Shown: positions 1 through 64,000 of the stretch, one piece after another
How the letters are laid out: each line of letters begins with the position of its first letter
Position numbering within the stretch: the stretch's first letter is position 1
NCBI GenBank assembly: GCA_016873735.1
Contig: VGWD01000004.1
Location: forward strand, 29,798-93,797
DNA length: 64,000 nucleotides
Source: Ignavibacteria bacterium
GTDB lineage: Bacteria; Bacteroidota; Ignavibacteria; Kapaibacteriales; UBA961
Reading direction: 5' to 3'
Notes under the pieces: generated by a model
Told to the model about the DNA's origin: nothing
Seen by the model: the letters and a program-made list of their open reading frames with translations, nothing else
Databases searched by the model: none
Position numbers and translations under genes: made by a program

Positions 1-581
1 TGGGGACGTACCTTGCGGTATAGTCTGGGTACTGTTTCGGTATTGTGATTGAGAATATCAGGCCTTGCATCAATGACTTTCTGCAAATTTTCCATCTTCC
101 CTTTGAAATCGGGAATCAACACTTCGATACTCACACCGGGATTCATTTCTCTTGAGCGACGTATGGTTTCCGCCCAGATGTCAGCACCACCATCAGGTCT
201 CTCATCGCGATTGACAGATGTAATGACGGCATGCTTAAGATTCATGTGTTGAATTGCTTCGGCAACATGCAATGGCTCATGTATATCGACTTCCATGGGT
301 CTACCTGTTTTTACCGCGCAGAATCCGCATGAACGAGTACATGTGTCACCAAGTATCATGAATGTGGCAGTGCCCGCATTCCAGCATTCCGCAATATTCG
401 GACAGCGTGCTTCTTCACATACTGTATGCAATGCCTTTGATCGCATCATGGTTTTGAGTTGTGCATATGTTTCGCCACCCGGAGCTTTTACCTTAAGCCA
501 TTCAGGGCGACGATTGGTCGGTAATTCCGTAGGTAAAACCGGTAATTCCAAAATGCCTGTTGTATGTGTTTCGATTGCCAT
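1..581 (-). CDS. lipA: Lipoyl synthase (runs off the left window edge)
   Basis: Not in the ORF track; read manually from ATG at 581: ...RRPEWLKVK...[17 protein letters not shown]...[19 protein letters not shown]...TSVNRD...[11 protein letters not shown]. Both the LipA CX4CX5C and radical-SAM CX3CX2C motifs are present. Confidence 0.96.
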
Positions 582-603
582 GATTTTTTCTAGTATTGAA
601 TTA

Positions 604-611
604 CAAATCTA
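604..611 (-). promoter_or_regulatory. Bacteroidota-type sigma70 -7 element (TAGATTTG) upstream of lipA
   Basis: Matches the TAnnTTTG consensus 22 nt upstream of the lipA ATG. Confidence 0.5.
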
Positions 612-634
612 CCAAATTGCAATTGAGGATGCAC

Positions 635-2830
635 TCAATTCATTGCATTAAAAGGCTGATAATATCCTGAGTCCATTAACTTGAATGTTTGGGGATATTC
701 TTTTTCATATGTGGTATTTGGAGATGTACCTGCCGCCACAAACACTGTTCTTGCAGACATTATATGCAGTTCTCCTTTTCTTTCTTCACCGGTATGCTCA
801 AATTTCACCGATTCTATTGCTCCATAAGAATCTAGAATGCATTCAATCGGTGATAATTCTTCTATGATTGTGATACCTTCTTCTAATGCTTCATTGACTT
901 CTTCATGATTCAATTTATAAGCAGGCGATTGATTCAGCTTTTTACGATAAATCAATGTTACGCCACCCCATTCTTTGAGATAGGGAAGGAAATTGGGTAC
1001 TTCTCCTTTCATGCTCGACATTGTTCGTACTTCATGAATGATGTTTCCATGCTCGAAGAAACACTGCGCCGTAATGCGTTCTTCTTCATCATACATTTCG
1101 GTAAAGTAAGATGGGTATTCTTCCAACATGGTCTTAGCATGCAGGTAGAACTTCTCGACCTGAATCGGATAATATGCAAGTGTTTCTGTTGCGGTATCGA
1201 TGGCAGTGAGTCCGCCACCGATAACGATGGCCGGTAATGACACTTGTAGATTTGCCATCGAGTCCATTCTTGCCGCGCCTGTCAATTGCAAAGCCATGAG
1301 AAAATCCGAAGCTTTTCTAAGTCCTCTACTCAAATTGTTTTTCATGCGAATCAATGTTGGTTTACCTGCACCTGTTGCCAAGGCAATATGAGTAAATCCA
1401 AGTTTCCATGCATCTTCAATCGTCAAAGTACCGCCAAAGCGAACTCCATCAAGGATCTTGAAATTTTCTCTTCGTTCAAGAAGCAATTGCAGAACGGTCA
1501 GGAAGTTTTTATCCCATCGTGAAGTGATGCCATATTCGCTCACACCGCCGAATCCTGATATGATTCGATCATCCAATTCCTTTTCAATTGTTGCTTTGAA
1601 GGACGGCAGCGGATCATCTTTTTTCAAACCATAGATATCGAGTGCTGACTCAATTTTTAATCCTTCTACTGCAACAACTGCAAAACCTTCATTCAATAAA
1701 TAATGCGACAAGGTATAACCTGCAGGACCCAAACCAATAACCAATACCTTATTTCCATTATAGGGAAGAGCATATGGTCTTTTCACATTCAATGGATTCC
1801 ACTGCATGAGTAAGGCATATAATTCCATTCCATCATTAAGAGAAAGAATATCGGACAAAACCGAGGTTTCAATTTTGGGAATATTGACCGGTTCTTGTTT
1901 TTGAAAAATGCAACCTTTCATGCAATCATTGCAAATTCGATGTCCTGTACCTGCGCACATGGGATTATCAAGCATCACCATTGCCAAAGCGGCTATTGGA
2001 TAACCTTCTCTGCGGAGAAGATGCATTTCAGAAATCTTTTCATCAAGCGGACAACCCTTTGTCTCAACTCCAAGTGGATTTTTCTTTATGCTTCCATCTT
2101 TTTCATGAATGCCTTTGGAACATGAATCTTTTTCACGTTCATGACATATCATGCAATAGTCAACTTGTTTGGTAATTTCTCTTCTAGTACCACGACGATC
2201 CGTCAAGGCAAAGCCATCACGCTTTCTATGATGATGTGCCTCATAGGACACCACCCCATCATTCTCATGTACAATAGCATGTTCAAGATGATCAAAGTCT
2301 AATTTCTTACCTACAAACTCACTTATCCAATCAGTGATGAGATTGTTTTCTCTCAAAGATAAATACAATAACTCAGCTTGATCGAGCATATCTTTTGCCG
2401 AATCACCTTGTTCAGATAGTTTCACGACGATATTGGAAAAGTCGAGCTCTCGATCACCTGAAGATTTGATGTTCAATGAATCAAGCAGGGATATAAACAC
2501 TGCTTCAGTATCGTTTATTGCATCATCGCCAAGAAGGATTCCCCTTCTTCTGATTAGTGCTTTTTTTGTGAAGTCTGCTTTTGCTTGAATCACAATGTTT
2601 TCAGCAACAAGTGCCTCCTTGATAGCAGAAAGCCCTTTATCATCGGAGATGAATGCACTGATATATAATTCAAAGACGATTGCCGTATCTATCAATGCTT
2701 GTGAGAGTGGTTTTCCGGTTAAAGCCCCCTTTTGTAATTCAACATATGTGGGCCATATTTCCGGAAATTGTTCCTGCATGAAGCTCAGAAATGCTTTGTG
2801 ATGATGTGCTGAGCTGAGTGTATCCTTCAT
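635..2830 (-). CDS. GltD/DPD-like Fe-S FAD/NAD(P)-dependent oxidoreductase, apparently lacking its C-terminal part
   Basis: Cys cluster YCMICH..DSC..GCPL..CAGTGHRICNDCMKGC; FAD fingerprint VIGLGPAG; GGVSEYGI; NAD(P) motif VIGGGLTAIDTA; ends soon after VFVAAG. Confidence 0.8.
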   Translation of the reverse strand: MKDTLSSAHHHKAFLSFMQEQFPEIWPTYVELQKGALTGKPLSQALIDTAIVFELYISAFISDDKGLSAIKEALVAENIVIQAKADFTKKALIRRRGILLGDDAINDTEAVFISLLDSLNIKSSGDRELDFSNIVVKLSEQGDSAKDMLDQAELLYLSLRENNLITDWISEFVGKKLDFDHLEHAIVHENDGVVSYEAHHHRKRDGFALTDRRGTRREITKQVDYCMICHEREKDSCSKGIHEKDGSIKKNPLGVETKGCPLDEKISEMHLLRREGYPIAALAMVMLDNPMCAGTGHRICNDCMKGCIFQKQEPVNIPKIETSVLSDILSLNDGMELYALLMQWNPLNVKRPYALPYNGNKVLVIGLGPAGYTLSHYLLNEGFAVVAVEGLKIESALDIYGLKKDDPLPSFKATIEKELDDRIISGFGGVSEYGITSRWDKNFLTVLQLLLERRENFKILDGVRFGGTLTIEDAWKLGFTHIALATGAGKPTLIRMKNNLSRGLRKASDFLMALQLTGAARMDSMANLQVSLPAIVIGGGLTAIDTATETLAYYPIQVEKFYLHAKTMLEEYPSYFTEMYDEEERITAQCFFEHGNIIHEVRTMSSMKGEVPNFLPYLKEWGGVTLIYRKKLNQSPAYKLNHEEVNEALEEGITIIEELSPIECILDSYGAIESVKFEHTGEERKGELHIMSARTVFVAAGTSPNTTYEKEYPQTFKLMDSGYYQPFNAMN

Positions 2831-3549
2831 TATCTACTTTGTATTCTTGATTGAATTGATGAACCTGTACGAATAAAATACAGACCATTTGGTGATGAAT
2901 CCAGAATCTGATTCACTTCATGATTAGTCATATGTTGTGCTATCATCACCCCTTTCGCATTATAGATATCCGAAAAGGTCTCTTGAGCTATAATATCTTC
3001 TTGAATCGAGGATGTGCCTTGAGAGCGATAAACCAATACATAGAAGTCTTCGATGGTGATTTGGCCAACGCCAAATGAATTGGGCAAAATTGTATGAGCT
3101 TTTTTCTCATCGCACCTAATTCTGAGTGATGCACCACCACGATCGGTTAACACCACTGAGTCTGTTCCCGTTCCCAATGGATATTCCCATGAAAACTTCA
3201 TCCACTTCTTATCTGCTTTCCATGGAGATACTTGAATCCAAAAGGTATCTGCTTTTTGCAATGGTTCTGTATTTCTGATATCGCGATATGAAAACATGTC
3301 AACTTGGCTCGAGAATGAACCATCCTTGTTCATGTCCAGAACCGCAACGGCATGCGCACCAGTAATCGGGTGCAGAGGTGGAATTTCCTTTTCCCCTAGT
3401 GCTGCATCAATTCCATCTGTCGCACCTTTCACAAATCCGATGATCACACTTGGTTTATCATTGGATGTATTGTCTTCATATGTCAAACTAAACACTTGCG
3501 CTTGTACCATTGCCGGAAATGTGATGAGTAATAAAATCAATGATTTCAT
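2830..3549 (-). CDS. Secreted protein with an Ig-like domain and a degenerate T9SS C-terminal domain
   Basis: Signal peptide MKSLILLLITFPAMVQA; GATDGIDAALGEKEIPP motif; C-terminal DIYNAKG...PNGLYFIR; GGAGG RBS. Confidence 0.7.
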   Translation of the reverse strand: MKSLILLLITFPAMVQAQVFSLTYEDNTSNDKPSVIIGFVKGATDGIDAALGEKEIPPLHPITGAHAVAVLDMNKDGSFSSQVDMFSYRDIRNTEPLQKADTFWIQVSPWKADKKWMKFSWEYPLGTGTDSVVLTDRGGASLRIRCDEKKAHTILPNSFGVGQITIEDFYVLVYRSQGTSSIQEDIIAQETFSDIYNAKGVMIAQHMTNHEVNQILDSSPNGLYFIRTGSSIQSRIQSR

Positions 3550-3570
3550 GATTTTTCCTCCTGATAGAAA

Positions 3571-3605
3571 TATAGGGTAACAGAGACGGACTCTGTTACC
3601 CTATA
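3571..3605 (-). terminator. Strong hairpin after the 1037-aa gene
   Basis: Perfect 15-bp stem TATAGGGTAACAGAG / CTCTGTTACCCTATA with a 5-nt loop; short U run on the minus strand. Confidence 0.75.
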
Positions 3606-3626
3606 GGATTTCGACAATGATGATGA

Positions 3627-6600
3627 TTATCTATTTACAATGATTCTCTTTGTGGTTACTGTACCATTGACATTTACAGTCATGGTATATGTACCTGCAG
3701 CAAGTTCATCTGTATTGATAGCCATTGTATTACCATTGAATGTTGCAGACTTTACAGTTGAACCGAACATGTCAACAAGCGCAACATGTACTGTACCTGT
3801 AACTGCTGTACGAACATTGATCAATGAAGAAGCAGGATTTGGATAAACATCAACTGATGTATTATCATCTTGTTGCTTAGCAAGTCTGATGATCGTTGAA
3901 TTGTTTACAACCAAATTCTGAGTTGCACCGATTGATCCAAGAACAGCACCTGTTCTAGCATCGAATGCTGTATATGTACCATTCAAACCTTCTGATGTCA
4001 ATGTCATTGGGAATGTTACTCCCTGAACACGAATTGTCATGTCATTGCTGTTTGTTGCATAAGCATTATTGCTAAAGCGTACATCAAACATGTCTGGAGC
4101 GATGACAGGTGGCAATTCAAAACGTGAAGGATTGACTGTGCCATTTTCAGAAACGCGAAGTGTATTGCTTCTTCCATCAATGTCAGAGACTGTGATTGAA
4201 GCAAGATTCAGATCGCCTGTTGGATTTGCAACTACTTTTGGTAATCCGGATCCTTTTACGCGATAGAAACCTTCGCCATAAACTTTGACCCAGTATCCCA
4301 TTCCTGGTACTACTTCAGAAGTAGCATAGTAACCACGATCTGTTGTATAACCGTACACTTGATCTTTAAGAGCTTCAACTGCACCTGTTGACAATTCATA
4401 GGAGATGTCATTTACATTTGCGCGTGTTGAAGGTGAACCAACTGTGTTCCAACCATTGAAGAGATAAACTCTTTCTGTTTTTTCGCTGAATTCAGGTACT
4501 CTTGAACCAATTTGTGTTTGATCGAGATTATCACCAAACTTCACAAAGTAACCAACACCTGGTTGAAGTACTTGCTTTTGCTGATAAGAACCACTTGCAA
4601 ATGTATATGGCTCAGTGATTGAGTTCGGGAATACTGCTTTCCAATTTGGATCGGATGGACGCAAAGGCAATGACAAGAAGTTCCAGCCTTTCTTCACAAC
4701 GGGATAAGATGCTGATTGTGGCAAGCGATATTCAATCAAGAATGACTTGATACGTGCATCACGAATTGTGAATGAGCGACCATAATCTCCATCCGGAGTA
4801 GCTTCTCGCATGTTCACAGTGAAGATACCACCATTCAATGTATCACGGAGATACAAGTCCGCACCTTCCGGGAAGTCGCGAATATCCCAGTTGATAACAA
4901 CAGGATAATTGTTTGCGCCATTTGCATTGAAGCGGCAGAGATATACAAGTGTAGTATCTGATGTGAAATCACGAATGTCACGAGAACGTGAATCTCTTCT
5001 GTAGTTCTGACCACTGAATGCATCCATTTGGATATCACCAAGACCATTAGGAGCTACTTCGAAACCATTTGCATCTTTAACCCAAGGTGTATACCAGCGT
5101 GCATAGAATCCTGTAGGAGCATTCAATCCATCATATGCATATTCACCAAACAATGAATCAGGAGCATCAGATGCTCTGTGACCGGAACCAAATACAAGAT
5201 TGGTTGAATCACCATTGCCATTGTTAGCTGTGCTTGAGTTACTTACTGTAATCTTGATACCTGGATCCAAACCAAATTCTGGTGTCTTTGGATTATTGTA
5301 GCTTCCTGGTTCAACAGGATTGCGAAGGTGAATGAATGTCACACGCAATTTGACCGGAGAAACTTTTGCAGAAGCTGAAGTTACTGTGATATATCCGGTA
5401 TAGATACCAGCATATTCAGCATCTCCACCTCTCAATTCACCTGTTCTTACATAGATTCTGAAACGCATTGGATCTTGAGCAGGCACGATTTGATTACGAG
5501 CATCTTTCAAGTTTGGAGGAACAGGACCATTGATACCATTATCAATGAAGTCAATATCTCCATCACGTGTGATGCTTCGGATACCAGGAGGAATAAATCC
5601 AGGTGCCACTGCTTGGAAAGATAACCAAGGTGAGTCCGAACGAAGGTTGATACCTGTGAGACGACTTCTTGTCGTTGAGTTCCAGAGAATGATATCTCTG
5701 AATGCATCTGTTCCATCGGTTGATGAGTCAATGATAATTGGCTTTGTCATCTCCCACAATGAACCGTCTGCTGCACTCACATCTTGACGTACTTGATCTT
5801 GACCGTTTCCTTGGAAATCGCGGAAAGAGATTTGAGGAACAGCTCCGATATTAATCCAAACCATACCTGGACGGCTTGGATATTCAGGAAGAAGATCTGG
5901 CGTCATGCTGATACCACCTAGACCGATAGAATCGCGCTTGTCTTTGCGATATGTTTTATTTCTATATGGATTATCAGCGGCACTTTCAGATACCAATGGG
6001 AATGGATTTGTAACGCCTACGCGTAAATCATTATAGGTCAAAGAGTCATTGGAGATGTACAATGCTGACTTATCTGCACCATTATAAATTGTAGGCTGAT
6101 TTGTCAATTGTGATTGTGACAATGTCACTTTCATGCGAAGGTACATCAACACTTCATAACTTCCATCAGGATTAGTTACAGGCAGTGGTTTTGTTGAGCG
6201 GCCGGTGATATACATTCTGCGGCCATATTTTGTTTCGGCACTCAATGCACCACGGAAATAGATACCGTAGCGAGTTTCGTCTGAAACATCATCAAATTCC
6301 AATTCGAAACCTTTTGCAAGTGCATTGGTATCGGATCTTTTTGGACCTGTGAATTGTGCTCCAACTGCTTCAAAAACACGACCATCATACATTACTGAAA
6401 ATGTGAATGAATAGATCGGTCCGCCGCTGAAACGCTTATCAACAACATTTTCAGAATCATACCAAAGATTCTTCATAAATACTGGGATTAAGACCTCGCG
6501 AACGCGATCATCAGCATATCCCAACCAAATTCTACCGTCAGAGTACAAGTTACCATTGTAATTGTTTTCTCTGCCTGTGAGACTCAGCACAGGAATATCA

Positions 6601-6716
6601 GCCTTTTGCAATGACGCTTGACTAAATAGGTTCACTGAACCCATCAATGCAATGCACAAGGACAGAAAAAGAAGAGCCGAACTACGTCTCTTACCTCTTG
6701 TCGCGGAAGTTTGCAT
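3627..6716 (-). CDS. T9SS-secreted multidomain protein with an N-terminal cohesin-like domain
   Basis: Start set at MQTSATRG (GGAG upstream); signal peptide; EVLIPVFM...IYSFTFSVMYDGRVFEAVG cohesin-like strands; KKGWNFLSLP/NGWNTVG repeats; CTD VYPNPAS..DMFG..LAAGTYTM..KRIIVNR. Confidence 0.8.
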   Translation of the reverse strand: MQTSATRGKRRSSALLFLSLCIALMGSVNLFSQASLQKADIPVLSLTGRENNYNGNLYSDGRIWLGYADDRVREVLIPVFMKNLWYDSENVVDKRFSGGPIYSFTFSVMYDGRVFEAVGAQFTGPKRSDTNALAKGFELEFDDVSDETRYGIYFRGALSAETKYGRRMYITGRSTKPLPVTNPDGSYEVLMYLRMKVTLSQSQLTNQPTIYNGADKSALYISNDSLTYNDLRVGVTNPFPLVSESAADNPYRNKTYRKDKRDSIGLGGISMTPDLLPEYPSRPGMVWINIGAVPQISFRDFQGNGQDQVRQDVSAADGSLWEMTKPIIIDSSTDGTDAFRDIILWNSTTRSRLTGINLRSDSPWLSFQAVAPGFIPPGIRSITRDGDIDFIDNGINGPVPPNLKDARNQIVPAQDPMRFRIYVRTGELRGGDAEYAGIYTGYITVTSASAKVSPVKLRVTFIHLRNPVEPGSYNNPKTPEFGLDPGIKITVSNSSTANNGNGDSTNLVFGSGHRASDAPDSLFGEYAYDGLNAPTGFYARWYTPWVKDANGFEVAPNGLGDIQMDAFSGQNYRRDSRSRDIRDFTSDTTLVYLCRFNANGANNYPVVINWDIRDFPEGADLYLRDTLNGGIFTVNMREATPDGDYGRSFTIRDARIKSFLIEYRLPQSASYPVVKKGWNFLSLPLRPSDPNWKAVFPNSITEPYTFASGSYQQKQVLQPGVGYFVKFGDNLDQTQIGSRVPEFSEKTERVYLFNGWNTVGSPSTRANVNDISYELSTGAVEALKDQVYGYTTDRGYYATSEVVPGMGYWVKVYGEGFYRVKGSGLPKVVANPTGDLNLASITVSDIDGRSNTLRVSENGTVNPSRFELPPVIAPDMFDVRFSNNAYATNSNDMTIRVQGVTFPMTLTSEGLNGTYTAFDARTGAVLGSIGATQNLVVNNSTIIRLAKQQDDNTSVDVYPNPASSLINVRTAVTGTVHVALVDMFGSTVKSATFNGNTMAINTDELAAGTYTMTVNVNGTVTTKRIIVNR

Positions 6717-6757
6717 GTGTAACTCCGTTAGATGATACATTAAAAATTATTATTTAT

Positions 6758-7876
6758 TTATTTACTTTCTATGTATTGAATATAATCGTTACCAAGCTTG
6801 AAGGCCTTTCTTCTGATAGCCTTCGTTGATCCATCAGTCGGGCAATCCGATTCGATGAATCGACCAAGAATATCATAGTAATCCGTGCATCGTTCTTCCT
6901 TCTCTATCTCTTCGTTGACACTTGAAACTGTATCCGGTTTTGATCTTCGAAAGAGTTTGAATATGGTCTCAGATCCTTCTTTGATTCGAACACAATCACA
7001 TGCTGTGGTTTTGGTTGAAAACTCAATCTTGCGTTCAGTTTCTTGAGTTGTGGTTTTCGCTTTACCTTCGATAGTCATTGCAAGATATCCTGCAATGCCT
7101 CTTTTCTGCTTTGTAAGTACAATCGTTGTTCCACGAATGGATGCTTGAACATCTCTGACACTGTCGATCATTATTTTTTCGATGAGTAATGAATCACCGG
7201 CCAAACAATCAATCAATATTGTGTCATTAGCTGTTGCTTTTCCACAAAACACTTCACTTTTGAATGAAAATGTTGTTTGTGTATCAAGGTGGTTTACTGA
7301 ATCTCTTAGTTCAGAAGGACTCGTAATTTGAATTATTGTATTCACGGTATCATATACTCTATTGAATATCTTTACCGATGAATCCACCTTTACAAATCTT
7401 GGTCCAATCCCAAATTCAAAACCCGGATCAAAAAATTCAATCTTGCAGACTGTTGAATCGGGACAGGTGGAATTAATCCATTCACCTCTTAAGGCAACTA
7501 AAGCACCATTACCAACCAAATTACCCCCTTTGAAATTTAAGTATCCAAATACCTTTGCCAATCCTATGGTATCCATACCAAAGAAAAAATTGTTCTGTGG
7601 TATCTGGCTACTTATTGTGCCGAGTCTTAAACCTGCAGTGATTCTTACTTTCTTATCATCAAAACGAATGTATAAGTCATAAGCCTGCAGACTGTCGATG
7701 CTTTCCAGCTTGGTATCAATTGTCAAAGTAAATTCATTTGTGTTTGCACCCAGACAATAATCACTTTCATGTCTGCTATTCAAATCAAATGAAACTGTTC
7801 TTGAAATTTGACCCCACATTGCTGTGTTGCTCACCATTAATGTGAGCAACACAGCAATATGTGAGATATATTTCAT
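6758..7876 (-). CDS. Secreted protein with a cohesin-like domain
   Basis: Signal peptide; FTLTIDT...LQAYDLYIRFDDKKVRI...LVGNGALVALRG cohesin-like pattern; degenerate CTD YYDILGR. Confidence 0.65.
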   Translation of the reverse strand: MKYISHIAVLLTLMVSNTAMWGQISRTVSFDLNSRHESDYCLGANTNEFTLTIDTKLESIDSLQAYDLYIRFDDKKVRITAGLRLGTISSQIPQNNFFFGMDTIGLAKVFGYLNFKGGNLVGNGALVALRGEWINSTCPDSTVCKIEFFDPGFEFGIGPRFVKVDSSVKIFNRVYDTVNTIIQITSPSELRDSVNHLDTQTTFSFKSEVFCGKATANDTILIDCLAGDSLLIEKIMIDSVRDVQASIRGTTIVLTKQKRGIAGYLAMTIEGKAKTTTQETERKIEFSTKTTACDCVRIKEGSETIFKLFRRSKPDTVSSVNEEIEKEERCTDYYDILGRFIESDCPTDGSTKAIRRKAFKLGNDYIQYIESK

Positions 7877-7885
7877 GCAAATGTA

Positions 7886-10609
7886 TTATCGCTTGATAAT
7901 GACACTGTTTGCTGCCTTCACACCATGCTTCATCGTAATTGTGTAGACACCTGCAGGCTTGCCTGCAAATGCATTCAATGTCAATGTCTCTTGATTGAGT
8001 GAGAATGTACCAATCACACGACCATTTACATCAGATACTGACAATACTCCGCCTTTGAATTCTGCAGGTACTGATACTGTTACTTCTTGATCGAATGGAT
8101 TTGGATATGTGGCAATAGCACCGGTTACACCGTTCTGTTGCTCAATATTCTCTTTACCAAGTACAACATCATTTACAATTACTTTCTCTGCTACAAGTTC
8201 ATCATCTGAATCAATCTTGATAAATGCAATTGGTTCATTGATGTTCAATACTTGTGGAGCAGCAAAGTGAACTGTCTTTGAGTCATTGATGATCAAGTCA
8301 TTGGTATTATTAGCACCAACTTCTGATGACATCACTTTGCCATTGAATGTAATAGAGAAAGCGAGTGCTTTGTTTGACTTTGCTGTTGCATATACAGGGA
8401 CAATCTTGCCACCATCATTTGTTGCAACAGGTGCACCAAATGCGATAGGTGATGAAGGCTTACCTGCAATAACTTTACCATATGATGGTATTGTGTCCCA
8501 CAACCAAGGAAGTGAAGGAACTCTACCGGCATTATAGTGAAGAATCAAAGCAGCATCCAATGCTGTTGCTTCATAATAAATCAGACGAAGTGGACCTGCA
8601 TCCGGAGGCAATGTTGTCAATGTTTCTGTAGAATCCCAAAGAATGCGGATACCGAATGTATCCATATCGATCGGACGCTTCCATGTTGTAACATCGGTCA
8701 AGTTGTCCCATGAACGTGAACTATAATAGTAGCGACCATTATGGTTTACGTCTGCATGATATGCATTTCCGTATTGAAGTGTGTCTTCTCTTAGAGAATC
8801 TGGCAAGCTACCATCATTTACCAACCAACGCATAACCAAGCGAGCATCATTAACTGTCACAAAACGATTTTGTGGCATGCCTGCATGCTTACGTGTACGG
8901 AGCTGTGTCAAATCAGCATCACCATCACCCCATGTAGGAACTACAAAGCGAGGAATGCCACGGAAGAGAATACGACGACCTTCTGATGAACCGGTTCCAC
9001 CACTTGGGCGCCAGCCATCTGTCAATACTGTAGAAGTACGTGATGTTTGTGGTGCATTGTATGTCAAACCGTTTAAGTAGTCAGAAGAAACTGCAGGATT
9101 CATGGTACCAAGATTACCTTTGACACCAACTGAAGCACCTTTTACATTTACTTCAACTGCAGTTGTTTTTGTATTATTACCAACATCACCATATGCAAAT
9201 TCAATAGCACCTGCATAGTTGTTTGGATAACGCTCATCAACACCTTCATAGAAGATTGCCTGGAAGTTTGCCACAGAGTTAGGCAATGTTCTGTCCATAA
9301 CATTCAAATTCTTCCATTGAACTACCAAACGACGGTTTGGATATGAACCAACCACTACATATGAGATTTCAGAATTCATGTAGAATCCGTTTGCAGATGG
9401 TATTGTAGGTTCATTTCCAAAACGATAGATGTGATTACCCCAGAATGGAGCAATTACATTGAATGGATATGAAGAGCTGTTTAAGAACAAACCTTGTGGA
9501 TTGTCATTAACGATGTGAGAGAAAATTTGTGGGTTGGAGAATGTTGTATAACCATTCACGCAAATCCACATATTGCTTTGTCTTTCACCACCGAATGTAA
9601 AGTTAAAGTTGAACCTGTCCATGTCGATTGTGTAATATCCATCATCTCTGTCAGATCCAATAAGGAAACGTGAGAAGAAGTCATTCGGATTGATCGGAAT
9701 TGAACGCTGATAAGCTTCAAAACGAATTGTCTTCAAGGATGTACCTGATACAGGCCATGCTGTGCTCAAATCTTTTGAAGTTGAAGCTGTTGTTTGGTCT
9801 GACCATGACAAACCATTTACCCAACGAGCTTTTTCATCATCATTGATACCTACCGCTGCACCAACCGCGTCTGTTGCCAAACCGGTAAATGCACCATATG
9901 CAAATTCAAAATCTGCATGCTTATTGTAGTTTGCAAGATTGAAAGTAACATCACCGGGTACATTTCTTTCATAGAATGTAACCTGGAAACTTCCTACTCT
10001 TCTTGCATCATTCCCGTCATTCTTTACATTGACATTCAAATTTTTCCATTGAATTGTCAATCTTCTCTTTGGAGCAGAACCCCAAACTTTCCATGTTACT
10101 TCTGATGGAGTAAATCCTACATCAGAAGCAGTTCTTACAATGTGATTACCCCAATATGGAGCAATAACCATTGTATTGTTATCGCCTTTGAACAATTCAG
10201 ATGGAACATTAGATACACCTGCAATGCTATTCAAAGCAACATATCCATTTGTAGTAACTTGAATGCTGTTGATTGTATTACCAGCATAGCTAATATCAAA
10301 AGGAACTTCATTATTTGGATTGCCGGAACCAACAGACAGTGAATAATCACCCTCATCATTTGTTCCATTGAAAACTATGGCATTACCACCTGTAACTTCC
10401 TGATATGGAAGATCCACGCGATAAGGAGCCAAATAATATGTGCTCAAAGAGTTTGGAGCAATACCGTAATCGATATACAGCTTACCTGAAACTACTTGAG
10501 GAGCATCAAATTCATCGAAAATTCGTTGAGCTGTTGCATACTGAGATGCGGAAGCAAGCAGTAGCGGCGCAGCAAGCAACGATATACATTTTTTTATAAA
10601 ATTTCTCAT
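7886..10609 (-). CDS. T9SS-secreted protein: 2x NIDO-like domains, dockerin-like domain, cohesin-like domain, CTD
   Basis: Start at MRNF (GGAGA RBS); two repeats of F..G....I...NGY..IAP(Y/F)WGNH..QWKNL..FQ..FYE..EFAYG; WGDGDAD..VTVNDARLVMRWL..ADVNHNG..TALDAALILHY; CTD YPNPF..DVNGR..AGVYTI. Confidence 0.78.
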   Translation of the reverse strand: MRNFIKKCISLLAAPLLLASASQYATAQRIFDEFDAPQVVSGKLYIDYGIAPNSLSTYYLAPYRVDLPYQEVTGGNAIVFNGTNDEGDYSLSVGSGNPNNEVPFDISYAGNTINSIQVTTNGYVALNSIAGVSNVPSELFKGDNNTMVIAPYWGNHIVRTASDVGFTPSEVTWKVWGSAPKRRLTIQWKNLNVNVKNDGNDARRVGSFQVTFYERNVPGDVTFNLANYNKHADFEFAYGAFTGLATDAVGAAVGINDDEKARWVNGLSWSDQTTASTSKDLSTAWPVSGTSLKTIRFEAYQRSIPINPNDFFSRFLIGSDRDDGYYTIDMDRFNFNFTFGGERQSNMWICVNGYTTFSNPQIFSHIVNDNPQGLFLNSSSYPFNVIAPFWGNHIYRFGNEPTIPSANGFYMNSEISYVVVGSYPNRRLVVQWKNLNVMDRTLPNSVANFQAIFYEGVDERYPNNYAGAIEFAYGDVGNNTKTTAVEVNVKGASVGVKGNLGTMNPAVSSDYLNGLTYNAPQTSRTSTVLTDGWRPSGGTGSSEGRRILFRGIPRFVVPTWGDGDADLTQLRTRKHAGMPQNRFVTVNDARLVMRWLVNDGSLPDSLREDTLQYGNAYHADVNHNGRYYYSSRSWDNLTDVTTWKRPIDMDTFGIRILWDSTETLTTLPPDAGPLRLIYYEATALDAALILHYNAGRVPSLPWLWDTIPSYGKVIAGKPSSPIAFGAPVATNDGGKIVPVYATAKSNKALAFSITFNGKVMSSEVGANNTNDLIINDSKTVHFAAPQVLNINEPIAFIKIDSDDELVAEKVIVNDVVLGKENIEQQNGVTGAIATYPNPFDQEVTVSVPAEFKGGVLSVSDVNGRVIGTFSLNQETLTLNAFAGKPAGVYTITMKHGVKAANSVIIKR

Positions 10610-10632
10610 TGTTGTCTCCATTATTGTACTCA

Positions 10633-10661
10633 GGATCGGCCCCCTCTCGGGAGGCCTACCC
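10633..10661 (-). promoter_or_regulatory. GC-rich intergenic stem-loop with no U-tract
   Basis: mRNA reads GGGTAGGCCTCC-CGAGA-GGGGGCCGATCC, between the stop of the 2392-aa gene and the RBS of the next gene. Confidence 0.5.
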
Positions 10662-10672
10662 AAGTATTAAAC

Positions 10673-13600
10673 TTATCTTGCTACTACTACATTTCTGATG
10701 ACTACATCATTTCCAATTGTCAACTTAACAGTATAGACGCCGGGGGCAACAGGTGAACCATTGCTGTATCTTGTATTCCAAGAAACATTGGATGTTCCAA
10801 CACCGAGGTCTGCATTGAATGTGTTGACAATATTTCCGAGAAGGTCAAACACTTGAACAGATACATTCTCTCTTGAAGAGGTGATTGCAAAGTTCACTGT
10901 TTCATTTGCCGGATTTGGATTTGCTTCTGATACCAAAGACTGACCCATCACTGAAGTTGGTTGATCTTCATTTACATTACTTGCATGATCATAAAGAATC
11001 ACGAAAGAATTGATGAAGTCAGGCTTGATTGTAATCTTGAAGTCATCGCCTGTTGCTTCTGCATCGATCAAGGCGTTTTTCTTACCTGTACCGGTTGCCA
11101 TGTCATACTGGAAGTAGTCGAATGAACCACCATCCATAATTCTCCATGAACCACCGCTTGGATTGCGTCTTGAATCAGTGCGTGAAGGAACAGTAGACAT
11201 CTTCCATGTCAAGGTAATCGGTGTTGCCGGAGATGTGTTTCCGAGCTCCGCACCTGACTGGAAGCGTGCTTTATACATTGTAGTTGACTTATCACCACTT
11301 ACCGCTGTCGGGAAGATATTGCGATGAATACCATTTGTTTTGATGATCGTCCAGCGAGCATCGAAAACATCCGTTGGTGGGAATGGAGGAAGTTCAAATT
11401 CACAATAATTTGCATCAAGTTTGCCTGCATCTGGTTCTTTTTCACCGGTTGTAGCATTTCTTGCTGTACCGAATGAAAGATCCTGATATGCACCTGCATT
11501 GTTTTGAACACGAATTATTGTCACAAAATCAGTTACATCAGAAACATTCACTTTGAATGTGTAGTAAGTTTGATCTGTGCCATCATCTGCTTTGATACGG
11601 ATAGTTACTTTACCATCTGTGATCAAGTTTGAAGGTATGTTCAAAGGACCATTTGACTTGATTGTAATCTTATTGTTAAGCGCTGCTGCTGAATCAGGTT
11701 TTGAACCATTGATAACTGATGGCTCAAGTGTCAAATTGCCGATCGGAGGATCGATTGAAACTGTAATTGATTCTTTTGCTTCACTTGGAGTCTCACGAAG
11801 CAAATCAATATCACCAACCATGATCGAATCTTCATAAGATTCACCATTCGCGATGCAACGAATTGCAGGGGATGTAATGGTTCTTGGTTTATGATTTGTT
11901 TCTTCTACTTCAAGATTGATAACGCGAAGGTCTGTCAATCCACCTGCATCGGTGATGAGAACTGTTACCTTCTCTGCACCTGCTCCGATCCGTGGAGCAT
12001 CTTTAACGCCGGGTGTACCATAGAGAAGACCGCTCTTAGGATTGATCTTCAACCATTTTGGTGTTGTTTTGACATTTGTTAGATCCCATACACCTGCTTC
12101 CGCAAAACATGGATCCTTAGGAACTGATGGTCTTGCTTCATCTGTATAAATCAGTTCGAATGTTTGTGTCTGACCGAAGTTAGGATCAAAGTATTCGATT
12201 CTCTTTGTGAAGTCCAACAATGCAGGATTGTAATCCAAATCTTCTTTCGCTTTTGGCAGACTTGTTGTTCTGATTTCCGGCGAAACATTGATAAAGATAC
12301 GCTTAGTCAAATATGACACACCGCTATGGCCATCATTTACAACGATTGTGATTGTAGTGTCTGTATTCAATCCACCGTTTACTCTTGCTACAGCATCTTT
12401 TGGTGTGAGCATTGTAATTGCTTGAGCTCTTTGAACTCTTGCATTTAAATGACCCAATGTCGTAAAGTCAAAACCAAATGAACTTGGTTGACCTGTTGCT
12501 GTAAACAAATATGAATCTGCCATCCAGGATGGTTTGGTTTGTGACAATTCATCTGTCGCTAAATCATCGCTTGGACGAATTGCTTTTGATTCAAATGAGT
12601 ATGATGTGCGACCGTAACGGAAGTCCCAGCCTTCTGCAATAGATGCTAGATCTTCTGCTTCGTCATCTGTTTCAAAGTCAACGAAGAATCTCAATGAGTC
12701 TGTTACGTTTGCTACGAATAAGTTTTGGCTAGCACCTGCTGCAGCACATGTAGCACTTGTAAGCAATGTTGGTTTGAATACCGGAGCACTGTCAATCACA
12801 TGGATTGAGAAGCGATAGGTAATTCTTGTTGCATTGCCAAAGTCTACTGTATCCTGATTTGCAAAACGTGCATTTTCAGAATCATATGATTGTGCATGAT
12901 AATATGATGGGTACAAGTATATGAACTTGGATACTACATTCTTTGTGAATGCTGCTTCTAGTTCTGCACCTGACAATGATGTTCCCATCAATGCATTCTT
13001 TGCTGCATCGGTAAGATTCAATGCTCTGATTGCATCTGTACCTCTGAAGTTAGGTGCCCAGTTTTGTGCTGTAACTTGTACATATTCACCACCTGGTACC
13101 ACATATGGATTCGATGGCTTACCGAACAATGCGATACGGCCTGTTGCACCATAATATGGATGTGTATTTGCAAGTTCATTTGTCCATACAGTATCTGCTT
13201 TCAACCAACGGCGAATACCTGTAAGTTTTGTATTTGGATCTGTATCAGGTGTAAATGTTCCATTTCCATTTAGGAATAATGGTGTCCATGTGTACTCGAG
13301 TTGTGTGAAGATATTATTATCTATATTTCTCAAGTTCATTGCCCAACGTGGATCATACATCTTGTTTGAGTCAATAGCTGTGATAACAAAGATTGTATCA
13401 CGACCGATTTTTTGACCTGCTGTAGATGCACGGTTATAGCTTATATCTTCATTAACAAAAACTTTGTCTTTGAACGATGTGAAGAACAATGGATTAACAT
13501 TTGGATTAGCAACGCTTACTGCACTTCCTGTCCAAACCGGACCTGGAACTGAACCGTTGATGCGGAATGAGATACCTTTGTTGATAGCTTCATTCACTCC

Positions 13601-16600
13601 TTCTCTCCAAAGAACTGAACGTGAAACAACACGAATATAGTCGCCTGGGCGGACAGGCAATGAGTTGTAGTTTTCACCAGCATAATATGTTACTGCACCG
13701 TTTGGAATGGAAGCAGGCAATGATGCGCGGTTGACATACGTTACTCTGTCTCCACCATAATTATGTGTTCTGTCATCATCAAGTTGCATTTCCCATCTTC
13801 TGCTTCCAAGAGCTGCACTGTCTTCTGAAACAGGATTGTCAGCAATGAAAGGAAGAAGTGAATTTGTTCCACCATAGTTTACCAAACCTTCATAGAAGCG
13901 GCGAACGCGTGATGTTGTACCTGTTCTTTCTGCTGAGTCAGCAACAAAATCAACACGACCACGGAGATATTCACGAGGATATGCACCGTCATTGTCTGTT
14001 GTTTGTTCATCTGTCATCTGCTTCATGTTGACACGTACATAATCACCGGTAGAGTCATTGATAACAAAGAATACTGATTCATTCAATACCAATGGATCAT
14101 CGTTATTTGTGTTGATGTCTTCACCATTATACTGAGCTCTCGACTCAAGGAACAATGGATATCCAATTGGATGTGTGAATTCGCCTGTTCTGTGATCGAT
14201 TGCAAATTCACCTTGAAGCTTGCGCAATTCTTTCCAAAGAAGATTCACACCACCATTTTCATAATTGGCAGAATCTGTCGCAAATGGATCGCGAAGCATT
14301 CTACGAACTACTTTTCCTGATGATTGAGTAGCACTCAAAGGATATGATCTGAGTTTTGGAGGAATACCAACTGCAAAGTCTTCAATTGGTGATCTTCTAC
14401 GAACTGAATAATCTGCTGTCTTGATGTCTGTCCCTTTATCGAACATGTCATATACCATACCTGACATCAACAATGTATCAGGTATGTCAGTGGCTTTGAT
14501 TGGCTTATAATTATAATCCAATCCTGGTCGACCTTGTGAGTTTGTCGCATTGTAAACGAAAGGACCTTGCTGGGTTGACTGTTCATCTGTATATGATGCT
14601 CTATTTATAAAGCGAAGATGCGTATTACCATTTCCGCGTACAAAGAATGTTTCTTGTATCGCACCATTTGCAAAGCCTGGCTGAGCAGTTGGAAGGATTG
14701 TTGAAACATTTGCTTCAGTGCGGCCCCAGTAATTACCACGGAGTGTATCAACTCCACCATTACCGGTACCATAACCACCTGCCAATACACCTTTTGTATT
14801 TGGTGCATCAGGAAGACGAATCAAGAAACGTGCATCATTGCTATGAATAGCATTACCTGCTTCATGATAGCTTCTGAAAGGAATTGGACCAACGATTTCA
14901 CCATAAAGAACTGCACCTGCGAGATCGCTTGATGCTAGATTCTTCCCAGATACAAGTGGACCTTCAATAAGATTTTGCGATCTTCCAATCTTAGAATGAG
15001 CAACGTTTCCTGTGATTAATGAGTGTTTGAAAACAAGTGCCAGTGCATAGTTGTCAGAGTAAACGGCCGCACCGGTAAATGCTTGATTGTTCTGAATACG
15101 AACGCGGTTGAACAAGATGGTATCTTTTCTGAAGAATCTATCTTTTACAACACTGTCGAGGATATAAATCGCACCACCAAGACCAATACCGTTTTCACGA
15201 AGTCCAGAAGGTGAAGGATTTGTGACATAACCTGGATGATAGCGCTTGACATCAATTATGTTTTCGCCGATTTGCGATGTACCTGAACCCATCAAACGTT
15301 CATCAGGATTGATATCTGCATTATTATTAATGAATCTTGTCAACATACGTACATCTGCAGGTACTGCAGCAACTTTTTTGTTGTTGAACATTGAATCATT
15401 TGAAACAAATGTTCCAATTTTGATTGTTCCATCTGCTTCAACTGTAAAGTTATCAGCATCTGAAATAAACATGCGGTCAGATGATGTCAATGGATTGATC
15501 ATTGCAATCGCTCCACCTGAACCATTGATAACACTATTGTTTTCGAACAATGTACCTTTAACAAGGTTGAGATCAGCATTCAATGAATATAGAGCTCCAC
15601 CGCCACGTACAAACTTCTTTTCTTCTACTGTAGGGTTGATGCCGATCGCACCTACACTATTATTGCGGAAATCACTACGTACGATTCTTACAACTCTCTG
15701 CCATGCCGGAACAGGTGGCTCAATGCTTGGCAAATGAATTGCAATCGCTCCACCGGAGAATCCTGCGGTGTTTCTGAGATAGTTGATGCTGAATCCTGGT
15801 CCATATGATTGTGCCAAAGGCAAGTCATTAATGAAACCACCGGCGCCATATGAAGTCATGTTACGCTTTGTATAAATTGCACCACCATGAGCGATAGCTT
15901 TATTGTCTTCGAAATCAATTCTACGACCATAATCTCTGATTCTAGGGAATCTTGAGTCAGAACCACCAACGATTGGTGAAGGACGTGGATCGGTATTACC
16001 ATCAACATAGATAGCTCCACCTGAACTCGCTCTATTGTTCTTGAATTTTGTTCCCTGAACTGAGCTACCGCGGATCTGCAAACGACCATAAGTATTCTCA
16101 TGGAAGATAGCTCCACCCAATGCATAATCTGCATTGTTTTTTGGAGACAAGAATGGTGTTTCCGCTGAGTTGTTTTCAAACTCACCATTGATGACCATTG
16201 ATGTAAATGCACCAATGTACAATCCACCACCACGAGCACCGCGTGAACTTAATCTATCTTGAAGATTCAAAACTTTGTTGTTAACGAACTTTACATAGTC
16301 TTTCTCACCAAAACGGATTTTATCATTCAAAGGATTTAGTGTATTGATACGAATTGAGTCGTTTACACCAAGACCAATTTCGAGTCTTCTGTATTCATCA
16401 TCAAAACGTCCACCAATATACATAGCGCCACCCCATGCCTGGTTTTTCCAGTCTGTGGGTTGTCCATCTGTTGAATCTACTTTTACTCTTTTGACTGTAT
16501 TATCGGCAAGAATTTGACGTCCACCAACTGTCACTGTATCTACATAAGCAACAAGTGTGCGGTTATTGTCAAATGTTAAACGACGAATACGGCCAAGATA

Positions 16601-17791
16601 AACCGCGATACGTGGATCGTCTACTGATTGACGACGTGCATCATTTCTTGAAACCAATGGCTCACTTGAAGGAGCGCCATCTGTGTCAAGCATGTCCAAA
16701 ACAACAATGCTGTCATTCTCACGAACAACAGATCCATCAGCATTTGTGATGTTAGGATTTTTGTCTGATTGATAGAATGTCAAACCCAAACCTGCTGTAT
16801 CCGGATATGTACCTCTTCCATAAGGTGCCTGCACCATTTGAAGAGCTCCTCCACGGAAACGAGCCATATTGTTTAGGAATCTACAGTCAACCAACCATGT
16901 ACGAACGGAGAATGATGTCAATGCACCACCAGATCCATTTGTCCACTTGAGTGTTTCTTTGTTCAAGACGATTGTGGAGTTTTTCAAAGCACCGGACAAA
17001 CCGAGTGTATCATAGTAGAAACGATTGTCTACTGTGGTATCCTTACGGAAATCTTTGAAAGCCACATTTCTAAAATATGCTGCACGAGCGCCCGGCAATA
17101 CAATGATATGTCCCCATTCACGAGAATAATCATTCACAGCTTGACCGCGGAAAACGATCTCTGACCGTGTGATGTTAGGTGAGTTTCCGCCTTTTCTCTT
17201 CCAAGGTTGGAAGCGAACGACATCATCGTTCTCGAACAAGCGTGATGCCATGAACATGATGGCGCGCTCTGGAGAGATAACGCGACCACCTGCAATTGCT
17301 CCCCTTTCCGGAGTATCATTGGTATTGCTCAAATTCGAAACCCCGGTTACATTACCAGATGCATTCTCATTTAGTGTCACGTTAAAAATCACATTGCGCT
17401 TACCATCCGCAATGCTCAACTCTGGTTTTGTGCCGATTGAAACAACACTATTACCCGTGTAATATGGGCTGTCGTTAAAATCAACACCTACCGCTGGAGC
17501 CACAGGGTTGTATGTGGCCGACATATCACCGTCGGCAATGATACGGCCACCGACAGAGTCGATCATCCTTCCATTGTCCAAAAACACAACTTCAGTTCCC
17601 GGCTCAATAAGCAGTGTACCGGCAATCATAAGAGTACCGTTGATCTGATAAATAGAGTCCTTCAAGAAGATGCGCACATCATTCGGCGCAATTCTTCCGG
17701 AAACTTGTACGCGCGGCTTTTGCGCATAACTGGTGCCAGCCATAAGCAATAAAGCGAATAGCATGGTACCCAGACGAAGCAAACGTCGCAT
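10673..17791 (-). CDS. Giant T9SS-secreted surface protein: parallel beta-helix (GGA-I/FxxN repeats), He_PIG/cadherin-like Ig domains, CTD
   Basis: Start MRRLLRLG (GGAGG RBS); signal peptide; many GGAL/GGAI(Y/F) and FxNN repeats; TTSLPKAKEDLDY..PKWLKINPKSGLLYGTP; CTD NPNPAN..FDLLG..APGVYTVKL. Confidence 0.82.
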   Translation of the reverse strand: MRRLLRLGTMLFALLLMAGTSYAQKPRVQVSGRIAPNDVRIFLKDSIYQINGTLMIAGTLLIEPGTEVVFLDNGRMIDSVGGRIIADGDMSATYNPVAPAVGVDFNDSPYYTGNSVVSIGTKPELSIADGKRNVIFNVTLNENASGNVTGVSNLSNTNDTPERGAIAGGRVISPERAIMFMASRLFENDDVVRFQPWKRKGGNSPNITRSEIVFRGQAVNDYSREWGHIIVLPGARAAYFRNVAFKDFRKDTTVDNRFYYDTLGLSGALKNSTIVLNKETLKWTNGSGGALTSFSVRTWLVDCRFLNNMARFRGGALQMVQAPYGRGTYPDTAGLGLTFYQSDKNPNITNADGSVVRENDSIVVLDMLDTDGAPSSEPLVSRNDARRQSVDDPRIAVYLGRIRRLTFDNNRTLVAYVDTVTVGGRQILADNTVKRVKVDSTDGQPTDWKNQAWGGAMYIGGRFDDEYRRLEIGLGVNDSIRINTLNPLNDKIRFGEKDYVKFVNNKVLNLQDRLSSRGARGGGLYIGAFTSMVINGEFENNSAETPFLSPKNNADYALGGAIFHENTYGRLQIRGSSVQGTKFKNNRASSGGAIYVDGNTDPRPSPIVGGSDSRFPRIRDYGRRIDFEDNKAIAHGGAIYTKRNMTSYGAGGFINDLPLAQSYGPGFSINYLRNTAGFSGGAIAIHLPSIEPPVPAWQRVVRIVRSDFRNNSVGAIGINPTVEEKKFVRGGGALYSLNADLNLVKGTLFENNSVINGSGGAIAMINPLTSSDRMFISDADNFTVEADGTIKIGTFVSNDSMFNNKKVAAVPADVRMLTRFINNNADINPDERLMGSGTSQIGENIIDVKRYHPGYVTNPSPSGLRENGIGLGGAIYILDSVVKDRFFRKDTILFNRVRIQNNQAFTGAAVYSDNYALALVFKHSLITGNVAHSKIGRSQNLIEGPLVSGKNLASSDLAGAVLYGEIVGPIPFRSYHEAGNAIHSNDARFLIRLPDAPNTKGVLAGGYGTGNGGVDTLRGNYWGRTEANVSTILPTAQPGFANGAIQETFFVRGNGNTHLRFINRASYTDEQSTQQGPFVYNATNSQGRPGLDYNYKPIKATDIPDTLLMSGMVYDMFDKGTDIKTADYSVRRRSPIEDFAVGIPPKLRSYPLSATQSSGKVVRRMLRDPFATDSANYENGGVNLLWKELRKLQGEFAIDHRTGEFTHPIGYPLFLESRAQYNGEDINTNNDDPLVLNESVFFVINDSTGDYVRVNMKQMTDEQTTDNDGAYPREYLRGRVDFVADSAERTGTTSRVRRFYEGLVNYGGTNSLLPFIADNPVSEDSAALGSRRWEMQLDDDRTHNYGGDRVTYVNRASLPASIPNGAVTYYAGENYNSLPVRPGDYIRVVSRSVLWREGVNEAINKGISFRINGSVPGPVWTGSAVSVANPNVNPLFFTSFKDKVFVNEDISYNRASTAGQKIGRDTIFVITAIDSNKMYDPRWAMNLRNIDNNIFTQLEYTWTPLFLNGNGTFTPDTDPNTKLTGIRRWLKADTVWTNELANTHPYYGATGRIALFGKPSNPYVVPGGEYVQVTAQNWAPNFRGTDAIRALNLTDAAKNALMGTSLSGAELEAAFTKNVVSKFIYLYPSYYHAQSYDSENARFANQDTVDFGNATRITYRFSIHVIDSAPVFKPTLLTSATCAAAGASQNLFVANVTDSLRFFVDFETDDEAEDLASIAEGWDFRYGRTSYSFESKAIRPSDDLATDELSQTKPSWMADSYLFTATGQPSSFGFDFTTLGHLNARVQRAQAITMLTPKDAVARVNGGLNTDTTITIVVNDGHSGVSYLTKRIFINVSPEIRTTSLPKAKEDLDYNPALLDFTKRIEYFDPNFGQTQTFELIYTDEARPSVPKDPCFAEAGVWDLTNVKTTPKWLKINPKSGLLYGTPGVKDAPRIGAGAEKVTVLITDAGGLTDLRVINLEVEETNHKPRTITSPAIRCIANGESYEDSIMVGDIDLLRETPSEAKESITVSIDPPIGNLTLEPSVINGSKPDSAAALNNKITIKSNGPLNIPSNLITDGKVTIRIKADDGTDQTYYTFKVNVSDVTDFVTIIRVQNNAGAYQDLSFGTARNATTGEKEPDAGKLDANYCEFELPPFPPTDVFDARWTIIKTNGIHRNIFPTAVSGDKSTTMYKARFQSGAELGNTSPATPITLTWKMSTVPSRTDSRRNPSGGSWRIMDGGSFDYFQYDMATGTGKKNALIDAEATGDDFKITIKPDFINSFVILYDHASNVNEDQPTSVMGQSLVSEANPNPANETVNFAITSSRENVSVQVFDLLGNIVNTFNADLGVGTSNVSWNTRYSNGSPVAPGVYTVKLTIGNDVVIRNVVVAR

Positions 17792-17890
17792 AATACCTCC
17801 GTTTGTTAAATAATACTTTAAAACTGTATTGTATTTGTCATTTTTTGTCATAATTCAATCGTATAGACACTAATATCAGGTTAATTTAAA

Positions 17891-18616
17891 TCAATTTTCG
17901 TGCCAACCAAGGCGGGCCAAGCCCATTTTTGCCTCATTGGTATAATCAGAGCCGGAATTCTTTGCAACAAGACCCTTCATGACTGTTATTGCTTTTTCTT
18001 TTGCAGTGCCCGAACCACCGGCCGATGCCTTCTCATAGTTCAAAGCCGCGAACAATGCATAACGCTCATATAATGGACTATCTTTTGCACCTGCAGCAGC
18101 TTCATATAATGTAGCTGCTTCTTCATAATTCTTCATTTCTTCATTGCATGCTGCCAATCCTGCCTTTCCACCTGCGCTGACAGTTTGATCGTCGCTTCCG
18201 GCCGCAGATTCAAAATATGGCATTGCTTCGGAATATTTGCCAATATTCAAAAGTGAAGTGCCTGCATACAAAGCAGAGAATGCACCTGCAGGCGTACCAC
18301 CATATTCACTCACGATTGCCTTCAATCCTATGACCTTTCCACCACGAATTGAACGAGCAGGATCGCCATCCAGAGCTTTTTGGAATTGACCAGTCTCATA
18401 ATACGATGATATTCTAGACAGTGCAGTCATGGCTTCTTCATTCGTTGTTTCCTGCATTCCGGAATAAAAATAATATCCGAAACCTATCGCAAGAATACCC
18501 ACCAACACATATCCAAACATCTTAAGCTTGGCAATCAATGCATCTTGCTCAGGAATTTCTTCTCTCACATTCCAACCATTTTCGGTTGTTTCGATTGTTG
18601 ATTCAATTTCTGACAT
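17891..18616 (-). CDS. Membrane-anchored tetratricopeptide repeat protein (YfgM-like)
   Basis: Single N-terminal TM helix followed by TPR-like helices (YAGTSLLNIGKYSEAMPYFE, LAACNEEMKNYEEAATLYE). Confidence 0.75.
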   Translation of the reverse strand: MSEIESTIETTENGWNVREEIPEQDALIAKLKMFGYVLVGILAIGFGYYFYSGMQETTNEEAMTALSRISSYYETGQFQKALDGDPARSIRGGKVIGLKAIVSEYGGTPAGAFSALYAGTSLLNIGKYSEAMPYFESAAGSDDQTVSAGGKAGLAACNEEMKNYEEAATLYEAAAGAKDSPLYERYALFAALNYEKASAGGSGTAKEKAITVMKGLVAKNSGSDYTNEAKMGLARLGWHEN

Positions 18617-18651
18617 AATATCGTAAAGCTTTTGAATTCATATTGTTACTG

Positions 18652-18725
18652 CGCGCCCGAAGGGAGTCGAACCCCTAACCTTTGGAACCGGAATCCAATG
18701 CTCTATCCGGTTGAGCTACGAGCGC
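18652..18725 (-). tRNA. tRNA-Arg(CCG)
   Basis: Reverse complement GCGCTCGTAGCTCAACCGGATAGAGCATTGGATTCCGGTTCCAAAGGTTAGGGGTTCGACTCCCTTCGGGCGCG folds as a cloverleaf; anticodon CCG; TTCGA T-loop; CCA not encoded. Confidence 0.96.
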
Positions 18726-18755
18726 AACATACTAAACAGACTCCTAGTAGTCGGG

Positions 18756-18763
18756 CAAATATA
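18756..18763 (-). promoter_or_regulatory. Sigma70 -7 element TATATTTG upstream of tRNA-Arg
   Basis: Exact TAnnTTTG 30 nt upstream of the tRNA 5' end. Confidence 0.55.
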
Positions 18764-18917
18764 TGTTTTTTGGTGGATAATACAACGAAATTTAATGCAG
18801 CAAGTTTTGAGTTGTGATTTCACCCTGAAAAAAATGTTGATTGTGGAAAAAAGTGTCAGATTTATTTCACAGTGTGAGATACCTTTCCCTATTCCTTCAT
18901 CACATCTTCTTTAGACG

Positions 18918-18950
18918 AAAAAAGCCCGACCCAATTAAAAGACAGGCTTT
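18918..18950 (-). terminator. Rho-independent terminator after the E1 gene
   Basis: Minus strand AAAGCCTG...CGGGCTTTTTT. Confidence 0.55.
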
Positions 18951-18967
18951 ACTATATGGCTTTTTCT

Positions 18968-21193
18968 TTAATAATTCGCGGTTTTTACAATTTCGTTTTT
19001 GATATCGGCAAGATTTAACAGAATTGCCGCTTCAAGTGATTTGGCAAAGCCGACCGGAACATCCTTGCTTGCCACTCTGCCTACCGGTGCATCAAGAATT
19101 GAGAAAAGCTCTGAAGTGATGCTTGCCGAAATTTCTCCTCCGATTCCACCTGACAAATAATGCTCATGCGCAATGACAACCCTATTTGTCTTTCGCACAG
19201 ATTGAAATACGGTAGTTCTATCCCATGGTTTGAGTGATCGTAAATCAATCACTTCACATGAGATACCTTGCTCGGCAAATAATTCATCAGCCGCTTTCAT
19301 TGCCATGTGAATTGTATTGCCATAAGATATTAATGTTACATCGGTGCCTTGACGACGAATTCTTGCTTTACCGAATGGCACGATGAAATCATCTCCGGGA
19401 AGTGATGTTGAGCTTGGTCTGTAATTGTAAAGAAACTTCGGCTCAAGAAACATTGTCACACCACGTGATCGGATGGAATTACGCATGAGTCCAATCGCAT
19501 CGTCTGCGAATGCGGGGCAAACAACTCTGATTCCGGGTATCGCTGCCAAGAGTGCATCAAGATTTTGAGAATGATATAATCCGCCTTGAATATATCCACC
19601 ACTGGCTAGACGAATCGTGATATTGGGAGAGAATTGTCCGCGATTTCTCCAATAGTCATGAGAACATTCAATCAATTGCTCCATTGCAGGCCAAAAATAA
19701 TCAGCGAATTCAGCGCCTTCGACAACCACGCGAATATCATCGCGATATCTCGAGAATCCATTTGCAGTTCCTACGATATAATCTTCGGCAATCGGAGCAT
19801 TGAAAATTCGATCATTTCCGAATTCATCCAACATGCCTTTGGGAACATTGAAAATTCCTTGCTTATTCACCGAAGCAACATCTTGACCCCACAAATAGGT
19901 ATGTGGATTTTTTTGGAACTCCTGCTTCATCGCAATATTGATTCCTTCACGGAATGTATACTGCTGAGCATCAGGATCATTAACAAAATTATATTCCGAA
20001 CGATCGTCATAACCTACTGCATCTTCCGGCATCAGATAATCAAGATAACTCGAGCCAGATGGATCGGGCGCTATTTCGGCTATGTCTGCGGCTGCAAAAA
20101 TCGCCTGCTTGTTTTCTTCTTCGATGGCAAGCAATTCCTTCTCTGTTGCTAGCTTCTTTGCTAGTATCGCATTCCTGAAAGCAGGAAGTGGATCTCTTTC
20201 TTTCATTTCCTGAATTTCTTCCGGTGTGCGATACAATTCATGATTATCGGAATTGGAATGAGAACCTATGCGGTCGCAATCTGCATGTAGAAATACAGGA
20301 CCCGCACCGGACAATGCATAATCACGTGCCTCCTTCAATGCACGATACGAATCAAACACATCGCGTCCATCACAATTGATGATCTTCAAGTGTTTGAATC
20401 CTGTGAAATTGTCAGAAACGACAAGGTTTGCTGTTTGCTCATGCAATGGAACCGATATTCCGAACTTATTATTCTGAATGACAAATATCACCGGTAATTT
20501 TTCACGTGATGCACCATTCACAGCTTCATAGAAGTACCCTTCGGAACAGGCGGAATCACCTCCGGAATAATACACCACTTCATCGCCTTTGAATTTCTTC
20601 ACTGCTCTTGCCAATCCCGCTGCATGCAATGAATGATTGCCTGTACATGATGAAACATTTTGTATGCCGATTGATGGTTTTGCGAAGTGATTGCTCATGT
20701 GACGTCCACCACCTGCAACATCACCATCCTTGCTCAAGCCATTCAAAATGATTTCTTCAATCGTGATCCCACCGGAAAGGGAAGTCATCAAATCACGGTA
20801 ATAAGGAAAGAGGTAATCTTTGTTCTGACGGAAGATTTGTCCGAGAGCTATTTGTATGCCGTCATGTCCGGCACATGGAGCATGATATGACCAACCTTTT
20901 GCCATCTTCAAATACAAAGCAGCTTTCTCATCCAAGCGTCTACCAAGATGTTGCAATTTGTACCAAGACATGATGGTTTTCTTGTCGAACCCTTTCATGT
21001 CAAATGTGCTGAACTGACCTTTCTTAACAGATGATTTTTTTGCTATGGGTTTGGCTATTGTCTTTTTCACAATAGCTTTTTTCTTCGAAGTAGGTGATGA
21101 TTGCGTTTTTTTCGAAGCGACAGTTTTCGCTTGAACTTTTTTCGTGCTCGAGGTTTTCGACTTCATCTTGGATTTGGTGGCAGTCTTGGCCAT
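18968..21193 (-). CDS. 2-oxoacid (probably branched-chain) dehydrogenase E1, fused alpha/beta subunits
   Basis: TPP-binding GGDSACSEG...NN; HSNSD loop; beta part GQDV, FNAPIAE, LYHSQ, EPK, VIDLRSLKPWD; adjacent to ilvE. Confidence 0.92.
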   Translation of the reverse strand: MAKTATKSKMKSKTSSTKKVQAKTVASKKTQSSPTSKKKAIVKKTIAKPIAKKSSVKKGQFSTFDMKGFDKKTIMSWYKLQHLGRRLDEKAALYLKMAKGWSYHAPCAGHDGIQIALGQIFRQNKDYLFPYYRDLMTSLSGGITIEEIILNGLSKDGDVAGGGRHMSNHFAKPSIGIQNVSSCTGNHSLHAAGLARAVKKFKGDEVVYYSGGDSACSEGYFYEAVNGASREKLPVIFVIQNNKFGISVPLHEQTANLVVSDNFTGFKHLKIINCDGRDVFDSYRALKEARDYALSGAGPVFLHADCDRIGSHSNSDNHELYRTPEEIQEMKERDPLPAFRNAILAKKLATEKELLAIEEENKQAIFAAADIAEIAPDPSGSSYLDYLMPEDAVGYDDRSEYNFVNDPDAQQYTFREGINIAMKQEFQKNPHTYLWGQDVASVNKQGIFNVPKGMLDEFGNDRIFNAPIAEDYIVGTANGFSRYRDDIRVVVEGAEFADYFWPAMEQLIECSHDYWRNRGQFSPNITIRLASGGYIQGGLYHSQNLDALLAAIPGIRVVCPAFADDAIGLMRNSIRSRGVTMFLEPKFLYNYRPSSTSLPGDDFIVPFGKARIRRQGTDVTLISYGNTIHMAMKAADELFAEQGISCEVIDLRSLKPWDRTTVFQSVRKTNRVVIAHEHYLSGGIGGEISASITSELFSILDAPVGRVASKDVPVGFAKSLEAAILLNLADIKNEIVKTANY

Positions 21194-21234
21194 ACTATTT
21201 TCTATCCTGTATTTGAATTCTACATATTGTTCAA

Positions 21235-22152
21235 TCAGACATAAGTCAACCAGCCATGTTCATCTTTTCCATCTTGTATGATGGCATAAAATGCCTGCTG
21301 TATGTGCTTAGTCACGGGGCCAACTATTCCATCATTCACCGAAATTCTATCAACAGAACGAACCGGTGTGATCTCAACCGCAGTTCCCGTAAAGAAAATT
21401 TCATCCGCGGTGTATAACACTGCTCGAGGAACAGTTGTTTCTCGTACTTCATATCCAAGGTCTTTAGCAATGGTAATTGCAGTATGTCTGGTGATTCCTT
21501 CCAAGATGGATGATGACATCGGCGGTGTGTAAATCACGCCATCATTCACAAAGAAAATATTTTCACCACTGCCTTCTCCAACATTTCCATTTATATCCAA
21601 TCCGATGCCTTCGGAATAACCATTCATGATTGCTTCCATGCGAATCAATTGCGAACTCAAATAATTGCCGGATGCTTTGGACACCGCAGGCAATGTATTG
21701 TTATGCAATCGCTGCCAGGAAGAAACACAAACATCAACACCATTGTCTATTGCCTCTTTTCCGAGATATACACCCCATTCCCAACAAGCAATTGACACAT
21801 CAATTGGACAGTTAAGGGGATATACTCCGAGATTTTCATAACCGCGATAAGCGATTGGACGTATATAGCAAGATTCCAAACCATTTTTGCGAACAAGTTC
21901 TTTTGTTGCTTCGCACATTTGATCAATGGTATATGGCATCTCACCACGATACAATTTCACGGATTGCTGAAGTCTTTTCAAGTGCTCACGCAATCTGAAA
22001 ATTCCTGTGCCATTGGGTGTTTTATAGGCACGAATTCCTTCGAACCAACCCGAGCCATAATGCACGACATGTGACAATACATGAATGGTAGCTTTGTCCC
22101 AATCAACAAATTCGCCATTCATCCATATATAAGGGGTTTTAGGAAGTGCCAT
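21235..22152 (-). CDS. ilvE: Branched-chain amino acid aminotransferase
   Basis: HYGSGWFEGIRAY, YIRP, SKASGNY (PLP lysine), EGSGENIF, ILEGITR, FFTGTAVEITPV; start moved to MALPK. Confidence 0.95.
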   Translation of the reverse strand: MALPKTPYIWMNGEFVDWDKATIHVLSHVVHYGSGWFEGIRAYKTPNGTGIFRLREHLKRLQQSVKLYRGEMPYTIDQMCEATKELVRKNGLESCYIRPIAYRGYENLGVYPLNCPIDVSIACWEWGVYLGKEAIDNGVDVCVSSWQRLHNNTLPAVSKASGNYLSSQLIRMEAIMNGYSEGIGLDINGNVGEGSGENIFFVNDGVIYTPPMSSSILEGITRHTAITIAKDLGYEVRETTVPRAVLYTADEIFFTGTAVEITPVRSVDRISVNDGIVGPVTKHIQQAFYAIIQDGKDEHGWLTYV

Positions 22153-22159
22153 GTGTATC

Positions 22160-23632
22160 TCACTGTAAATGTTGTGTGAGCAATTCATTCACCAATCTGG
22201 GATTTGCTTTGCCACCGGAAGCTTTCATCACTTTACTAATGAAATATCCCATCAAATTATTCTTGCCTGAACGGTACTTTTCAATATTTTCTTCTTCACC
22301 TTCAAGTGCGGAAAGTACAATTCGCTCAACCTCTTCGCGGTCAGAGATCTGCATCAATCCTTTTTGCGATACATATTCATTTGGAGAAATTCCGGTTGAA
22401 ACATATTCCGCAAACACTTCCTTCGCAATCTTGCTGCTGATTTTCTCATCGGCAAACAAATCAACTATTTCTGCAATGGCCTTCGGCTGAATCATCTCTG
22501 CTTGTGTAATGCCCACTTTGCGATCAGACAAAATCTTGAGAATCTCAGTCAAAACCCAATTGCTTACAAATTTATAACGCTCTTTACTCTGAACTGACAA
22601 TAGGGAACATGTATATTCAAAAAATAATGCTAAATCCTTATCCTCAGTCAAAATTCCCGAATCATAACCGGGAATTCCATAGTGTTGTTGCAAACGTAAT
22701 TTCATGGCAAGAGGCAATTCCGGCAATTGATCCTTTTGATGGGCAATCATCGTTTCTTCTATGCGAACATATCCCAGGTCCGGCTCCTGAAAATAACGAT
22801 AATCATGGGCTTGTTCCTTTGATCGCATTTCTTTGGTACACTGTTCAGAAGCTTCCCACTGCATGGTTACCTGTCGAACCTCGCCACCGGATTCAATCAA
22901 GGCAATATGGCGCTCAATTTCATAGGATATGGCTTTTTCAACATTTCTAAAACTGTTGAGGTTTTTTATCTCCGTCTTGGTTCCCAAAACGGAATTTCCC
23001 TTCAAACGAACCGATACATTCGCATCACATCGCAATGAGCCTTCTTCAAGATTTCCATCGCAAATGCCAAGATATCTCACCAGTTGCCTCATCGTCACCA
23101 TATATCGATATGCCTCTGCCGCTGATCGCATATCCGGCTCACTGACAATTTCCAAGAGTGGCATTCCTGCACGATTAAAGTCGACCAATGTGTCTATGTC
23201 TATGTCATGCAACGACTTACCGGCATCTTCTTCCAAATGTATCCTCGTGATGCCTATCTGCTTCATGGAACCTTCTTCAATTTCTATGGTTACATTGCCT
23301 TGATAGCAAATCGGATCATTGAATTGTGTTATTTGATATCCTTTCGAAAGATCAGGATAGAAATAGTTTTTACGAGCAAAAGCTGATATCGGTCTAATGG
23401 AACATTGTGTTGCAAGTCCAAGCAAAACAGCCATTTCCACATGTTTTGTGTTCAGCACGGGTAATGTTCCGGGATGCCCAAGACATATGGGGCATACCGT
23501 GGCATTGGGAATATCGCTATATCCGGCTTTACAAGAACAAAATGCCTTCCTATTTGTCAATAACTGTGCATGCAATTCCAACCCGATGACCGGCTCATAT
23601 TTTGCAAGTATTTCAGGAGATATGTCGGGCAT
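22160..23632 (-). CDS. gatB: Asp-tRNA(Asn)/Glu-tRNA(Gln) amidotransferase subunit B
   Basis: VIGLELHAQL, CLGHPGTLP, RKNYFYPDL.KGYQITQ, HLEEDAGKS, LRCDANVS, EIKNLNSF, DYRYF, GKANP; start moved to MPDIS. Confidence 0.97.
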   Translation of the reverse strand: MPDISPEILAKYEPVIGLELHAQLLTNRKAFCSCKAGYSDIPNATVCPICLGHPGTLPVLNTKHVEMAVLLGLATQCSIRPISAFARKNYFYPDLSKGYQITQFNDPICYQGNVTIEIEEGSMKQIGITRIHLEEDAGKSLHDIDIDTLVDFNRAGMPLLEIVSEPDMRSAAEAYRYMVTMRQLVRYLGICDGNLEEGSLRCDANVSVRLKGNSVLGTKTEIKNLNSFRNVEKAISYEIERHIALIESGGEVRQVTMQWEASEQCTKEMRSKEQAHDYRYFQEPDLGYVRIEETMIAHQKDQLPELPLAMKLRLQQHYGIPGYDSGILTEDKDLALFFEYTCSLLSVQSKERYKFVSNWVLTEILKILSDRKVGITQAEMIQPKAIAEIVDLFADEKISSKIAKEVFAEYVSTGISPNEYVSQKGLMQISDREEVERIVLSALEGEEENIEKYRSGKNNLMGYFISKVMKASGGKANPRLVNELLTQHLQ

Positions 23633-23701
23633 GCAAAAAATTGGCAAAGAAATGGTGAAATGAAAATCAAGCATCTGTGAAAAGACGCATGGAAATTACC
23701 G

Positions 23702-23709
23702 CAAAATTA
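23702..23709 (-). promoter_or_regulatory. Sigma70 -7 element TAATTTTG upstream of gatB
   Basis: TAnnTTTG match in the divergent gatB/DUF2795 intergenic region. Confidence 0.45.
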
Positions 23710-23786
23710 GTTTTTTTTACGCATATTTGCGCCCTCACTGCGCAATCTTGTCTATTTACCACTAACAAAATAAAAGTAGAAGCCCT

Positions 23787-24026
23787 ATGTTTTGGACACC
23801 TGAACTTGCATATACGCTCGAAGACGCTCCGTGGCCTGCAACCAAAGATGAATTGATCGACTATGCAGAAAGAACCGGGGCACCATCCCAAGTATTGGAA
23901 AACCTCTATGAATTGGATGATAATGATGAATTGCATGAAGGCATAGAGGATCTCTGGCCGGAATTCGAGAACAATAATGATACATTGTTCTTTGATGATG
24001 AAGATGAAGACAGTTATTATGACTGA
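23787..24026 (+). CDS. DUF2795 family small acidic protein
   Basis: MFWTPELAYTLEDAPWPATKDELIDYAERTGAP..VLENL matches the conserved Bacteroidota/Chlorobi DUF2795 pattern. Confidence 0.9.
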   Translation: MFWTPELAYTLEDAPWPATKDELIDYAERTGAPSQVLENLYELDDNDELHEGIEDLWPEFENNNDTLFFDDEDEDSYYD

Positions 24027-24084
24027 TCTGATTATCCAGAACTTTATGCTACTCACATTTCATGGGTGAACCACAGAGAACTTT

Positions 24085-26268
24085 ATGCAGAAGATTTTTT
24101 CAACAATACGATTCATTCTATTCTTCTGCTGTCTTATTGCACTCTGTCAAACATTGTCAAAAGGCGCGGAAACGCGCCGTTTTGCTTTAAAGACCATTCG
24201 CATCTATGGGAATGCACACCTCTCCTCACAGCAAATTCTGAATGCTTTGAACATCACATTGCCAACTGAATTGGAATTGAATCACAATTTGGATTGGAAT
24301 GATGTGTTCACACCCGAATTATACAAACGATATTATCCGGAAAGTAAATCGGGTAAGATGCGTGTGGCATTGGACTCTGTAACATTGATGAACAGAGTGG
24401 AGGTGCTGGAGAATTTGTATCAAAGGAAAGGGTATTTCGATGCGGATATACAATTGATGATTGATATCGATACAATGGGGCTTGGCATACTTGATGTGAT
24501 ATGCAGGGAAGGAAAGCATTATTCTTTGACGGATTTACTAATCACAGACACAACTCTTTCCAAAACGATTCCATGGAATATGATACAAGACGACTTTCAA
24601 AGTCGGCTTCCTCGGTTTTATGATGAAGACAGTTTAAATGCAATGCTCAACTATTCATTCCAAAAATTGCTCGAGAGAGGATATGCATTTTTGGAATATC
24701 GGATTGAGCAGATTTTGATTGACACCGTCGAAAAAAAAGCCGTGTCTGTCATTCGCATGATGAATCCTGAACGATTTAAAATCAATGATATCACATTTGA
24801 ACATGTCTCTTCCGGTGGAAGTATATTGCAAAATGATCTTCTCAAACGTTTGCTGTTCATAAAACCCCAAGATTGGCTATCTCCACAGGCAGTGAATCGT
24901 TCAAAGAATCAATTGATTGGCTTATCGTTTTTTTCTGAGGTATCAGAAAGCAAAAAGAGGATCATCACGAATACAGACACATTGGCAAATGTCTCCTATA
25001 TCTTGAAATATAAAAAGCCCGAGGAAGTGGTATTCTCCGTTTTTTTGAACCGCACAACGATGGATAACTTCCTTAACATGGGTTTAGAAGCTTCATATTC
25101 AGACTTGCTTGTTTCAGAAACGGGAAATTCATTTTCCATTTTCTCTCGTTTGCTCGCTCAGGACATTTCTAATACTGTGTTCTCCACCCAAAGGGGTTTG
25201 GAATTCGAGTATTCAATCGGTACGAATTTCAATCAACCATTCGCATTTTTTCTTGGTGAGCAAAGAGTGCCATTGACATATTCAGCACAAATATCACTAA
25301 GAAATCTTCCCACCGGATTGAAATTGCTCACACCTCTTTTGCGTGTTTCAAACTTCAATACTTTTCCGGAATGGACTCTTTTTTCGAATCTCAATTTTGA
25401 TGCAACATTGGACTTTACGCGATTAATCAATTTTACTCTGGATGAAACAGATCCCAATGATCCATTATATCGCCTGATTGCTCCATATATATCTCTCACG
25501 GATTATTATAAGGACTCACCGTTTAGCCCTGCATCATTCACATTGGGCATGACATTGACCGGAGACAGAAGAAATTCAGTCATTACACCTTCAAGCGGAT
25601 ATTTCTTGACACTTCCCCAAATTGAGTATTCACCTGATGTGGGCTATTCACATTTTCTACGCGTGTTTTCTCAATTTCATACATTCTCTTCTTTGAAGAG
25701 AAATATTGTGTTTGCAACAAAATTGAAAATCGGTCATATCATCAATTGGGGATTTTCGGATCAAGACAAATCAACGCCTCCATTCGAAAAGCATTTCTTT
25801 GCAGGCGGAGCCAATTCAGTTAGAGCATGGCCTTCACGTGGATTGAAAGATGCACAATCTTCGATTGATGATTCATTGGCAAGTAGAATCACCGAACTTT
25901 CAGCTATCATAGGGTCAGCAAGTTTGGTTGAGGGTTCAATTGAATTGCGCTATTCATTTCCAAAGCCCAAAGGCATCGCTGAATTCTGGGCTGATAAAAT
26001 AGCACGTTCCGGATTGGTTCTGTTTTTTGATTGGGGTAATTCATTCAATCGATTGACGCCAACAACATATAATCTTGCAACTGTCGGTAGAGTTTTGAAT
26101 CCTGCCAATTGGGGATATGGATATGGAATAGGTTTTCGATTCGACACACCCGCGGGACCATTCCGATTGGATATGGCATTTCCATTCTATGATCCGAATT
26201 CCGCAACATATCGTGCTCCTCAATTTTCGACTGCACAATATCATATCGGATTGGGTCATGCATTTTAA
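24085..26268 (+). CDS. Omp85 family (BamA/TamA-like) outer membrane protein
   Basis: POTRA-like N-terminus (IRIYGNAHL, YQRKGYFDA); FFAGGANSVRAW; GIGFRFDTPAGPFRLD; C-terminal HIGLGHAF. Confidence 0.9.
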   Translation: MQKIFSTIRFILFFCCLIALCQTLSKGAETRRFALKTIRIYGNAHLSSQQILNALNITLPTELELNHNLDWNDVFTPELYKRYYPESKSGKMRVALDSVTLMNRVEVLENLYQRKGYFDADIQLMIDIDTMGLGILDVICREGKHYSLTDLLITDTTLSKTIPWNMIQDDFQSRLPRFYDEDSLNAMLNYSFQKLLERGYAFLEYRIEQILIDTVEKKAVSVIRMMNPERFKINDITFEHVSSGGSILQNDLLKRLLFIKPQDWLSPQAVNRSKNQLIGLSFFSEVSESKKRIITNTDTLANVSYILKYKKPEEVVFSVFLNRTTMDNFLNMGLEASYSDLLVSETGNSFSIFSRLLAQDISNTVFSTQRGLEFEYSIGTNFNQPFAFFLGEQRVPLTYSAQISLRNLPTGLKLLTPLLRVSNFNTFPEWTLFSNLNFDATLDFTRLINFTLDETDPNDPLYRLIAPYISLTDYYKDSPFSPASFTLGMTLTGDRRNSVITPSSGYFLTLPQIEYSPDVGYSHFLRVFSQFHTFSSLKRNIVFATKLKIGHIINWGFSDQDKSTPPFEKHFFAGGANSVRAWPSRGLKDAQSSIDDSLASRITELSAIIGSASLVEGSIELRYSFPKPKGIAEFWADKIARSGLVLFFDWGNSFNRLTPTTYNLATVGRVLNPANWGYGYGIGFRFDTPAGPFRLDMAFPFYDPNSATYRAPQFSTAQYHIGLGHAF

Positions 26269-27610
26269 TTCAGACACAACAATCTGCTCACTTATTACTC
26301 CTCCGGGATTGAGCGGCATTGCGATGATCCGCTTGTCCGGTCCACAAGCATTTTCAATCATTGACAAACATCTTCATACATCTATTTCAGAAAAAGAATC
26401 CCACACGATATCTTATGCGGTGTTTCAAGACCATGAATCACCTATAGACACTGTCACCATATTCAAATATGTCGGACCTCATTCCTATACTGGACAAGAC
26501 ACAATTGAGATCGGATGTCATGGTGGATATATCGTTCCAAAGCGAATCATAGAATTATTGATTTCATCCGGAGCAATTCTTGCCGAACCGGGTGAATTTA
26601 CATTGCGAGCATTCTTGAATGGCAAGCTTGATTTAACGCAAGCGGAAGCCGTTAATGATATTATACATTTGCAATCACCTGCGGCTTTGGAGTGCGCATC
26701 AAAACAATTGATTGGTTCTTTTTCAAAAGAATTGTCAGCATTGCGCGATGCAACGGAACGTTTATTCAAGTATTTGATTCTCGATTTCGATTTTTCACAG
26801 GAAGATATTGAACTTGTACCCAAAGAACGATTGATTTCCGAATTGCAAGCTTTGTCATCAACAGCAAAGAGATTCATCGAAAGTTTTGAGACGGCTAAAA
26901 CATTGCGTAGCGGACATCAAGTATTATTGCTGGGTTATCCAAATGCAGGTAAGTCTAGTTTATTCAATGCGGTGCTGGGATATGCACGTTCCATCGTCAG
27001 CGATGTTCCGGGTACCACACGAGATTTCGTCGAGGGCTCGATGATCATCGATGGAATACATTTCACATTGATTGATACTGCAGGAATACATGAACATACC
27101 TCTGATGCCATAGAGATTGAAGGCATCGCATATTCACTTTCTCTGATCAAGAGAGCAACCATCATTCTTATCATCAATGATATCACTTGTGGTTTAAATC
27201 ATTCACAATCTTTGATGGATCTCGTAATCAAAGAACATCCGAAAGCTCAAAGAATATTGGTGCATAACAAATGCGACATTCATGATATAGGCATTCCTGA
27301 AAGTGATGCATTATTCATATCTGCAAAACAATCTCATGGTTTGGAAACCATTGTTGATGCTCTATCAACAACCGCGAAACAAACAGATACGCATATTGCA
27401 TTCTTGCTGAATGATAGGCAAGCGCATCTTTTGCAGGAATATATACATGCCATTGAACAAGCATTGCAATTGACTCAACAGGGTATGTCAACCGATGTAT
27501 TGGCCATAGAATTGCGCTCGGCACTCGACACGGTGGGTTTGATACTTGGCACGATTTACACAGAAGACTTATTAAACGATGTATTTGCGAGTTTCTGTAT
27601 TGGGAAATAA
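26258..27610 (+). CDS. mnmE: tRNA modification GTPase MnmE (TrmE)
   Basis: IRLSG, SYTGQD.IEI.CHGG, GEFTLRAFLNGKLDLTQAEA, GYPNAGKSS, GTTRD, DTAG, NKCD, C-terminal FCIGK; start at MHFNS overlaps the upstream stop. Confidence 0.97.
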   Translation: MHFNSDTTICSLITPPGLSGIAMIRLSGPQAFSIIDKHLHTSISEKESHTISYAVFQDHESPIDTVTIFKYVGPHSYTGQDTIEIGCHGGYIVPKRIIELLISSGAILAEPGEFTLRAFLNGKLDLTQAEAVNDIIHLQSPAALECASKQLIGSFSKELSALRDATERLFKYLILDFDFSQEDIELVPKERLISELQALSSTAKRFIESFETAKTLRSGHQVLLLGYPNAGKSSLFNAVLGYARSIVSDVPGTTRDFVEGSMIIDGIHFTLIDTAGIHEHTSDAIEIEGIAYSLSLIKRATIILIINDITCGLNHSQSLMDLVIKEHPKAQRILVHNKCDIHDIGIPESDALFISAKQSHGLETIVDALSTTAKQTDTHIAFLLNDRQAHLLQEYIHAIEQALQLTQQGMSTDVLAIELRSALDTVGLILGTIYTEDLLNDVFASFCIGK

Positions 27611-27621
27611 TTACAATCAAT

Positions 27622-27648
27622 AAAAAAGCCTGAACGCTCTGTCCAGGC
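27622..27648 (-). terminator. Terminator between convergent mnmE and hypothetical gene
   Basis: Minus strand GCCTGGAC-AGAGC-GTTCAGGC-TTTTTT. Confidence 0.65.
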
Positions 27649-27672
27649 ATGTTCTATAGTTAATAGTCATAA

Positions 27673-28077
27673 TCAGAAACAGGGCGTGCTTCTCCATGGA
27701 TAATCATAGTTTGTAAGTTCGTGGTCAATGGTATAGGTAAACTTCTTTCCATCCTTCTTTCTTGTATAATATACATATACCCAATTCCCATCAAACTCCA
27801 GTTCATATGTTCCATTGTGAGCTCCTTTGTAGAGCTCATGATACACATCTGTATGTGCTCTTCCTTTCGAATATTTCGTTTTTATAAACTTTAGAGGTAT
27901 GTACTCAGTCTTTCCTTTGTATAATAAATGACTAGCTCTACCCTCTTCAGGAAAATACACACTGAATCCATTATTAGGATTTTTATCATTCAAAAAGCAC
28001 ATGAAATATGGATCGGCATTCATTGCCGTGATTTGAAGTAATACCAAGCATAAACTAATAAACAATACATTCTTCAT
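27673..28077 (-). CDS. Small secreted hypothetical protein
   Basis: Signal peptide MKNVLFISLCLVLLQITAMNA; AGGA RBS; TATATTTG box at 28166-28173; own terminator. Confidence 0.7.
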   Translation of the reverse strand: MKNVLFISLCLVLLQITAMNADPYFMCFLNDKNPNNGFSVYFPEEGRASHLLYKGKTEYIPLKFIKTKYSKGRAHTDVYHELYKGAHNGTYELEFDGNWVYVYYTRKKDGKKFTYTIDHELTNYDYPWRSTPCF

Positions 28078-28272
28078 TGTTGATCCTATTTGGTGTTGAT
28101 TGCAAAATGTTAACGAAAGGAAAATACTATGTGTGTTCCCGTCGATGACTCAATTCCATCGCAGCCAAATATATGGAAACTATTGAGTTATTATAAGGTC
28201 AAATCCACTTGGATGCTTAATGTCATACTACATAATATGCCTCTATTCACCCCTGATATCCATTAGCAATGC

Positions 28273-28446
28273 CTATACTTTCGGCCTCACAAATCTTTTC
28301 AAAATCTTTTGTCCTTCCTGCTTTGATTGGTTTGATTTGCGGAGTTTCTATAATTGCTCTGTTTTTACCCTTGTATCGGACAACTGAATAATGGGTATTG
28401 GATAATCTTTCCCCAAAGTGAATCCATACATAGCTTCTTCCATTGG
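28273..28446 (-). pseudogene. Remnant 3' end of a cryptochrome/photolyase gene
   Basis: Translates [56 protein letters not shown], homologous to the C-terminus of 42628..44097; W replaced by TAG; 30 bp identical to 42647-42676. Confidence 0.9.
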
Positions 28447-28490
28447 TATTGAGTGATAGAAAGTAACTTTTTTTGTTGCACCAAAATTAA

Positions 28491-28521
28491 AAACGCCCTC
28501 ACTTTAAAAGAGAGGGCGTTT
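28491..28521 (-). terminator. Rho-independent terminator at the end of the glucan locus
   Basis: 10-bp stem AAACGCCCTC / GAGGGCGTTT followed by a U-rich tract on the minus strand. Confidence 0.8.
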
Positions 28522-28543
28522 ATGTTTCATGTCGCAATAAGTA

Positions 28544-30097
28544 TTAACGTATGATGAGTTTATGTACGCTTAATACTCCGGATTGATCAATTGATTTAAC
28601 TGTGTACAATCCTGCCGGCAAATTGGAAAGTGTAATTGTCTGCTCTTGTGACTCGATAACTTTTTGACCACTGACAGCAAAGATTTCTACGTTCTTTACT
28701 GGATCACTGAAGTTTAATGTGCCACCATGTTGTATCGGATTAGGATAGAGCGCAACACTTGATGTATTTTCATTGATTCCTGTTGTTGTACCGGAAAAAT
28801 AGATGTTGTCAACAAATGCGATACCTGATCCAAAAGGTGTTGATGTAAAGATCAATTGACTCAAATCCTTCAAACTCTTCAATCCTGCATCTGTAAAATC
28901 CTTTAATGGAATTGCGATGCTGTTCCATTGATTTGCAATAAGATTAGCGTTAATATTGGCTTCTGAATCACCATTTGCTCCACCAAATCCGTCACCCATA
29001 AAGCTTACAAGCTTCACATTAAACACCGTGATATTTGGGGACCATACATCCATATGCATGGTTGTCATGGCGGATGCATCAACTGGTTTTTTTACTGTTT
29101 CTATGCCATTAAAGCCAAGATTAGTGTATTTCAATGTAGCATTGCCTTTGATGGTAGTAGCTTCAAATGTTGCTTGGCTCCAATCTGTTCTCCATGTATC
29201 CACTTCAACATTTGTATATGCATCACTGTACATTGAAAGTACAGTAGTTGCTGTTGGAGTTGGAGCAGGATTTTCAGGAGATGCATAGAAATAAGAAATT
29301 GTATATGTAGCAGTTGTTGTTCCATTACCTGCTGTTACCAATACAGTAGCATCGCCGGGAACTGCTGTTGCTTGTGTTATTTTAGTAATAGTTGCATTGG
29401 CATCATTCGTTGTTGCAAGCGTGATTTGAGGTACAGCTCCTCCGCCTGGAACACCATAAGAATATTTTAATGCACTTGGCGCAAATCCAGGAATTTGATT
29501 TCCATCTACTTTTAACTCTTTCAGTGTGGCATCTTCACCGGAAGCTGCCGGCTTTTTCCAGAAATAGATATTATCTAGATAAATGTCTGAAGGAGATACA
29601 CCTGCCTGACCATCAAACTTCAATTGAATAACTGATTTCCATGACATTCCTGTAAAAGCAGATTTTGGCAAATCAACACTGCTCCATTCTCCGGCTTTCA
29701 ACATAACATCAACCAATACTTCGCCAGGTCCATTACCGCTATTGTCGATTGGTGTGAATTTTAAAACTGTGGCATTGTTTGTCCAAACATCAATATGTAC
29801 AAACTCCATTTCTGATGCATTCTGAGCATTCCCTTCAAATCCTGTTCCTTGATAATTGAAATTGGTATATGCCATTGCCACATCACCCGTACCGGGATCA
29901 TAAGCAGGATTTACAGCTCCAGATTGACCCCAATTGGGATTAAAATTTACGCCGGTTATACCTGCATATGCACCACCATAAATTGAGATGACATCTGCAG
30001 CATTTCTGGTTGGAGGGGTTGGCGGGCTGTTTTTTGGCTGGGCATTAAGACAAACAATATTCAAAAACAAGCTGATAAGAAGTACGGTATGTTTCAT
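28544..30097 (-). CDS. T9SS-secreted putative glycan-binding protein (2 CBM-like repeats plus cadherin-like beta-sandwich)
   Basis: Start MKHTV; two repeats VIS.Y..AY..W.Q..Y.N...G..H.DVW..W.S..IP...F...Q..F...(Y/F).DNIYF; DATLKELKVDG..F.P....Y; CTD LYPNP..LPAGLY; no catalytic motif. Confidence 0.75.
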   Translation of the reverse strand: MKHTVLLISLFLNIVCLNAQPKNSPPTPPTRNAADVISIYGGAYAGITGVNFNPNWGQSGAVNPAYDPGTGDVAMAYTNFNYQGTGFEGNAQNASEMEFVHIDVWTNNATVLKFTPIDNSGNGPGEVLVDVMLKAGEWSSVDLPKSAFTGMSWKSVIQLKFDGQAGVSPSDIYLDNIYFWKKPAASGEDATLKELKVDGNQIPGFAPSALKYSYGVPGGGAVPQITLATTNDANATITKITQATAVPGDATVLVTAGNGTTTATYTISYFYASPENPAPTPTATTVLSMYSDAYTNVEVDTWRTDWSQATFEATTIKGNATLKYTNLGFNGIETVKKPVDASAMTTMHMDVWSPNITVFNVKLVSFMGDGFGGANGDSEANINANLIANQWNSIAIPLKDFTDAGLKSLKDLSQLIFTSTPFGSGIAFVDNIYFSGTTTGINENTSSVALYPNPIQHGGTLNFSDPVKNVEIFAVSGQKVIESQEQTITLSNLPAGLYTVKSIDQSGVLSVHKLIIR

Positions 30098-30142
30098 AAT
30101 GATAATTTGAATGAGTGAAAAAACACAGAACAATAATATTTA

Positions 30143-30150
30143 CAAATATA
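30143..30150 (-). promoter_or_regulatory. Sigma70 -7 element TATATTTG upstream of the glycan-binding protein gene
   Basis: Exact TAnnTTTG, overlapping a 12-bp palindrome at 30149-30160. Confidence 0.5.
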
Positions 30151-30190
30151 GATATATCTACATATATAGAGATATTCCGTTAATATTTTG

Positions 30191-31621
30191 TTAAAGCTCA
30201 CCTCGCCTTTTTACGAGTTCTGCTTTTATATTGCGGGCTTTTTCTTCATTCAAATCATAATTCCACATAACGATTATCGCTAATCCTGCAGTCAAAGACG
30301 GGATAATGATGTCTGCTAACCGTAAATTGACAATTGTTTCAGGGGTTTGGATAGCAGCTCCGCCTTCAAATCCTATTACTTTCAACACCAAACCACCCAA
30401 TACCAAAGCCAAACCTTGACCTAGTTTTACCATCCACCAATAAATTGCCCCGAATGTGCCCTCTTTTCTGGGCATACCATTATGTAATTCATCTAGGTCG
30501 CAGACATCAGCTGTCATAGACATCATCAGGGTGAACAGTCCTCCAAGACCAAAGGAGAGAAATGGTATAGGTAAGAACATCAGCCATAGATTATCAGGAT
30601 TGAATCCCCACCATTTGAGAACATATCCAATAATAGATATTCCAGTCGAAAGTATAAATGCTGTTCGTTTTCCCCATTTATGGGACATCCACGTAATGAT
30701 AGGTATAATCAAAAAGGCCGTTGCCATTGCCCCAATAGTTGAAAACCAAGCAGGCCAATTGCCCGCATTTTCAAAACTTCCATTGAATAAATAATAGACG
30801 ATGATGAAGAAGCTAAATGAAGCAACCATTTGAAATCCATTAAACACAAGAAAGGTTGCCATGCATAATTTCACGAATGGAACATTCTTAAAAATCAATT
30901 TCATATTGGTCCACAACCCTTTCATGTTTCGTATGAGATTCCGTAGGGTAATGGTATCACGATTCGTTATGGCATCTTGATTTATTTCGCGACAGAATAT
31001 TGCAGGTATAATACCAAGAATCAAGCAAGATAGACCAACCCAAATCGACAGATTTCTGACAGCAATAGCCTGATTTGAATATAGATCCGGATCAGCAATC
31101 ATCACCCAGAGCCAAGGCACTATCATCCAAGCAAGTTGGCTAATTGTTTGAGAGAAACCCATGAGTCTTGTTCGCTCTTTATAATCGGAAGTCATCTCAT
31201 ATCCCAATCCAATCAAAGGTGTAGAATAGATTGTGTTACCTGTTAAAAAGAGCAAAGAGAAAACCATGAAGTACCAAAAGTTATAGGATTGGGAATTATC
31301 TGCATATAACTGCCATAAACAGGCAAACAATAACCCGCTTGTGATTGCTCCGATAAAGATATATGGTCGCCTTCTTCCCCATCTTGAGGTTGTATTATCT
31401 GAGATATATCCCATGATGGGATCTGTTATAGCATCATATATTCTGGGTATACCACCTAAAAGCCCTGCCAAAAATGGATCCATTCCAAAAGTGGTCATTA
31501 AGAAAAAGGAAAAGACACCCAAGGCGCCGGGAAACAAATTGTTGACCAAATGTCCGGAACCAAATGCTGCCTTTTGAATGATTGGGATACGAGTCAATTT
31601 TTGTACTTCTGTCATGATCAC
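30191..31621 (-). CDS. MFS sugar transporter, GPH (MelB-like) family
   Basis: About 12 hydrophobic segments; DAITDPIMGYISDNTTSRWGRRRPYI; EMTSDYKERTRL; MTADVCD..RKEG. Confidence 0.92.
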   Translation of the reverse strand: MIMTEVQKLTRIPIIQKAAFGSGHLVNNLFPGALGVFSFFLMTTFGMDPFLAGLLGGIPRIYDAITDPIMGYISDNTTSRWGRRRPYIFIGAITSGLLFACLWQLYADNSQSYNFWYFMVFSLLFLTGNTIYSTPLIGLGYEMTSDYKERTRLMGFSQTISQLAWMIVPWLWVMIADPDLYSNQAIAVRNLSIWVGLSCLILGIIPAIFCREINQDAITNRDTITLRNLIRNMKGLWTNMKLIFKNVPFVKLCMATFLVFNGFQMVASFSFFIIVYYLFNGSFENAGNWPAWFSTIGAMATAFLIIPIITWMSHKWGKRTAFILSTGISIIGYVLKWWGFNPDNLWLMFLPIPFLSFGLGGLFTLMMSMTADVCDLDELHNGMPRKEGTFGAIYWWMVKLGQGLALVLGGLVLKVIGFEGGAAIQTPETIVNLRLADIIIPSLTAGLAIIVMWNYDLNEEKARNIKAELVKRRGEL

Positions 31622-31623
31622 TC

Positions 31624-33144
31624 TTAAGGATGGGTAAAGAGAATTGTTTGTAAGGCTTGTTTGCTGATATCCACATATACAGTTGTAGAATTCACTGACA
31701 CTTGGAGCGAATGTTCCGAATTCGATGGATTGAATGCAATCACTACAATGGATCCATCAGGATTTTCTGCAGCCACAACCATGATATCTTTATTGGAGCA
31801 AGTATTTTTAATGATATAAGAACCGGGTCTTATATACTTGCTAAAATGCGACATGATATAATACAGTGGGGTAAAATATACCTCATCTTTTTTTGTATCA
31901 ACAATCACCGGCGCGATACACCAATTCTTGAACCAATTTGGTCCGCCATGCGTATCAAGAACCATATTCCAATCTATCCAGCCATGCACATTGTTTTGCA
32001 AACAACCAATGATATCTCGAGCATATCTATATGCAGGTACATATTTTGGATGCAGATGCTTTTGATCTGCCGGCGCCCAATCCCAACCCCAATCTGTTGC
32101 TTCTTCTCTCCAATACCAAGCATCATCATTCCAATGTGGAACTTCGGCATCAATACATGCCTCTGTTTGTATCAGATATTTAGTGGGTGCTTTTGCAATT
32201 GCATACTGCAATTCTTCCGGAAAATACTCAACCGTGCTTTCATACCAATGAATAGCGGTACCAGCAAAGTATTTGGATGATGAAGCATTTTTGTACATCA
32301 CATCCACCCAGTCTTTGAGTCCTGCTCTATTCTGATCATATCCTAGAATATTGACATGACCTAATCCTTCAGCTTCCAGTGTAGGGCCAAGTTGATATTG
32401 AACAAAGTCAGTCATTTCCTGAGGAGTGAATAGCATGCTTTCCCAATTATTTCCATTACCATGTGGTTCATTGATGACAGTTATTCCCCAAATAGGAATT
32501 CCATTTTCTTCACATGCTTTGATATACTTTGCATAATACAATGCCCATGTGCTTTTGTATTGATCTAACAGCTTTCCTCCAACCCAATCATTATTATCTT
32601 TCATCCAAGGTGGGGCAGTCCAAGGAGAGGAAATCAATCTAAAACCATCGGAAGATATCTTTTGAGCGGATTTTATCATTGGAAATACATCATCAATATC
32701 CTTTTTCAATGAAAAATGTTCAAGTAAAGTATCATTTGGTACCATTGCATATGCATAATGTCCAAGCGAGAAGTCACATGAATTGATATGCGTTCTTGTG
32801 AGTGAATATCTAGCACCTTCATCTGAAAAGTATGCTCTCATTATTCTTTCTCTTTGCGTTTCACTCATTGATTTCAACAATGAAGCAGATGCTTCCGTGA
32901 ATGATCCACCAAAACCAAGAATGTTTTGAAATCTCTTCTGTGGGTTAATGCTGATTGAAACATCGTGAGATTTCTGAGATGATTGTGCAATATTTCTCAA
33001 TGCATTGCCGGATGCAGATGTTTCAAAAATGTGCACAATGTATTTTGAATTTGTATTTGCACACATTGACATTGAAATAGGGTAAATAAAGTAGATAATT
33101 ACAAGAGGGACAATTCTACACAGAGATATAATTGGAGCTTTCAT
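31624..33144 (-). CDS. Glycoside hydrolase family 30 (GH30_1-like beta-glucosidase/beta-1,6-glucanase)
   Basis: QNILGFGGSFT, RTHINSCDFS, SPWTAPPWMK, acid/base INEP, nucleophile QTEAC, WIDWNMVLD.GGPN, HFSKYIRPG. Confidence 0.92.
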   Translation of the reverse strand: MKAPIISLCRIVPLVIIYFIYPISMSMCANTNSKYIVHIFETSASGNALRNIAQSSQKSHDVSISINPQKRFQNILGFGGSFTEASASLLKSMSETQRERIMRAYFSDEGARYSLTRTHINSCDFSLGHYAYAMVPNDTLLEHFSLKKDIDDVFPMIKSAQKISSDGFRLISSPWTAPPWMKDNNDWVGGKLLDQYKSTWALYYAKYIKACEENGIPIWGITVINEPHGNGNNWESMLFTPQEMTDFVQYQLGPTLEAEGLGHVNILGYDQNRAGLKDWVDVMYKNASSSKYFAGTAIHWYESTVEYFPEELQYAIAKAPTKYLIQTEACIDAEVPHWNDDAWYWREEATDWGWDWAPADQKHLHPKYVPAYRYARDIIGCLQNNVHGWIDWNMVLDTHGGPNWFKNWCIAPVIVDTKKDEVYFTPLYYIMSHFSKYIRPGSYIIKNTCSNKDIMVVAAENPDGSIVVIAFNPSNSEHSLQVSVNSTTVYVDISKQALQTILFTHP

Positions 33145-36100
33145 TCACTTATACCCGATGAATCTATTGTCACATGTACTAGCCTGATCTGACCATCTCT
33201 GGAAAAAATGCTCTTGCTTTGAGTAATGTTCAAAAACATATGTTTTGATACTTCAATCGAATCATCGTACATGACAATCTTGACTTCATTTCTTTTACCA
33301 AACGAATATATAATTGGAGTTTGACAAATGGTGAAGAATAGGGAACCGGATGAAATCTGTACTCTTCTTTGTACACCATGAACATCCGTACACATGATAT
33401 CTTGATCTGAATTGACAACATCATTCTCAGTAATCATGCTTGGTACAAAATGTATAGATCCATTTGAATAGTATACTCCCAATTCTCTCATCCTGCAAAT
33501 CACATCTTCTTTCACTTGCCCTGTCATACCTGGTTGTTGCGCGCCTTTTCCTAATGGTGTATGAGAATATGGATCAGTCGGAAATGCTCCATAATTCAAT
33601 GGAGACTTATGAACACCGATGCCTTCACATATTTGAACATAATGATGTCGAAGTCTATAAATGACTTCTCTGTTCGCATTATCAGCAATTGCTGCTGCAT
33701 GAATTTCTTGTACAGCATATCTCAACTTAGAAACCATATGCCAATAAATCGAACCTATTCCTTCATAAGCAAAGAATGCTCCGGATCTCCCAGTAAATTG
33801 TTTGTGATGAAACACAGATTCATACAATTCTATAAGATACATTTCTTCGGATCGTAAAAGCTGATGATACTGTTCCTCAAGGGCATACAAAGCTATTTGA
33901 AACTCTCGCACATTTGTCAATTCACCTGCAAAATGATATTCTCCATGTTTATCTTTTTGGATAATATCATCATTACCATTCACGAGTAATCTGAGCAATA
34001 AAGGTGAAGATTCAACTTTTTCTTTAGGGACACTATTCTTTTCTAAAAATTTCGGAAGTGTTTTTATCGGATATAGCATATAGCTCTGTTGATCTTCTCT
34101 GTATAATGTTCCATCTCTTAATGCGTCCAATACCTGCAAAGCTTCTTCGGGTGATATAACACCCGAACTCAATACTGCCACTTGTCCTTCAAGCATTTCC
34201 GGTAAATGTGTGATGATTGCCAAATCAGAATCCTGAGTCAACACATTATATGCTTGATACAAACCATCTTTTCTCTTATTGATTGCAATTGTTTCTCGAA
34301 GATGTTGTAAAACAGTATGTAGGAACTGTCTTAACTCATCAAATGTCAATACCGTCTTATTACATGAAAATGAATCTGAATATATATGATCACGATATGT
34401 ACTGGCATTATTACCAAGCATATCCATGATGATTTTTCTTGAGTGTTCTTTATTGATTGAATCTGTAATCCCATCTGAATTGAATATCGCAGACATAGAA
34501 ATGAAGTATTTATACAGTTCACTTGAGATTATACATTGCGTAGTAGTACTTTTTTGAAGCACCTCTTGGAAGAATTCTAAAAATCTATGTAGATAACACA
34601 GTGTGACCATTGACACACCATTTCCGACCAATGCATTGTTTGCATCATTCCATTCCGGTCTTTGCGTATTCATCCATATTCCACCACCCGGAACATAATT
34701 GGCAAGTCGAGCAAATATGGTGGCAAGCACTTTCTCAACGAAATGTACATGATGAATTTCTCCTTTCATGTTCTTTAGGAGTGCACCATCAGAACCAATC
34801 CTTTCAATTTCCTTTAAGATTTCAGCATGTTTAGCACCATCAAAGTCTATGGTACTTTTAGGGTTTTCAATGATATGTGTATATGATTTGATTGTATATG
34901 GAACATGTGCATATGCAAAGCCATCCATTTCGAGTAGAGCTTGTAATTTTTCTGGTTGTGTATCTCTCAATAATTCCAAAAGTTTTAAGAGATAGATGAT
35001 TTGATGATCTCCCCAGTATCCGATATAAGACCATGGATTATGATCTTCAATAGTTTCCCATTCAAATCCATGTTTTAAAACTCTATATGGATTATATCCA
35101 TCAAAAGTGGATGCATTCAAGAATTTACGAATCATCCCTTCAAGAAATAGTGGATATGAATGCGCCAATGCTTCCCAATTTTGAAAGATGTCACGCCAAT
35201 TCCCCTGATAGTCATACTTAAGAGAGCCATCCGGATTCTTAGTATTGATTGAGAATCTATTCCAGGGACGACTTGGGTCTCCATGTCTTCTACTAAAAGT
35301 CAATGGTAGATATTCCAAAGCGATTCTAGTGAAGTTTTGATTATTCACTCTTTCTACAAGTGCATGTAATTCATCAATGTCAAATGTATCTGCCAAACCT
35401 ATGAATGTATCATTCAAACTAGTACGCAAAGGATGGTTACAGTTATTTATATAGGATAGAAAGTCTTTTGTATTAATTGCATAATTATCTGGAAATACTC
35501 CACCGCGCATGGCATTGAAGAGAGCATTAGAATAATGTTTACTATCCGTCAGTTGATCGCCGGTGTGATGTATTCCATCAACGGACTGTACTTTTCTTTT
35601 TAGCTGAGCATTGCCCTGTTGAATGTCTTTTTCGATATGCTCAGTGATGTCTTTAATTCTGACAAGTATATCAATAATGTCTACTACTTGAGTCTGTGAT
35701 TGATGAACATCGGCAATACATTTCCATGAACATTGTTGTTGCTTTTCCACTTTTATTGAAGCCGAAACCAAATAAGCACCACGATCTCCTTTATTGTCAT
35801 GTTCGGTTTGTACTGTCAATCCATTTCGAAATGCATCCACTTGTTTTGTTGACAATAAAATAGTAGGATGATCAAATCCTACTGACCAAACTGTATTCGC
35901 AAATAATGCTTCACTTGGTTCTGCTCTATCGGTTATGCGAGCACTCAAAGCATATATTCCAAGACCCGTTTCTTGATGAAGCTCTGAATATTTATAGGCA
36001 TTGACAAGATTACTAAATGTGTTTTGCAGATCACATCCAACATCTGCGGGCATAATATCTTGCAATCCATCAAGAATTCTTACACATTGAGTCTGATCTG

Positions 36101-36584
36101 AATGATTATTCAAGGTGGAAGTCTTGATAAATCCAAAGGTATCGCTCATTGACCATTGATATGAAAAACTCATATGCACATCATGATTTATTTCCTCAAA
36201 GATTATGGAATTACCCATGGTATGTTTATACAGATTTCGTTCTATGGTGAATTGTTTACTTCGAATTGAAAACGGTTCCCAGTTATATCGTTCACCATGA
36301 AGCTCACCCTGAATGATTGTCTTGCTTCCCACATGCTCCGCTGAGTCTTTAATCTTATCTTCTGTATAATATGGGAATAGTGAATAGTCTGCATTTGTTC
36401 TACCTGCAGTCAAACCACCATTGCTAGCAATGAACATCCAATGATTTGAATCACTGACAATGCTCATAAAGAATGTAGGTATGTGATCTACATTCGAAAT
36501 TTTAAAATAAGTATCATCATCAATTTCGACTATTTCAAGACAGTCTTGGAAATCTTTGTCGATGTGTTTTATATATTCTTTCAC
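33141..36584 (-). CDS. Beta-1,3-glucan phosphorylase, GH149 family
   Basis: 1147 aa, no signal peptide; FSRRHGDPSRPWN, YQGNWRDIFQNWEAL, GYNPYR, IGYWGDHQIIY, RPEWNDANNAL, PTDPYSHTP..GAQQPGMTGQVKE; GTG start. Confidence 0.88.
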   Translation of the reverse strand: MKEYIKHIDKDFQDCLEIVEIDDDTYFKISNVDHIPTFFMSIVSDSNHWMFIASNGGLTAGRTNADYSLFPYYTEDKIKDSAEHVGSKTIIQGELHGERYNWEPFSIRSKQFTIERNLYKHTMGNSIIFEEINHDVHMSFSYQWSMSDTFGFIKTSTLNNHSDQTQCVRILDGLQDIMPADVGCDLQNTFSNLVNAYKYSELHQETGLGIYALSARITDRAEPSEALFANTVWSVGFDHPTILLSTKQVDAFRNGLTVQTEHDNKGDRGAYLVSASIKVEKQQQCSWKCIADVHQSQTQVVDIIDILVRIKDITEHIEKDIQQGNAQLKRKVQSVDGIHHTGDQLTDSKHYSNALFNAMRGGVFPDNYAINTKDFLSYINNCNHPLRTSLNDTFIGLADTFDIDELHALVERVNNQNFTRIALEYLPLTFSRRHGDPSRPWNRFSINTKNPDGSLKYDYQGNWRDIFQNWEALAHSYPLFLEGMIRKFLNASTFDGYNPYRVLKHGFEWETIEDHNPWSYIGYWGDHQIIYLLKLLELLRDTQPEKLQALLEMDGFAYAHVPYTIKSYTHIIENPKSTIDFDGAKHAEILKEIERIGSDGALLKNMKGEIHHVHFVEKVLATIFARLANYVPGGGIWMNTQRPEWNDANNALVGNGVSMVTLCYLHRFLEFFQEVLQKSTTTQCIISSELYKYFISMSAIFNSDGITDSINKEHSRKIIMDMLGNNASTYRDHIYSDSFSCNKTVLTFDELRQFLHTVLQHLRETIAINKRKDGLYQAYNVLTQDSDLAIITHLPEMLEGQVAVLSSGVISPEEALQVLDALRDGTLYREDQQSYMLYPIKTLPKFLEKNSVPKEKVESSPLLLRLLVNGNDDIIQKDKHGEYHFAGELTNVREFQIALYALEEQYHQLLRSEEMYLIELYESVFHHKQFTGRSGAFFAYEGIGSIYWHMVSKLRYAVQEIHAAAIADNANREVIYRLRHHYVQICEGIGVHKSPLNYGAFPTDPYSHTPLGKGAQQPGMTGQVKEDVICRMRELGVYYSNGSIHFVPSMITENDVVNSDQDIMCTDVHGVQRRVQISSGSLFFTICQTPIIYSFGKRNEVKIVMYDDSIEVSKHMFLNITQSKSIFSRDGQIRLVHVTIDSSGISE

Positions 36585-36627
36585 TTTTTTCTCTTATGCA
36601 GAAACTATTGGGATCCTTTGATCACTT

Positions 36628-37455
36628 TTAGGATTTCTTATATACCCTCACATAGTCTATGATCATTGATTGAGGGAATGGTGTTCCTGTTGTTGGATAA
36701 CCAACATAATTTCCACCAACAGCAACATTGAGAATGATGAAGAATGGTTTATTGAATACCCATTCTCCTGTTAGGTCACTTGGCTGGATTCTTTGATACA
36801 GAAAATCATCTATGAAAAAGTCTATATAGTCTTCACCCCATTCTATTGCATATAGATGAAAGTCCGTATCAAATCTTCCTGTCAGTAATCCAAATGCTTT
36901 TGTTTTTGCATTGCCACCGAAATAACCAGGACCATGAACAGTTGCATGTGTGACTGCTGGTTCTTGACCTCTTTGCTCCATGATGTCAATCTCACCACAT
37001 TGAGGCCAGCTCACTTCAGTAATATTATCACCTAATAACCAAAATGCAGGCCATATACCTGGTCCTGTCGGCGTTTTGATTCTTGCTTCAAATCTTCCGT
37101 ATGTTTGACTGAATAAACCTTGTGTTTTGATTCTTGCAGAAGTATAACCGGAACCTGAAAATGATTCCTTTCTGGCAGTAATCACAAGTTGACCTTCACC
37201 ATTCAATTGCACATTTGTGGGTCTGTTTGTATAATATTCAAGCTCGCTATTTCCCCAACCATTATTTCCTGTACCTATATCATAAGTCCATTTCAATTTG
37301 TCCGGTGAACTAGCTGCTGCACCTTCGAAATCATCACTCCATGTCAAGGTCCAAGCTCTCTCGGGAAGTGTTTGTACAGCCTGTTCTTCACATCCTGATA
37401 AAAGCATGCTCAAAGAGATCATTGTAATAGCGAAAACTGTATAAAGTATGTTCAT
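36628..37455 (-). CDS. GH16 endo-beta-1,3-glucanase (laminarinase), lipoprotein
   Basis: Lipobox LLSGC; WSDDF, GWGNSELEYY, YTSARI, GIWPAFWLLG, catalytic GEIDIME, ILNVAVGG, IDYVRVY. Confidence 0.95.
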   Translation of the reverse strand: MNILYTVFAITMISLSMLLSGCEEQAVQTLPERAWTLTWSDDFEGAAASSPDKLKWTYDIGTGNNGWGNSELEYYTNRPTNVQLNGEGQLVITARKESFSGSGYTSARIKTQGLFSQTYGRFEARIKTPTGPGIWPAFWLLGDNITEVSWPQCGEIDIMEQRGQEPAVTHATVHGPGYFGGNAKTKAFGLLTGRFDTDFHLYAIEWGEDYIDFFIDDFLYQRIQPSDLTGEWVFNKPFFIILNVAVGGNYVGYPTTGTPFPQSMIIDYVRVYKKS

Positions 37456-37499
37456 ATAAGTATGTTCTATAAATCAATGAATGGAACAGGTAACAGTAA

Positions 37500-39392
37500 T
37501 CATTTCCGGAATAAAATATTATCCAAATAGATATTTCCATTCCCAACAAATTTCAATTGGAATACATTATTCAATGCCACCGGTGTAAAAGCAGTTAATG
37601 GAATGTCAATGCTTTTCCAACCTGATCCTGTTGGCACTGCAAGCGTAAATGCTGTTTCAATTGGTCCGGGACTGATCAAAAACACTTCTAGTGAATTGGA
37701 GTTCGAGGAAAAGTAATCGAGATGAAGATAACCATACGAAGATACATTTTGATTTGAGCCGAATTGTATGCCCTGATAATTGAGTCCGGTATACAAAAGA
37801 GTTGAATTTCCATTGATCTTTGGTTGACTCACAACAGTTGTTTGACCCCAACTTGGTGACAGATTTGTACCATTTATATTTGTATATGAATCACTGAATA
37901 TGGAGATCACATCTCCTGCAGGATATGCAGGAATTGGTGCCGGTACGGTCGGTGTGGAAACAGTTTTATACATATACACATTGTCTATAAACAGATTTGA
38001 AACAGTTCCCGATAATACCAACTGCGATAAGTGTGCCTTGGTTGTCAGACCTGTAAAACTTGATAATGGTATATCCAGACTAATCCACTGATTTGATTTC
38101 AGAGTTGGAGCGGTAATTGTTATCTCATGGGAGACATCATCACCACCACCATAGACTGCATTCGCTCCAAAATCAACCAGCATCACTTTTATATTATTCG
38201 GATTTGTGGTTGGGTCTGGTGTCCATACGTCAATGTGGAAATGCGTCATTGCTGTTGCATTGATTTGATTGGCTGAGAATTCAATTCCAACAAAATTCAG
38301 ATTATAATATCGAATCACATCATCATTATTGATTTTAATAAATGAGTTATCAGTGGTGGAATATTGCCATCTGGTATTCCATGTATCAATCGGCACATTT
38401 GTATATGCATTGCTATACAATGAAATTACATTACCTGCTTCAACAGTGGGAACAGGTGCTTGATTTGTAGGTATTTGAGCCGTACCCTTTGCTGATAACT
38501 CCAATGATCCTTTTGCTTTAGTATCGCCAAGTTTTGCCGTAATGATGGAATTTCCTGAATCCAATACCTGAATAATCCCTTGATTAGATACAGTGGCAAT
38601 TGTGGTATTGGAAGATTTATATTCGAGATATGCCGGGGAAATTGCAATGGTTTGATTCACACCATTTGGGAGATTGACTATTGCTTGTGTACCTTCAATG
38701 CGAATGGTAGATCCCTTTTCTGCTGAAGGTATTTTCTTATCTTCTCCATTGTAGATGGATCCTGTGCAAATCCCTAAATCTGGAACATATTCGAATTGCA
38801 CTTCATCAATCCAAAAGGTATAGCCCTTTTCATTGATTGGTCCGGTCGAATAATAGAACAATCCTTTTTCTCCACTTAATTTCTGTGGATCAGGGATTGG
38901 GATGATCACTTTCTTCCAGTTCGTATTTACAGATAATCCATTCATTGCAACTTGATATGTTGATAAACCAAAATCATTACCAAAACCAAGCACATCAATT
39001 GTAGCTGATTGTGTTGCCTTTATATAAAATGTCAAAGCATTGAAACCTGATAAATCTCTACCTGTTCTGCTGAAATATGCACCTCCCGCATAGGCACCTT
39101 TCGGACTATTTGCATCCGGTACCTCATATTTCATTGAAGCTCTTGAATTATTATATGTTGTTTCATAGTCAACCTGAAATGCTTTTACATCGGATCCACC
39201 AAATGCTGCATAGATCAAGTCTCCCGTAAAATCATCCATGAATACTTTGCCATTCTCCGGAAATGTTGGTGCAGACAATCCATCTATACTTCTTTCATTG
39301 CAAGCAAGTAATGAACTGATGATGACAATAATTGATATGTTCAGAAAATGTCTGATAAGCGATATGTTCATATGTTTTGTACTGTATTTCAC
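37500..39392 (-). CDS. Surface glycan-binding lipoprotein (CBM-like, Big_2, 2 CBM-like repeats)
   Basis: Lipobox LLAC; RDLSGFNALTFYIKA..WKKVIIPI; Ig-like SSNTTIATVS.QG; two repeats homologous to those in 28544..30097; real start may be 39371. Confidence 0.75.
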   Translation of the reverse strand: MKYSTKHMNISLIRHFLNISIIVIISSLLACNERSIDGLSAPTFPENGKVFMDDFTGDLIYAAFGGSDVKAFQVDYETTYNNSRASMKYEVPDANSPKGAYAGGAYFSRTGRDLSGFNALTFYIKATQSATIDVLGFGNDFGLSTYQVAMNGLSVNTNWKKVIIPIPDPQKLSGEKGLFYYSTGPINEKGYTFWIDEVQFEYVPDLGICTGSIYNGEDKKIPSAEKGSTIRIEGTQAIVNLPNGVNQTIAISPAYLEYKSSNTTIATVSNQGIIQVLDSGNSIITAKLGDTKAKGSLELSAKGTAQIPTNQAPVPTVEAGNVISLYSNAYTNVPIDTWNTRWQYSTTDNSFIKINNDDVIRYYNLNFVGIEFSANQINATAMTHFHIDVWTPDPTTNPNNIKVMLVDFGANAVYGGGDDVSHEITITAPTLKSNQWISLDIPLSSFTGLTTKAHLSQLVLSGTVSNLFIDNVYMYKTVSTPTVPAPIPAYPAGDVISIFSDSYTNINGTNLSPSWGQTTVVSQPKINGNSTLLYTGLNYQGIQFGSNQNVSSYGYLHLDYFSSNSNSLEVFLISPGPIETAFTLAVPTGSGWKSIDIPLTAFTPVALNNVFQLKFVGNGNIYLDNILFRK

Positions 39393-39396
39393 AATC

Positions 39397-42300
39397 TTAA
39401 TTTCCTAAAGACACTTGAACAAATGTTCTGATTTCCCATTCATTTCCATTTGGAAATCCAATTGCATTTGGATCTGGAACCCAATTGCCGGCAGGATCAA
39501 TTGTAAGAATTGGAGAATATCTTGGCGAGTATTTGTCCAGTGTTCTATAAGTGGTTCGTAAACCCACTCTTGTTCCGGGCAGCATGAACCAATCGGGCTT
39601 TCCAAGTTCTGTTGACAATTCGGCCATTAACTGAAGAGGAAATGTCAGGTTAAAATCACGATGATAATCGAAGGGACCCCAATCATTGAATTTACAGAAC
39701 AAAATCAATTTCGATTGTTTATAGATTGTTCGAAGATCTGCACCATATCGTTGAATTGTTCTTATATCACTTCCATTGGCTTGTCCATTACCCGCATAGA
39801 GATTCGCTATAAATCCAAGTTCAGGATTGATCTTTGAAACGATTCTAGTATTCACTTCCCATAAATCCTGTGCGGGTGCGGCACCGGGGAATACAAATGT
39901 TGTTCTTCCATTTGAAAGGATGCCGATTGCGGCATCTTGCGTGGTTGGTAAATGACGATACATGAAATCGGCACTTATTGCAAAGGATGCGTCTTCTGCT
40001 CTGTCATTATCCCATTCATACATCCATGTGGCAGGAGTTGGATCATAAGTCAATAATAATTCAGCACCAATTGTTTCCCTGTTTGATCTCACAGAAAATG
40101 GATCATCCAAAATATTTCTTGGTCTTGCAGGTGCTTGAGCCCAAGATGGAATAGGTCCTTCGAGTGGCTTTTGCCATAACATATTAGGAGCGATTTGAAG
40201 CTTACCAATATTTACAGTAAAACCGGTAAGGAAGTTCATCATATTACCACTTCCAATATCTTTCAATCTCCAACCGGTAAATGTTTTCGTATTGTCAAAT
40301 CCACCATTTGCAACCAAGCCCATATAGGATCCGAGGGCATACCAGTTGAATAGTGAACTTTCATATGTGATTTTGATTTTTCCTCCGAAATTATCAGAAG
40401 ATCGTATGGTGTCTTGATACACTGCATAATCATCAATATCTCCACGGATCAGCTGAAATGGTCTTCCATTCAGTGGTTGTCCTGCCCATAATCCACCGAG
40501 GGTGATTCCCAGATTATCAAATTTCTTCTGAATATTCAGTGAGACTTTACGCGTTTTTGGTACCGGAATAGCGAAGGAACTTTGTACATTTTCTCTTTGC
40601 GTCAAGTCTTCTTGAAATACACCTGTTATATCTGTGTTGAAGAGGGAAGTCGAGTATTTGATCAATACCGCAGGATTGGCTCCCCACCATAATTCAGGAC
40701 CAAAAGCTATCTTCAAACCTTTGATGAATTTTTTACCCTCTATTTCAAATCCAAACGGTGTATTGGCAGAATAAATGTCAATATTGGGTCCATAATTCGC
40801 CTCGGGATATAATCCAAAAAAGTCTCCTTCATACCCCCAATGAAAATGTCCGGTTCTATAAAATCCGGTCAGATTCATATATGTCGAATTCCAGGAAATA
40901 CTGCTTTTGTACAGTTGAATTCTGTCATTGACAATATTTTGCTGAGTGCCATTTGGATTCGTTATTGTGATGGTTCTTCCACGATTTTCATAAAACACTT
41001 CATCAATTGGATTCACTGCCACATTACCCAAGACATTGAATTGCACATTCGCTGTTACATTTGAAGCCGGTTTTGCAGTGATTCCTACATTGAATGATTG
41101 CATATGATCAAAACCGAGCTTTTGTGGATATGTGGGAATATTCGTGTTTTTGTTTTGACCTGTACTTAGTAAGCTTCCACCGGTGCTGAATGTGGTGAAG
41201 TTTGCTTGCATATCACTCACAAATATTGAATTTTTATATTGCTCACTTGCAGTCTTATCCGCATTAGCCATGAGCATTGACTGCGCTATATTATTTTCAT
41301 TTACTTTCGATTGTAATGAATCAGTTGACATGGCATACGGATTATAGGAATGTATGTCCTTCAATACATAATATGCAGCTCTTGGATAGAGTGTGTATAA
41401 ACCACGTTCATTTACTTTGCCTTTCGCACAAATCCCGAACCACTCTTCATTCATATTGTTTTCACCTTCCACATAGTCATTCTGATATCCGCCATTTGAC
41501 CATGAAGCATTAACATCATGCACATCTAAATTTGATGTTTGACCAAATTTCCACCATCCATCACTGAATTGAAAGGTAAAGCCACCCAAACTATTACCGG
41601 CCTTTCCATTTCCTGAGGCATTGGCATAGATTTCTTTCCAATTCCCAATAACATATTTTGCTTGCGATTCTTGATCTTCTGCATTTGTTTGCGTATTGAA
41701 TGCATCTGCACCAAACTCAGTAAACATCAGTGGTTTGCCATATTCTTTTCGCACTCTGTCAAAAGCATTGTCAAATGATATTCCACGATAAACATTGATC
41801 CCCAGCACATCCACATCCGGACATTCTTTTGCGATGATATCCAGAAACAGAAGGTCGCCATTGCACATCGCAATCGGATGTTTGGAATCTACCATTTTCA
41901 TTTCTTTTACTGCAGTATTGAAGAGCTTATACATGTGAATGGCATCCTTCGTGGATCTTCTGTCCTGCACAGGTATATTTTCAGTTTCAGCTCCTCTCCA
42001 GAATAATCCATAATTATTTTCATTACCCAAGAGAAACATCAATAATCCGGGTGTGTCTTTATATTCAGACACCATTGCTTGTACTTCTAGTAATAATATG
42101 GATTGAACTACTGAATCAGCATAATCAATATTAGGCACCCAAGTATTGTTGACTGTCAATCCATATCTGCCGAATGTATGATTTAGTACTGTAAAGATTC
42201 CGAACTTGTCATGTATATATGTGATCCATTTTGGAGGTATGCCGATATATTGTCGTATCGTATTCACGCCCATATTCTTCAATAAACCCATCTCATAATC

Positions 42301-42525
42301 AAGTGCAGCTTTTATGGTTGTTTCAGATTGATTCCATAGACTATACGAGTAATTTGTACCCGTTGGGAAATAATCCCAATTCATCCCTTTAATAAAAAAC
42401 TTTTTGCCATTCATCAAGATTGCATGCTCACCACCTATTGATTGAATCTCAATATTTTGGGTATCTGCTGTTAAGGTCGCAATTGTAATACAGAATAAAA
42501 AGCAATAGGTAGAAATTATCTTCAT
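39397..42525 (-). CDS. Clan GH-A (GH2-like) TIM-barrel hydrolase fused to a probable outer-membrane beta-barrel
   Basis: Start MKIIS; signal peptide; NGKKFFIKGM, MGVNTIR.Y, acid/base GNE, nucleophile FTEFG, F.DGWWK, EEWFG; C-terminal ~600 aa of amphipathic strands ending EWEIRTFVQVSLGN. Confidence 0.78.
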   Translation of the reverse strand: MKIISTYCFLFCITIATLTADTQNIEIQSIGGEHAILMNGKKFFIKGMNWDYFPTGTNYSYSLWNQSETTIKAALDYEMGLLKNMGVNTIRQYIGIPPKWITYIHDKFGIFTVLNHTFGRYGLTVNNTWVPNIDYADSVVQSILLLEVQAMVSEYKDTPGLLMFLLGNENNYGLFWRGAETENIPVQDRRSTKDAIHMYKLFNTAVKEMKMVDSKHPIAMCNGDLLFLDIIAKECPDVDVLGINVYRGISFDNAFDRVRKEYGKPLMFTEFGADAFNTQTNAEDQESQAKYVIGNWKEIYANASGNGKAGNSLGGFTFQFSDGWWKFGQTSNLDVHDVNASWSNGGYQNDYVEGENNMNEEWFGICAKGKVNERGLYTLYPRAAYYVLKDIHSYNPYAMSTDSLQSKVNENNIAQSMLMANADKTASEQYKNSIFVSDMQANFTTFSTGGSLLSTGQNKNTNIPTYPQKLGFDHMQSFNVGITAKPASNVTANVQFNVLGNVAVNPIDEVFYENRGRTITITNPNGTQQNIVNDRIQLYKSSISWNSTYMNLTGFYRTGHFHWGYEGDFFGLYPEANYGPNIDIYSANTPFGFEIEGKKFIKGLKIAFGPELWWGANPAVLIKYSTSLFNTDITGVFQEDLTQRENVQSSFAIPVPKTRKVSLNIQKKFDNLGITLGGLWAGQPLNGRPFQLIRGDIDDYAVYQDTIRSSDNFGGKIKITYESSLFNWYALGSYMGLVANGGFDNTKTFTGWRLKDIGSGNMMNFLTGFTVNIGKLQIAPNMLWQKPLEGPIPSWAQAPARPRNILDDPFSVRSNRETIGAELLLTYDPTPATWMYEWDNDRAEDASFAISADFMYRHLPTTQDAAIGILSNGRTTFVFPGAAPAQDLWEVNTRIVSKINPELGFIANLYAGNGQANGSDIRTIQRYGADLRTIYKQSKLILFCKFNDWGPFDYHRDFNLTFPLQLMAELSTELGKPDWFMLPGTRVGLRTTYRTLDKYSPRYSPILTIDPAGNWVPDPNAIGFPNGNEWEIRTFVQVSLGN

Positions 42526-42627
42526 AATAAGGTAATATTGATGGGGTAATGAAGGAGCTTTTAGTAAGAATTTGCTCAAATTAGCCAAAGAATGAACAAT
42601 GACCAATAGGTATTCAATGTTTTGACT

Positions 42628-44097
42628 CTATTTGGAACTTGAGCTCTTCGGCCTCACAAATCTTTTCAAAATCTTTGTTCCTTCCTCTTTGGCTTCATCA
42701 GTTTTTCTGATCTTCCACAATTGTTCGGTTTTCTGTCTTGTGTCTTCCAATTGCACAATTGGTTTGGGATAATCCACTCCGAGTGTGAATGCATACATCA
42801 TCTCTTCCATCGGTGTGATTGTCCATGGTTCATGAATGAGATGTAATGGAAGCTTACTCAATTCCGGACACCATTGTTTGATGAATTCAGCATTGGGATC
42901 ATGTTTGAGTGAATTACTCACGGGATTATACACGCGAATGGTATTCACTCCCGTGGATCCTGCCTGCATTTGAAATTGTGTATAATGTATGCCCGGCTCA
43001 TAATCCAAAAATTGCTTGGCAAGATGATAGACGCCATGCCGCCAATCTTGAAAGAGATGATGCGTAAGAAATGATACAAGCATCGCACGCATGCGAAAGT
43101 TAATCCAACCTGTTTCTTTCACGCATCGCATTCCCGCATCTGTCAGCGGATAACCTGTTTTGCCTTCTTCCCATGCTCTTAATAATGTTTCGTCCTTTTT
43201 AGACCATACATGCTCAAATGCCTGATTGATTGAACGATGTTCATAGCTACAATCAGTTTCGAATTTCTGAATGAAATGACAATGCCATTTGAGTCTAGAT
43301 TGCACATTTGCATGATTGCGCACATGCTTCATGGTTCCTGCGTGTTCATTCAATGCCTGATACACTTGTCTGATGCTGATATTTCCCCATGCGAGATATG
43401 GCGACAATCGACTACATGATATTCTACTTTTGAGGGGTTGTGAAATATGGTTTGAATAATTGTGAATGCGCTCACTTAAAAAACTCTGTAAATATACTCG
43501 TGCATAGTGTTCGCCCGCAGGTTGAAATTGTTTCGGATACTCATTCAATTGTGATGATAGAGTTTCAGGAACCTGAAATGCATGATTCCAATGAATCTGC
43601 TTTCCTTGATTAAACGTATTTTCAATGATGGGAGAATGAGCCATCGCATACCAATCTTTATCCCAATTCTTTCTATCTTTTATCGCCCGCTGAATTCCAT
43701 CACGCTGAAATTCATACCATTTGATATCATGTGCATTAAACAGTTTAACCAAGTCGTGGTCTATGTCAAATGTCAATCGTATTCCACTTTCTTGATAACT
43801 CAATACATGTCGTACATCATATTCTTCAATCAATCGCTGAAATATCTCTCGCGTTTTCCCATAACAAACTGCAATATCTCCCGCAAAAGACTGCATGGAT
43901 TTATGCATTGAGAGAACACTATGATACTGAAATTGAAGGTGACGAATGGAAGTGTCAGGATATGCAATCACATCCGTATCAAACACATACAGGAGAACAT
44001 AAGGCAATTCATCATGCTCAGCCACATAGAGCGGAGCATGATCACTAAGCCGAAGATCTCTTTTGAGCCAGACAATATTGATGGATTGACGTTGCAT
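42628..44097 (-). CDS. Cryptochrome/DNA photolyase family protein
   Basis: [75 protein letters not shown]. Confidence 0.93.
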
Positions 44098-44194
44098 ATT
44101 GAACAGTTGAACAGAGGAGTGAATGCATAAATTCCTTTATCTGATACAACATTGAATTTGGGCTAATTTTGTAACCATTAGATCACAAGAATAC

Positions 44195-44816
44195 ATAAAT
44201 CCTAAAATAGCAGAACTTTTTTGATATTGGCTTCGGAAGATGTTTACTTGTTGGAACACCCAAATGTAAAGTCAAGACCTGCAATGAACAATTGCATGAA
44301 TTGCGAGAGATCATTCTCAAGAATATTGTTGCGGTAGAGAGAAAGTAGGATGTGCCATGTTATACGGACAATGGCAAGAATATCATTCTGTTATCTGCAC
44401 TCAATGATTCAGCTACTCTTAGCTTCTTTAAGGGAAGTTTGATTGATGATGTGCATAGCTTGTTGATTGCTCCCGGGAAAAACTCACAATCAGCCTGGTA
44501 CATGAAATTCATTTCGGTTAAAGAAATCAAGAAAGCAAAGCCAATCATTGTGGATTATATCAAACAAACTTTAGAAATTGAATGAGCAGGAAGAAAAGTG
44601 GCATTTAAACAAGAAGATGATCCAATTCCTGAATAATTATCTATAGCATTCAAAAAGCAATCGGAATTGAACACTGCTTTTTATGCACTCACTCCCGGCG
44701 AGCGAAGAGGATATATCTTGCATTTTAATCAAGCCAAACTATCTGCGGCATGGGAATTAAAAATTCAGAAATGTATCCCATAGATACTACAGGGAAAAGG
44801 ATTGCAAGAAGGTTGA
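44195..44816 (+). pseudogene. YdeI/OmpD-associated (DUF1801 plus OmdA) pseudogene
   Basis: Fragments NPKI..GRCLLVGTPKCKV..LREII, PCYTDNGKNII..LSFFKG..PGKNSQSA, E*AGRKV..PIPE*L..FYALTPGERRGYILHF..KCIP*ILQGKGL; three in-frame stops, broken 5' frame, no ATG. Confidence 0.85.
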
Positions 44817-44868
44817 GGAGCTGAAAGGAAACCAATTTCTTATATTATAATTAAATAAGGGATTAATA

Positions 44869-45669
44869 GTGAAAACTTCGCTTATCATTTCAACATATAA
44901 TCGAGAAGATGCTCTTGATCTCGTTTTAAAGAGTGTAGTACATCTTAAGCAATATCCTCATGAAGTTATTATCGCTGATGATGGCTCAGGTCCAAAAACG
45001 GCAGAGCTCATTCGCAAGTATCAGAATACTTTTCCGATACCATTGATTCATTGTCATCAAGAGGACAAAGGATTCAGGCTTTCGCATATCAGAAACAAAG
45101 CAACCGCAATGTCTTCCGGAGATCATCTGATTTTCATTGATGGAGATATGATTCTACACCCTTACTTTGTGCGTGATCATCAAAGACATGCCCGCGAAGG
45201 ACTGTTCATACAGGGTTCGCGGGTATTATTGCATAAAGAGACTACCTTCTCATCGATTGAACATGGAATTCATCGCTTTTCACCATTCTCCTCAGGAATC
45301 ACCAATAGATTCAATGCAATTCGAATCCCTTTTCTTTCCCCAATAATTTCAACATGGATGAGCAAACAACATCATCATGGAGTACGAGGTTGCAATATGT
45401 CATTCATGAAGCGGGATCTTATCAAAGTCAATGGATTCAATGAAGCATTCATTGGATGGGGTCGAGAAGACAGTGAATGCGTGATACGATTATTACAGGC
45501 GGGCATTCAAAGATTCAATCTTCGTTTAGGTGGCATCGCTTATCATTTATGGCATACAGAACATATCAATTCCGAGTTATTAGAAAAAAACAATGAAGAG
45601 TTGAGACTTGCCATTGAGGAACAAAGAATATGGTGTGCTGAGGGTTTGCAAAATCATATGAGTATTTGA
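44869..45669 (+). CDS. Glycosyltransferase family 2
   Basis: SLIISTYN, IADDGS, FIDGD, GCNMS, NGFNEAFIGWGREDSE, YHLWH; GTG start. Confidence 0.92.
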   Translation: MKTSLIISTYNREDALDLVLKSVVHLKQYPHEVIIADDGSGPKTAELIRKYQNTFPIPLIHCHQEDKGFRLSHIRNKATAMSSGDHLIFIDGDMILHPYFVRDHQRHAREGLFIQGSRVLLHKETTFSSIEHGIHRFSPFSSGITNRFNAIRIPFLSPIISTWMSKQHHHGVRGCNMSFMKRDLIKVNGFNEAFIGWGREDSECVIRLLQAGIQRFNLRLGGIAYHLWHTEHINSELLEKNNEELRLAIEEQRIWCAEGLQNHMSI

Positions 45670-45670
45670 T

Positions 45671-46456
45671 ATGTTATCAAAACGATTAACATCATTGTTC
45701 TTGAGATCACTGAAGCGAGTTCCGACAATCACAATTCAATCATGGGAACATTTCAATGAAGTGGAAATTGATAGTCCTGAACAATATGAAAAGCTAGAGA
45801 TTCCAAGAAGAATCGTATGTTTTTGGACGGGTGATAATGTAATGAGTGATTCCAGAAAGCGAGCATTCGATACATTGCAATCTACATCCAAAACAGAGGT
45901 GCTTTTGATTACCCCGGAATCTCTGCCATCATATATCATTGAAACATATCCGCTTCATCCAGCATATCAATATCTTTCTTTAGTACACCGTTCAGATTAT
46001 TTACGATGTTATTTCATGCATCATTATGGTGGCGGTTATTCGGATATCAAAGCAGCTCGCCATAGTTGGGTACAAAGTTTTGATATATTTGAACAAGAGG
46101 ATTCTTCCTGGATTATGGGTTATCCGGAAATCGGAGAACACGGTGCGGCACCCGTCAAAGGTATATGTGGAGAGGATCTTCGGAAGAATTGGTATTTTCT
46201 ACTTGGAAATTGCGCTTACATTTGCGCACCATATAGTCCATTCACCACATCATGGTATAATGAAGTTCATAAAAGACTTGATGATATATTGCTTGATCTC
46301 CAAAGATGTCCCGGGAATAGTCGGGGAGACAATGATGGATATCCAATTGAATGGACATATCTATTAGGAAATATATTTCATCCTTTATGTTTGAAGTATT
46401 CAAATCATGTTTCATATGACAGAACAATCAAACCGGTCTTGGGTGGATATTTATGA
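45671..46456 (+). CDS. GT32-like / capsular polysaccharide synthesis glycosyltransferase
   Basis: IPRRIVCFWTG, HRSDYLRCYFMHHYGGGYSDIK. Confidence 0.75.
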   Translation: MLSKRLTSLFLRSLKRVPTITIQSWEHFNEVEIDSPEQYEKLEIPRRIVCFWTGDNVMSDSRKRAFDTLQSTSKTEVLLITPESLPSYIIETYPLHPAYQYLSLVHRSDYLRCYFMHHYGGGYSDIKAARHSWVQSFDIFEQEDSSWIMGYPEIGEHGAAPVKGICGEDLRKNWYFLLGNCAYICAPYSPFTTSWYNEVHKRLDDILLDLQRCPGNSRGDNDGYPIEWTYLLGNIFHPLCLKYSNHVSYDRTIKPVLGGYL

Positions 46457-47262
46457 TGAATGAAATTGTTGAACATCATACAATGCCTATTGTATCAATC
46501 ATAGTCCCATGTTATAATGCCGAGAAGTATATTCTTGAGACTTTGCAAAGTATTCAAAGCAGTGTATATCCTTCCTGGGAATGCATCATTATCAATGATG
46601 GGTCCACGGATAATTCATTGAATGTCATTAAAGAAGCGATTGATGGAAATTCCCGATTCACAATACTGAGTCAAGAGAATGCCGGTCCATCAGTAGCAAG
46701 AAATAATGGTATTCGTGCATCACATGGAACATATATTTTACCTTTGGATGCCGATGATCTGATTTCAAAGGAGTATATATCACAGGCAGTTCAGCAATTG
46801 GAACATGATGCCAAAATCAAAGTGGTCTATTCAAATGCCGAATACTTTGGCAAGAAGAAAGGTCCATGGATACTTCCCGAATACTCATTCAATGATCTCT
46901 TATTTGAGAATATGATATTCTGTTCAGCACTCTTCAGGCGAAGTGATTATGATTGTACACGAGGATATGATCCTACATTGCATGGAAGAGAAGATTGGGA
47001 TTTTTGGTTGGAACTCCTAAAAACAGGAGGTGATGTTCATAAACTGAATGGAATACATTTCTTTTATCGAACACATGAAGAATCCAGAGATAGAAAGGCA
47101 AATAGAAATCTCGAACATATACGACAGCATATTTTCAATAATCATCGTGAATTATATGCATACTGTTTTGAGAATCCAATTCAGATCTATCATGAACATG
47201 CATTTTTCAAAAAGAAGTACAATATTCTACGAAGATTAACACTGAGAAAACCCATATCATGA
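46453..47262 (+). CDS. Glycosyltransferase family 2
   Basis: VSIIVPCYN, INDGSTD, NAGPSVARN, LDADD, EDWDFW. Confidence 0.93.
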   Translation: MMNEIVEHHTMPIVSIIVPCYNAEKYILETLQSIQSSVYPSWECIIINDGSTDNSLNVIKEAIDGNSRFTILSQENAGPSVARNNGIRASHGTYILPLDADDLISKEYISQAVQQLEHDAKIKVVYSNAEYFGKKKGPWILPEYSFNDLLFENMIFCSALFRRSDYDCTRGYDPTLHGREDWDFWLELLKTGGDVHKLNGIHFFYRTHEESRDRKANRNLEHIRQHIFNNHRELYAYCFENPIQIYHEHAFFKKKYNILRRLTLRKPIS

Positions 47263-48044
47263 TTTCGATCATCATCGCCGTGTACAAGAATGTCAAAGCA
47301 TTAGACTTGATTTTACAAAGTTTATCATTGCAATCTTTTCAAGACTTTGAAGTTCTTGCCGCAGAAGATGGACAAGATGAGGCAATGCGAATGCTTATTG
47401 AACAATCACATGGATCATATCGCTTTCAAATCAAACATCTTAAGCATGAGGATAAGGGTTTTCGCAAAATCGTGATTGGAAATGAAGCCATCCGAAATGC
47501 GCAAGGAGAATATGTTATTTTTATTGATGGAGATTGCATACTTCATCCAAAATTCATTGAAGAGTATCACAAAGCGATGAAGCCGGGCTCATTTTACTTC
47601 GGGAGAAGAGTATTGCTGGGTCCTAAAACTACAAGAGATTTGTATACTAAGTCAAGATTTTCAATCCCTTCAACCCTTTCACTATTACTTTCTGATTCCA
47701 CACAAGTGCGCGAAGCATTGTATTTGCCATTCTTATCGCCAAAAGAAAAAGTCAATAGAGAGATTTGGGGATGTAATTGGGGGGTGTATAAGCAGCATCT
47801 CATGGACATAAATGGATTTGATGAAGACTATACTTTACCTTGTTTCGGAGAAGATCTGGACATTGACTGGAGATTGGCAAATCTCGGTTTAAAGCGATAC
47901 TCGCTCAAAAACAAAGCAATTCAATATCATCTTTACCATCCACTCATTTGGGATGCTGATATTGAAGTGCAAGGTCGAACACTCTATGAACAAAAAAGAC
48001 AATGCGGTATGGTTCATTGTCTTAATGGTATCGTAAAGTTGTAA
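47259..48044 (+). CDS. Glycosyltransferase family 2
   Basis: ISIIIAVY, AEDG, FIDGD, GCNW, NGFDEDY, GEDLD, YHLYH; paralogous to 44869..45669. Confidence 0.92.
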   Translation: MISIIIAVYKNVKALDLILQSLSLQSFQDFEVLAAEDGQDEAMRMLIEQSHGSYRFQIKHLKHEDKGFRKIVIGNEAIRNAQGEYVIFIDGDCILHPKFIEEYHKAMKPGSFYFGRRVLLGPKTTRDLYTKSRFSIPSTLSLLLSDSTQVREALYLPFLSPKEKVNREIWGCNWGVYKQHLMDINGFDEDYTLPCFGEDLDIDWRLANLGLKRYSLKNKAIQYHLYHPLIWDADIEVQGRTLYEQKRQCGMVHCLNGIVKL

Positions 48045-48097
48045 AGACCCAGTTACAGGTTGAAGTATTAGTCACTCACTTCTCGATTAGCCCTATC

Positions 48098-48448
48098 TCA
48101 TCCATCTGACAAATCCGCAGAATATTCTTTTGCAGAATAATGTGTTCCAAGACCGGCCATAAATGCCAATATTCCTAAAACTAGCGATGCTCCCTCATTG
48201 AACACTGATCCAAGTGCATAACCACCTATGCCCCAACCAATGGAAAGACCCCACATAATCATTGTGCCAAGGACAGGAACATGAATTCCCACAAATAGGA
48301 ATATCAATGAACCTAGAAATACAAACCAGCTTTGCAAGAATACACCCGCAACAATAGAGAGAATAAATACTTCTTTGTAAAATGTGTTTGCTTGTTCTTC
48401 ATTGAACTTAGCTTGTGTAATCCCTCTTCGAACATCACCTGTTGACAT
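48098..48448 (-). CDS. Small membrane protein (3-4 TM)
   Basis: Hydrophobic Gly-rich segments; AGGAG RBS. Confidence 0.7.
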   Translation of the reverse strand: MSTGDVRRGITQAKFNEEQANTFYKEVFILSIVAGVFLQSWFVFLGSLIFLFVGIHVPVLGTMIMWGLSIGWGIGGYALGSVFNEGASLVLGILAFMAGLGTHYSAKEYSADLSDG

Positions 48449-48827
48449 GACCCTTCTCCTGAAAATATGTTTAATCCCTATAATAGCTCGTTGGCATATT
48501 ATGTAGTAGACAAATCATGTGCCACTTTATCGTCTTACATCTACATCAGTTATTTAACAGCCACCGGTGAGCAAGACAGAATTTCCTTAGAAGTCAGTAT
48601 TCAAGCGCTATCCAAACGATATCTTGCTTGATGAAAAAAAGCTCGACAAAATTCTCCAGAACATAAAAAAGTATGGATGTGTCAGTAATAATTCACACAA
48701 GACATGTATGCCCATTTGACAGAGTCTGCATTATGAGTATAAATATATAACAAGTTTTGAGTACAGGGGAAACGTATTATATGAAAAACCCAAATACTCC
48801 GAAAATGCTAGATTATATATTTTAATA

Positions 48828-48859
48828 AAAAAGGGTGTGCTACGATAAGCAGCACACCC
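48828..48859 (-). terminator. Rho-independent terminator
   Basis: Stem GGGTGTGCT / AGCACACCC followed by TTTTTT on the minus strand. Confidence 0.75.
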
Positions 48860-48945
48860 ATATTATTGAAGATAAGAAGCAATTGTAGACTTACTGAAAT
48901 TTTGAAAGTAAAGAAAAATAACAATTACGATATAGTTTGTTTTAT

Positions 48946-49719
48946 TCAATTCTCTGATAATTTATACATCACTCCAACTTGGAAACTCAAACCACTGGAA
49001 GTTATAGATGGAGAAATGCCCGCTTGTGCACTTCCCAAACCTGCAGATTGAACTACTCCTTTTGAGGTCATTGGAACAGTTATACCATTACACAATAATC
49101 CATCACTGGAAGTAAATCCCAAATTATATCCAATATTTCCCATTAATGACAATTTGTCATTGATCTTATATGTCGGGGTAATTCCAACATTTATTGCAAG
49201 ACCGCTAAATTCCATAGAAAGGTCGTCACCCTCATTAAATGTTCCTTCGGAAAGAATTACAGGAGGTGTATAACTAGGTATTACAGAAATAGCGCCCAAA
49301 TCTGCTTTTCCTCTGTTATAGCCTAGTTTTGGGGTAATAGATAGATTCAATTTATCACCTTTCATAATTGCATAATTCACACCGATATTCGTTGCCAACA
49401 ATTGAATACCCGACAATGAATATTGTATTTCAAAAAGGGCACTAAGATTATCATTCAACTTTCTTACACCACCAATCATAATACCAATATTCATTGCTGA
49501 TGGTTTCATCCCTTCTAAATCAATTCTAACTCTACCTTCACTGCTTGAAGGGTTTACAGATTTTAAACCAAACTTTTCCCAATCAGAAATATCAAACTTT
49601 GTAAAGTCTGAAGTTGATGTTCCGGCAATATTCAAACCACCGTACACATCAAATGGTAGCTGTCCTTTTGCATTTAAGAAAAGGGCGAAAAACATACAGA
49701 ACACAGTAATTCTTTTCAT
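48946..49719 (-). CDS. Outer-membrane beta-barrel protein (OmpA/PorT-like)
   Basis: Signal peptide MKRITVFCMFFALFLNAKG; amphipathic strands; C-terminal LSFQVGVMYKL; AGGAG RBS. Confidence 0.75.
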   Translation of the reverse strand: MKRITVFCMFFALFLNAKGQLPFDVYGGLNIAGTSTSDFTKFDISDWEKFGLKSVNPSSSEGRVRIDLEGMKPSAMNIGIMIGGVRKLNDNLSALFEIQYSLSGIQLLATNIGVNYAIMKGDKLNLSITPKLGYNRGKADLGAISVIPSYTPPVILSEGTFNEGDDLSMEFSGLAINVGITPTYKINDKLSLMGNIGYNLGFTSSDGLLCNGITVPMTSKGVVQSAGLGSAQAGISPSITSSGLSFQVGVMYKLSEN

Positions 49720-49753
49720 AAATTACTCCTAATAATTAGAATATGATGTTGCT
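49536..49753. repeat. Direct repeat copy A (218 bp; partner 58941..59158)
   Basis: Ungapped alignment at offset 9405; 5 mismatches in the ~173-bp coding core. Confidence 0.92.
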
Positions 49754-49813
49754 TCAACAGCAACTATATATCATTTATTAAACTTTATAAAGTATCTAGC
49801 CTACGGAATTAGC

Positions 49814-52800
49814 TTACTTTGAAATAATGAAACTTGACGAAAATAGACCTTTGTCTGTCGAGACCATAATCGTATATAATCCATTAATCATAGAGGAAGC
49901 ATTTATTCGTATCGATGTTCCAAATTCTGATGCTTCAATTGTATTAACAAACTGTTGGACTGCTCCAATGCAATTATAGATATTCCATTGATGTACAATA
50001 CCAAATGATTTCGGAATATAAATCGAGAACTCACTATCCATTGATACTGGATTGGGAGTTACTATAAGTGATTGCGTAAGTAATAAGTCTCCTGTTATTG
50101 ATGCTGAACCATCAATAACAACAGTAATCATTGTATCATTGGTACAGTTATTTTTATCAGTCTCGGTAACTTTTATGTATGCATTACCGGAAGCAAAGAA
50201 ATCAACTACTATTACCGAATTATTTGGATTACTAGTAATAGCTGCATTTCCAAAAGCTTCCCATTTATACACTGAAGTCGATTGACTATTTACTTGGTAT
50301 GCTATACTTTTCTGATTTGGAAACACTTTAACTGGTCCAGAAATAACTGGAATTGGTAGCGGGACTTCATACAGAGTAAATAATTCTGACTCTCCAATAC
50401 AATCTCCAGATTTCGTTACTACCGAATACTTACCAGGGATAAATGCCAAGTATACTCTATCTGTTGCGCCTTGAATTATAACACCATCTCTCTTCCATTG
50501 ATATGTATTAGCGGAGAGTTTGCATTCCAATCCTCTACTATCACCTTTACACAAATAATTTCCACCACCAAATGATGTGATTTCTGGTTTTAATCCATTC
50601 TCAATAAGTATTGAAACTGTTGTGTCTTTTACACATCCCTGATTGTTCATTTCTGTTAATTTTATAAATCCAACTCCAATACTTCTGGCATTTATTATAA
50701 CGGAATCTCCTGTATAATTTCCTTTAATGCTTAAGTTTTGAGTTAAAACATTCCATGTATAGGTTGATCCTATTTTCTTTACCGTTTTAAATACTAGATT
50801 TTGCTGATTCTCACATGCTGTATTAGGCCCAAATATTTCAACTTTAGGAGCTTCTGTTACCTCAATTTGATACCTACCTATTGTAGAACACCCAGTAACT
50901 TTGTCAGTTACTAATACAAATATAGAATCGTAACCAATTGATTTATCCCACAATACTTTCACAGAACTACTGGTTGATCCCGAAACGATGGTTCCTCTGT
51001 CTATTCCATACCATGAATATGAATATCCTGAGACATTTTGCACTGAATACGTTTCTATAGGTCCACTGAAACATATAGTATTCGTCCCTGTGATTGTAGG
51101 ATTAGGTGCATTGTTAATATTCACGATAAATGTTGTATCCTTAAAACAACCGGTTGTGTTATCTGTTTGACGAACAGTGAGTGTATCTTTACCCATTTTT
51201 GTCCAATTAATACTCACTGTACTTCCATATATACTGTTTGTTATTTTTCCATTACTTGGGTACTGCCATTGATATGAATGGTTACTTTGGCTCACAACTG
51301 AATACTCGAATACAGAACCTACGCATACAATATTTACACCTGAGATAACAGGTTTCGGTTTAGTGGAAATATAAATAGATAATGTTGTGTCTTTAAAACA
51401 ACCTGTTAGATTATTTGTTTGTCTAACTTTTAATGTTTCAAATCCTGATGTATTGTTGTTCCAATTAATGGAAACAGTAGAGCTTGTTGTTGCAGTTGCA
51501 TAGGTTCCTTTTGTCAATGGCTGCCATTGATATGAATGATTACTTACGGATTGTACTTGATATAATAGTAAACGTTCTCCCTCACACACGATATTCTTTC
51601 CTGTAATAAAGGGGGTTGGTGACGAATTGATAGTAACATTCAAGATCGTATCTTTAAAACAACCAGTTGAGTTGTTGGTCTGTCTCATTTTTAATTGTTC
51701 AGTTCCTGTACTTCCTGTCCAATTAATAGTAACCGTACTGGATGCTGATCCCGATATGATTGTTCCGCGCAGTGGCTGATACCATTGATAACTGTGACCA
51801 CTAATTGGGGAAACACTGTATTGAATATTCGTTGCACCTTGACATACTGATGAATTTCCAGTAATAACCGGTACAGGTGACGAATTGATAGTAACATTCA
51901 AGATCGTATCTTTAAAACAGCCAGTTGAGTTGTTGGTCTGTCTCATTTTTAATTGTTCAGTTCCTGTACTTCCTGTCCAATTAATAGTAACCGTGCTGGA
52001 TGCTGATCCCGATATGATTGTTCCGCGCAGTGGCTGATACCATTGATAACTATGACCACTAATTGGGGAAACACTGTATTGAATATTCGTTGCACCTTGA
52101 CATACTGATGAATTTCCTGAAATAACCGGTACAGGTAATGGGTTAACTGTGATGTTTACTCCATTATTACTACCAGTAACATTTGGATTTGAAGATACAA
52201 CCCTGATACGATATGAACTTCCCGAATTAGTAGCTATAGGAATGATACATGTTATGCTCCCTGAATTTACCGAAGTGACAGAACCCAAAACAGTTGTTGT
52301 TGTAAATGAACCATATTGATCTGATAATTGGGCTTGGAAAACATTACCTGAATTGAATGTACCTGTAATGCTATATGATAATGTGAAAGTCTCACCTTGA
52401 CAATAATTTGTTTTTGGGGCAGAGCAAGAAATAGAATTTGTAGTTCCGCCACCACCATCTTGCCATTTTACTAAATAAGCATCCTGATTTCCAGTATAAA
52501 AATTATAGTATCCATTTTGTGCTATATTTGTACTCGAAAGGGTTGCTCCTGCATTATAAATAAAACTGGATCCATCAATAGCCAGATTAACACTTAGGTC
52601 CCAAGATGTACCACCATAATATGTCCCCCATTGACGTACACCTGAGGAATTGAATTTAACAAGAAATTCATCTTGACCTCCAGAAATTGAAGTCTGATAT
52701 CCATTGCTTGATGCTATATTGGTTGTTGAACTTGTACCGCCCCCAAAATATACATTACCGGATGGGTCACATACAACACCCCAACTTCCTTCATCTCCAT

Positions 52801-54682
52801 CACCTGCATAAAATGAACCCCATTGGCGAACACCATTTGTATTAAATTTCACAATAAATGCATCGGTGCCAGCACCAAAACTTGTTTGATGTGCTCCCGT
52901 TGTTGCTATACCAGAAACTGATTCTGTTTGCCCTACTACATATATATTTGCTGAAGCATCTCTTGCAATATTATTTGCCTTATCATCAGAGCTACCACCA
53001 TAATATGTACCCCATTGGCGAACACCATTTGTATTGAATTTCGTAATAAATCCATCTGAATCGCCACCGATAACTGTTTGATGTGCTCCCGTTGTTGCTA
53101 TAGATGTCGAAGATGAAGTTTCTCCACATATATAAACATTATTTGATGCATCACTTACTATGTCTAATACAAAATCGTCCGATGAACCTCCATAATAAGT
53201 ACCCCATTGACGAACTCCATTTGTATTGAACTTTGCTATTAATCCATCATAAGATCCGCCAATTGAGCTTTGATGGGAACCACTAGTAGCTATTCCTGTT
53301 GTAGAATTCGTTAAGCCAACAACATAGACATTTTCGGAAGCATCCAGGGTTATATCATCTAATCCATCCCAATTAGATCCACCATAATATGTACCCCATT
53401 GACGCACTCCTGATGATGAAAACTTAACTAGTATTCCATCTCTTGAACCGGATAATGATGCTTGATGTGAGCCGGTTGTTGCTATGGCTGTTGTAGATTC
53501 AGAACCACCTGCAATAAACACTGATGACGAAGTAGCAATCACACCATAAGTAACTTCAGCTGAAGCACCACCATAATATGTTGCCCATAGTAAGCCACAA
53601 TTACTGGTAAACTTAACTAGCATAATATCTTGAGTTCCATTAAATGTTGATTGATGAGAACCCGATGTTGCAATCCATGATGTAGAAGTAGTCCAACCTG
53701 ACAGATATACATTATTTGAAGGGTCAGTTGCAACACATGAAGTCACTTCAGTTCCGGTATCTCCATAATATGTTCCCCATATTCTTGTTGGTGGATCAAT
53801 TGTCAGAATGGATGTTGGGTCATATTCACCAATGATAAATGATACTGTATTATCATTGATTGCAAATGAAGAAGGTATTTCTCCTGCTTGATATGTATAT
53901 GGCTTACCCTGCAATAAAATTCCAAATGGGGTATGAACCTGAAGATCATTCTCAGCTGTCAAACTAATGGAATCAGCACCATTGAATGTAAATGAAATAT
54001 CTGTAGGATTACCTCCTGGATGAACAATGAAATCATATTGTAATTTTCCCTTATCATTTCTATACAAAACAAAGTCTATGTTTTGATATATGTCCTTGAT
54101 GAGTATTCTTTCATACTTTTTTACTTCTGTGATACCATCTGGACAATGTGCTAAGTAGAAATTTATATAATCTTCTGATTGCTTTTCTCCAATCACTCTT
54201 GGTGAAGTATTAGAATTATTGCATACCATATCAATACGATATACATCTTTCGTCCATTGAAAATCATTCTCTTTTGATGAACATTGCTTTGGATCAGGGG
54301 AAGTACCTTTGGTGGTGATACGATGGAATTCAAATGATACACCATTCTTAGTCACAAAGACAAGACCATCGGGTACTGAGGCATAGTATAAAACATCCGG
54401 TCTAAGTGTACCATGCTGATCTATTACTTGACCTTTATTCTCAATAAACACTACATCATTGTTTGAATGTAATAGATGTGATGCTTTATCGAATTTTTCA
54501 TTAGAAATCAAGTATAGTGTGCTTCCTTGTATGAAATAGGCAAATACGACAAACAATGTTTGAACAGCATAAACAAGCAATGTTTTACGAGAAGTATGTA
54601 ATGTATATAGCATTTGGTAACCCAGAATAAATAACAAAAAACGGTACAATTGAATACTACTAAAAAAATAGTTTAGTAACAT
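49814..54682 (-). CDS. T9SS-secreted SBBP-repeat beta-propeller protein with tandem PKD/Ig-like domains
   Basis: FIENKGQ..IYQNID..YDFIVHPGGNP..IDP N-terminus; repeated KF(N/S)..GVRQWGTYYGG; repeated P.I.G...VC..Y.W..GC units; CTD VTPNP..NGLY; true start uncertain (possibly 54613). Confidence 0.85.
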   Translation of the reverse strand: MLLNYFFSSIQLYRFLLFILGYQMLYTLHTSRKTLLVYAVQTLFVVFAYFIQGSTLYLISNEKFDKASHLLHSNNDVVFIENKGQVIDQHGTLRPDVLYYASVPDGLVFVTKNGVSFEFHRITTKGTSPDPKQCSSKENDFQWTKDVYRIDMVCNNSNTSPRVIGEKQSEDYINFYLAHCPDGITEVKKYERILIKDIYQNIDFVLYRNDKGKLQYDFIVHPGGNPTDISFTFNGADSISLTAENDLQVHTPFGILLQGKPYTYQAGEIPSSFAINDNTVSFIIGEYDPTSILTIDPPTRIWGTYYGDTGTEVTSCVATDPSNNVYLSGWTTSTSWIATSGSHQSTFNGTQDIMLVKFTSNCGLLWATYYGGASAEVTYGVIATSSSVFIAGGSESTTAIATTGSHQASLSGSRDGILVKFSSSGVRQWGTYYGGSNWDGLDDITLDASENVYVVGLTNSTTGIATSGSHQSSIGGSYDGLIAKFNTNGVRQWGTYYGGSSDDFVLDIVSDASNNVYICGETSSSTSIATTGAHQTVIGGDSDGFITKFNTNGVRQWGTYYGGSSDDKANNIARDASANIYVVGQTESVSGIATTGAHQTSFGAGTDAFIVKFNTNGVRQWGSFYAGDGDEGSWGVVCDPSGNVYFGGGTSSTTNIASSNGYQTSISGGQDEFLVKFNSSGVRQWGTYYGGTSWDLSVNLAIDGSSFIYNAGATLSSTNIAQNGYYNFYTGNQDAYLVKWQDGGGGTTNSISCSAPKTNYCQGETFTLSYSITGTFNSGNVFQAQLSDQYGSFTTTTVLGSVTSVNSGSITCIIPIATNSGSSYRIRVVSSNPNVTGSNNGVNITVNPLPVPVISGNSSVCQGATNIQYSVSPISGHSYQWYQPLRGTIISGSASSTVTINWTGSTGTEQLKMRQTNNSTGCFKDTILNVTINSSPVPVITGNSSVCQGATNIQYSVSPISGHSYQWYQPLRGTIISGSASSTVTINWTGSTGTEQLKMRQTNNSTGCFKDTILNVTINSSPTPFITGKNIVCEGERLLLYQVQSVSNHSYQWQPLTKGTYATATTSSTVSINWNNNTSGFETLKVRQTNNLTGCFKDTTLSIYISTKPKPVISGVNIVCVGSVFEYSVVSQSNHSYQWQYPSNGKITNSIYGSTVSINWTKMGKDTLTVRQTDNTTGCFKDTTFIVNINNAPNPTITGTNTICFSGPIETYSVQNVSGYSYSWYGIDRGTIVSGSTSSSVKVLWDKSIGYDSIFVLVTDKVTGCSTIGRYQIEVTEAPKVEIFGPNTACENQQNLVFKTVKKIGSTYTWNVLTQNLSIKGNYTGDSVIINARSIGVGFIKLTEMNNQGCVKDTTVSILIENGLKPEITSFGGGNYLCKGDSRGLECKLSANTYQWKRDGVIIQGATDRVYLAFIPGKYSVVTKSGDCIGESELFTLYEVPLPIPVISGPVKVFPNQKSIAYQVNSQSTSVYKWEAFGNAAITSNPNNSVIVVDFFASGNAYIKVTETDKNNCTNDTMITVVIDGSASITGDLLLTQSLIVTPNPVSMDSEFSIYIPKSFGIVHQWNIYNCIGAVQQFVNTIEASEFGTSIRINASSMINGLYTIMVSTDKGLFSSSFIISK
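51618..52136. repeat. Near-perfect 258-bp tandem duplication (86-aa Ig-like unit)
   Basis: The sequence from 51618 recurs at 51876 with only about 5 substitutions. Confidence 0.95.
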
Positions 54683-54712
54683 GATAACTATTCAATATGG
54701 ACATCAACTGAC

Positions 54713-57700
54713 TTAATTCTGAAATATTAATTTCTCATAATAGTAACTACCATCTTGAGTTTGAAGATACATGTGATAAATACCAGACGGTAGATATTCT
54801 ATCTTAAAACTCTCATATATGTCTGACACAGCTGACAGTCTTTTTCCATCAGATGAAAATATTGATAGAGTCTTAATACCGGTTTGAGGTAAAGGTTGTA
54901 TTGTATAGTTATCTTTATTCTTTATTAGCAAATAAGGTAATTGTAGTTCTTCTTTGATATTAGTCAGTAAACTTCTTTGAATATTAGCACTGAATTTGTA
55001 AGTACCTATCGTATTTGGTTTACTTGCCATAACCCGGACATAGATTTTGGAGGGTTTATCTCCTATTATTTTTAATGCATTGTAGCTATTCTCATAGAAA
55101 TCTGTCCATTGTATCCCATTTGAACTTATTGCAAACTTTGCATCAATAGAGTAAACTTTTCCATCATTTGATGACACAATATCACTTAAAAAGTTATCAA
55201 TTGTATATGTATATCCAGCAGGCAATTCTATCGTATAATAATCAACATCTGATGGATTGTGAAGAGATGCACTTTGAGTTGTAACGATTGAATTATTTGC
55301 CAAGAAAGATGCAAATAAGAGCGAACTGGATGATACTTGATTATTATCTTCATAATTATCTTTGTTCAAGGTCTTGGTAACTTCAAAATCAAACGCATAT
55401 GTTCCTACATCTCCCTGATTCTTAGGTTTTACTCGAACAAAAAGTGTATAGTTACTGTTAAGTGTTACAGACTGTATGTCTGATAATGGGCCATCATACC
55501 ATTGCGACCAAGTGGAGCCATTTGTTGTATATGACCATTCACAATCTATAGTATAATTTGCACTGTTTAGATAGTTCTTATCTCGAATATATGGTACGAT
55601 AGAATAGTAATAGTCGCTCGGGCAAATTATCTTATAATAATCTATGTCTGAATCCGAATGAATCGATGCTCCGGTTGCACTTAGTGTTTTTTTCAGGTTA
55701 GGAAATGTTTGTGACATATTAAAAGATGTGACAATCGTATTGTTATCTTCATATATATCCTTTGGAACAGACTTTGAGATTACTACTTCAAAATCATATG
55801 TTCCTGTCTTTCCTTGGAAGAATGGGTACACATTAAAATATATTGTTTTACCCCCTTCAATTATTATAGATCCATCTGTATTGATATCGTCATAACTATC
55901 TGATGATAGATTACCAATCGAATAGTTCCACATAGCATCTACTGTATATGTCTTTCCATTATCTCGATTATATTCATCTTGTATTCTAGCATTTATAAAA
56001 TATGTTGATCCTGCCGGCAGATCGATTTTGTAATAGTCCACATCGTCTGTATTGTGAATAGAAGTATATGCGGTTGAATATGAATATTGTTGTTGAGATC
56101 CATATGGTATTCTAGTTGCTGTTACTTTTGAGTTATTATTTTCAAATTGATCAGCAACCAATTCAGGTTTTGAAATTATTACACTTAAAGGATTTATCAT
56201 CTGATTTTCAGACTTTACTATTTGCCATCCAAGACTTTGATTAAAAGTCCATGCCACAATTTGGTAAGTACCAGGTGGAACTCCAAATCCATCACTTGAG
56301 GTAAATGTAATACCATTCGTAAAGTGGTAATTATATTTTAGGTCAACATTTGTGAATCTACCAATACTCTTTATCCAATAACCTGATTCATCATGAAGAT
56401 CGAGGGATATTGTACCAAGAAAATCGCTGCCTTTATTCAATACATCATATGTAATTGACACAGGTTTGCCTTCAACTATATTTGTTGGGCTTATTGTAAA
56501 CTGTTTATTCATAACAATATTACTTACAGAATTAACAATTGCCGAAACATAATTTGAGTGATTTCCGTCATTCACTATTTGCCAATCTCCACCTAATGGG
56601 CGTGCCAGAATTATAGCATGATATGTTCCTGGTAACACAGTATCAGAGAGCGTTCCAGCCAATTGAATATTATTGTTATACACATAAGATGGTGGTAAGC
56701 CATTACTTTCGGTAACTGAAGCTGTTACATCAACAATATCATAGTTCTCATCTACAAGAACACCTACATAGTCACCTTTAAATATCTCATTACCATTATT
56801 GACCAAATTGAATGCTAATGTATATGTACCTAAATAATTTATCGTACTTGGATTTACAGTTAACGGGGTATACAATGCTAAATCCATTTCTGGGACATTA
56901 TTTGAAACATTTGGTTCTAAATTGAAAATAGCTTGTTGATGTTGATTAAAATTCCCAGATCCTCCTCCGGTTCCACCTGTTCCCGGGTTCAAGGCATTAA
57001 TTGTAAAATACCCATCATACACTCCTCCCCATCCCCAATTAAAGTGAAAATAATTACCTGTATCATAACCATCACATACAAATGCATGACCTCCACCTGA
57101 ACCAAATCCTGCATACATAATTGGTCTTTGGTTGTCTAATTCTTCTTTTAACATCTGAATCCAAACTGATTCAGTATAGCTAGATCTTCTTACACCGATT
57201 GTTGAAGAAGAGTAATCAAAGTATTCTTTAAACGCAAACTCTGAACAATTTTCTGTTTGTGAAGCTTCCGATATAACATAAGCACCGCTAACGCTGGGAC
57301 TATAATCCATATTAACAGAAACACCACAGTGATACATCAATGTTGCAACATCATTGTTTGTGGATGTAACTTGATTGGGCATATTGGACCAATTATAATT
57401 GGTGATTGAAAAGTTTGCAGAGAGAGTCCCATATTTTGAATGTACATATGAATGGCTACCAACACCTTTTGCTGGATGATTCCAGTATTTCATGATTTGT
57501 GCCATTGCTGTAGCAACACAGCCTGTTACTGATCTAGCTGATTGATTATTATCATATGGACACATTGCATTATAATAGGGTGATTGATTCCACTTAGTTG
57601 TTAAAAGTGGACTTACAGTTTCACCCTTTATCATGCTTTGAGTTTGTCCTTCTAAAAGGGAAATCCATTCTCTGCTAATATCGTCTGTGGGAGGTAGTTT

Positions 57701-58054
57701 ACTCCTGATTATGTATCGCAACTCTCTTTCGTACCCATCTAACCATTTACTTACATTGCTTCCAATACTATCTTTCCTAAATATAGATTCTTTGGAATAT
57801 CCTAATATCGGATATGATGCATCATCACCAGCAACAATAACAAATGAATTATTATATTCATCATTGAAGATATAATATAGCTTGTATATCGTGGTATCTG
57901 GCATAATTCGTGCTTCTTCAGCATGAATCAATTCAATTGAATAAGTCTGTAAAAAACTTATACCTACCTTTTTTGCCTGTTCTGGAGATACTTGTTTGGC
58001 TATAATAAATGTCTGGCAAATAAGAGAAAGGAGCAAAACATATATCGACTTCAT
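54713..58054 (-). CDS. C10 family cysteine peptidase (SpeB/interpain-like) with I69 prodomain, PPC-like repeats and T9SS CTD
   Basis: FVIVAGDD..PILGYS prodomain; WNQ..YN, catalytic TGCVATAMAQIM, GHAFVCDGY, HFNWGW; three D..E.NN..IH..D.DYY.I repeats; CTD FSSDGK..LPSGIY. Confidence 0.92.
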   Translation of the reverse strand: MKSIYVLLLSLICQTFIIAKQVSPEQAKKVGISFLQTYSIELIHAEEARIMPDTTIYKLYYIFNDEYNNSFVIVAGDDASYPILGYSKESIFRKDSIGSNVSKWLDGYERELRYIIRSKLPPTDDISREWISLLEGQTQSMIKGETVSPLLTTKWNQSPYYNAMCPYDNNQSARSVTGCVATAMAQIMKYWNHPAKGVGSHSYVHSKYGTLSANFSITNYNWSNMPNQVTSTNNDVATLMYHCGVSVNMDYSPSVSGAYVISEASQTENCSEFAFKEYFDYSSSTIGVRRSSYTESVWIQMLKEELDNQRPIMYAGFGSGGGHAFVCDGYDTGNYFHFNWGWGGVYDGYFTINALNPGTGGTGGGSGNFNQHQQAIFNLEPNVSNNVPEMDLALYTPLTVNPSTINYLGTYTLAFNLVNNGNEIFKGDYVGVLVDENYDIVDVTASVTESNGLPPSYVYNNNIQLAGTLSDTVLPGTYHAIILARPLGGDWQIVNDGNHSNYVSAIVNSVSNIVMNKQFTISPTNIVEGKPVSITYDVLNKGSDFLGTISLDLHDESGYWIKSIGRFTNVDLKYNYHFTNGITFTSSDGFGVPPGTYQIVAWTFNQSLGWQIVKSENQMINPLSVIISKPELVADQFENNNSKVTATRIPYGSQQQYSYSTAYTSIHNTDDVDYYKIDLPAGSTYFINARIQDEYNRDNGKTYTVDAMWNYSIGNLSSDSYDDINTDGSIIIEGGKTIYFNVYPFFQGKTGTYDFEVVISKSVPKDIYEDNNTIVTSFNMSQTFPNLKKTLSATGASIHSDSDIDYYKIICPSDYYYSIVPYIRDKNYLNSANYTIDCEWSYTTNGSTWSQWYDGPLSDIQSVTLNSNYTLFVRVKPKNQGDVGTYAFDFEVTKTLNKDNYEDNNQVSSSSLLFASFLANNSIVTTQSASLHNPSDVDYYTIELPAGYTYTIDNFLSDIVSSNDGKVYSIDAKFAISSNGIQWTDFYENSYNALKIIGDKPSKIYVRVMASKPNTIGTYKFSANIQRSLLTNIKEELQLPYLLIKNKDNYTIQPLPQTGIKTLSIFSSDGKRLSAVSDIYESFKIEYLPSGIYHMYLQTQDGSYYYEKLIFQN

Positions 58055-58094
58055 AATAAATCCTTACTGAGAATAGCTAAACTGTATGTTGTAT

Positions 58095-58637
58095 TTACTT
58101 ACACATAACGGATAATTCATTTTTATCAATCATTTCATTTACTTGTTGTATTATATTTTCATTTGGAGATATACGATTACACATATACATTTCAACCAGA
58201 GGATCTTTATCAAGAATAGCTCTTTTTATTTGATCTATGCTTAATGGCTTTCGGAGCTTACTGTAACTTCTATAAGTCAATGTTAGAAATGCCACATTTT
58301 TGTTTATACCCCTTCTATCAAGATAATATCCATCATGTAAACGAATAGGCATGACCTCTTTTGAAGTCATGCCTATTAAATCCATTGGATGAGGATATGA
58401 TACTATCTCGCTTTTGTCATCCGACAATAATACAGGAACATTTCGACTGTAGTCCCTCTTCATTTTATAGATGACAATAGGAGGTTGAGAAATAGTAGTT
58501 TTTCCTGAGGATATATCTTTGATTTGTTGAGCAAATACTTTTAAAGGTAATGTTACACAAACAAGAAAAGTCAATTTAATTACCACAGAAAAAATGTTTC
58601 TCATTCGTACTCCCTCTTGTCTAATATTATAATACAT
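58095..58637 (-). CDS. Conserved secreted hypothetical protein
   Basis: Signal peptide (probable start MRNIF at 58604); VIYKMKRDYSRNVPVLLS..IVSYPHP..LHDGYYLDRRGI..VAFL. Confidence 0.7.
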   Translation of the reverse strand: MYYNIRQEGVRMRNIFSVVIKLTFLVCVTLPLKVFAQQIKDISSGKTTISQPPIVIYKMKRDYSRNVPVLLSDDKSEIVSYPHPMDLIGMTSKEVMPIRLHDGYYLDRRGINKNVAFLTLTYRSYSKLRKPLSIDQIKRAILDKDPLVEMYMCNRISPNENIIQQVNEMIDKNELSVMCK

Positions 58638-58650
58638 ATCCTAATGCTGT

Positions 58651-59124
58651 TCAAAGGGGTGTATATCCAATCCCAGCTCTAACTGTAGTAAAATCTATAT
58701 TTCCTTCACTATTAATAACATTATAATCAATATTAGCAATTGCATAGAAATTTGTATTCAATGAATATTTTAACCCGGCGCCAATGGAGCAACTTAAAGA
58801 ACTGCCGGACTCCTCAGCTGAAGTTAGATAACTTGATGCTCTTGATTTCCAAATTGTATAACCAAGTTTTGCAGTAACAGAAGGCTTTACATTACCCGAA
58901 GTGAAATAATACCTTGAACCTACCAGTAATGGAAGATACTCCTCGCTACTTGAAGGGTTTACAGATTTTAAACCAAACTTTTCCCAATCAGAAATATCAA
59001 ACTTTGTAAAGTCTGAGGTTGATGTTCCGGCAATATTCAAACCACCGTATACATCAAATGGTAACTGTCCTTTTGCATTTAAGAAAAGGACGAAAAACAT
59101 ATAGAACACAGTAATTCTTTTCTT
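58651..59124 (-). pseudogene. Chimeric OMP: copy of the 48946..49719 N-terminus fused in frame to a different barrel C-terminus; start codon lost
   Basis: First ~60 codons near-identical to 48946..49719; ATG changed to AAG at 59122-59124; after SSSE switches to YLPLLVGSRYYF...VRAGIGYTPL. Confidence 0.7.
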
Positions 59125-59158
59125 TTATTACTCCCAATAATTAAAATATGATATTGCT
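58941..59158. repeat. Direct repeat copy B (partner 49536..49753)
   Basis: See copy A; includes the RBS and upstream region. Confidence 0.92.
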
Positions 59159-59248
59159 CTAATTGCAAAGGTTCAATACTAATTAAAAATGATCTTTTAC
59201 CATTATTCTTAAGTGGTGATCACTTTTTTTCTCACTATTAAGTTGGAA

Positions 59249-60196
59249 TCACTTAATGATAATATTGTAGTTTACCTGCTTACTTTTATAGTAAGAAACA
59301 ACTATTTCCTTTACAGCATTAATTCTCATTTTCTGTAACTCAATATTTTCCTTTCTTATCTGTTGTTTTTCTTGCCATTGTTTATTTTGTTCAGTGGTAA
59401 TTTTTGATTCTACTTCTTTTGATATTGATAATGCTTCTTTGTAGCAAGTTGACATAGGGTCTATCATAGACAACTCGTTTAATGCTTCGTCATAATTTTG
59501 ATTTGATAAGTAAGTCCTTGCACTGAGTAAGTGTTGCTTACATTGTTGATCTGAAAGAGCTATATAAACTGACTGTGTAGCCTTCATTGCTTTATCAAAA
59601 CATGGTTGTGCTTCTGGAGGAACAGACATTAAAAGTGCCAAAGCTTCTTCATATTGCCTACCTGTTTTTTTGACCTCAGCTTTCTTTATTATACTTTCAC
59701 ATTTGGCTATATACATTGTTTTATACTTTTCTCTTGCGGAGGAAAATAGCTTTAATAGCGTTGAATCAGATGTATTTATTTTATTAATAGCATTATCAAT
59801 AGCTTTTTCTCTGTTTGAACCAGTTCCTGCTATCTTCTTCTCAATTGATGCCAATACACTACCGTCCAACATATGGGTAACTGAAAATGTACATTCCAAA
59901 GCAATTACATTTGTCTTACTTAAACCACCATCTACTTGTTCATCCCTTGAGACTGATATTCTAGGAATGCATACCAATCCATGCTCAGACATTCCTGAAC
60001 CACCGCTGCCTTCTTTTGAAGCAATAGTTGTGATTTTTGATTCTAATCTCTGGAATTGTTCATATGACAATACAGATAAATCATCAGGATAGCCAAACCC
60101 TATACCAATCTGTGATAAAACAACATTATCAAATGAAAGTAGAGCAACAATACTGAAAATGAAAAAATGGAAATAAATCTTATTTAATATTGACAT
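59249..60196 (-). CDS. Secreted protein: CsgG/TolB_N-like domain plus TPR-like helical C-terminus
   Basis: Signal peptide; ALECTFSVTHMLDGSVLAS..AGTGSNREKAIDNAI; QYEEALALLMSVP and NYDEALNELSMID helices. Confidence 0.65.
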   Translation of the reverse strand: MSILNKIYFHFFIFSIVALLSFDNVVLSQIGIGFGYPDDLSVLSYEQFQRLESKITTIASKEGSGGSGMSEHGLVCIPRISVSRDEQVDGGLSKTNVIALECTFSVTHMLDGSVLASIEKKIAGTGSNREKAIDNAINKINTSDSTLLKLFSSAREKYKTMYIAKCESIIKKAEVKKTGRQYEEALALLMSVPPEAQPCFDKAMKATQSVYIALSDQQCKQHLLSARTYLSNQNYDEALNELSMIDPMSTCYKEALSISKEVESKITTEQNKQWQEKQQIRKENIELQKMRINAVKEIVVSYYKSKQVNYNIIIK

Positions 60197-61082
60197 ACAT
60201 TTTTCCTCCTGATGTTCTGATATCTGCGTTAACCTGACTAGACTTCAGTACTGTCTTAAGACCTCGTTCGATTTTACTTATACGAAAAGGTGAACCATCC
60301 GGCTCTCTTAATGCTACTTTGAATCTCTCAATCTTAAATTTAGTTTTTGTTTTCTCTGGTTCAGAGAAATTTGCTTTAAATGCCTTTGATTCGAAGTAGT
60401 CATAAAGAACATCTCCCAATTCTGATCCGCCAACCATTGAAGACATTGTAAGTGATGAACCTTGATCAATAGTAATATCAACTACAAAGTCCCGGCCATT
60501 ATTTACCCTATCTGTAAAGCTTTGTTGCATGACATCAATAAAAGATCTCATTTTCTCTTTCAAATATTTTCTTGCAATTTTTGATGTATCGTTAAAGCTA
60601 TATGCTGCAGATTCTACGCTAATCTTAGATAATTGTTCACTTGTATACGGATCAATTGCAGATAAAGTTTGCTTCACTTTAAAACTTCCATCACTTGCTC
60701 TACCACTTGCAGTTAAGTCAAGTTCAACTCTAATATCAGCTCCGGATTTTCTAGATAGAACATCTCTGATATCTTCTTTAGCTGCATCATCACCTCCATC
60801 TCCTGATTGAAAAGCTGCATCTTTTCTTTCATTCTCGAGCAGGTTTTGGAATGACAATGTTTTTAGGCCATTGACAATGAACTCTTCTTCGGCTATACTA
60901 ATTGCCAATCTTTGACTTGGTTCTTGTAATGCCTCCTCAAAAGTACCTTTCATATTTCCTTTATCAACATAAGGAACTACCATTACAGTTGGCTGAGCAA
61001 CCTGCTGGTCTTGGGCTAGTATTTCAGGCACTAGTAGAATGACTGTTAAACAAGTAATACAAACCATGTTAATTATATTCAT
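60180..61082 (-). CDS. DUF6175-like secreted protein
   Basis: Signal peptide; QPTVMVVPY, GADIRVELD, LSAIDPYT..LS, MQQSF...NNGR. Confidence 0.65.
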   Translation of the reverse strand: MNIINMVCITCLTVILLVPEILAQDQQVAQPTVMVVPYVDKGNMKGTFEEALQEPSQRLAISIAEEEFIVNGLKTLSFQNLLENERKDAAFQSGDGGDDAAKEDIRDVLSRKSGADIRVELDLTASGRASDGSFKVKQTLSAIDPYTSEQLSKISVESAAYSFNDTSKIARKYLKEKMRSFIDVMQQSFTDRVNNGRDFVVDITIDQGSSLTMSSMVGGSELGDVLYDYFESKAFKANFSEPEKTKTKFKIERFKVALREPDGSPFRISKIERGLKTVLKSSQVNADIRTSGGKMYVNIK

Positions 61083-61097
61083 AATACTCTCATCTGA

Positions 61098-61574
61098 TTA
61101 ATAACCAAGTTTTCTAATTATGCCATTTGATTCTAAATCTCTTCGAAGCGATCTGTGATCCACAGTGACAAGCATTTCGACTTGTACACCTTGACCATAC
61201 TTAACGCTACCAATTGTTTTTGACTCAGGAACAAATGACTTATACCTATTTTTTCCAAACAAATCGTCAAAGAATGCTTTATTCTTACTTTTCTCAGAGG
61301 ATTCACCTGTGCCTATCATTGGCATTCTTTGTTGTGAATTGGCCAACCCTCTAAAAAATATCTGCTCAATTGCATATACCTCTGCTTCTTTCACTGCATC
61401 ATCATATGACTCAGCTGCAGCAACTACTTTTATTGTCGTAGTTCCGTCAGATTCCGAAACAAAAGTAATGTCTCCTCTCTTTGGAAGATTAACTTTTTCA
61501 ACCGATGCGCATGAACTTAACACTATAGTTAAGATTATGCAAAGTGAACTAAGTAGATTCATGTTTAATCTCAT
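61098..61574 (-). CDS. Lipoprotein, LPP20/FlgP-like
   Basis: Lipobox LSSC; DAVKEAEVYAIEQIFFRGL; VTVDHRSLRRDLESNGIIRKLGY. Confidence 0.65.
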   Translation of the reverse strand: MRLNMNLLSSLCIILTIVLSSCASVEKVNLPKRGDITFVSESDGTTTIKVVAAAESYDDAVKEAEVYAIEQIFFRGLANSQQRMPMIGTGESSEKSKNKAFFDDLFGKNRYKSFVPESKTIGSVKYGQGVQVEMLVTVDHRSLRRDLESNGIIRKLGY

Positions 61575-62407
61575 TTTATTCTTTCAACAATATGTTCTCT
61601 TTTTTGCTTCACTATTTCCATGATTGATTTTCCACCTTTATCAACTTCACATTCGGAGAAATTGTCACCAGAAACTTTGATTAGCTCAATTTTTCCAACT
61701 TCTTGATAATATGGACTTCCATCAATCATCTCGACACTCTTAACCAGAAACTCATCACCTTCCTTCAATCCATGTGACTTTCCACCACTAATAAGTATGA
61801 GCTCCGCTTCATCATCATCTTCTTTGAGTACTCTACTAATGGTTAGTATAACAGGGAATTCTTCTTGAAAGTAATTTGTCATACTCTCTTCCAATGTTCT
61901 GATTGCTTCATCTACAGCTCTCTCAGGTGTTAGTTGTGCTGAAGCCCCCTTACTTTCAAAGCTCTGGGCTTCAGAACTTTCGGAAGTTTCTGTGTTTACT
62001 ATTTTTAAATTGAAACTGAGAGTAGCTCTATAACCATTGAATTCACCTCCACTTGTCATTCGAATGATATTTATCATTCGAATATTACCAATAACTTGAT
62101 AGTCAGCGCCTTTCATAGCTCCTTGTTGAACTTTATTCCCATCAAAGAACTCTTCTGTTTTTTGTAAAGCTTGTTCTTTCTTTATTAAATCTAGATTTGT
62201 TCTATCAACAACTTGAAATCGCTTACTTTTTGTAATGATTTCGATTACCTTTTCAGTAATAGCTCTATCATACTTTGTTGGTGTATCTGAAATGAACTTT
62301 TCAACAGCAACAATTCTTCTTTTGTCTTGTGTTTGCTGACAATATATAGTGTGTACTGATGATGCAGTGTATGTAAGAGCAATCAAGAAAATACATAGGA
62401 TTTTCAT
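61571..62407 (-). CDS. CsgG/HfaB-like protein with a FlgT C-terminal-like beta domain
   Basis: IVAVEKF, SKRFQVVDRTNLDLIKKEQ, GADYQVIGNI, LKIVNTETSE; C-terminal ISGGKSHGLKEGDEFLV..VGKIELIKV..FSEC. Confidence 0.78.
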   Translation of the reverse strand: MKILCIFLIALTYTASSVHTIYCQQTQDKRRIVAVEKFISDTPTKYDRAITEKVIEIITKSKRFQVVDRTNLDLIKKEQALQKTEEFFDGNKVQQGAMKGADYQVIGNIRMINIIRMTSGGEFNGYRATLSFNLKIVNTETSESSEAQSFESKGASAQLTPERAVDEAIRTLEESMTNYFQEEFPVILTISRVLKEDDDEAELILISGGKSHGLKEGDEFLVKSVEMIDGSPYYQEVGKIELIKVSGDNFSECEVDKGGKSIMEIVKQKREHIVERIK

Positions 62408-62427
62408 TGTTTTCCTTATCAGATTGA

Positions 62428-63051
62428 TCAGAAATCTTTTAACATATTCAAAGCATCTACTTGATTTTTAATCTTTAAACCTTGTTTACCTGTTTCTGAT
62501 ACCACGGTACTCAAGATATCCAAAGCTCTTGCTAAACCTGCTCCTAATGAAGCTTTTTTGAGAAATGAGGCTTCTTCTAATTCTTTTTGTGCAGGACCTT
62601 TTTTGTCTGCTAAACTCTTTGCCTCGGCAGCCAATGAGCCAATGACTTTTGTTAATTTTAGTAATTGTTTTGCGGCACTTATAGCGGTAATTTTTTTTCC
62701 TTTTCCATCAGATATATCTGCAGTTTGAAAACCATCTACAGTATCCATTTTGATTTTGATAAACTCAATGTCTTTTGTAATCTGAATATCTTTAGCAGCA
62801 ATTTTGCATGCATTTTTAATAATTCCATCAATAGCTGGTGCACCTACTAGAATATCTTCAATTGTTTTCGGACCACAATCGCAGCAGATTTCTTGCATGA
62901 ATTCTGGATTGTATGCGAGGAGATCACGGACTTTTACCCAGTCAACATTTTCTCCCTTTTTTTTCCCTTTTTTTTGAGCTATTGCTTCGAAATTGCTCAG
63001 AGTAAACATCATTAATGCAATGATACCAAAAATGTGAACCTTTGTTTTCAT
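62428..63051 (-). CDS. Secreted hypothetical helical protein
   Basis: Signal peptide; Lys/Ala-rich helical C-terminus; GAGGA RBS; 20 nt from the next gene. Confidence 0.7.
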   Translation of the reverse strand: MKTKVHIFGIIALMMFTLSNFEAIAQKKGKKKGENVDWVKVRDLLAYNPEFMQEICCDCGPKTIEDILVGAPAIDGIIKNACKIAAKDIQITKDIEFIKIKMDTVDGFQTADISDGKGKKITAISAAKQLLKLTKVIGSLAAEAKSLADKKGPAQKELEEASFLKKASLGAGLARALDILSTVVSETGKQGLKIKNQVDALNMLKDF

Positions 63052-63654
63052 GGTTTTTGTCCTCTAATAAGTGTATTAATCCTCAGCTTCTATAGCTGTT
63101 TATAGTATCAATATGAGATTCATTCTAGTAAAATCATATTGTCGTAATTTATAGATTAAACTTTTCAATACTTCTACTCATTTTCTACTCATTTGCATAT
63201 TTTTCTAACTTATTTTTGAAGACTTACCTCTTTTTTCACGTGAATAACGAATACTAGTAGATACATTATTCTACGAATACATTTCCCCTAACCAATATAT
63301 TTGTATTCAGGTTTACATTGACTCTATTGTAAAAAGGGATTATCCATATTTCTTGTACATTCATGAATTGTACCTTCATTCTCCCCATCATCATTTCACT
63401 CATGGCAAGCTTTTCCATGAGTCAATTGGAGATGTTGGCCCAATCTGAGATTTCAGTACAAGACACCACGCCAAATGTATGCAAACAAATAATTGAAGAT
63501 CTCACATCCCTCCGTATAACCCCCAAACAGCATGTATTATCATGTAGTGAAAAGTTATAATAAACTTTATTTATTCAAACCTCGGTAGTGATAATGAGTT
63601 TACTTGATTCATATTTTGATCAATATATAGGGAAGCTTGGATGATAATAAAAAG

Positions 63655-63683
63655 AGTTCTCTGATGTATGTTTTCAGAGAACT
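63655..63683. terminator. Bidirectional terminator-like hairpin
   Basis: Stem AGTTCTCTGA / TCAGAGAACT flanked by A and T runs. Confidence 0.7.
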
Positions 63684-63710
63684 GTTTTATTAAATTTATT
63701 TGTCGTTACA

Positions 63711-64000
63711 TTACTCGCCACATTGAAAATCAACTGTTTTTAACCCTATAATTTTCTTACCTTTCTTGATTGTAACTTGAATAGGAATACACATTATATC
63801 TTTAATGTAATACACCTGTTCTTCAGTCAATGACACATTCTTTTTACTTATTGCTGTCTTTTTTCCTTTCTTAATAGTAATATCTACATTACCTCCCCCA
63901 TATATTACCACTTTTAGCTCTTTAGAAGTTGCACCCTCAATGTCATCTGGATTTGTTTGTCCAGCATCTATATTCCAGAGCATTGCATTATCATCACTTA
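63711..64000 (-). CDS. Hypothetical protein, 5' end outside the window
   Basis: Frame stays open from the stop at 63711 to the window edge; followed by a terminator. Confidence 0.6.
   Translation of the reverse strand, partial: SDDNAMLWNIDAGQTNPDDIEGATSKELKVVIYGGGNVDITIKKGKKTAISKKNVSLTEEQVYYIKDIMCIPIQVTIKKGKKIIGLKTVDFQCGE

Follow-up and report, generated by a model that had tools for sequence, protein, structure and literature searches.

Analysis of the window, the whole stretch of 64,000 nucleotides from contig VGWD01000004.1 of an Ignavibacteria bacterium, indicated that the gene at 39397-42525 probably encodes a Sec-exported two-domain outer-membrane protein, in which a GH158-like retaining β-1,3-glucanase is followed by a short helical linker and then by a large plug-less barrel. 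The reading that we favour is that of an enzyme-channel fusion admitting laminarin fragments without TonB, and the plug-less barrel of about 24-26 strands would, on balance, represent an undescribed family. The main parts of the gene are the following.

39397-42525, minus strand: whole gene, predicted secreted glucanase-barrel fusion of 1042 aa (ORF and translation; stop codon 39397-39399)
42466-42525, minus strand: signal peptide, residues 1-20, MKIISTYCFLFCITIATLTA (hydropathy and model helix)
41326-42465, minus strand: clan GH-A (β/α)8 domain, GH158/GH157-like, residues 21-400 (fold matches and profile)
41227-41325, minus strand: residues 401-433, linker that holds two helices, 401-409 and 413-428 (AlphaFold model, DSSP)
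39400-41226, minus strand: predicted outer-membrane β-barrel of an unnamed family, residues 434-1042, about 24-26 strands (AlphaFold strands and strand-face analysis)

The open reading frame at 39397-42606 on the minus strand is uninterrupted and the ATG at 42525 is its probable start, giving a product of 1042 aa. The gene is intact, real and strongly conserved: 5831 relatives at E ≤ 0.001 were found among 8000 scored candidates, the 120 best relatives listed were 68-93% identical and 943-1071 aa long, and 593 matches were confirmed in one-genome-per-species contigs, the cultivable carriers including Flavobacterium chungnamense, Chryseobacterium aquaticum, Cloacibacterium rupense and Algoriphagus kandeliae. 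Relatives are labelled "hypothetical" or "GH2 TIM-barrel protein" in the databases, and no description of the fusion was found in the literature searched, subscription journals and supplements lying outside that search. The source genome has a size of 2.26 Mb and its DNA was detected in lake and other freshwater metagenome runs. Residues 1-21 are the sole stretch of the protein with a mean Kyte-Doolittle value above 1.6 over 19 residues, and the AlphaFold model places a helix at residues 2-18 within the signal peptide, whose cleavage site was placed by eye. A reading of the sequence showed no lipobox in this signal peptide, and the hydropathy scan of the whole protein revealed no membrane helix beyond it.

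The top structural matches of the N-terminal domain, obtained by Foldseek and VIA-align with the whole model, were GH158 and GH157 enzymes. A profile of 15 relatives matched BuGH158 (6pal) at E 4.3e-11 and GH158(Pro) (9oro) at E 1.8e-8, the best GH2 β-galactosidase being matched at E 3.7e-6; identity to the GH158 and GH157 enzymes is only about 20%, and the profile match spans about 200 of the roughly 400 residues. The putative catalytic residues are encoded at two positions.

42019-42021, minus strand: codon of E169 (GNE, residues 167-169), predicted acid/base catalyst (motif and alignment)
41716-41718, minus strand: codon of E270 (TEFG, residues 269-272), predicted nucleophile (motif and alignment)

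Both glutamates were invariant across 15 full-length relatives; E169 aligned with the GNE of 6pal and 9oro and E270 with the TEWG/TEFG of both. As in GH158, the fold is a clan GH-A (β/α)8 barrel in which strands 4 and 7 each end in a catalytic glutamate. These results bear out the initial annotation, which had described the N-terminal ~400 aa as a GH-A TIM barrel carrying both glutamates and had asked whether its family is GH2, GH158 or a new one. The domain is GH158-like, and a GH2 architecture was rejected because the TIM barrel begins at residue 21, straight after the signal peptide; in GH2 proteins sugar-binding and Ig-like domains precede the TIM barrel. Pfam Glyco_hydro_2_C was absent from the fusion protein at E ≤ 0.01, although it is precomputed on many relatives. 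By sequence and modelled fold the domain appears closest to the β-1,3-glucanase families GH158 and GH157, and β-1,3-glucanase activity is predicted from the operon context of GH16, GH149 and GH30. The characterised members of these families, BuGH158 (6pal) and GH158(Pro) (9oro/9p26) of GH158 and LaGH157 (9fz9/9g5g) of GH157, are stand-alone proteins of 400-530 aa, and, unlike in the fusion, no barrel is present in any chain of solved structure.

Analysis of the AlphaFold model revealed that the C-terminal 609 aa are all-β, with 26 antiparallel DSSP strands of 11 residues on average and up to 17, mostly at pLDDT >80. Connections from even to odd strands are 2-3 residues long in nine of twelve cases while none of the 13 odd-to-even connections is equally short, a pattern that points to the periplasmic-turn and external-loop register typical of outer-membrane proteins. 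In an alignment of 52 sequences, hydrophobic residues make up 70% of one strand face and charged residues 7.6%, as against 30% each on the other face, which confirms the alternating-hydrophobic strands proposed earlier for the C-terminal ~600 aa. The protein thus shares with outer-membrane barrels in general a signal peptide, long amphipathic strands and a short-turn, long-loop register. The aromatic richness claimed for this region is not distinctive, the F+W+Y share being 13.2% in the C-terminal part versus 13.3% in the N-terminal part. The suggested β-signal-like end was recovered in the family, where the last residue is F, Y or W in 14 of 20 inspected relatives, among them all five gammaproteobacterial stand-alone forms, and I or L in five, but not in the fusion protein itself, whose C-terminus (...FVQVSLGN) is non-aromatic; judged from these C-termini, the signal appears clear at the family level only.

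The long loops of the barrel were more conserved than its strands, and two regions stood out in the alignment.

40756-40857, minus strand: residues 557-590, GHFHWGYEGDFFGLYPE..., loop that joins strands 5 and 6 and is the most conserved motif in the barrel
39985-40167, minus strand: conserved loops, residues 787-817 and 828-847, either side of strand 18 (conservation)

In the loop 557-590, residues W563, G567, D568, F570, E575, D583 and P590 are nearly invariant in the 52 sequences, and mean column conservation is 0.59 versus 0.45 for the whole barrel, with pLDDT of 81-93; this loop is a candidate for lining the pore and may lie inside it. The loops around strand 18 carry the motifs PRN..DDPF.V..NRE and DPTPATW..WDND..EDA (conservation 0.52 and 0.64, respectively), and P809, F810, V812, R816, E822, D828, W838 and E844 are nearly invariant there.

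Searches with residues 434-1042 found no Pfam, NCBIfam or PDB sequence relative. A barrel-only profile gave just two chance matches among PDB sequences (E ≥ 0.84), and a Pfam scan of 13 barrel-only proteins at E ≤ 10 brought up no meaningful match. Whole-model Foldseek and VIA-align searches returned TIM-barrel matches only, covering residues 19-426, and were uninformative on the barrel because the TIM domain filled the match lists. The search with the barrel alone retrieved relatives at E 2.9e-46 to 2.6e-30, including five stand-alone gammaproteobacterial proteins of 564-598 aa, all with their own signal peptide and an aromatic end (...TYKF, ...KKTF, ...TYSF or ...EYSF). These stand-alone forms, which start near the first strand after the linker of the fusion, appear to be distant relatives in marine Gammaproteobacteria ending in the classic outer-membrane ...Y-x-F signal. 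On one gammaproteobacterial contig a lipoprotein with CBM-like repeats likewise comes next after the stand-alone barrel, and a metagenome scan for this form yielded two contigs only, of about 2.5 kb each. Language-model look-alikes of the stand-alone form, among them Treponema Msp, a Porin_4-bearing cluster and DUF6029, serve as leads only. DUF6029 (PF19494) was rejected as kin, since it was a look-alike only (0.94) and hhalign of the barrel alignment against the true DUF6029 protein of this genome, which sits on another contig, gave a probability of 0.1.

It is very improbable that the C-terminal 600 aa are instead a string of soluble β-sandwich or CBM-like modules on a periplasmic or secreted glucanase. 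Sandwiches too show an alternating hydrophobic pattern and the neighbouring proteins are rich in them, but strands of this length in a strict turn and loop register argue against such modules, as does a polar strand face that is slightly better conserved than the hydrophobic one (0.447 versus 0.415). No internal repeat or CBM match was found in the barrel domain, the stand-alone relatives pair a signal peptide with a terminal ...Y-x-F, and neither a lipobox nor a T9SS tail that would export or anchor a soluble protein was found, Pfam and NCBIfam scans of the fusion protein giving no Por_Secre_tail. The same scans detected the T9SS tail of a neighbouring protein, and the earlier statement that the region has neither a T9SS CTD nor a TonB plug holds.

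The order of the domains raises a second alternative, in which the barrel would act mainly as an anchor and self-translocator that puts the glucanase on the cell surface, the products entering elsewhere through other porins or SusCD; this we regard as a minor possibility. In type V autotransporters a passenger is followed by a helix and a C-terminal barrel, for which 12 strands are needed, and in type Va enzymes such as the esterase EstA an N-terminal enzyme, a helical linker and a C-terminal barrel stand in one chain. The fusion has the same layout, including a 16-residue helix (413-428). In a variant relative, P0245, the N-terminus bears a CBM4_9, which is usually a polymer-directed module; this suggests contact of the enzyme end with polymeric glucan and fits the surface better than the periplasm. 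BuGH158 is also reportedly among the cell-surface glycosidases, and two SusC-like genes occur elsewhere in the genome. Set against this, the ~600 residues and ~26 strands far exceed the 12 strands of an autotransporter, whose Pfam signature was found neither in the fusion protein nor in the barrel alone, and Bacteroidota anchor surface enzymes cheaply through a lipoprotein or T9SS, as the neighbouring genes do. The barrel type also stands alone in Gammaproteobacteria, where it carries no passenger. The barrel was found in 42 of the 401 Bacteroidota genomes sampled. Since its long loops are more conserved than its strands and its identity is still 54-89% across the phylum, it is likely to have a function of its own.

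The fusion gene heads an operon, and the lipoprotein gene starts 4 nt past its stop, which agrees with the initial annotation that it is the first gene of the locus, directly before the binding lipoprotein, in the position of susC. The genes that follow it, and the protein at the far end, are listed below.

37500-39392, minus strand: 630-aa lipoprotein, lipobox LLAC, Ig-like and CBM-like modules (weak CBM_11 and Big_2 matches)
36628-37455, minus strand: GH16 lipoprotein, lipobox LLSGC (Pfam GH16, E 6.8e-25)
33141-36584, minus strand: GH149 β-1,3-glucan phosphorylase without signal peptide, cytoplasmic (NCBIfam NF058639)
31624-33144, minus strand: GH30 with signal peptide (Pfam GH30, E 2.8e-75)
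30191-31621, minus strand: MFS_2 sugar transporter, inner membrane (Pfam MFS_2, E 1.3e-62)
28544-30133, minus strand: T9SS-secreted 529-aa protein (Por_Secre_tail, 1.1e-8 in Pfam; TIGR04183, 6.6e-10)

By its modules the 630-aa lipoprotein, whose lipid-anchor Cys is invariant in 39 aligned sequences, is a candidate glycan-binding partner; complex predictions of the barrel (613 residues) with its first two domains (274 residues) scored 0.21 and 0.28, the mark being 0.32. Its CBM-like modules resemble the repeats of the T9SS-secreted 529-aa protein. The GH16 lipoprotein is a probable surface endo-laminarinase, the GH149 matched the NF058639 equivalog at 1580 bits versus a cut-off of 1150, and the GH30 probably debranches β-1,6 side chains, a role modelled on FbGH30 in PMC6246565. 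Sigma-70 promoter-like sites were not above chance (65 found versus 68.5 expected), and terminator-like sites (16 versus 9.3 expected) marked no clear operon end. RNA-library contigs from two river runs match segments of the lipoprotein gene and of the barrel-coding region with a likeness of 90-99%; they are short, possibly derive from relatives or DNA, and are no proof of transcription.

The order fusion gene, CBM lipoprotein, GH16, GH149, GH30 and MFS recurs in 80 fetched loci. A relative of the lipoprotein lies downstream in at least 71 of them, with GH16 in at least 66, GH149 in at least 54, GH30 in at least 45, MFS in at least 37 and a counterpart of the T9SS-secreted protein in at least 22; many of the contigs stop early, which makes each count a minimum. 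Just three of the 80 loci had a SusC-like gene within the fetched flanks, and in nine loci, where 49 upstream ORFs were found, the nearest 28 included no SusC/D. According to the Pfam and NCBIfam scans of the locus, all roles of a laminarin locus are filled except that of the outer-membrane importer. An operon lacking the usual SusC/SusD importer suggests that the fusion is probably an undescribed entry gate for sugar chains.

A large barrel with a periplasmic glycosidase also follows the logic of several exopolysaccharide export systems, such as PgaA/PgaB, BcsC/BcsZ and AlgE/AlgL, so that the fusion could in principle serve to secrete a polysaccharide, as an outer-membrane pore with a trimming enzyme in the periplasm. 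This is extremely improbable, as the operon is catabolic throughout (GH16, GH30, GH149 phosphorylase and MFS importer) and no synthase, polymerase or Wza/OPX gene was found in it. The glycosyltransferase genes at 44869-48044 lie on the opposite strand, past a photolyase gene, and the conservation of the locus does not extend to them.

Comparison with known uptake systems indicated that the enzyme-channel fusion resembles SusC/SusD in its operon place, an outer-membrane β-protein and then a glycan-binding lipoprotein ahead of enzymes, and in its presumed role, the entry of oligosaccharides through the outer membrane. It differs in that no TonB plug, TonB box or 22-strand TonB_dep_Rec barrel was detected at E ≤ 0.01 in the whole protein or at E ≤ 10 in the barrel alone. 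Its lipoprotein, too, does not have the SusD fold but consists of Ig-like and CBM-like modules. The model TIGR04056 does not detect the fusion gene, although it picks up two genuine SusC genes at other places in this genome. The LamB/ScrY maltoporin family, the chitoporin ChiP and CymA are substrate-specific, TonB-independent diffusion porins of 14-18 strands; the proposed passive passage of linear oligosaccharides along a conserved aromatic and acidic pore lining would be similar, but the fusion has no sequence or Pfam relation to them, has about 24-26 strands and carries a covalent hydrolase. Another transporter fused to a laminarin-degrading enzyme is FbGH17B (FORMB_24740) of Formosa B, which PMC6246565 describes as an inner-membrane MFS-GH17 fusion of 12 helices and a GH17, common in Flavobacteriia, with a proposed coupling of hydrolysis and uptake; the 1042-aa protein would differ from it in being an outer-membrane β-barrel with a GH158-like domain.

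The architecture previously proposed holds, with a GH-A glucanase and a plug-less β-rich domain bearing outer-membrane hallmarks, in the SusC position of a SusCD-less locus. From it we infer closure of the barrel, its channel function and substrate, its TonB independence and the membrane side of the enzyme, and the idea of a porin that couples entry to cleavage without TonB would follow from the same reasoning. The CBM lipoprotein, the GH16 lipoprotein and the T9SS-secreted CBM protein would capture and nick laminarin at the surface, and the fragments would enter by diffusion through the barrel, in which the conserved loops with their acidic and aromatic residues would form the pore lining. 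The tethered glucanase, placed in the periplasm by the usual topology rule, would cut the fragments at the channel and keep the inward gradient steep. GH30 would take off β-1,6 branches, the MFS carrier would bring short oligosaccharides into the cell, and the cytoplasmic GH149 would phosphorolyse them. The barrel and the lipoprotein would thereby take the role of SusC/SusD in canonical loci, without plug or TonB coupling. The two full SusC-like genes elsewhere in the genome could import the glucan and count against this reading. Together with the three loci having SusC/D close by, the Formosa agariphila laminarin locus, which according to bioRxiv 10.64898/2026.01.10.698779 has both SusCD and a GH158, suggests that the fusion may work beside SusCD and not replace it.

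A bolder version, which we consider quite unlikely, is a ratchet in which a long laminarin chain threads the barrel into the tethered, possibly processive, periplasmic GH158-like site and each cut blocks back-diffusion. If true, polymer-sized glucan would be imported without TonB or other energy input in Bacteroidota and, in the split form, in some marine Gammaproteobacteria, and a second, enzyme-powered route of glycan uptake would exist beside SusCD.

Laminarin is among the largest carbon fluxes in aquatic systems, and the current explanation of how Bacteroidota take it up is the SusC/SusD pair powered by TonB. Hundreds of species have a SusCD-less β-glucan operon headed by the fusion. Should the barrel prove to be a channel, it would establish a new family of outer-membrane proteins without any relative of solved structure, PUL predictors keyed on SusC/D would miss a common uptake route and, given the MFS-GH17 fusion in PMC6246565, the enzyme-channel fusion would be a design principle at both membranes.

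Analysis of the minus strand revealed an uninterrupted open reading frame at 39397-42606, with the probable start at the ATG at 42525, where a signal peptide of typical form begins; the deduced protein has 1042 aa, and a photolyase gene lies upstream across a 100-nt gap. Residues 1-21 are the sole helix-like hydrophobic stretch in the protein. Pfam returned one weak match only (Glyco_hydro_cc, 22.2 bits) and the NCBIfam scan no match. The open reading frame and an AlphaFold model built on a 52-sequence alignment (mean pLDDT 85.2, pTM 0.59) bore out the observation in the initial annotation that a glycoside hydrolase and a beta-rich C-terminal part are carried in one chain.

In the model, residues 21-400 form a (beta/alpha)8 barrel whose top PDB matches in Foldseek were GH158 enzymes (9p26, 6pal, 9oro; E about 1e-14), followed by GH157. 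The profile of 15 relatives likewise favoured GH158 (6pal, 4.3e-11; 9oro, 1.8e-8; GH2 beta-galactosidases, 3.7e-6). The catalytic motifs of known enzymes aligned with GNE (E169) and TEFG (E270), so that the two catalytic glutamates claimed initially are present. The choice between GH2, GH158 or a new family had been left for checking; fold and profile are nearer to GH158, and the GH2 label of the public annotation was rejected because the TIM barrel begins directly behind the signal peptide. The N-terminal domain is probably a GH158-like, beta-1,3-specific glucanase belonging to GH158 or to a sister family, and the 'GH2' listed in laminarin loci by some papers may be this fusion protein.

Residues 434-1042 showed no relative in Pfam, NCBIfam or PDB sequences, the barrel-only profile included, and whole-model fold searches matched the TIM domain only. 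In this domain the model has 26 strands, each 7-17 residues long (11 on average) and mostly with pLDDT above 80; helix is nearly absent. Counted on the model, 9 of the 12 even-to-odd strand connections are only 2-3 residues long, and all 13 odd-to-even connections are longer (range 6-36 residues). This alternation of short turns and long loops is, as modelled, the register of outer-membrane barrels, and it sets the N- and C-terminal ends of the domain both on the turn side. Across the 52 sequences, hydrophobic residues make up 70% and charged residues 7.6% of one strand face, against 30% each on the other, polar face, which is slightly more conserved. Loops 557-590, 736-761, 787-817, 828-847 and 950-960 reach a conservation of 0.52-0.64 vs 0.45 for the whole barrel and contain many invariant W, F, D and E residues, as expected for candidate pore-lining or ligand-binding segments. 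The domain is named here a predicted, putatively closed barrel of an unnamed family. No description of the glucanase-barrel fusion or of the barrel family was found in the openly accessible article texts searched.

The fusion gene opens a compact operon with intergenic gaps of -4 to 57 nt.

Genes of the operon
Gene 1, 39397-42525, minus strand: glucanase-barrel fusion protein
Gene 2: 630-aa lipoprotein with Ig-like and CBM-like modules
Gene 3: GH16 lipoprotein
Gene 4: GH149 beta-1,3-glucan phosphorylase, cytoplasmic
Gene 5: GH30, secreted
Gene 6: MFS_2 carrier
Gene 7: CBM-like protein, T9SS-secreted

Comparison of 80 loci from other species, drawn from 593 confirmed matches, revealed the same gene order, with the lipoprotein in 71, GH16 in 66, GH149 in 54, GH30 in 45 and MFS in 37, all lower bounds since many contigs end early. 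In 66 of the 80 the fusion gene is directly followed by an ORF of 350 aa or more, and the lipid-anchor Cys and N-terminal domain are conserved in 39 aligned downstream ORFs. A SusC-like gene was found within the fetched flanks of only three of the 80 loci, and in nine loci the upstream ORFs closest to the fusion gene (28 of the 49 found) included neither SusC nor SusD. In three of these nine, such ORFs encode regulators that contain Y_Y_Y and Reg_prop or GerE domains.

Membrane regulators (936-963 aa) directly preceding the fusion gene in several species
L023:6916-9723
L007:6604-9492
L016:6914-9721

They resemble BguR, a beta-glucan regulator described in a 2026 preprint (bioRxiv 10.64898/2026.01.10.698779); in the window, where the upstream gene is the photolyase, no regulator of this kind adjoins the fusion gene. 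An outer-membrane importer is the one part of a laminarin pathway that the locus lacks; the fusion gene and lipoprotein occupy the SusC/D position. Outside the locus, the 2.26-Mb host genome carries two SusC-like genes, and one SusD was detected there.

The window also carries three genes for very large surface proteins and two further ORFs.

Other genes in the window, all on the minus strand
3627-6740: 1037-aa T9SS cargo protein
6758-7876: 372-aa ORF between T9SS cargo genes, no Pfam match at E<=1e-5
7886-10663: 925-aa ORF between T9SS cargo genes, no Pfam match at E<=1e-5
10673-17851: 2392-aa T9SS cargo protein with Chlamydia-PMP-type repeats
49814-54682: 1622-aa surface protein with DUF7948, PKD and SBBP domains

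Of 401 genomes sampled from the whole phylum, 42 (belonging to 24 of 180 genera) had the barrel domain, mostly in single copy with 54-89% identity, and at 54-73% in distant families. Only one other sampled genome of the window's own order, G373, carries it; the match there contains an in-frame TGA and lies in pieces on separate contigs. The gene was found in 21 of the 61 genomes of one family and in none of the 87 of another. The patchy distribution and rarity of same-order carriers hint at lateral transfer of the locus. Host DNA recurs in metagenome runs from lakes and other freshwater.

A barrel-only search of 1.84 billion representatives yielded 485 proteins at E<=0.001, mostly 1000-1100-aa fusions or pieces of such fusions. 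Five are complete stand-alone barrels of 564-598 aa with signal peptides, from marine Gammaproteobacteria (P0195, P0202, P0203, P0246 and P0259; E 2.9e-46 to 2.6e-30), and the named sequences that cluster with them belong to Pseudomonadales and Oceanospirillaceae. All five terminate in ...TYKF, ...KKTF, ...TYSF or ...EYSF, and this terminal aromatic (...Y-x-F type) is, judged by sequence, the classic outer-membrane beta-signal; among 20 inspected relatives the last residue is aromatic in 14 and I or L in five. In a quick, midpoint-rooted tree these five and a 598-aa protein without an obvious signal peptide formed a single clade with SH-aLRT support of 98, placed within the fused forms, which suggests, within the limits of such rooting, that the enzyme domain was lost or split off. 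On metagenome contig L082:1-2417 the gene after a stand-alone barrel encodes a 558-aa lipoprotein with the lipobox LLLAGC and two CBM-like repeats, echoing the fusion gene and lipoprotein pair in the window. Variant P0125 (1351 aa) has about 350 additional N-terminal residues that open like a second glucanase domain. DUF6029, the nearest named language-model look-alike (0.94), was rejected as kin of the barrel, yielding no profile similarity (hhalign probability 0.1); a 584-aa DUF6029 protein of the host genome adjoins an Omp28-family gene (L084:1483-4101, contig C29).

By the topology rule, the enzyme would lie on the periplasmic side of the barrel. A surface-exposed enzyme, as a covalent 'utilisome' or in autotransporter-like display, is kept plausible by the helix at 413-428 directly before the first strand and by variant P0245 (1218 aa), in which CBM4_9 lies N-terminal of the glucanase and barrel; we lean modestly towards the periplasmic side. 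The best-supported reading is a plug-less channel that would work passively and has the glucanase tethered to it. The initial proposal is partly supported: the enzyme fold, the beta-rich strand register and the SusC/D-like position bear out its architecture, and a hydrolase-porin working without TonB is putative. Enzyme-transporter fusion in laminarin use has a precedent in the MFS-GH17 protein of Formosa, located there in the inner membrane (PMC6246565). GH158(Pro) is reported as processive (PMC13195107), which allows the bolder idea, by analogy, of a hydrolysis-driven ratchet at the fusion protein. With the channel and periplasmic glucanase, entering chains would be shortened for the MFS carrier and their cutting would maintain an inward gradient; the fusion would then combine a substrate channel with a glycosidase on an unnamed barrel family, a view that is partly supported.
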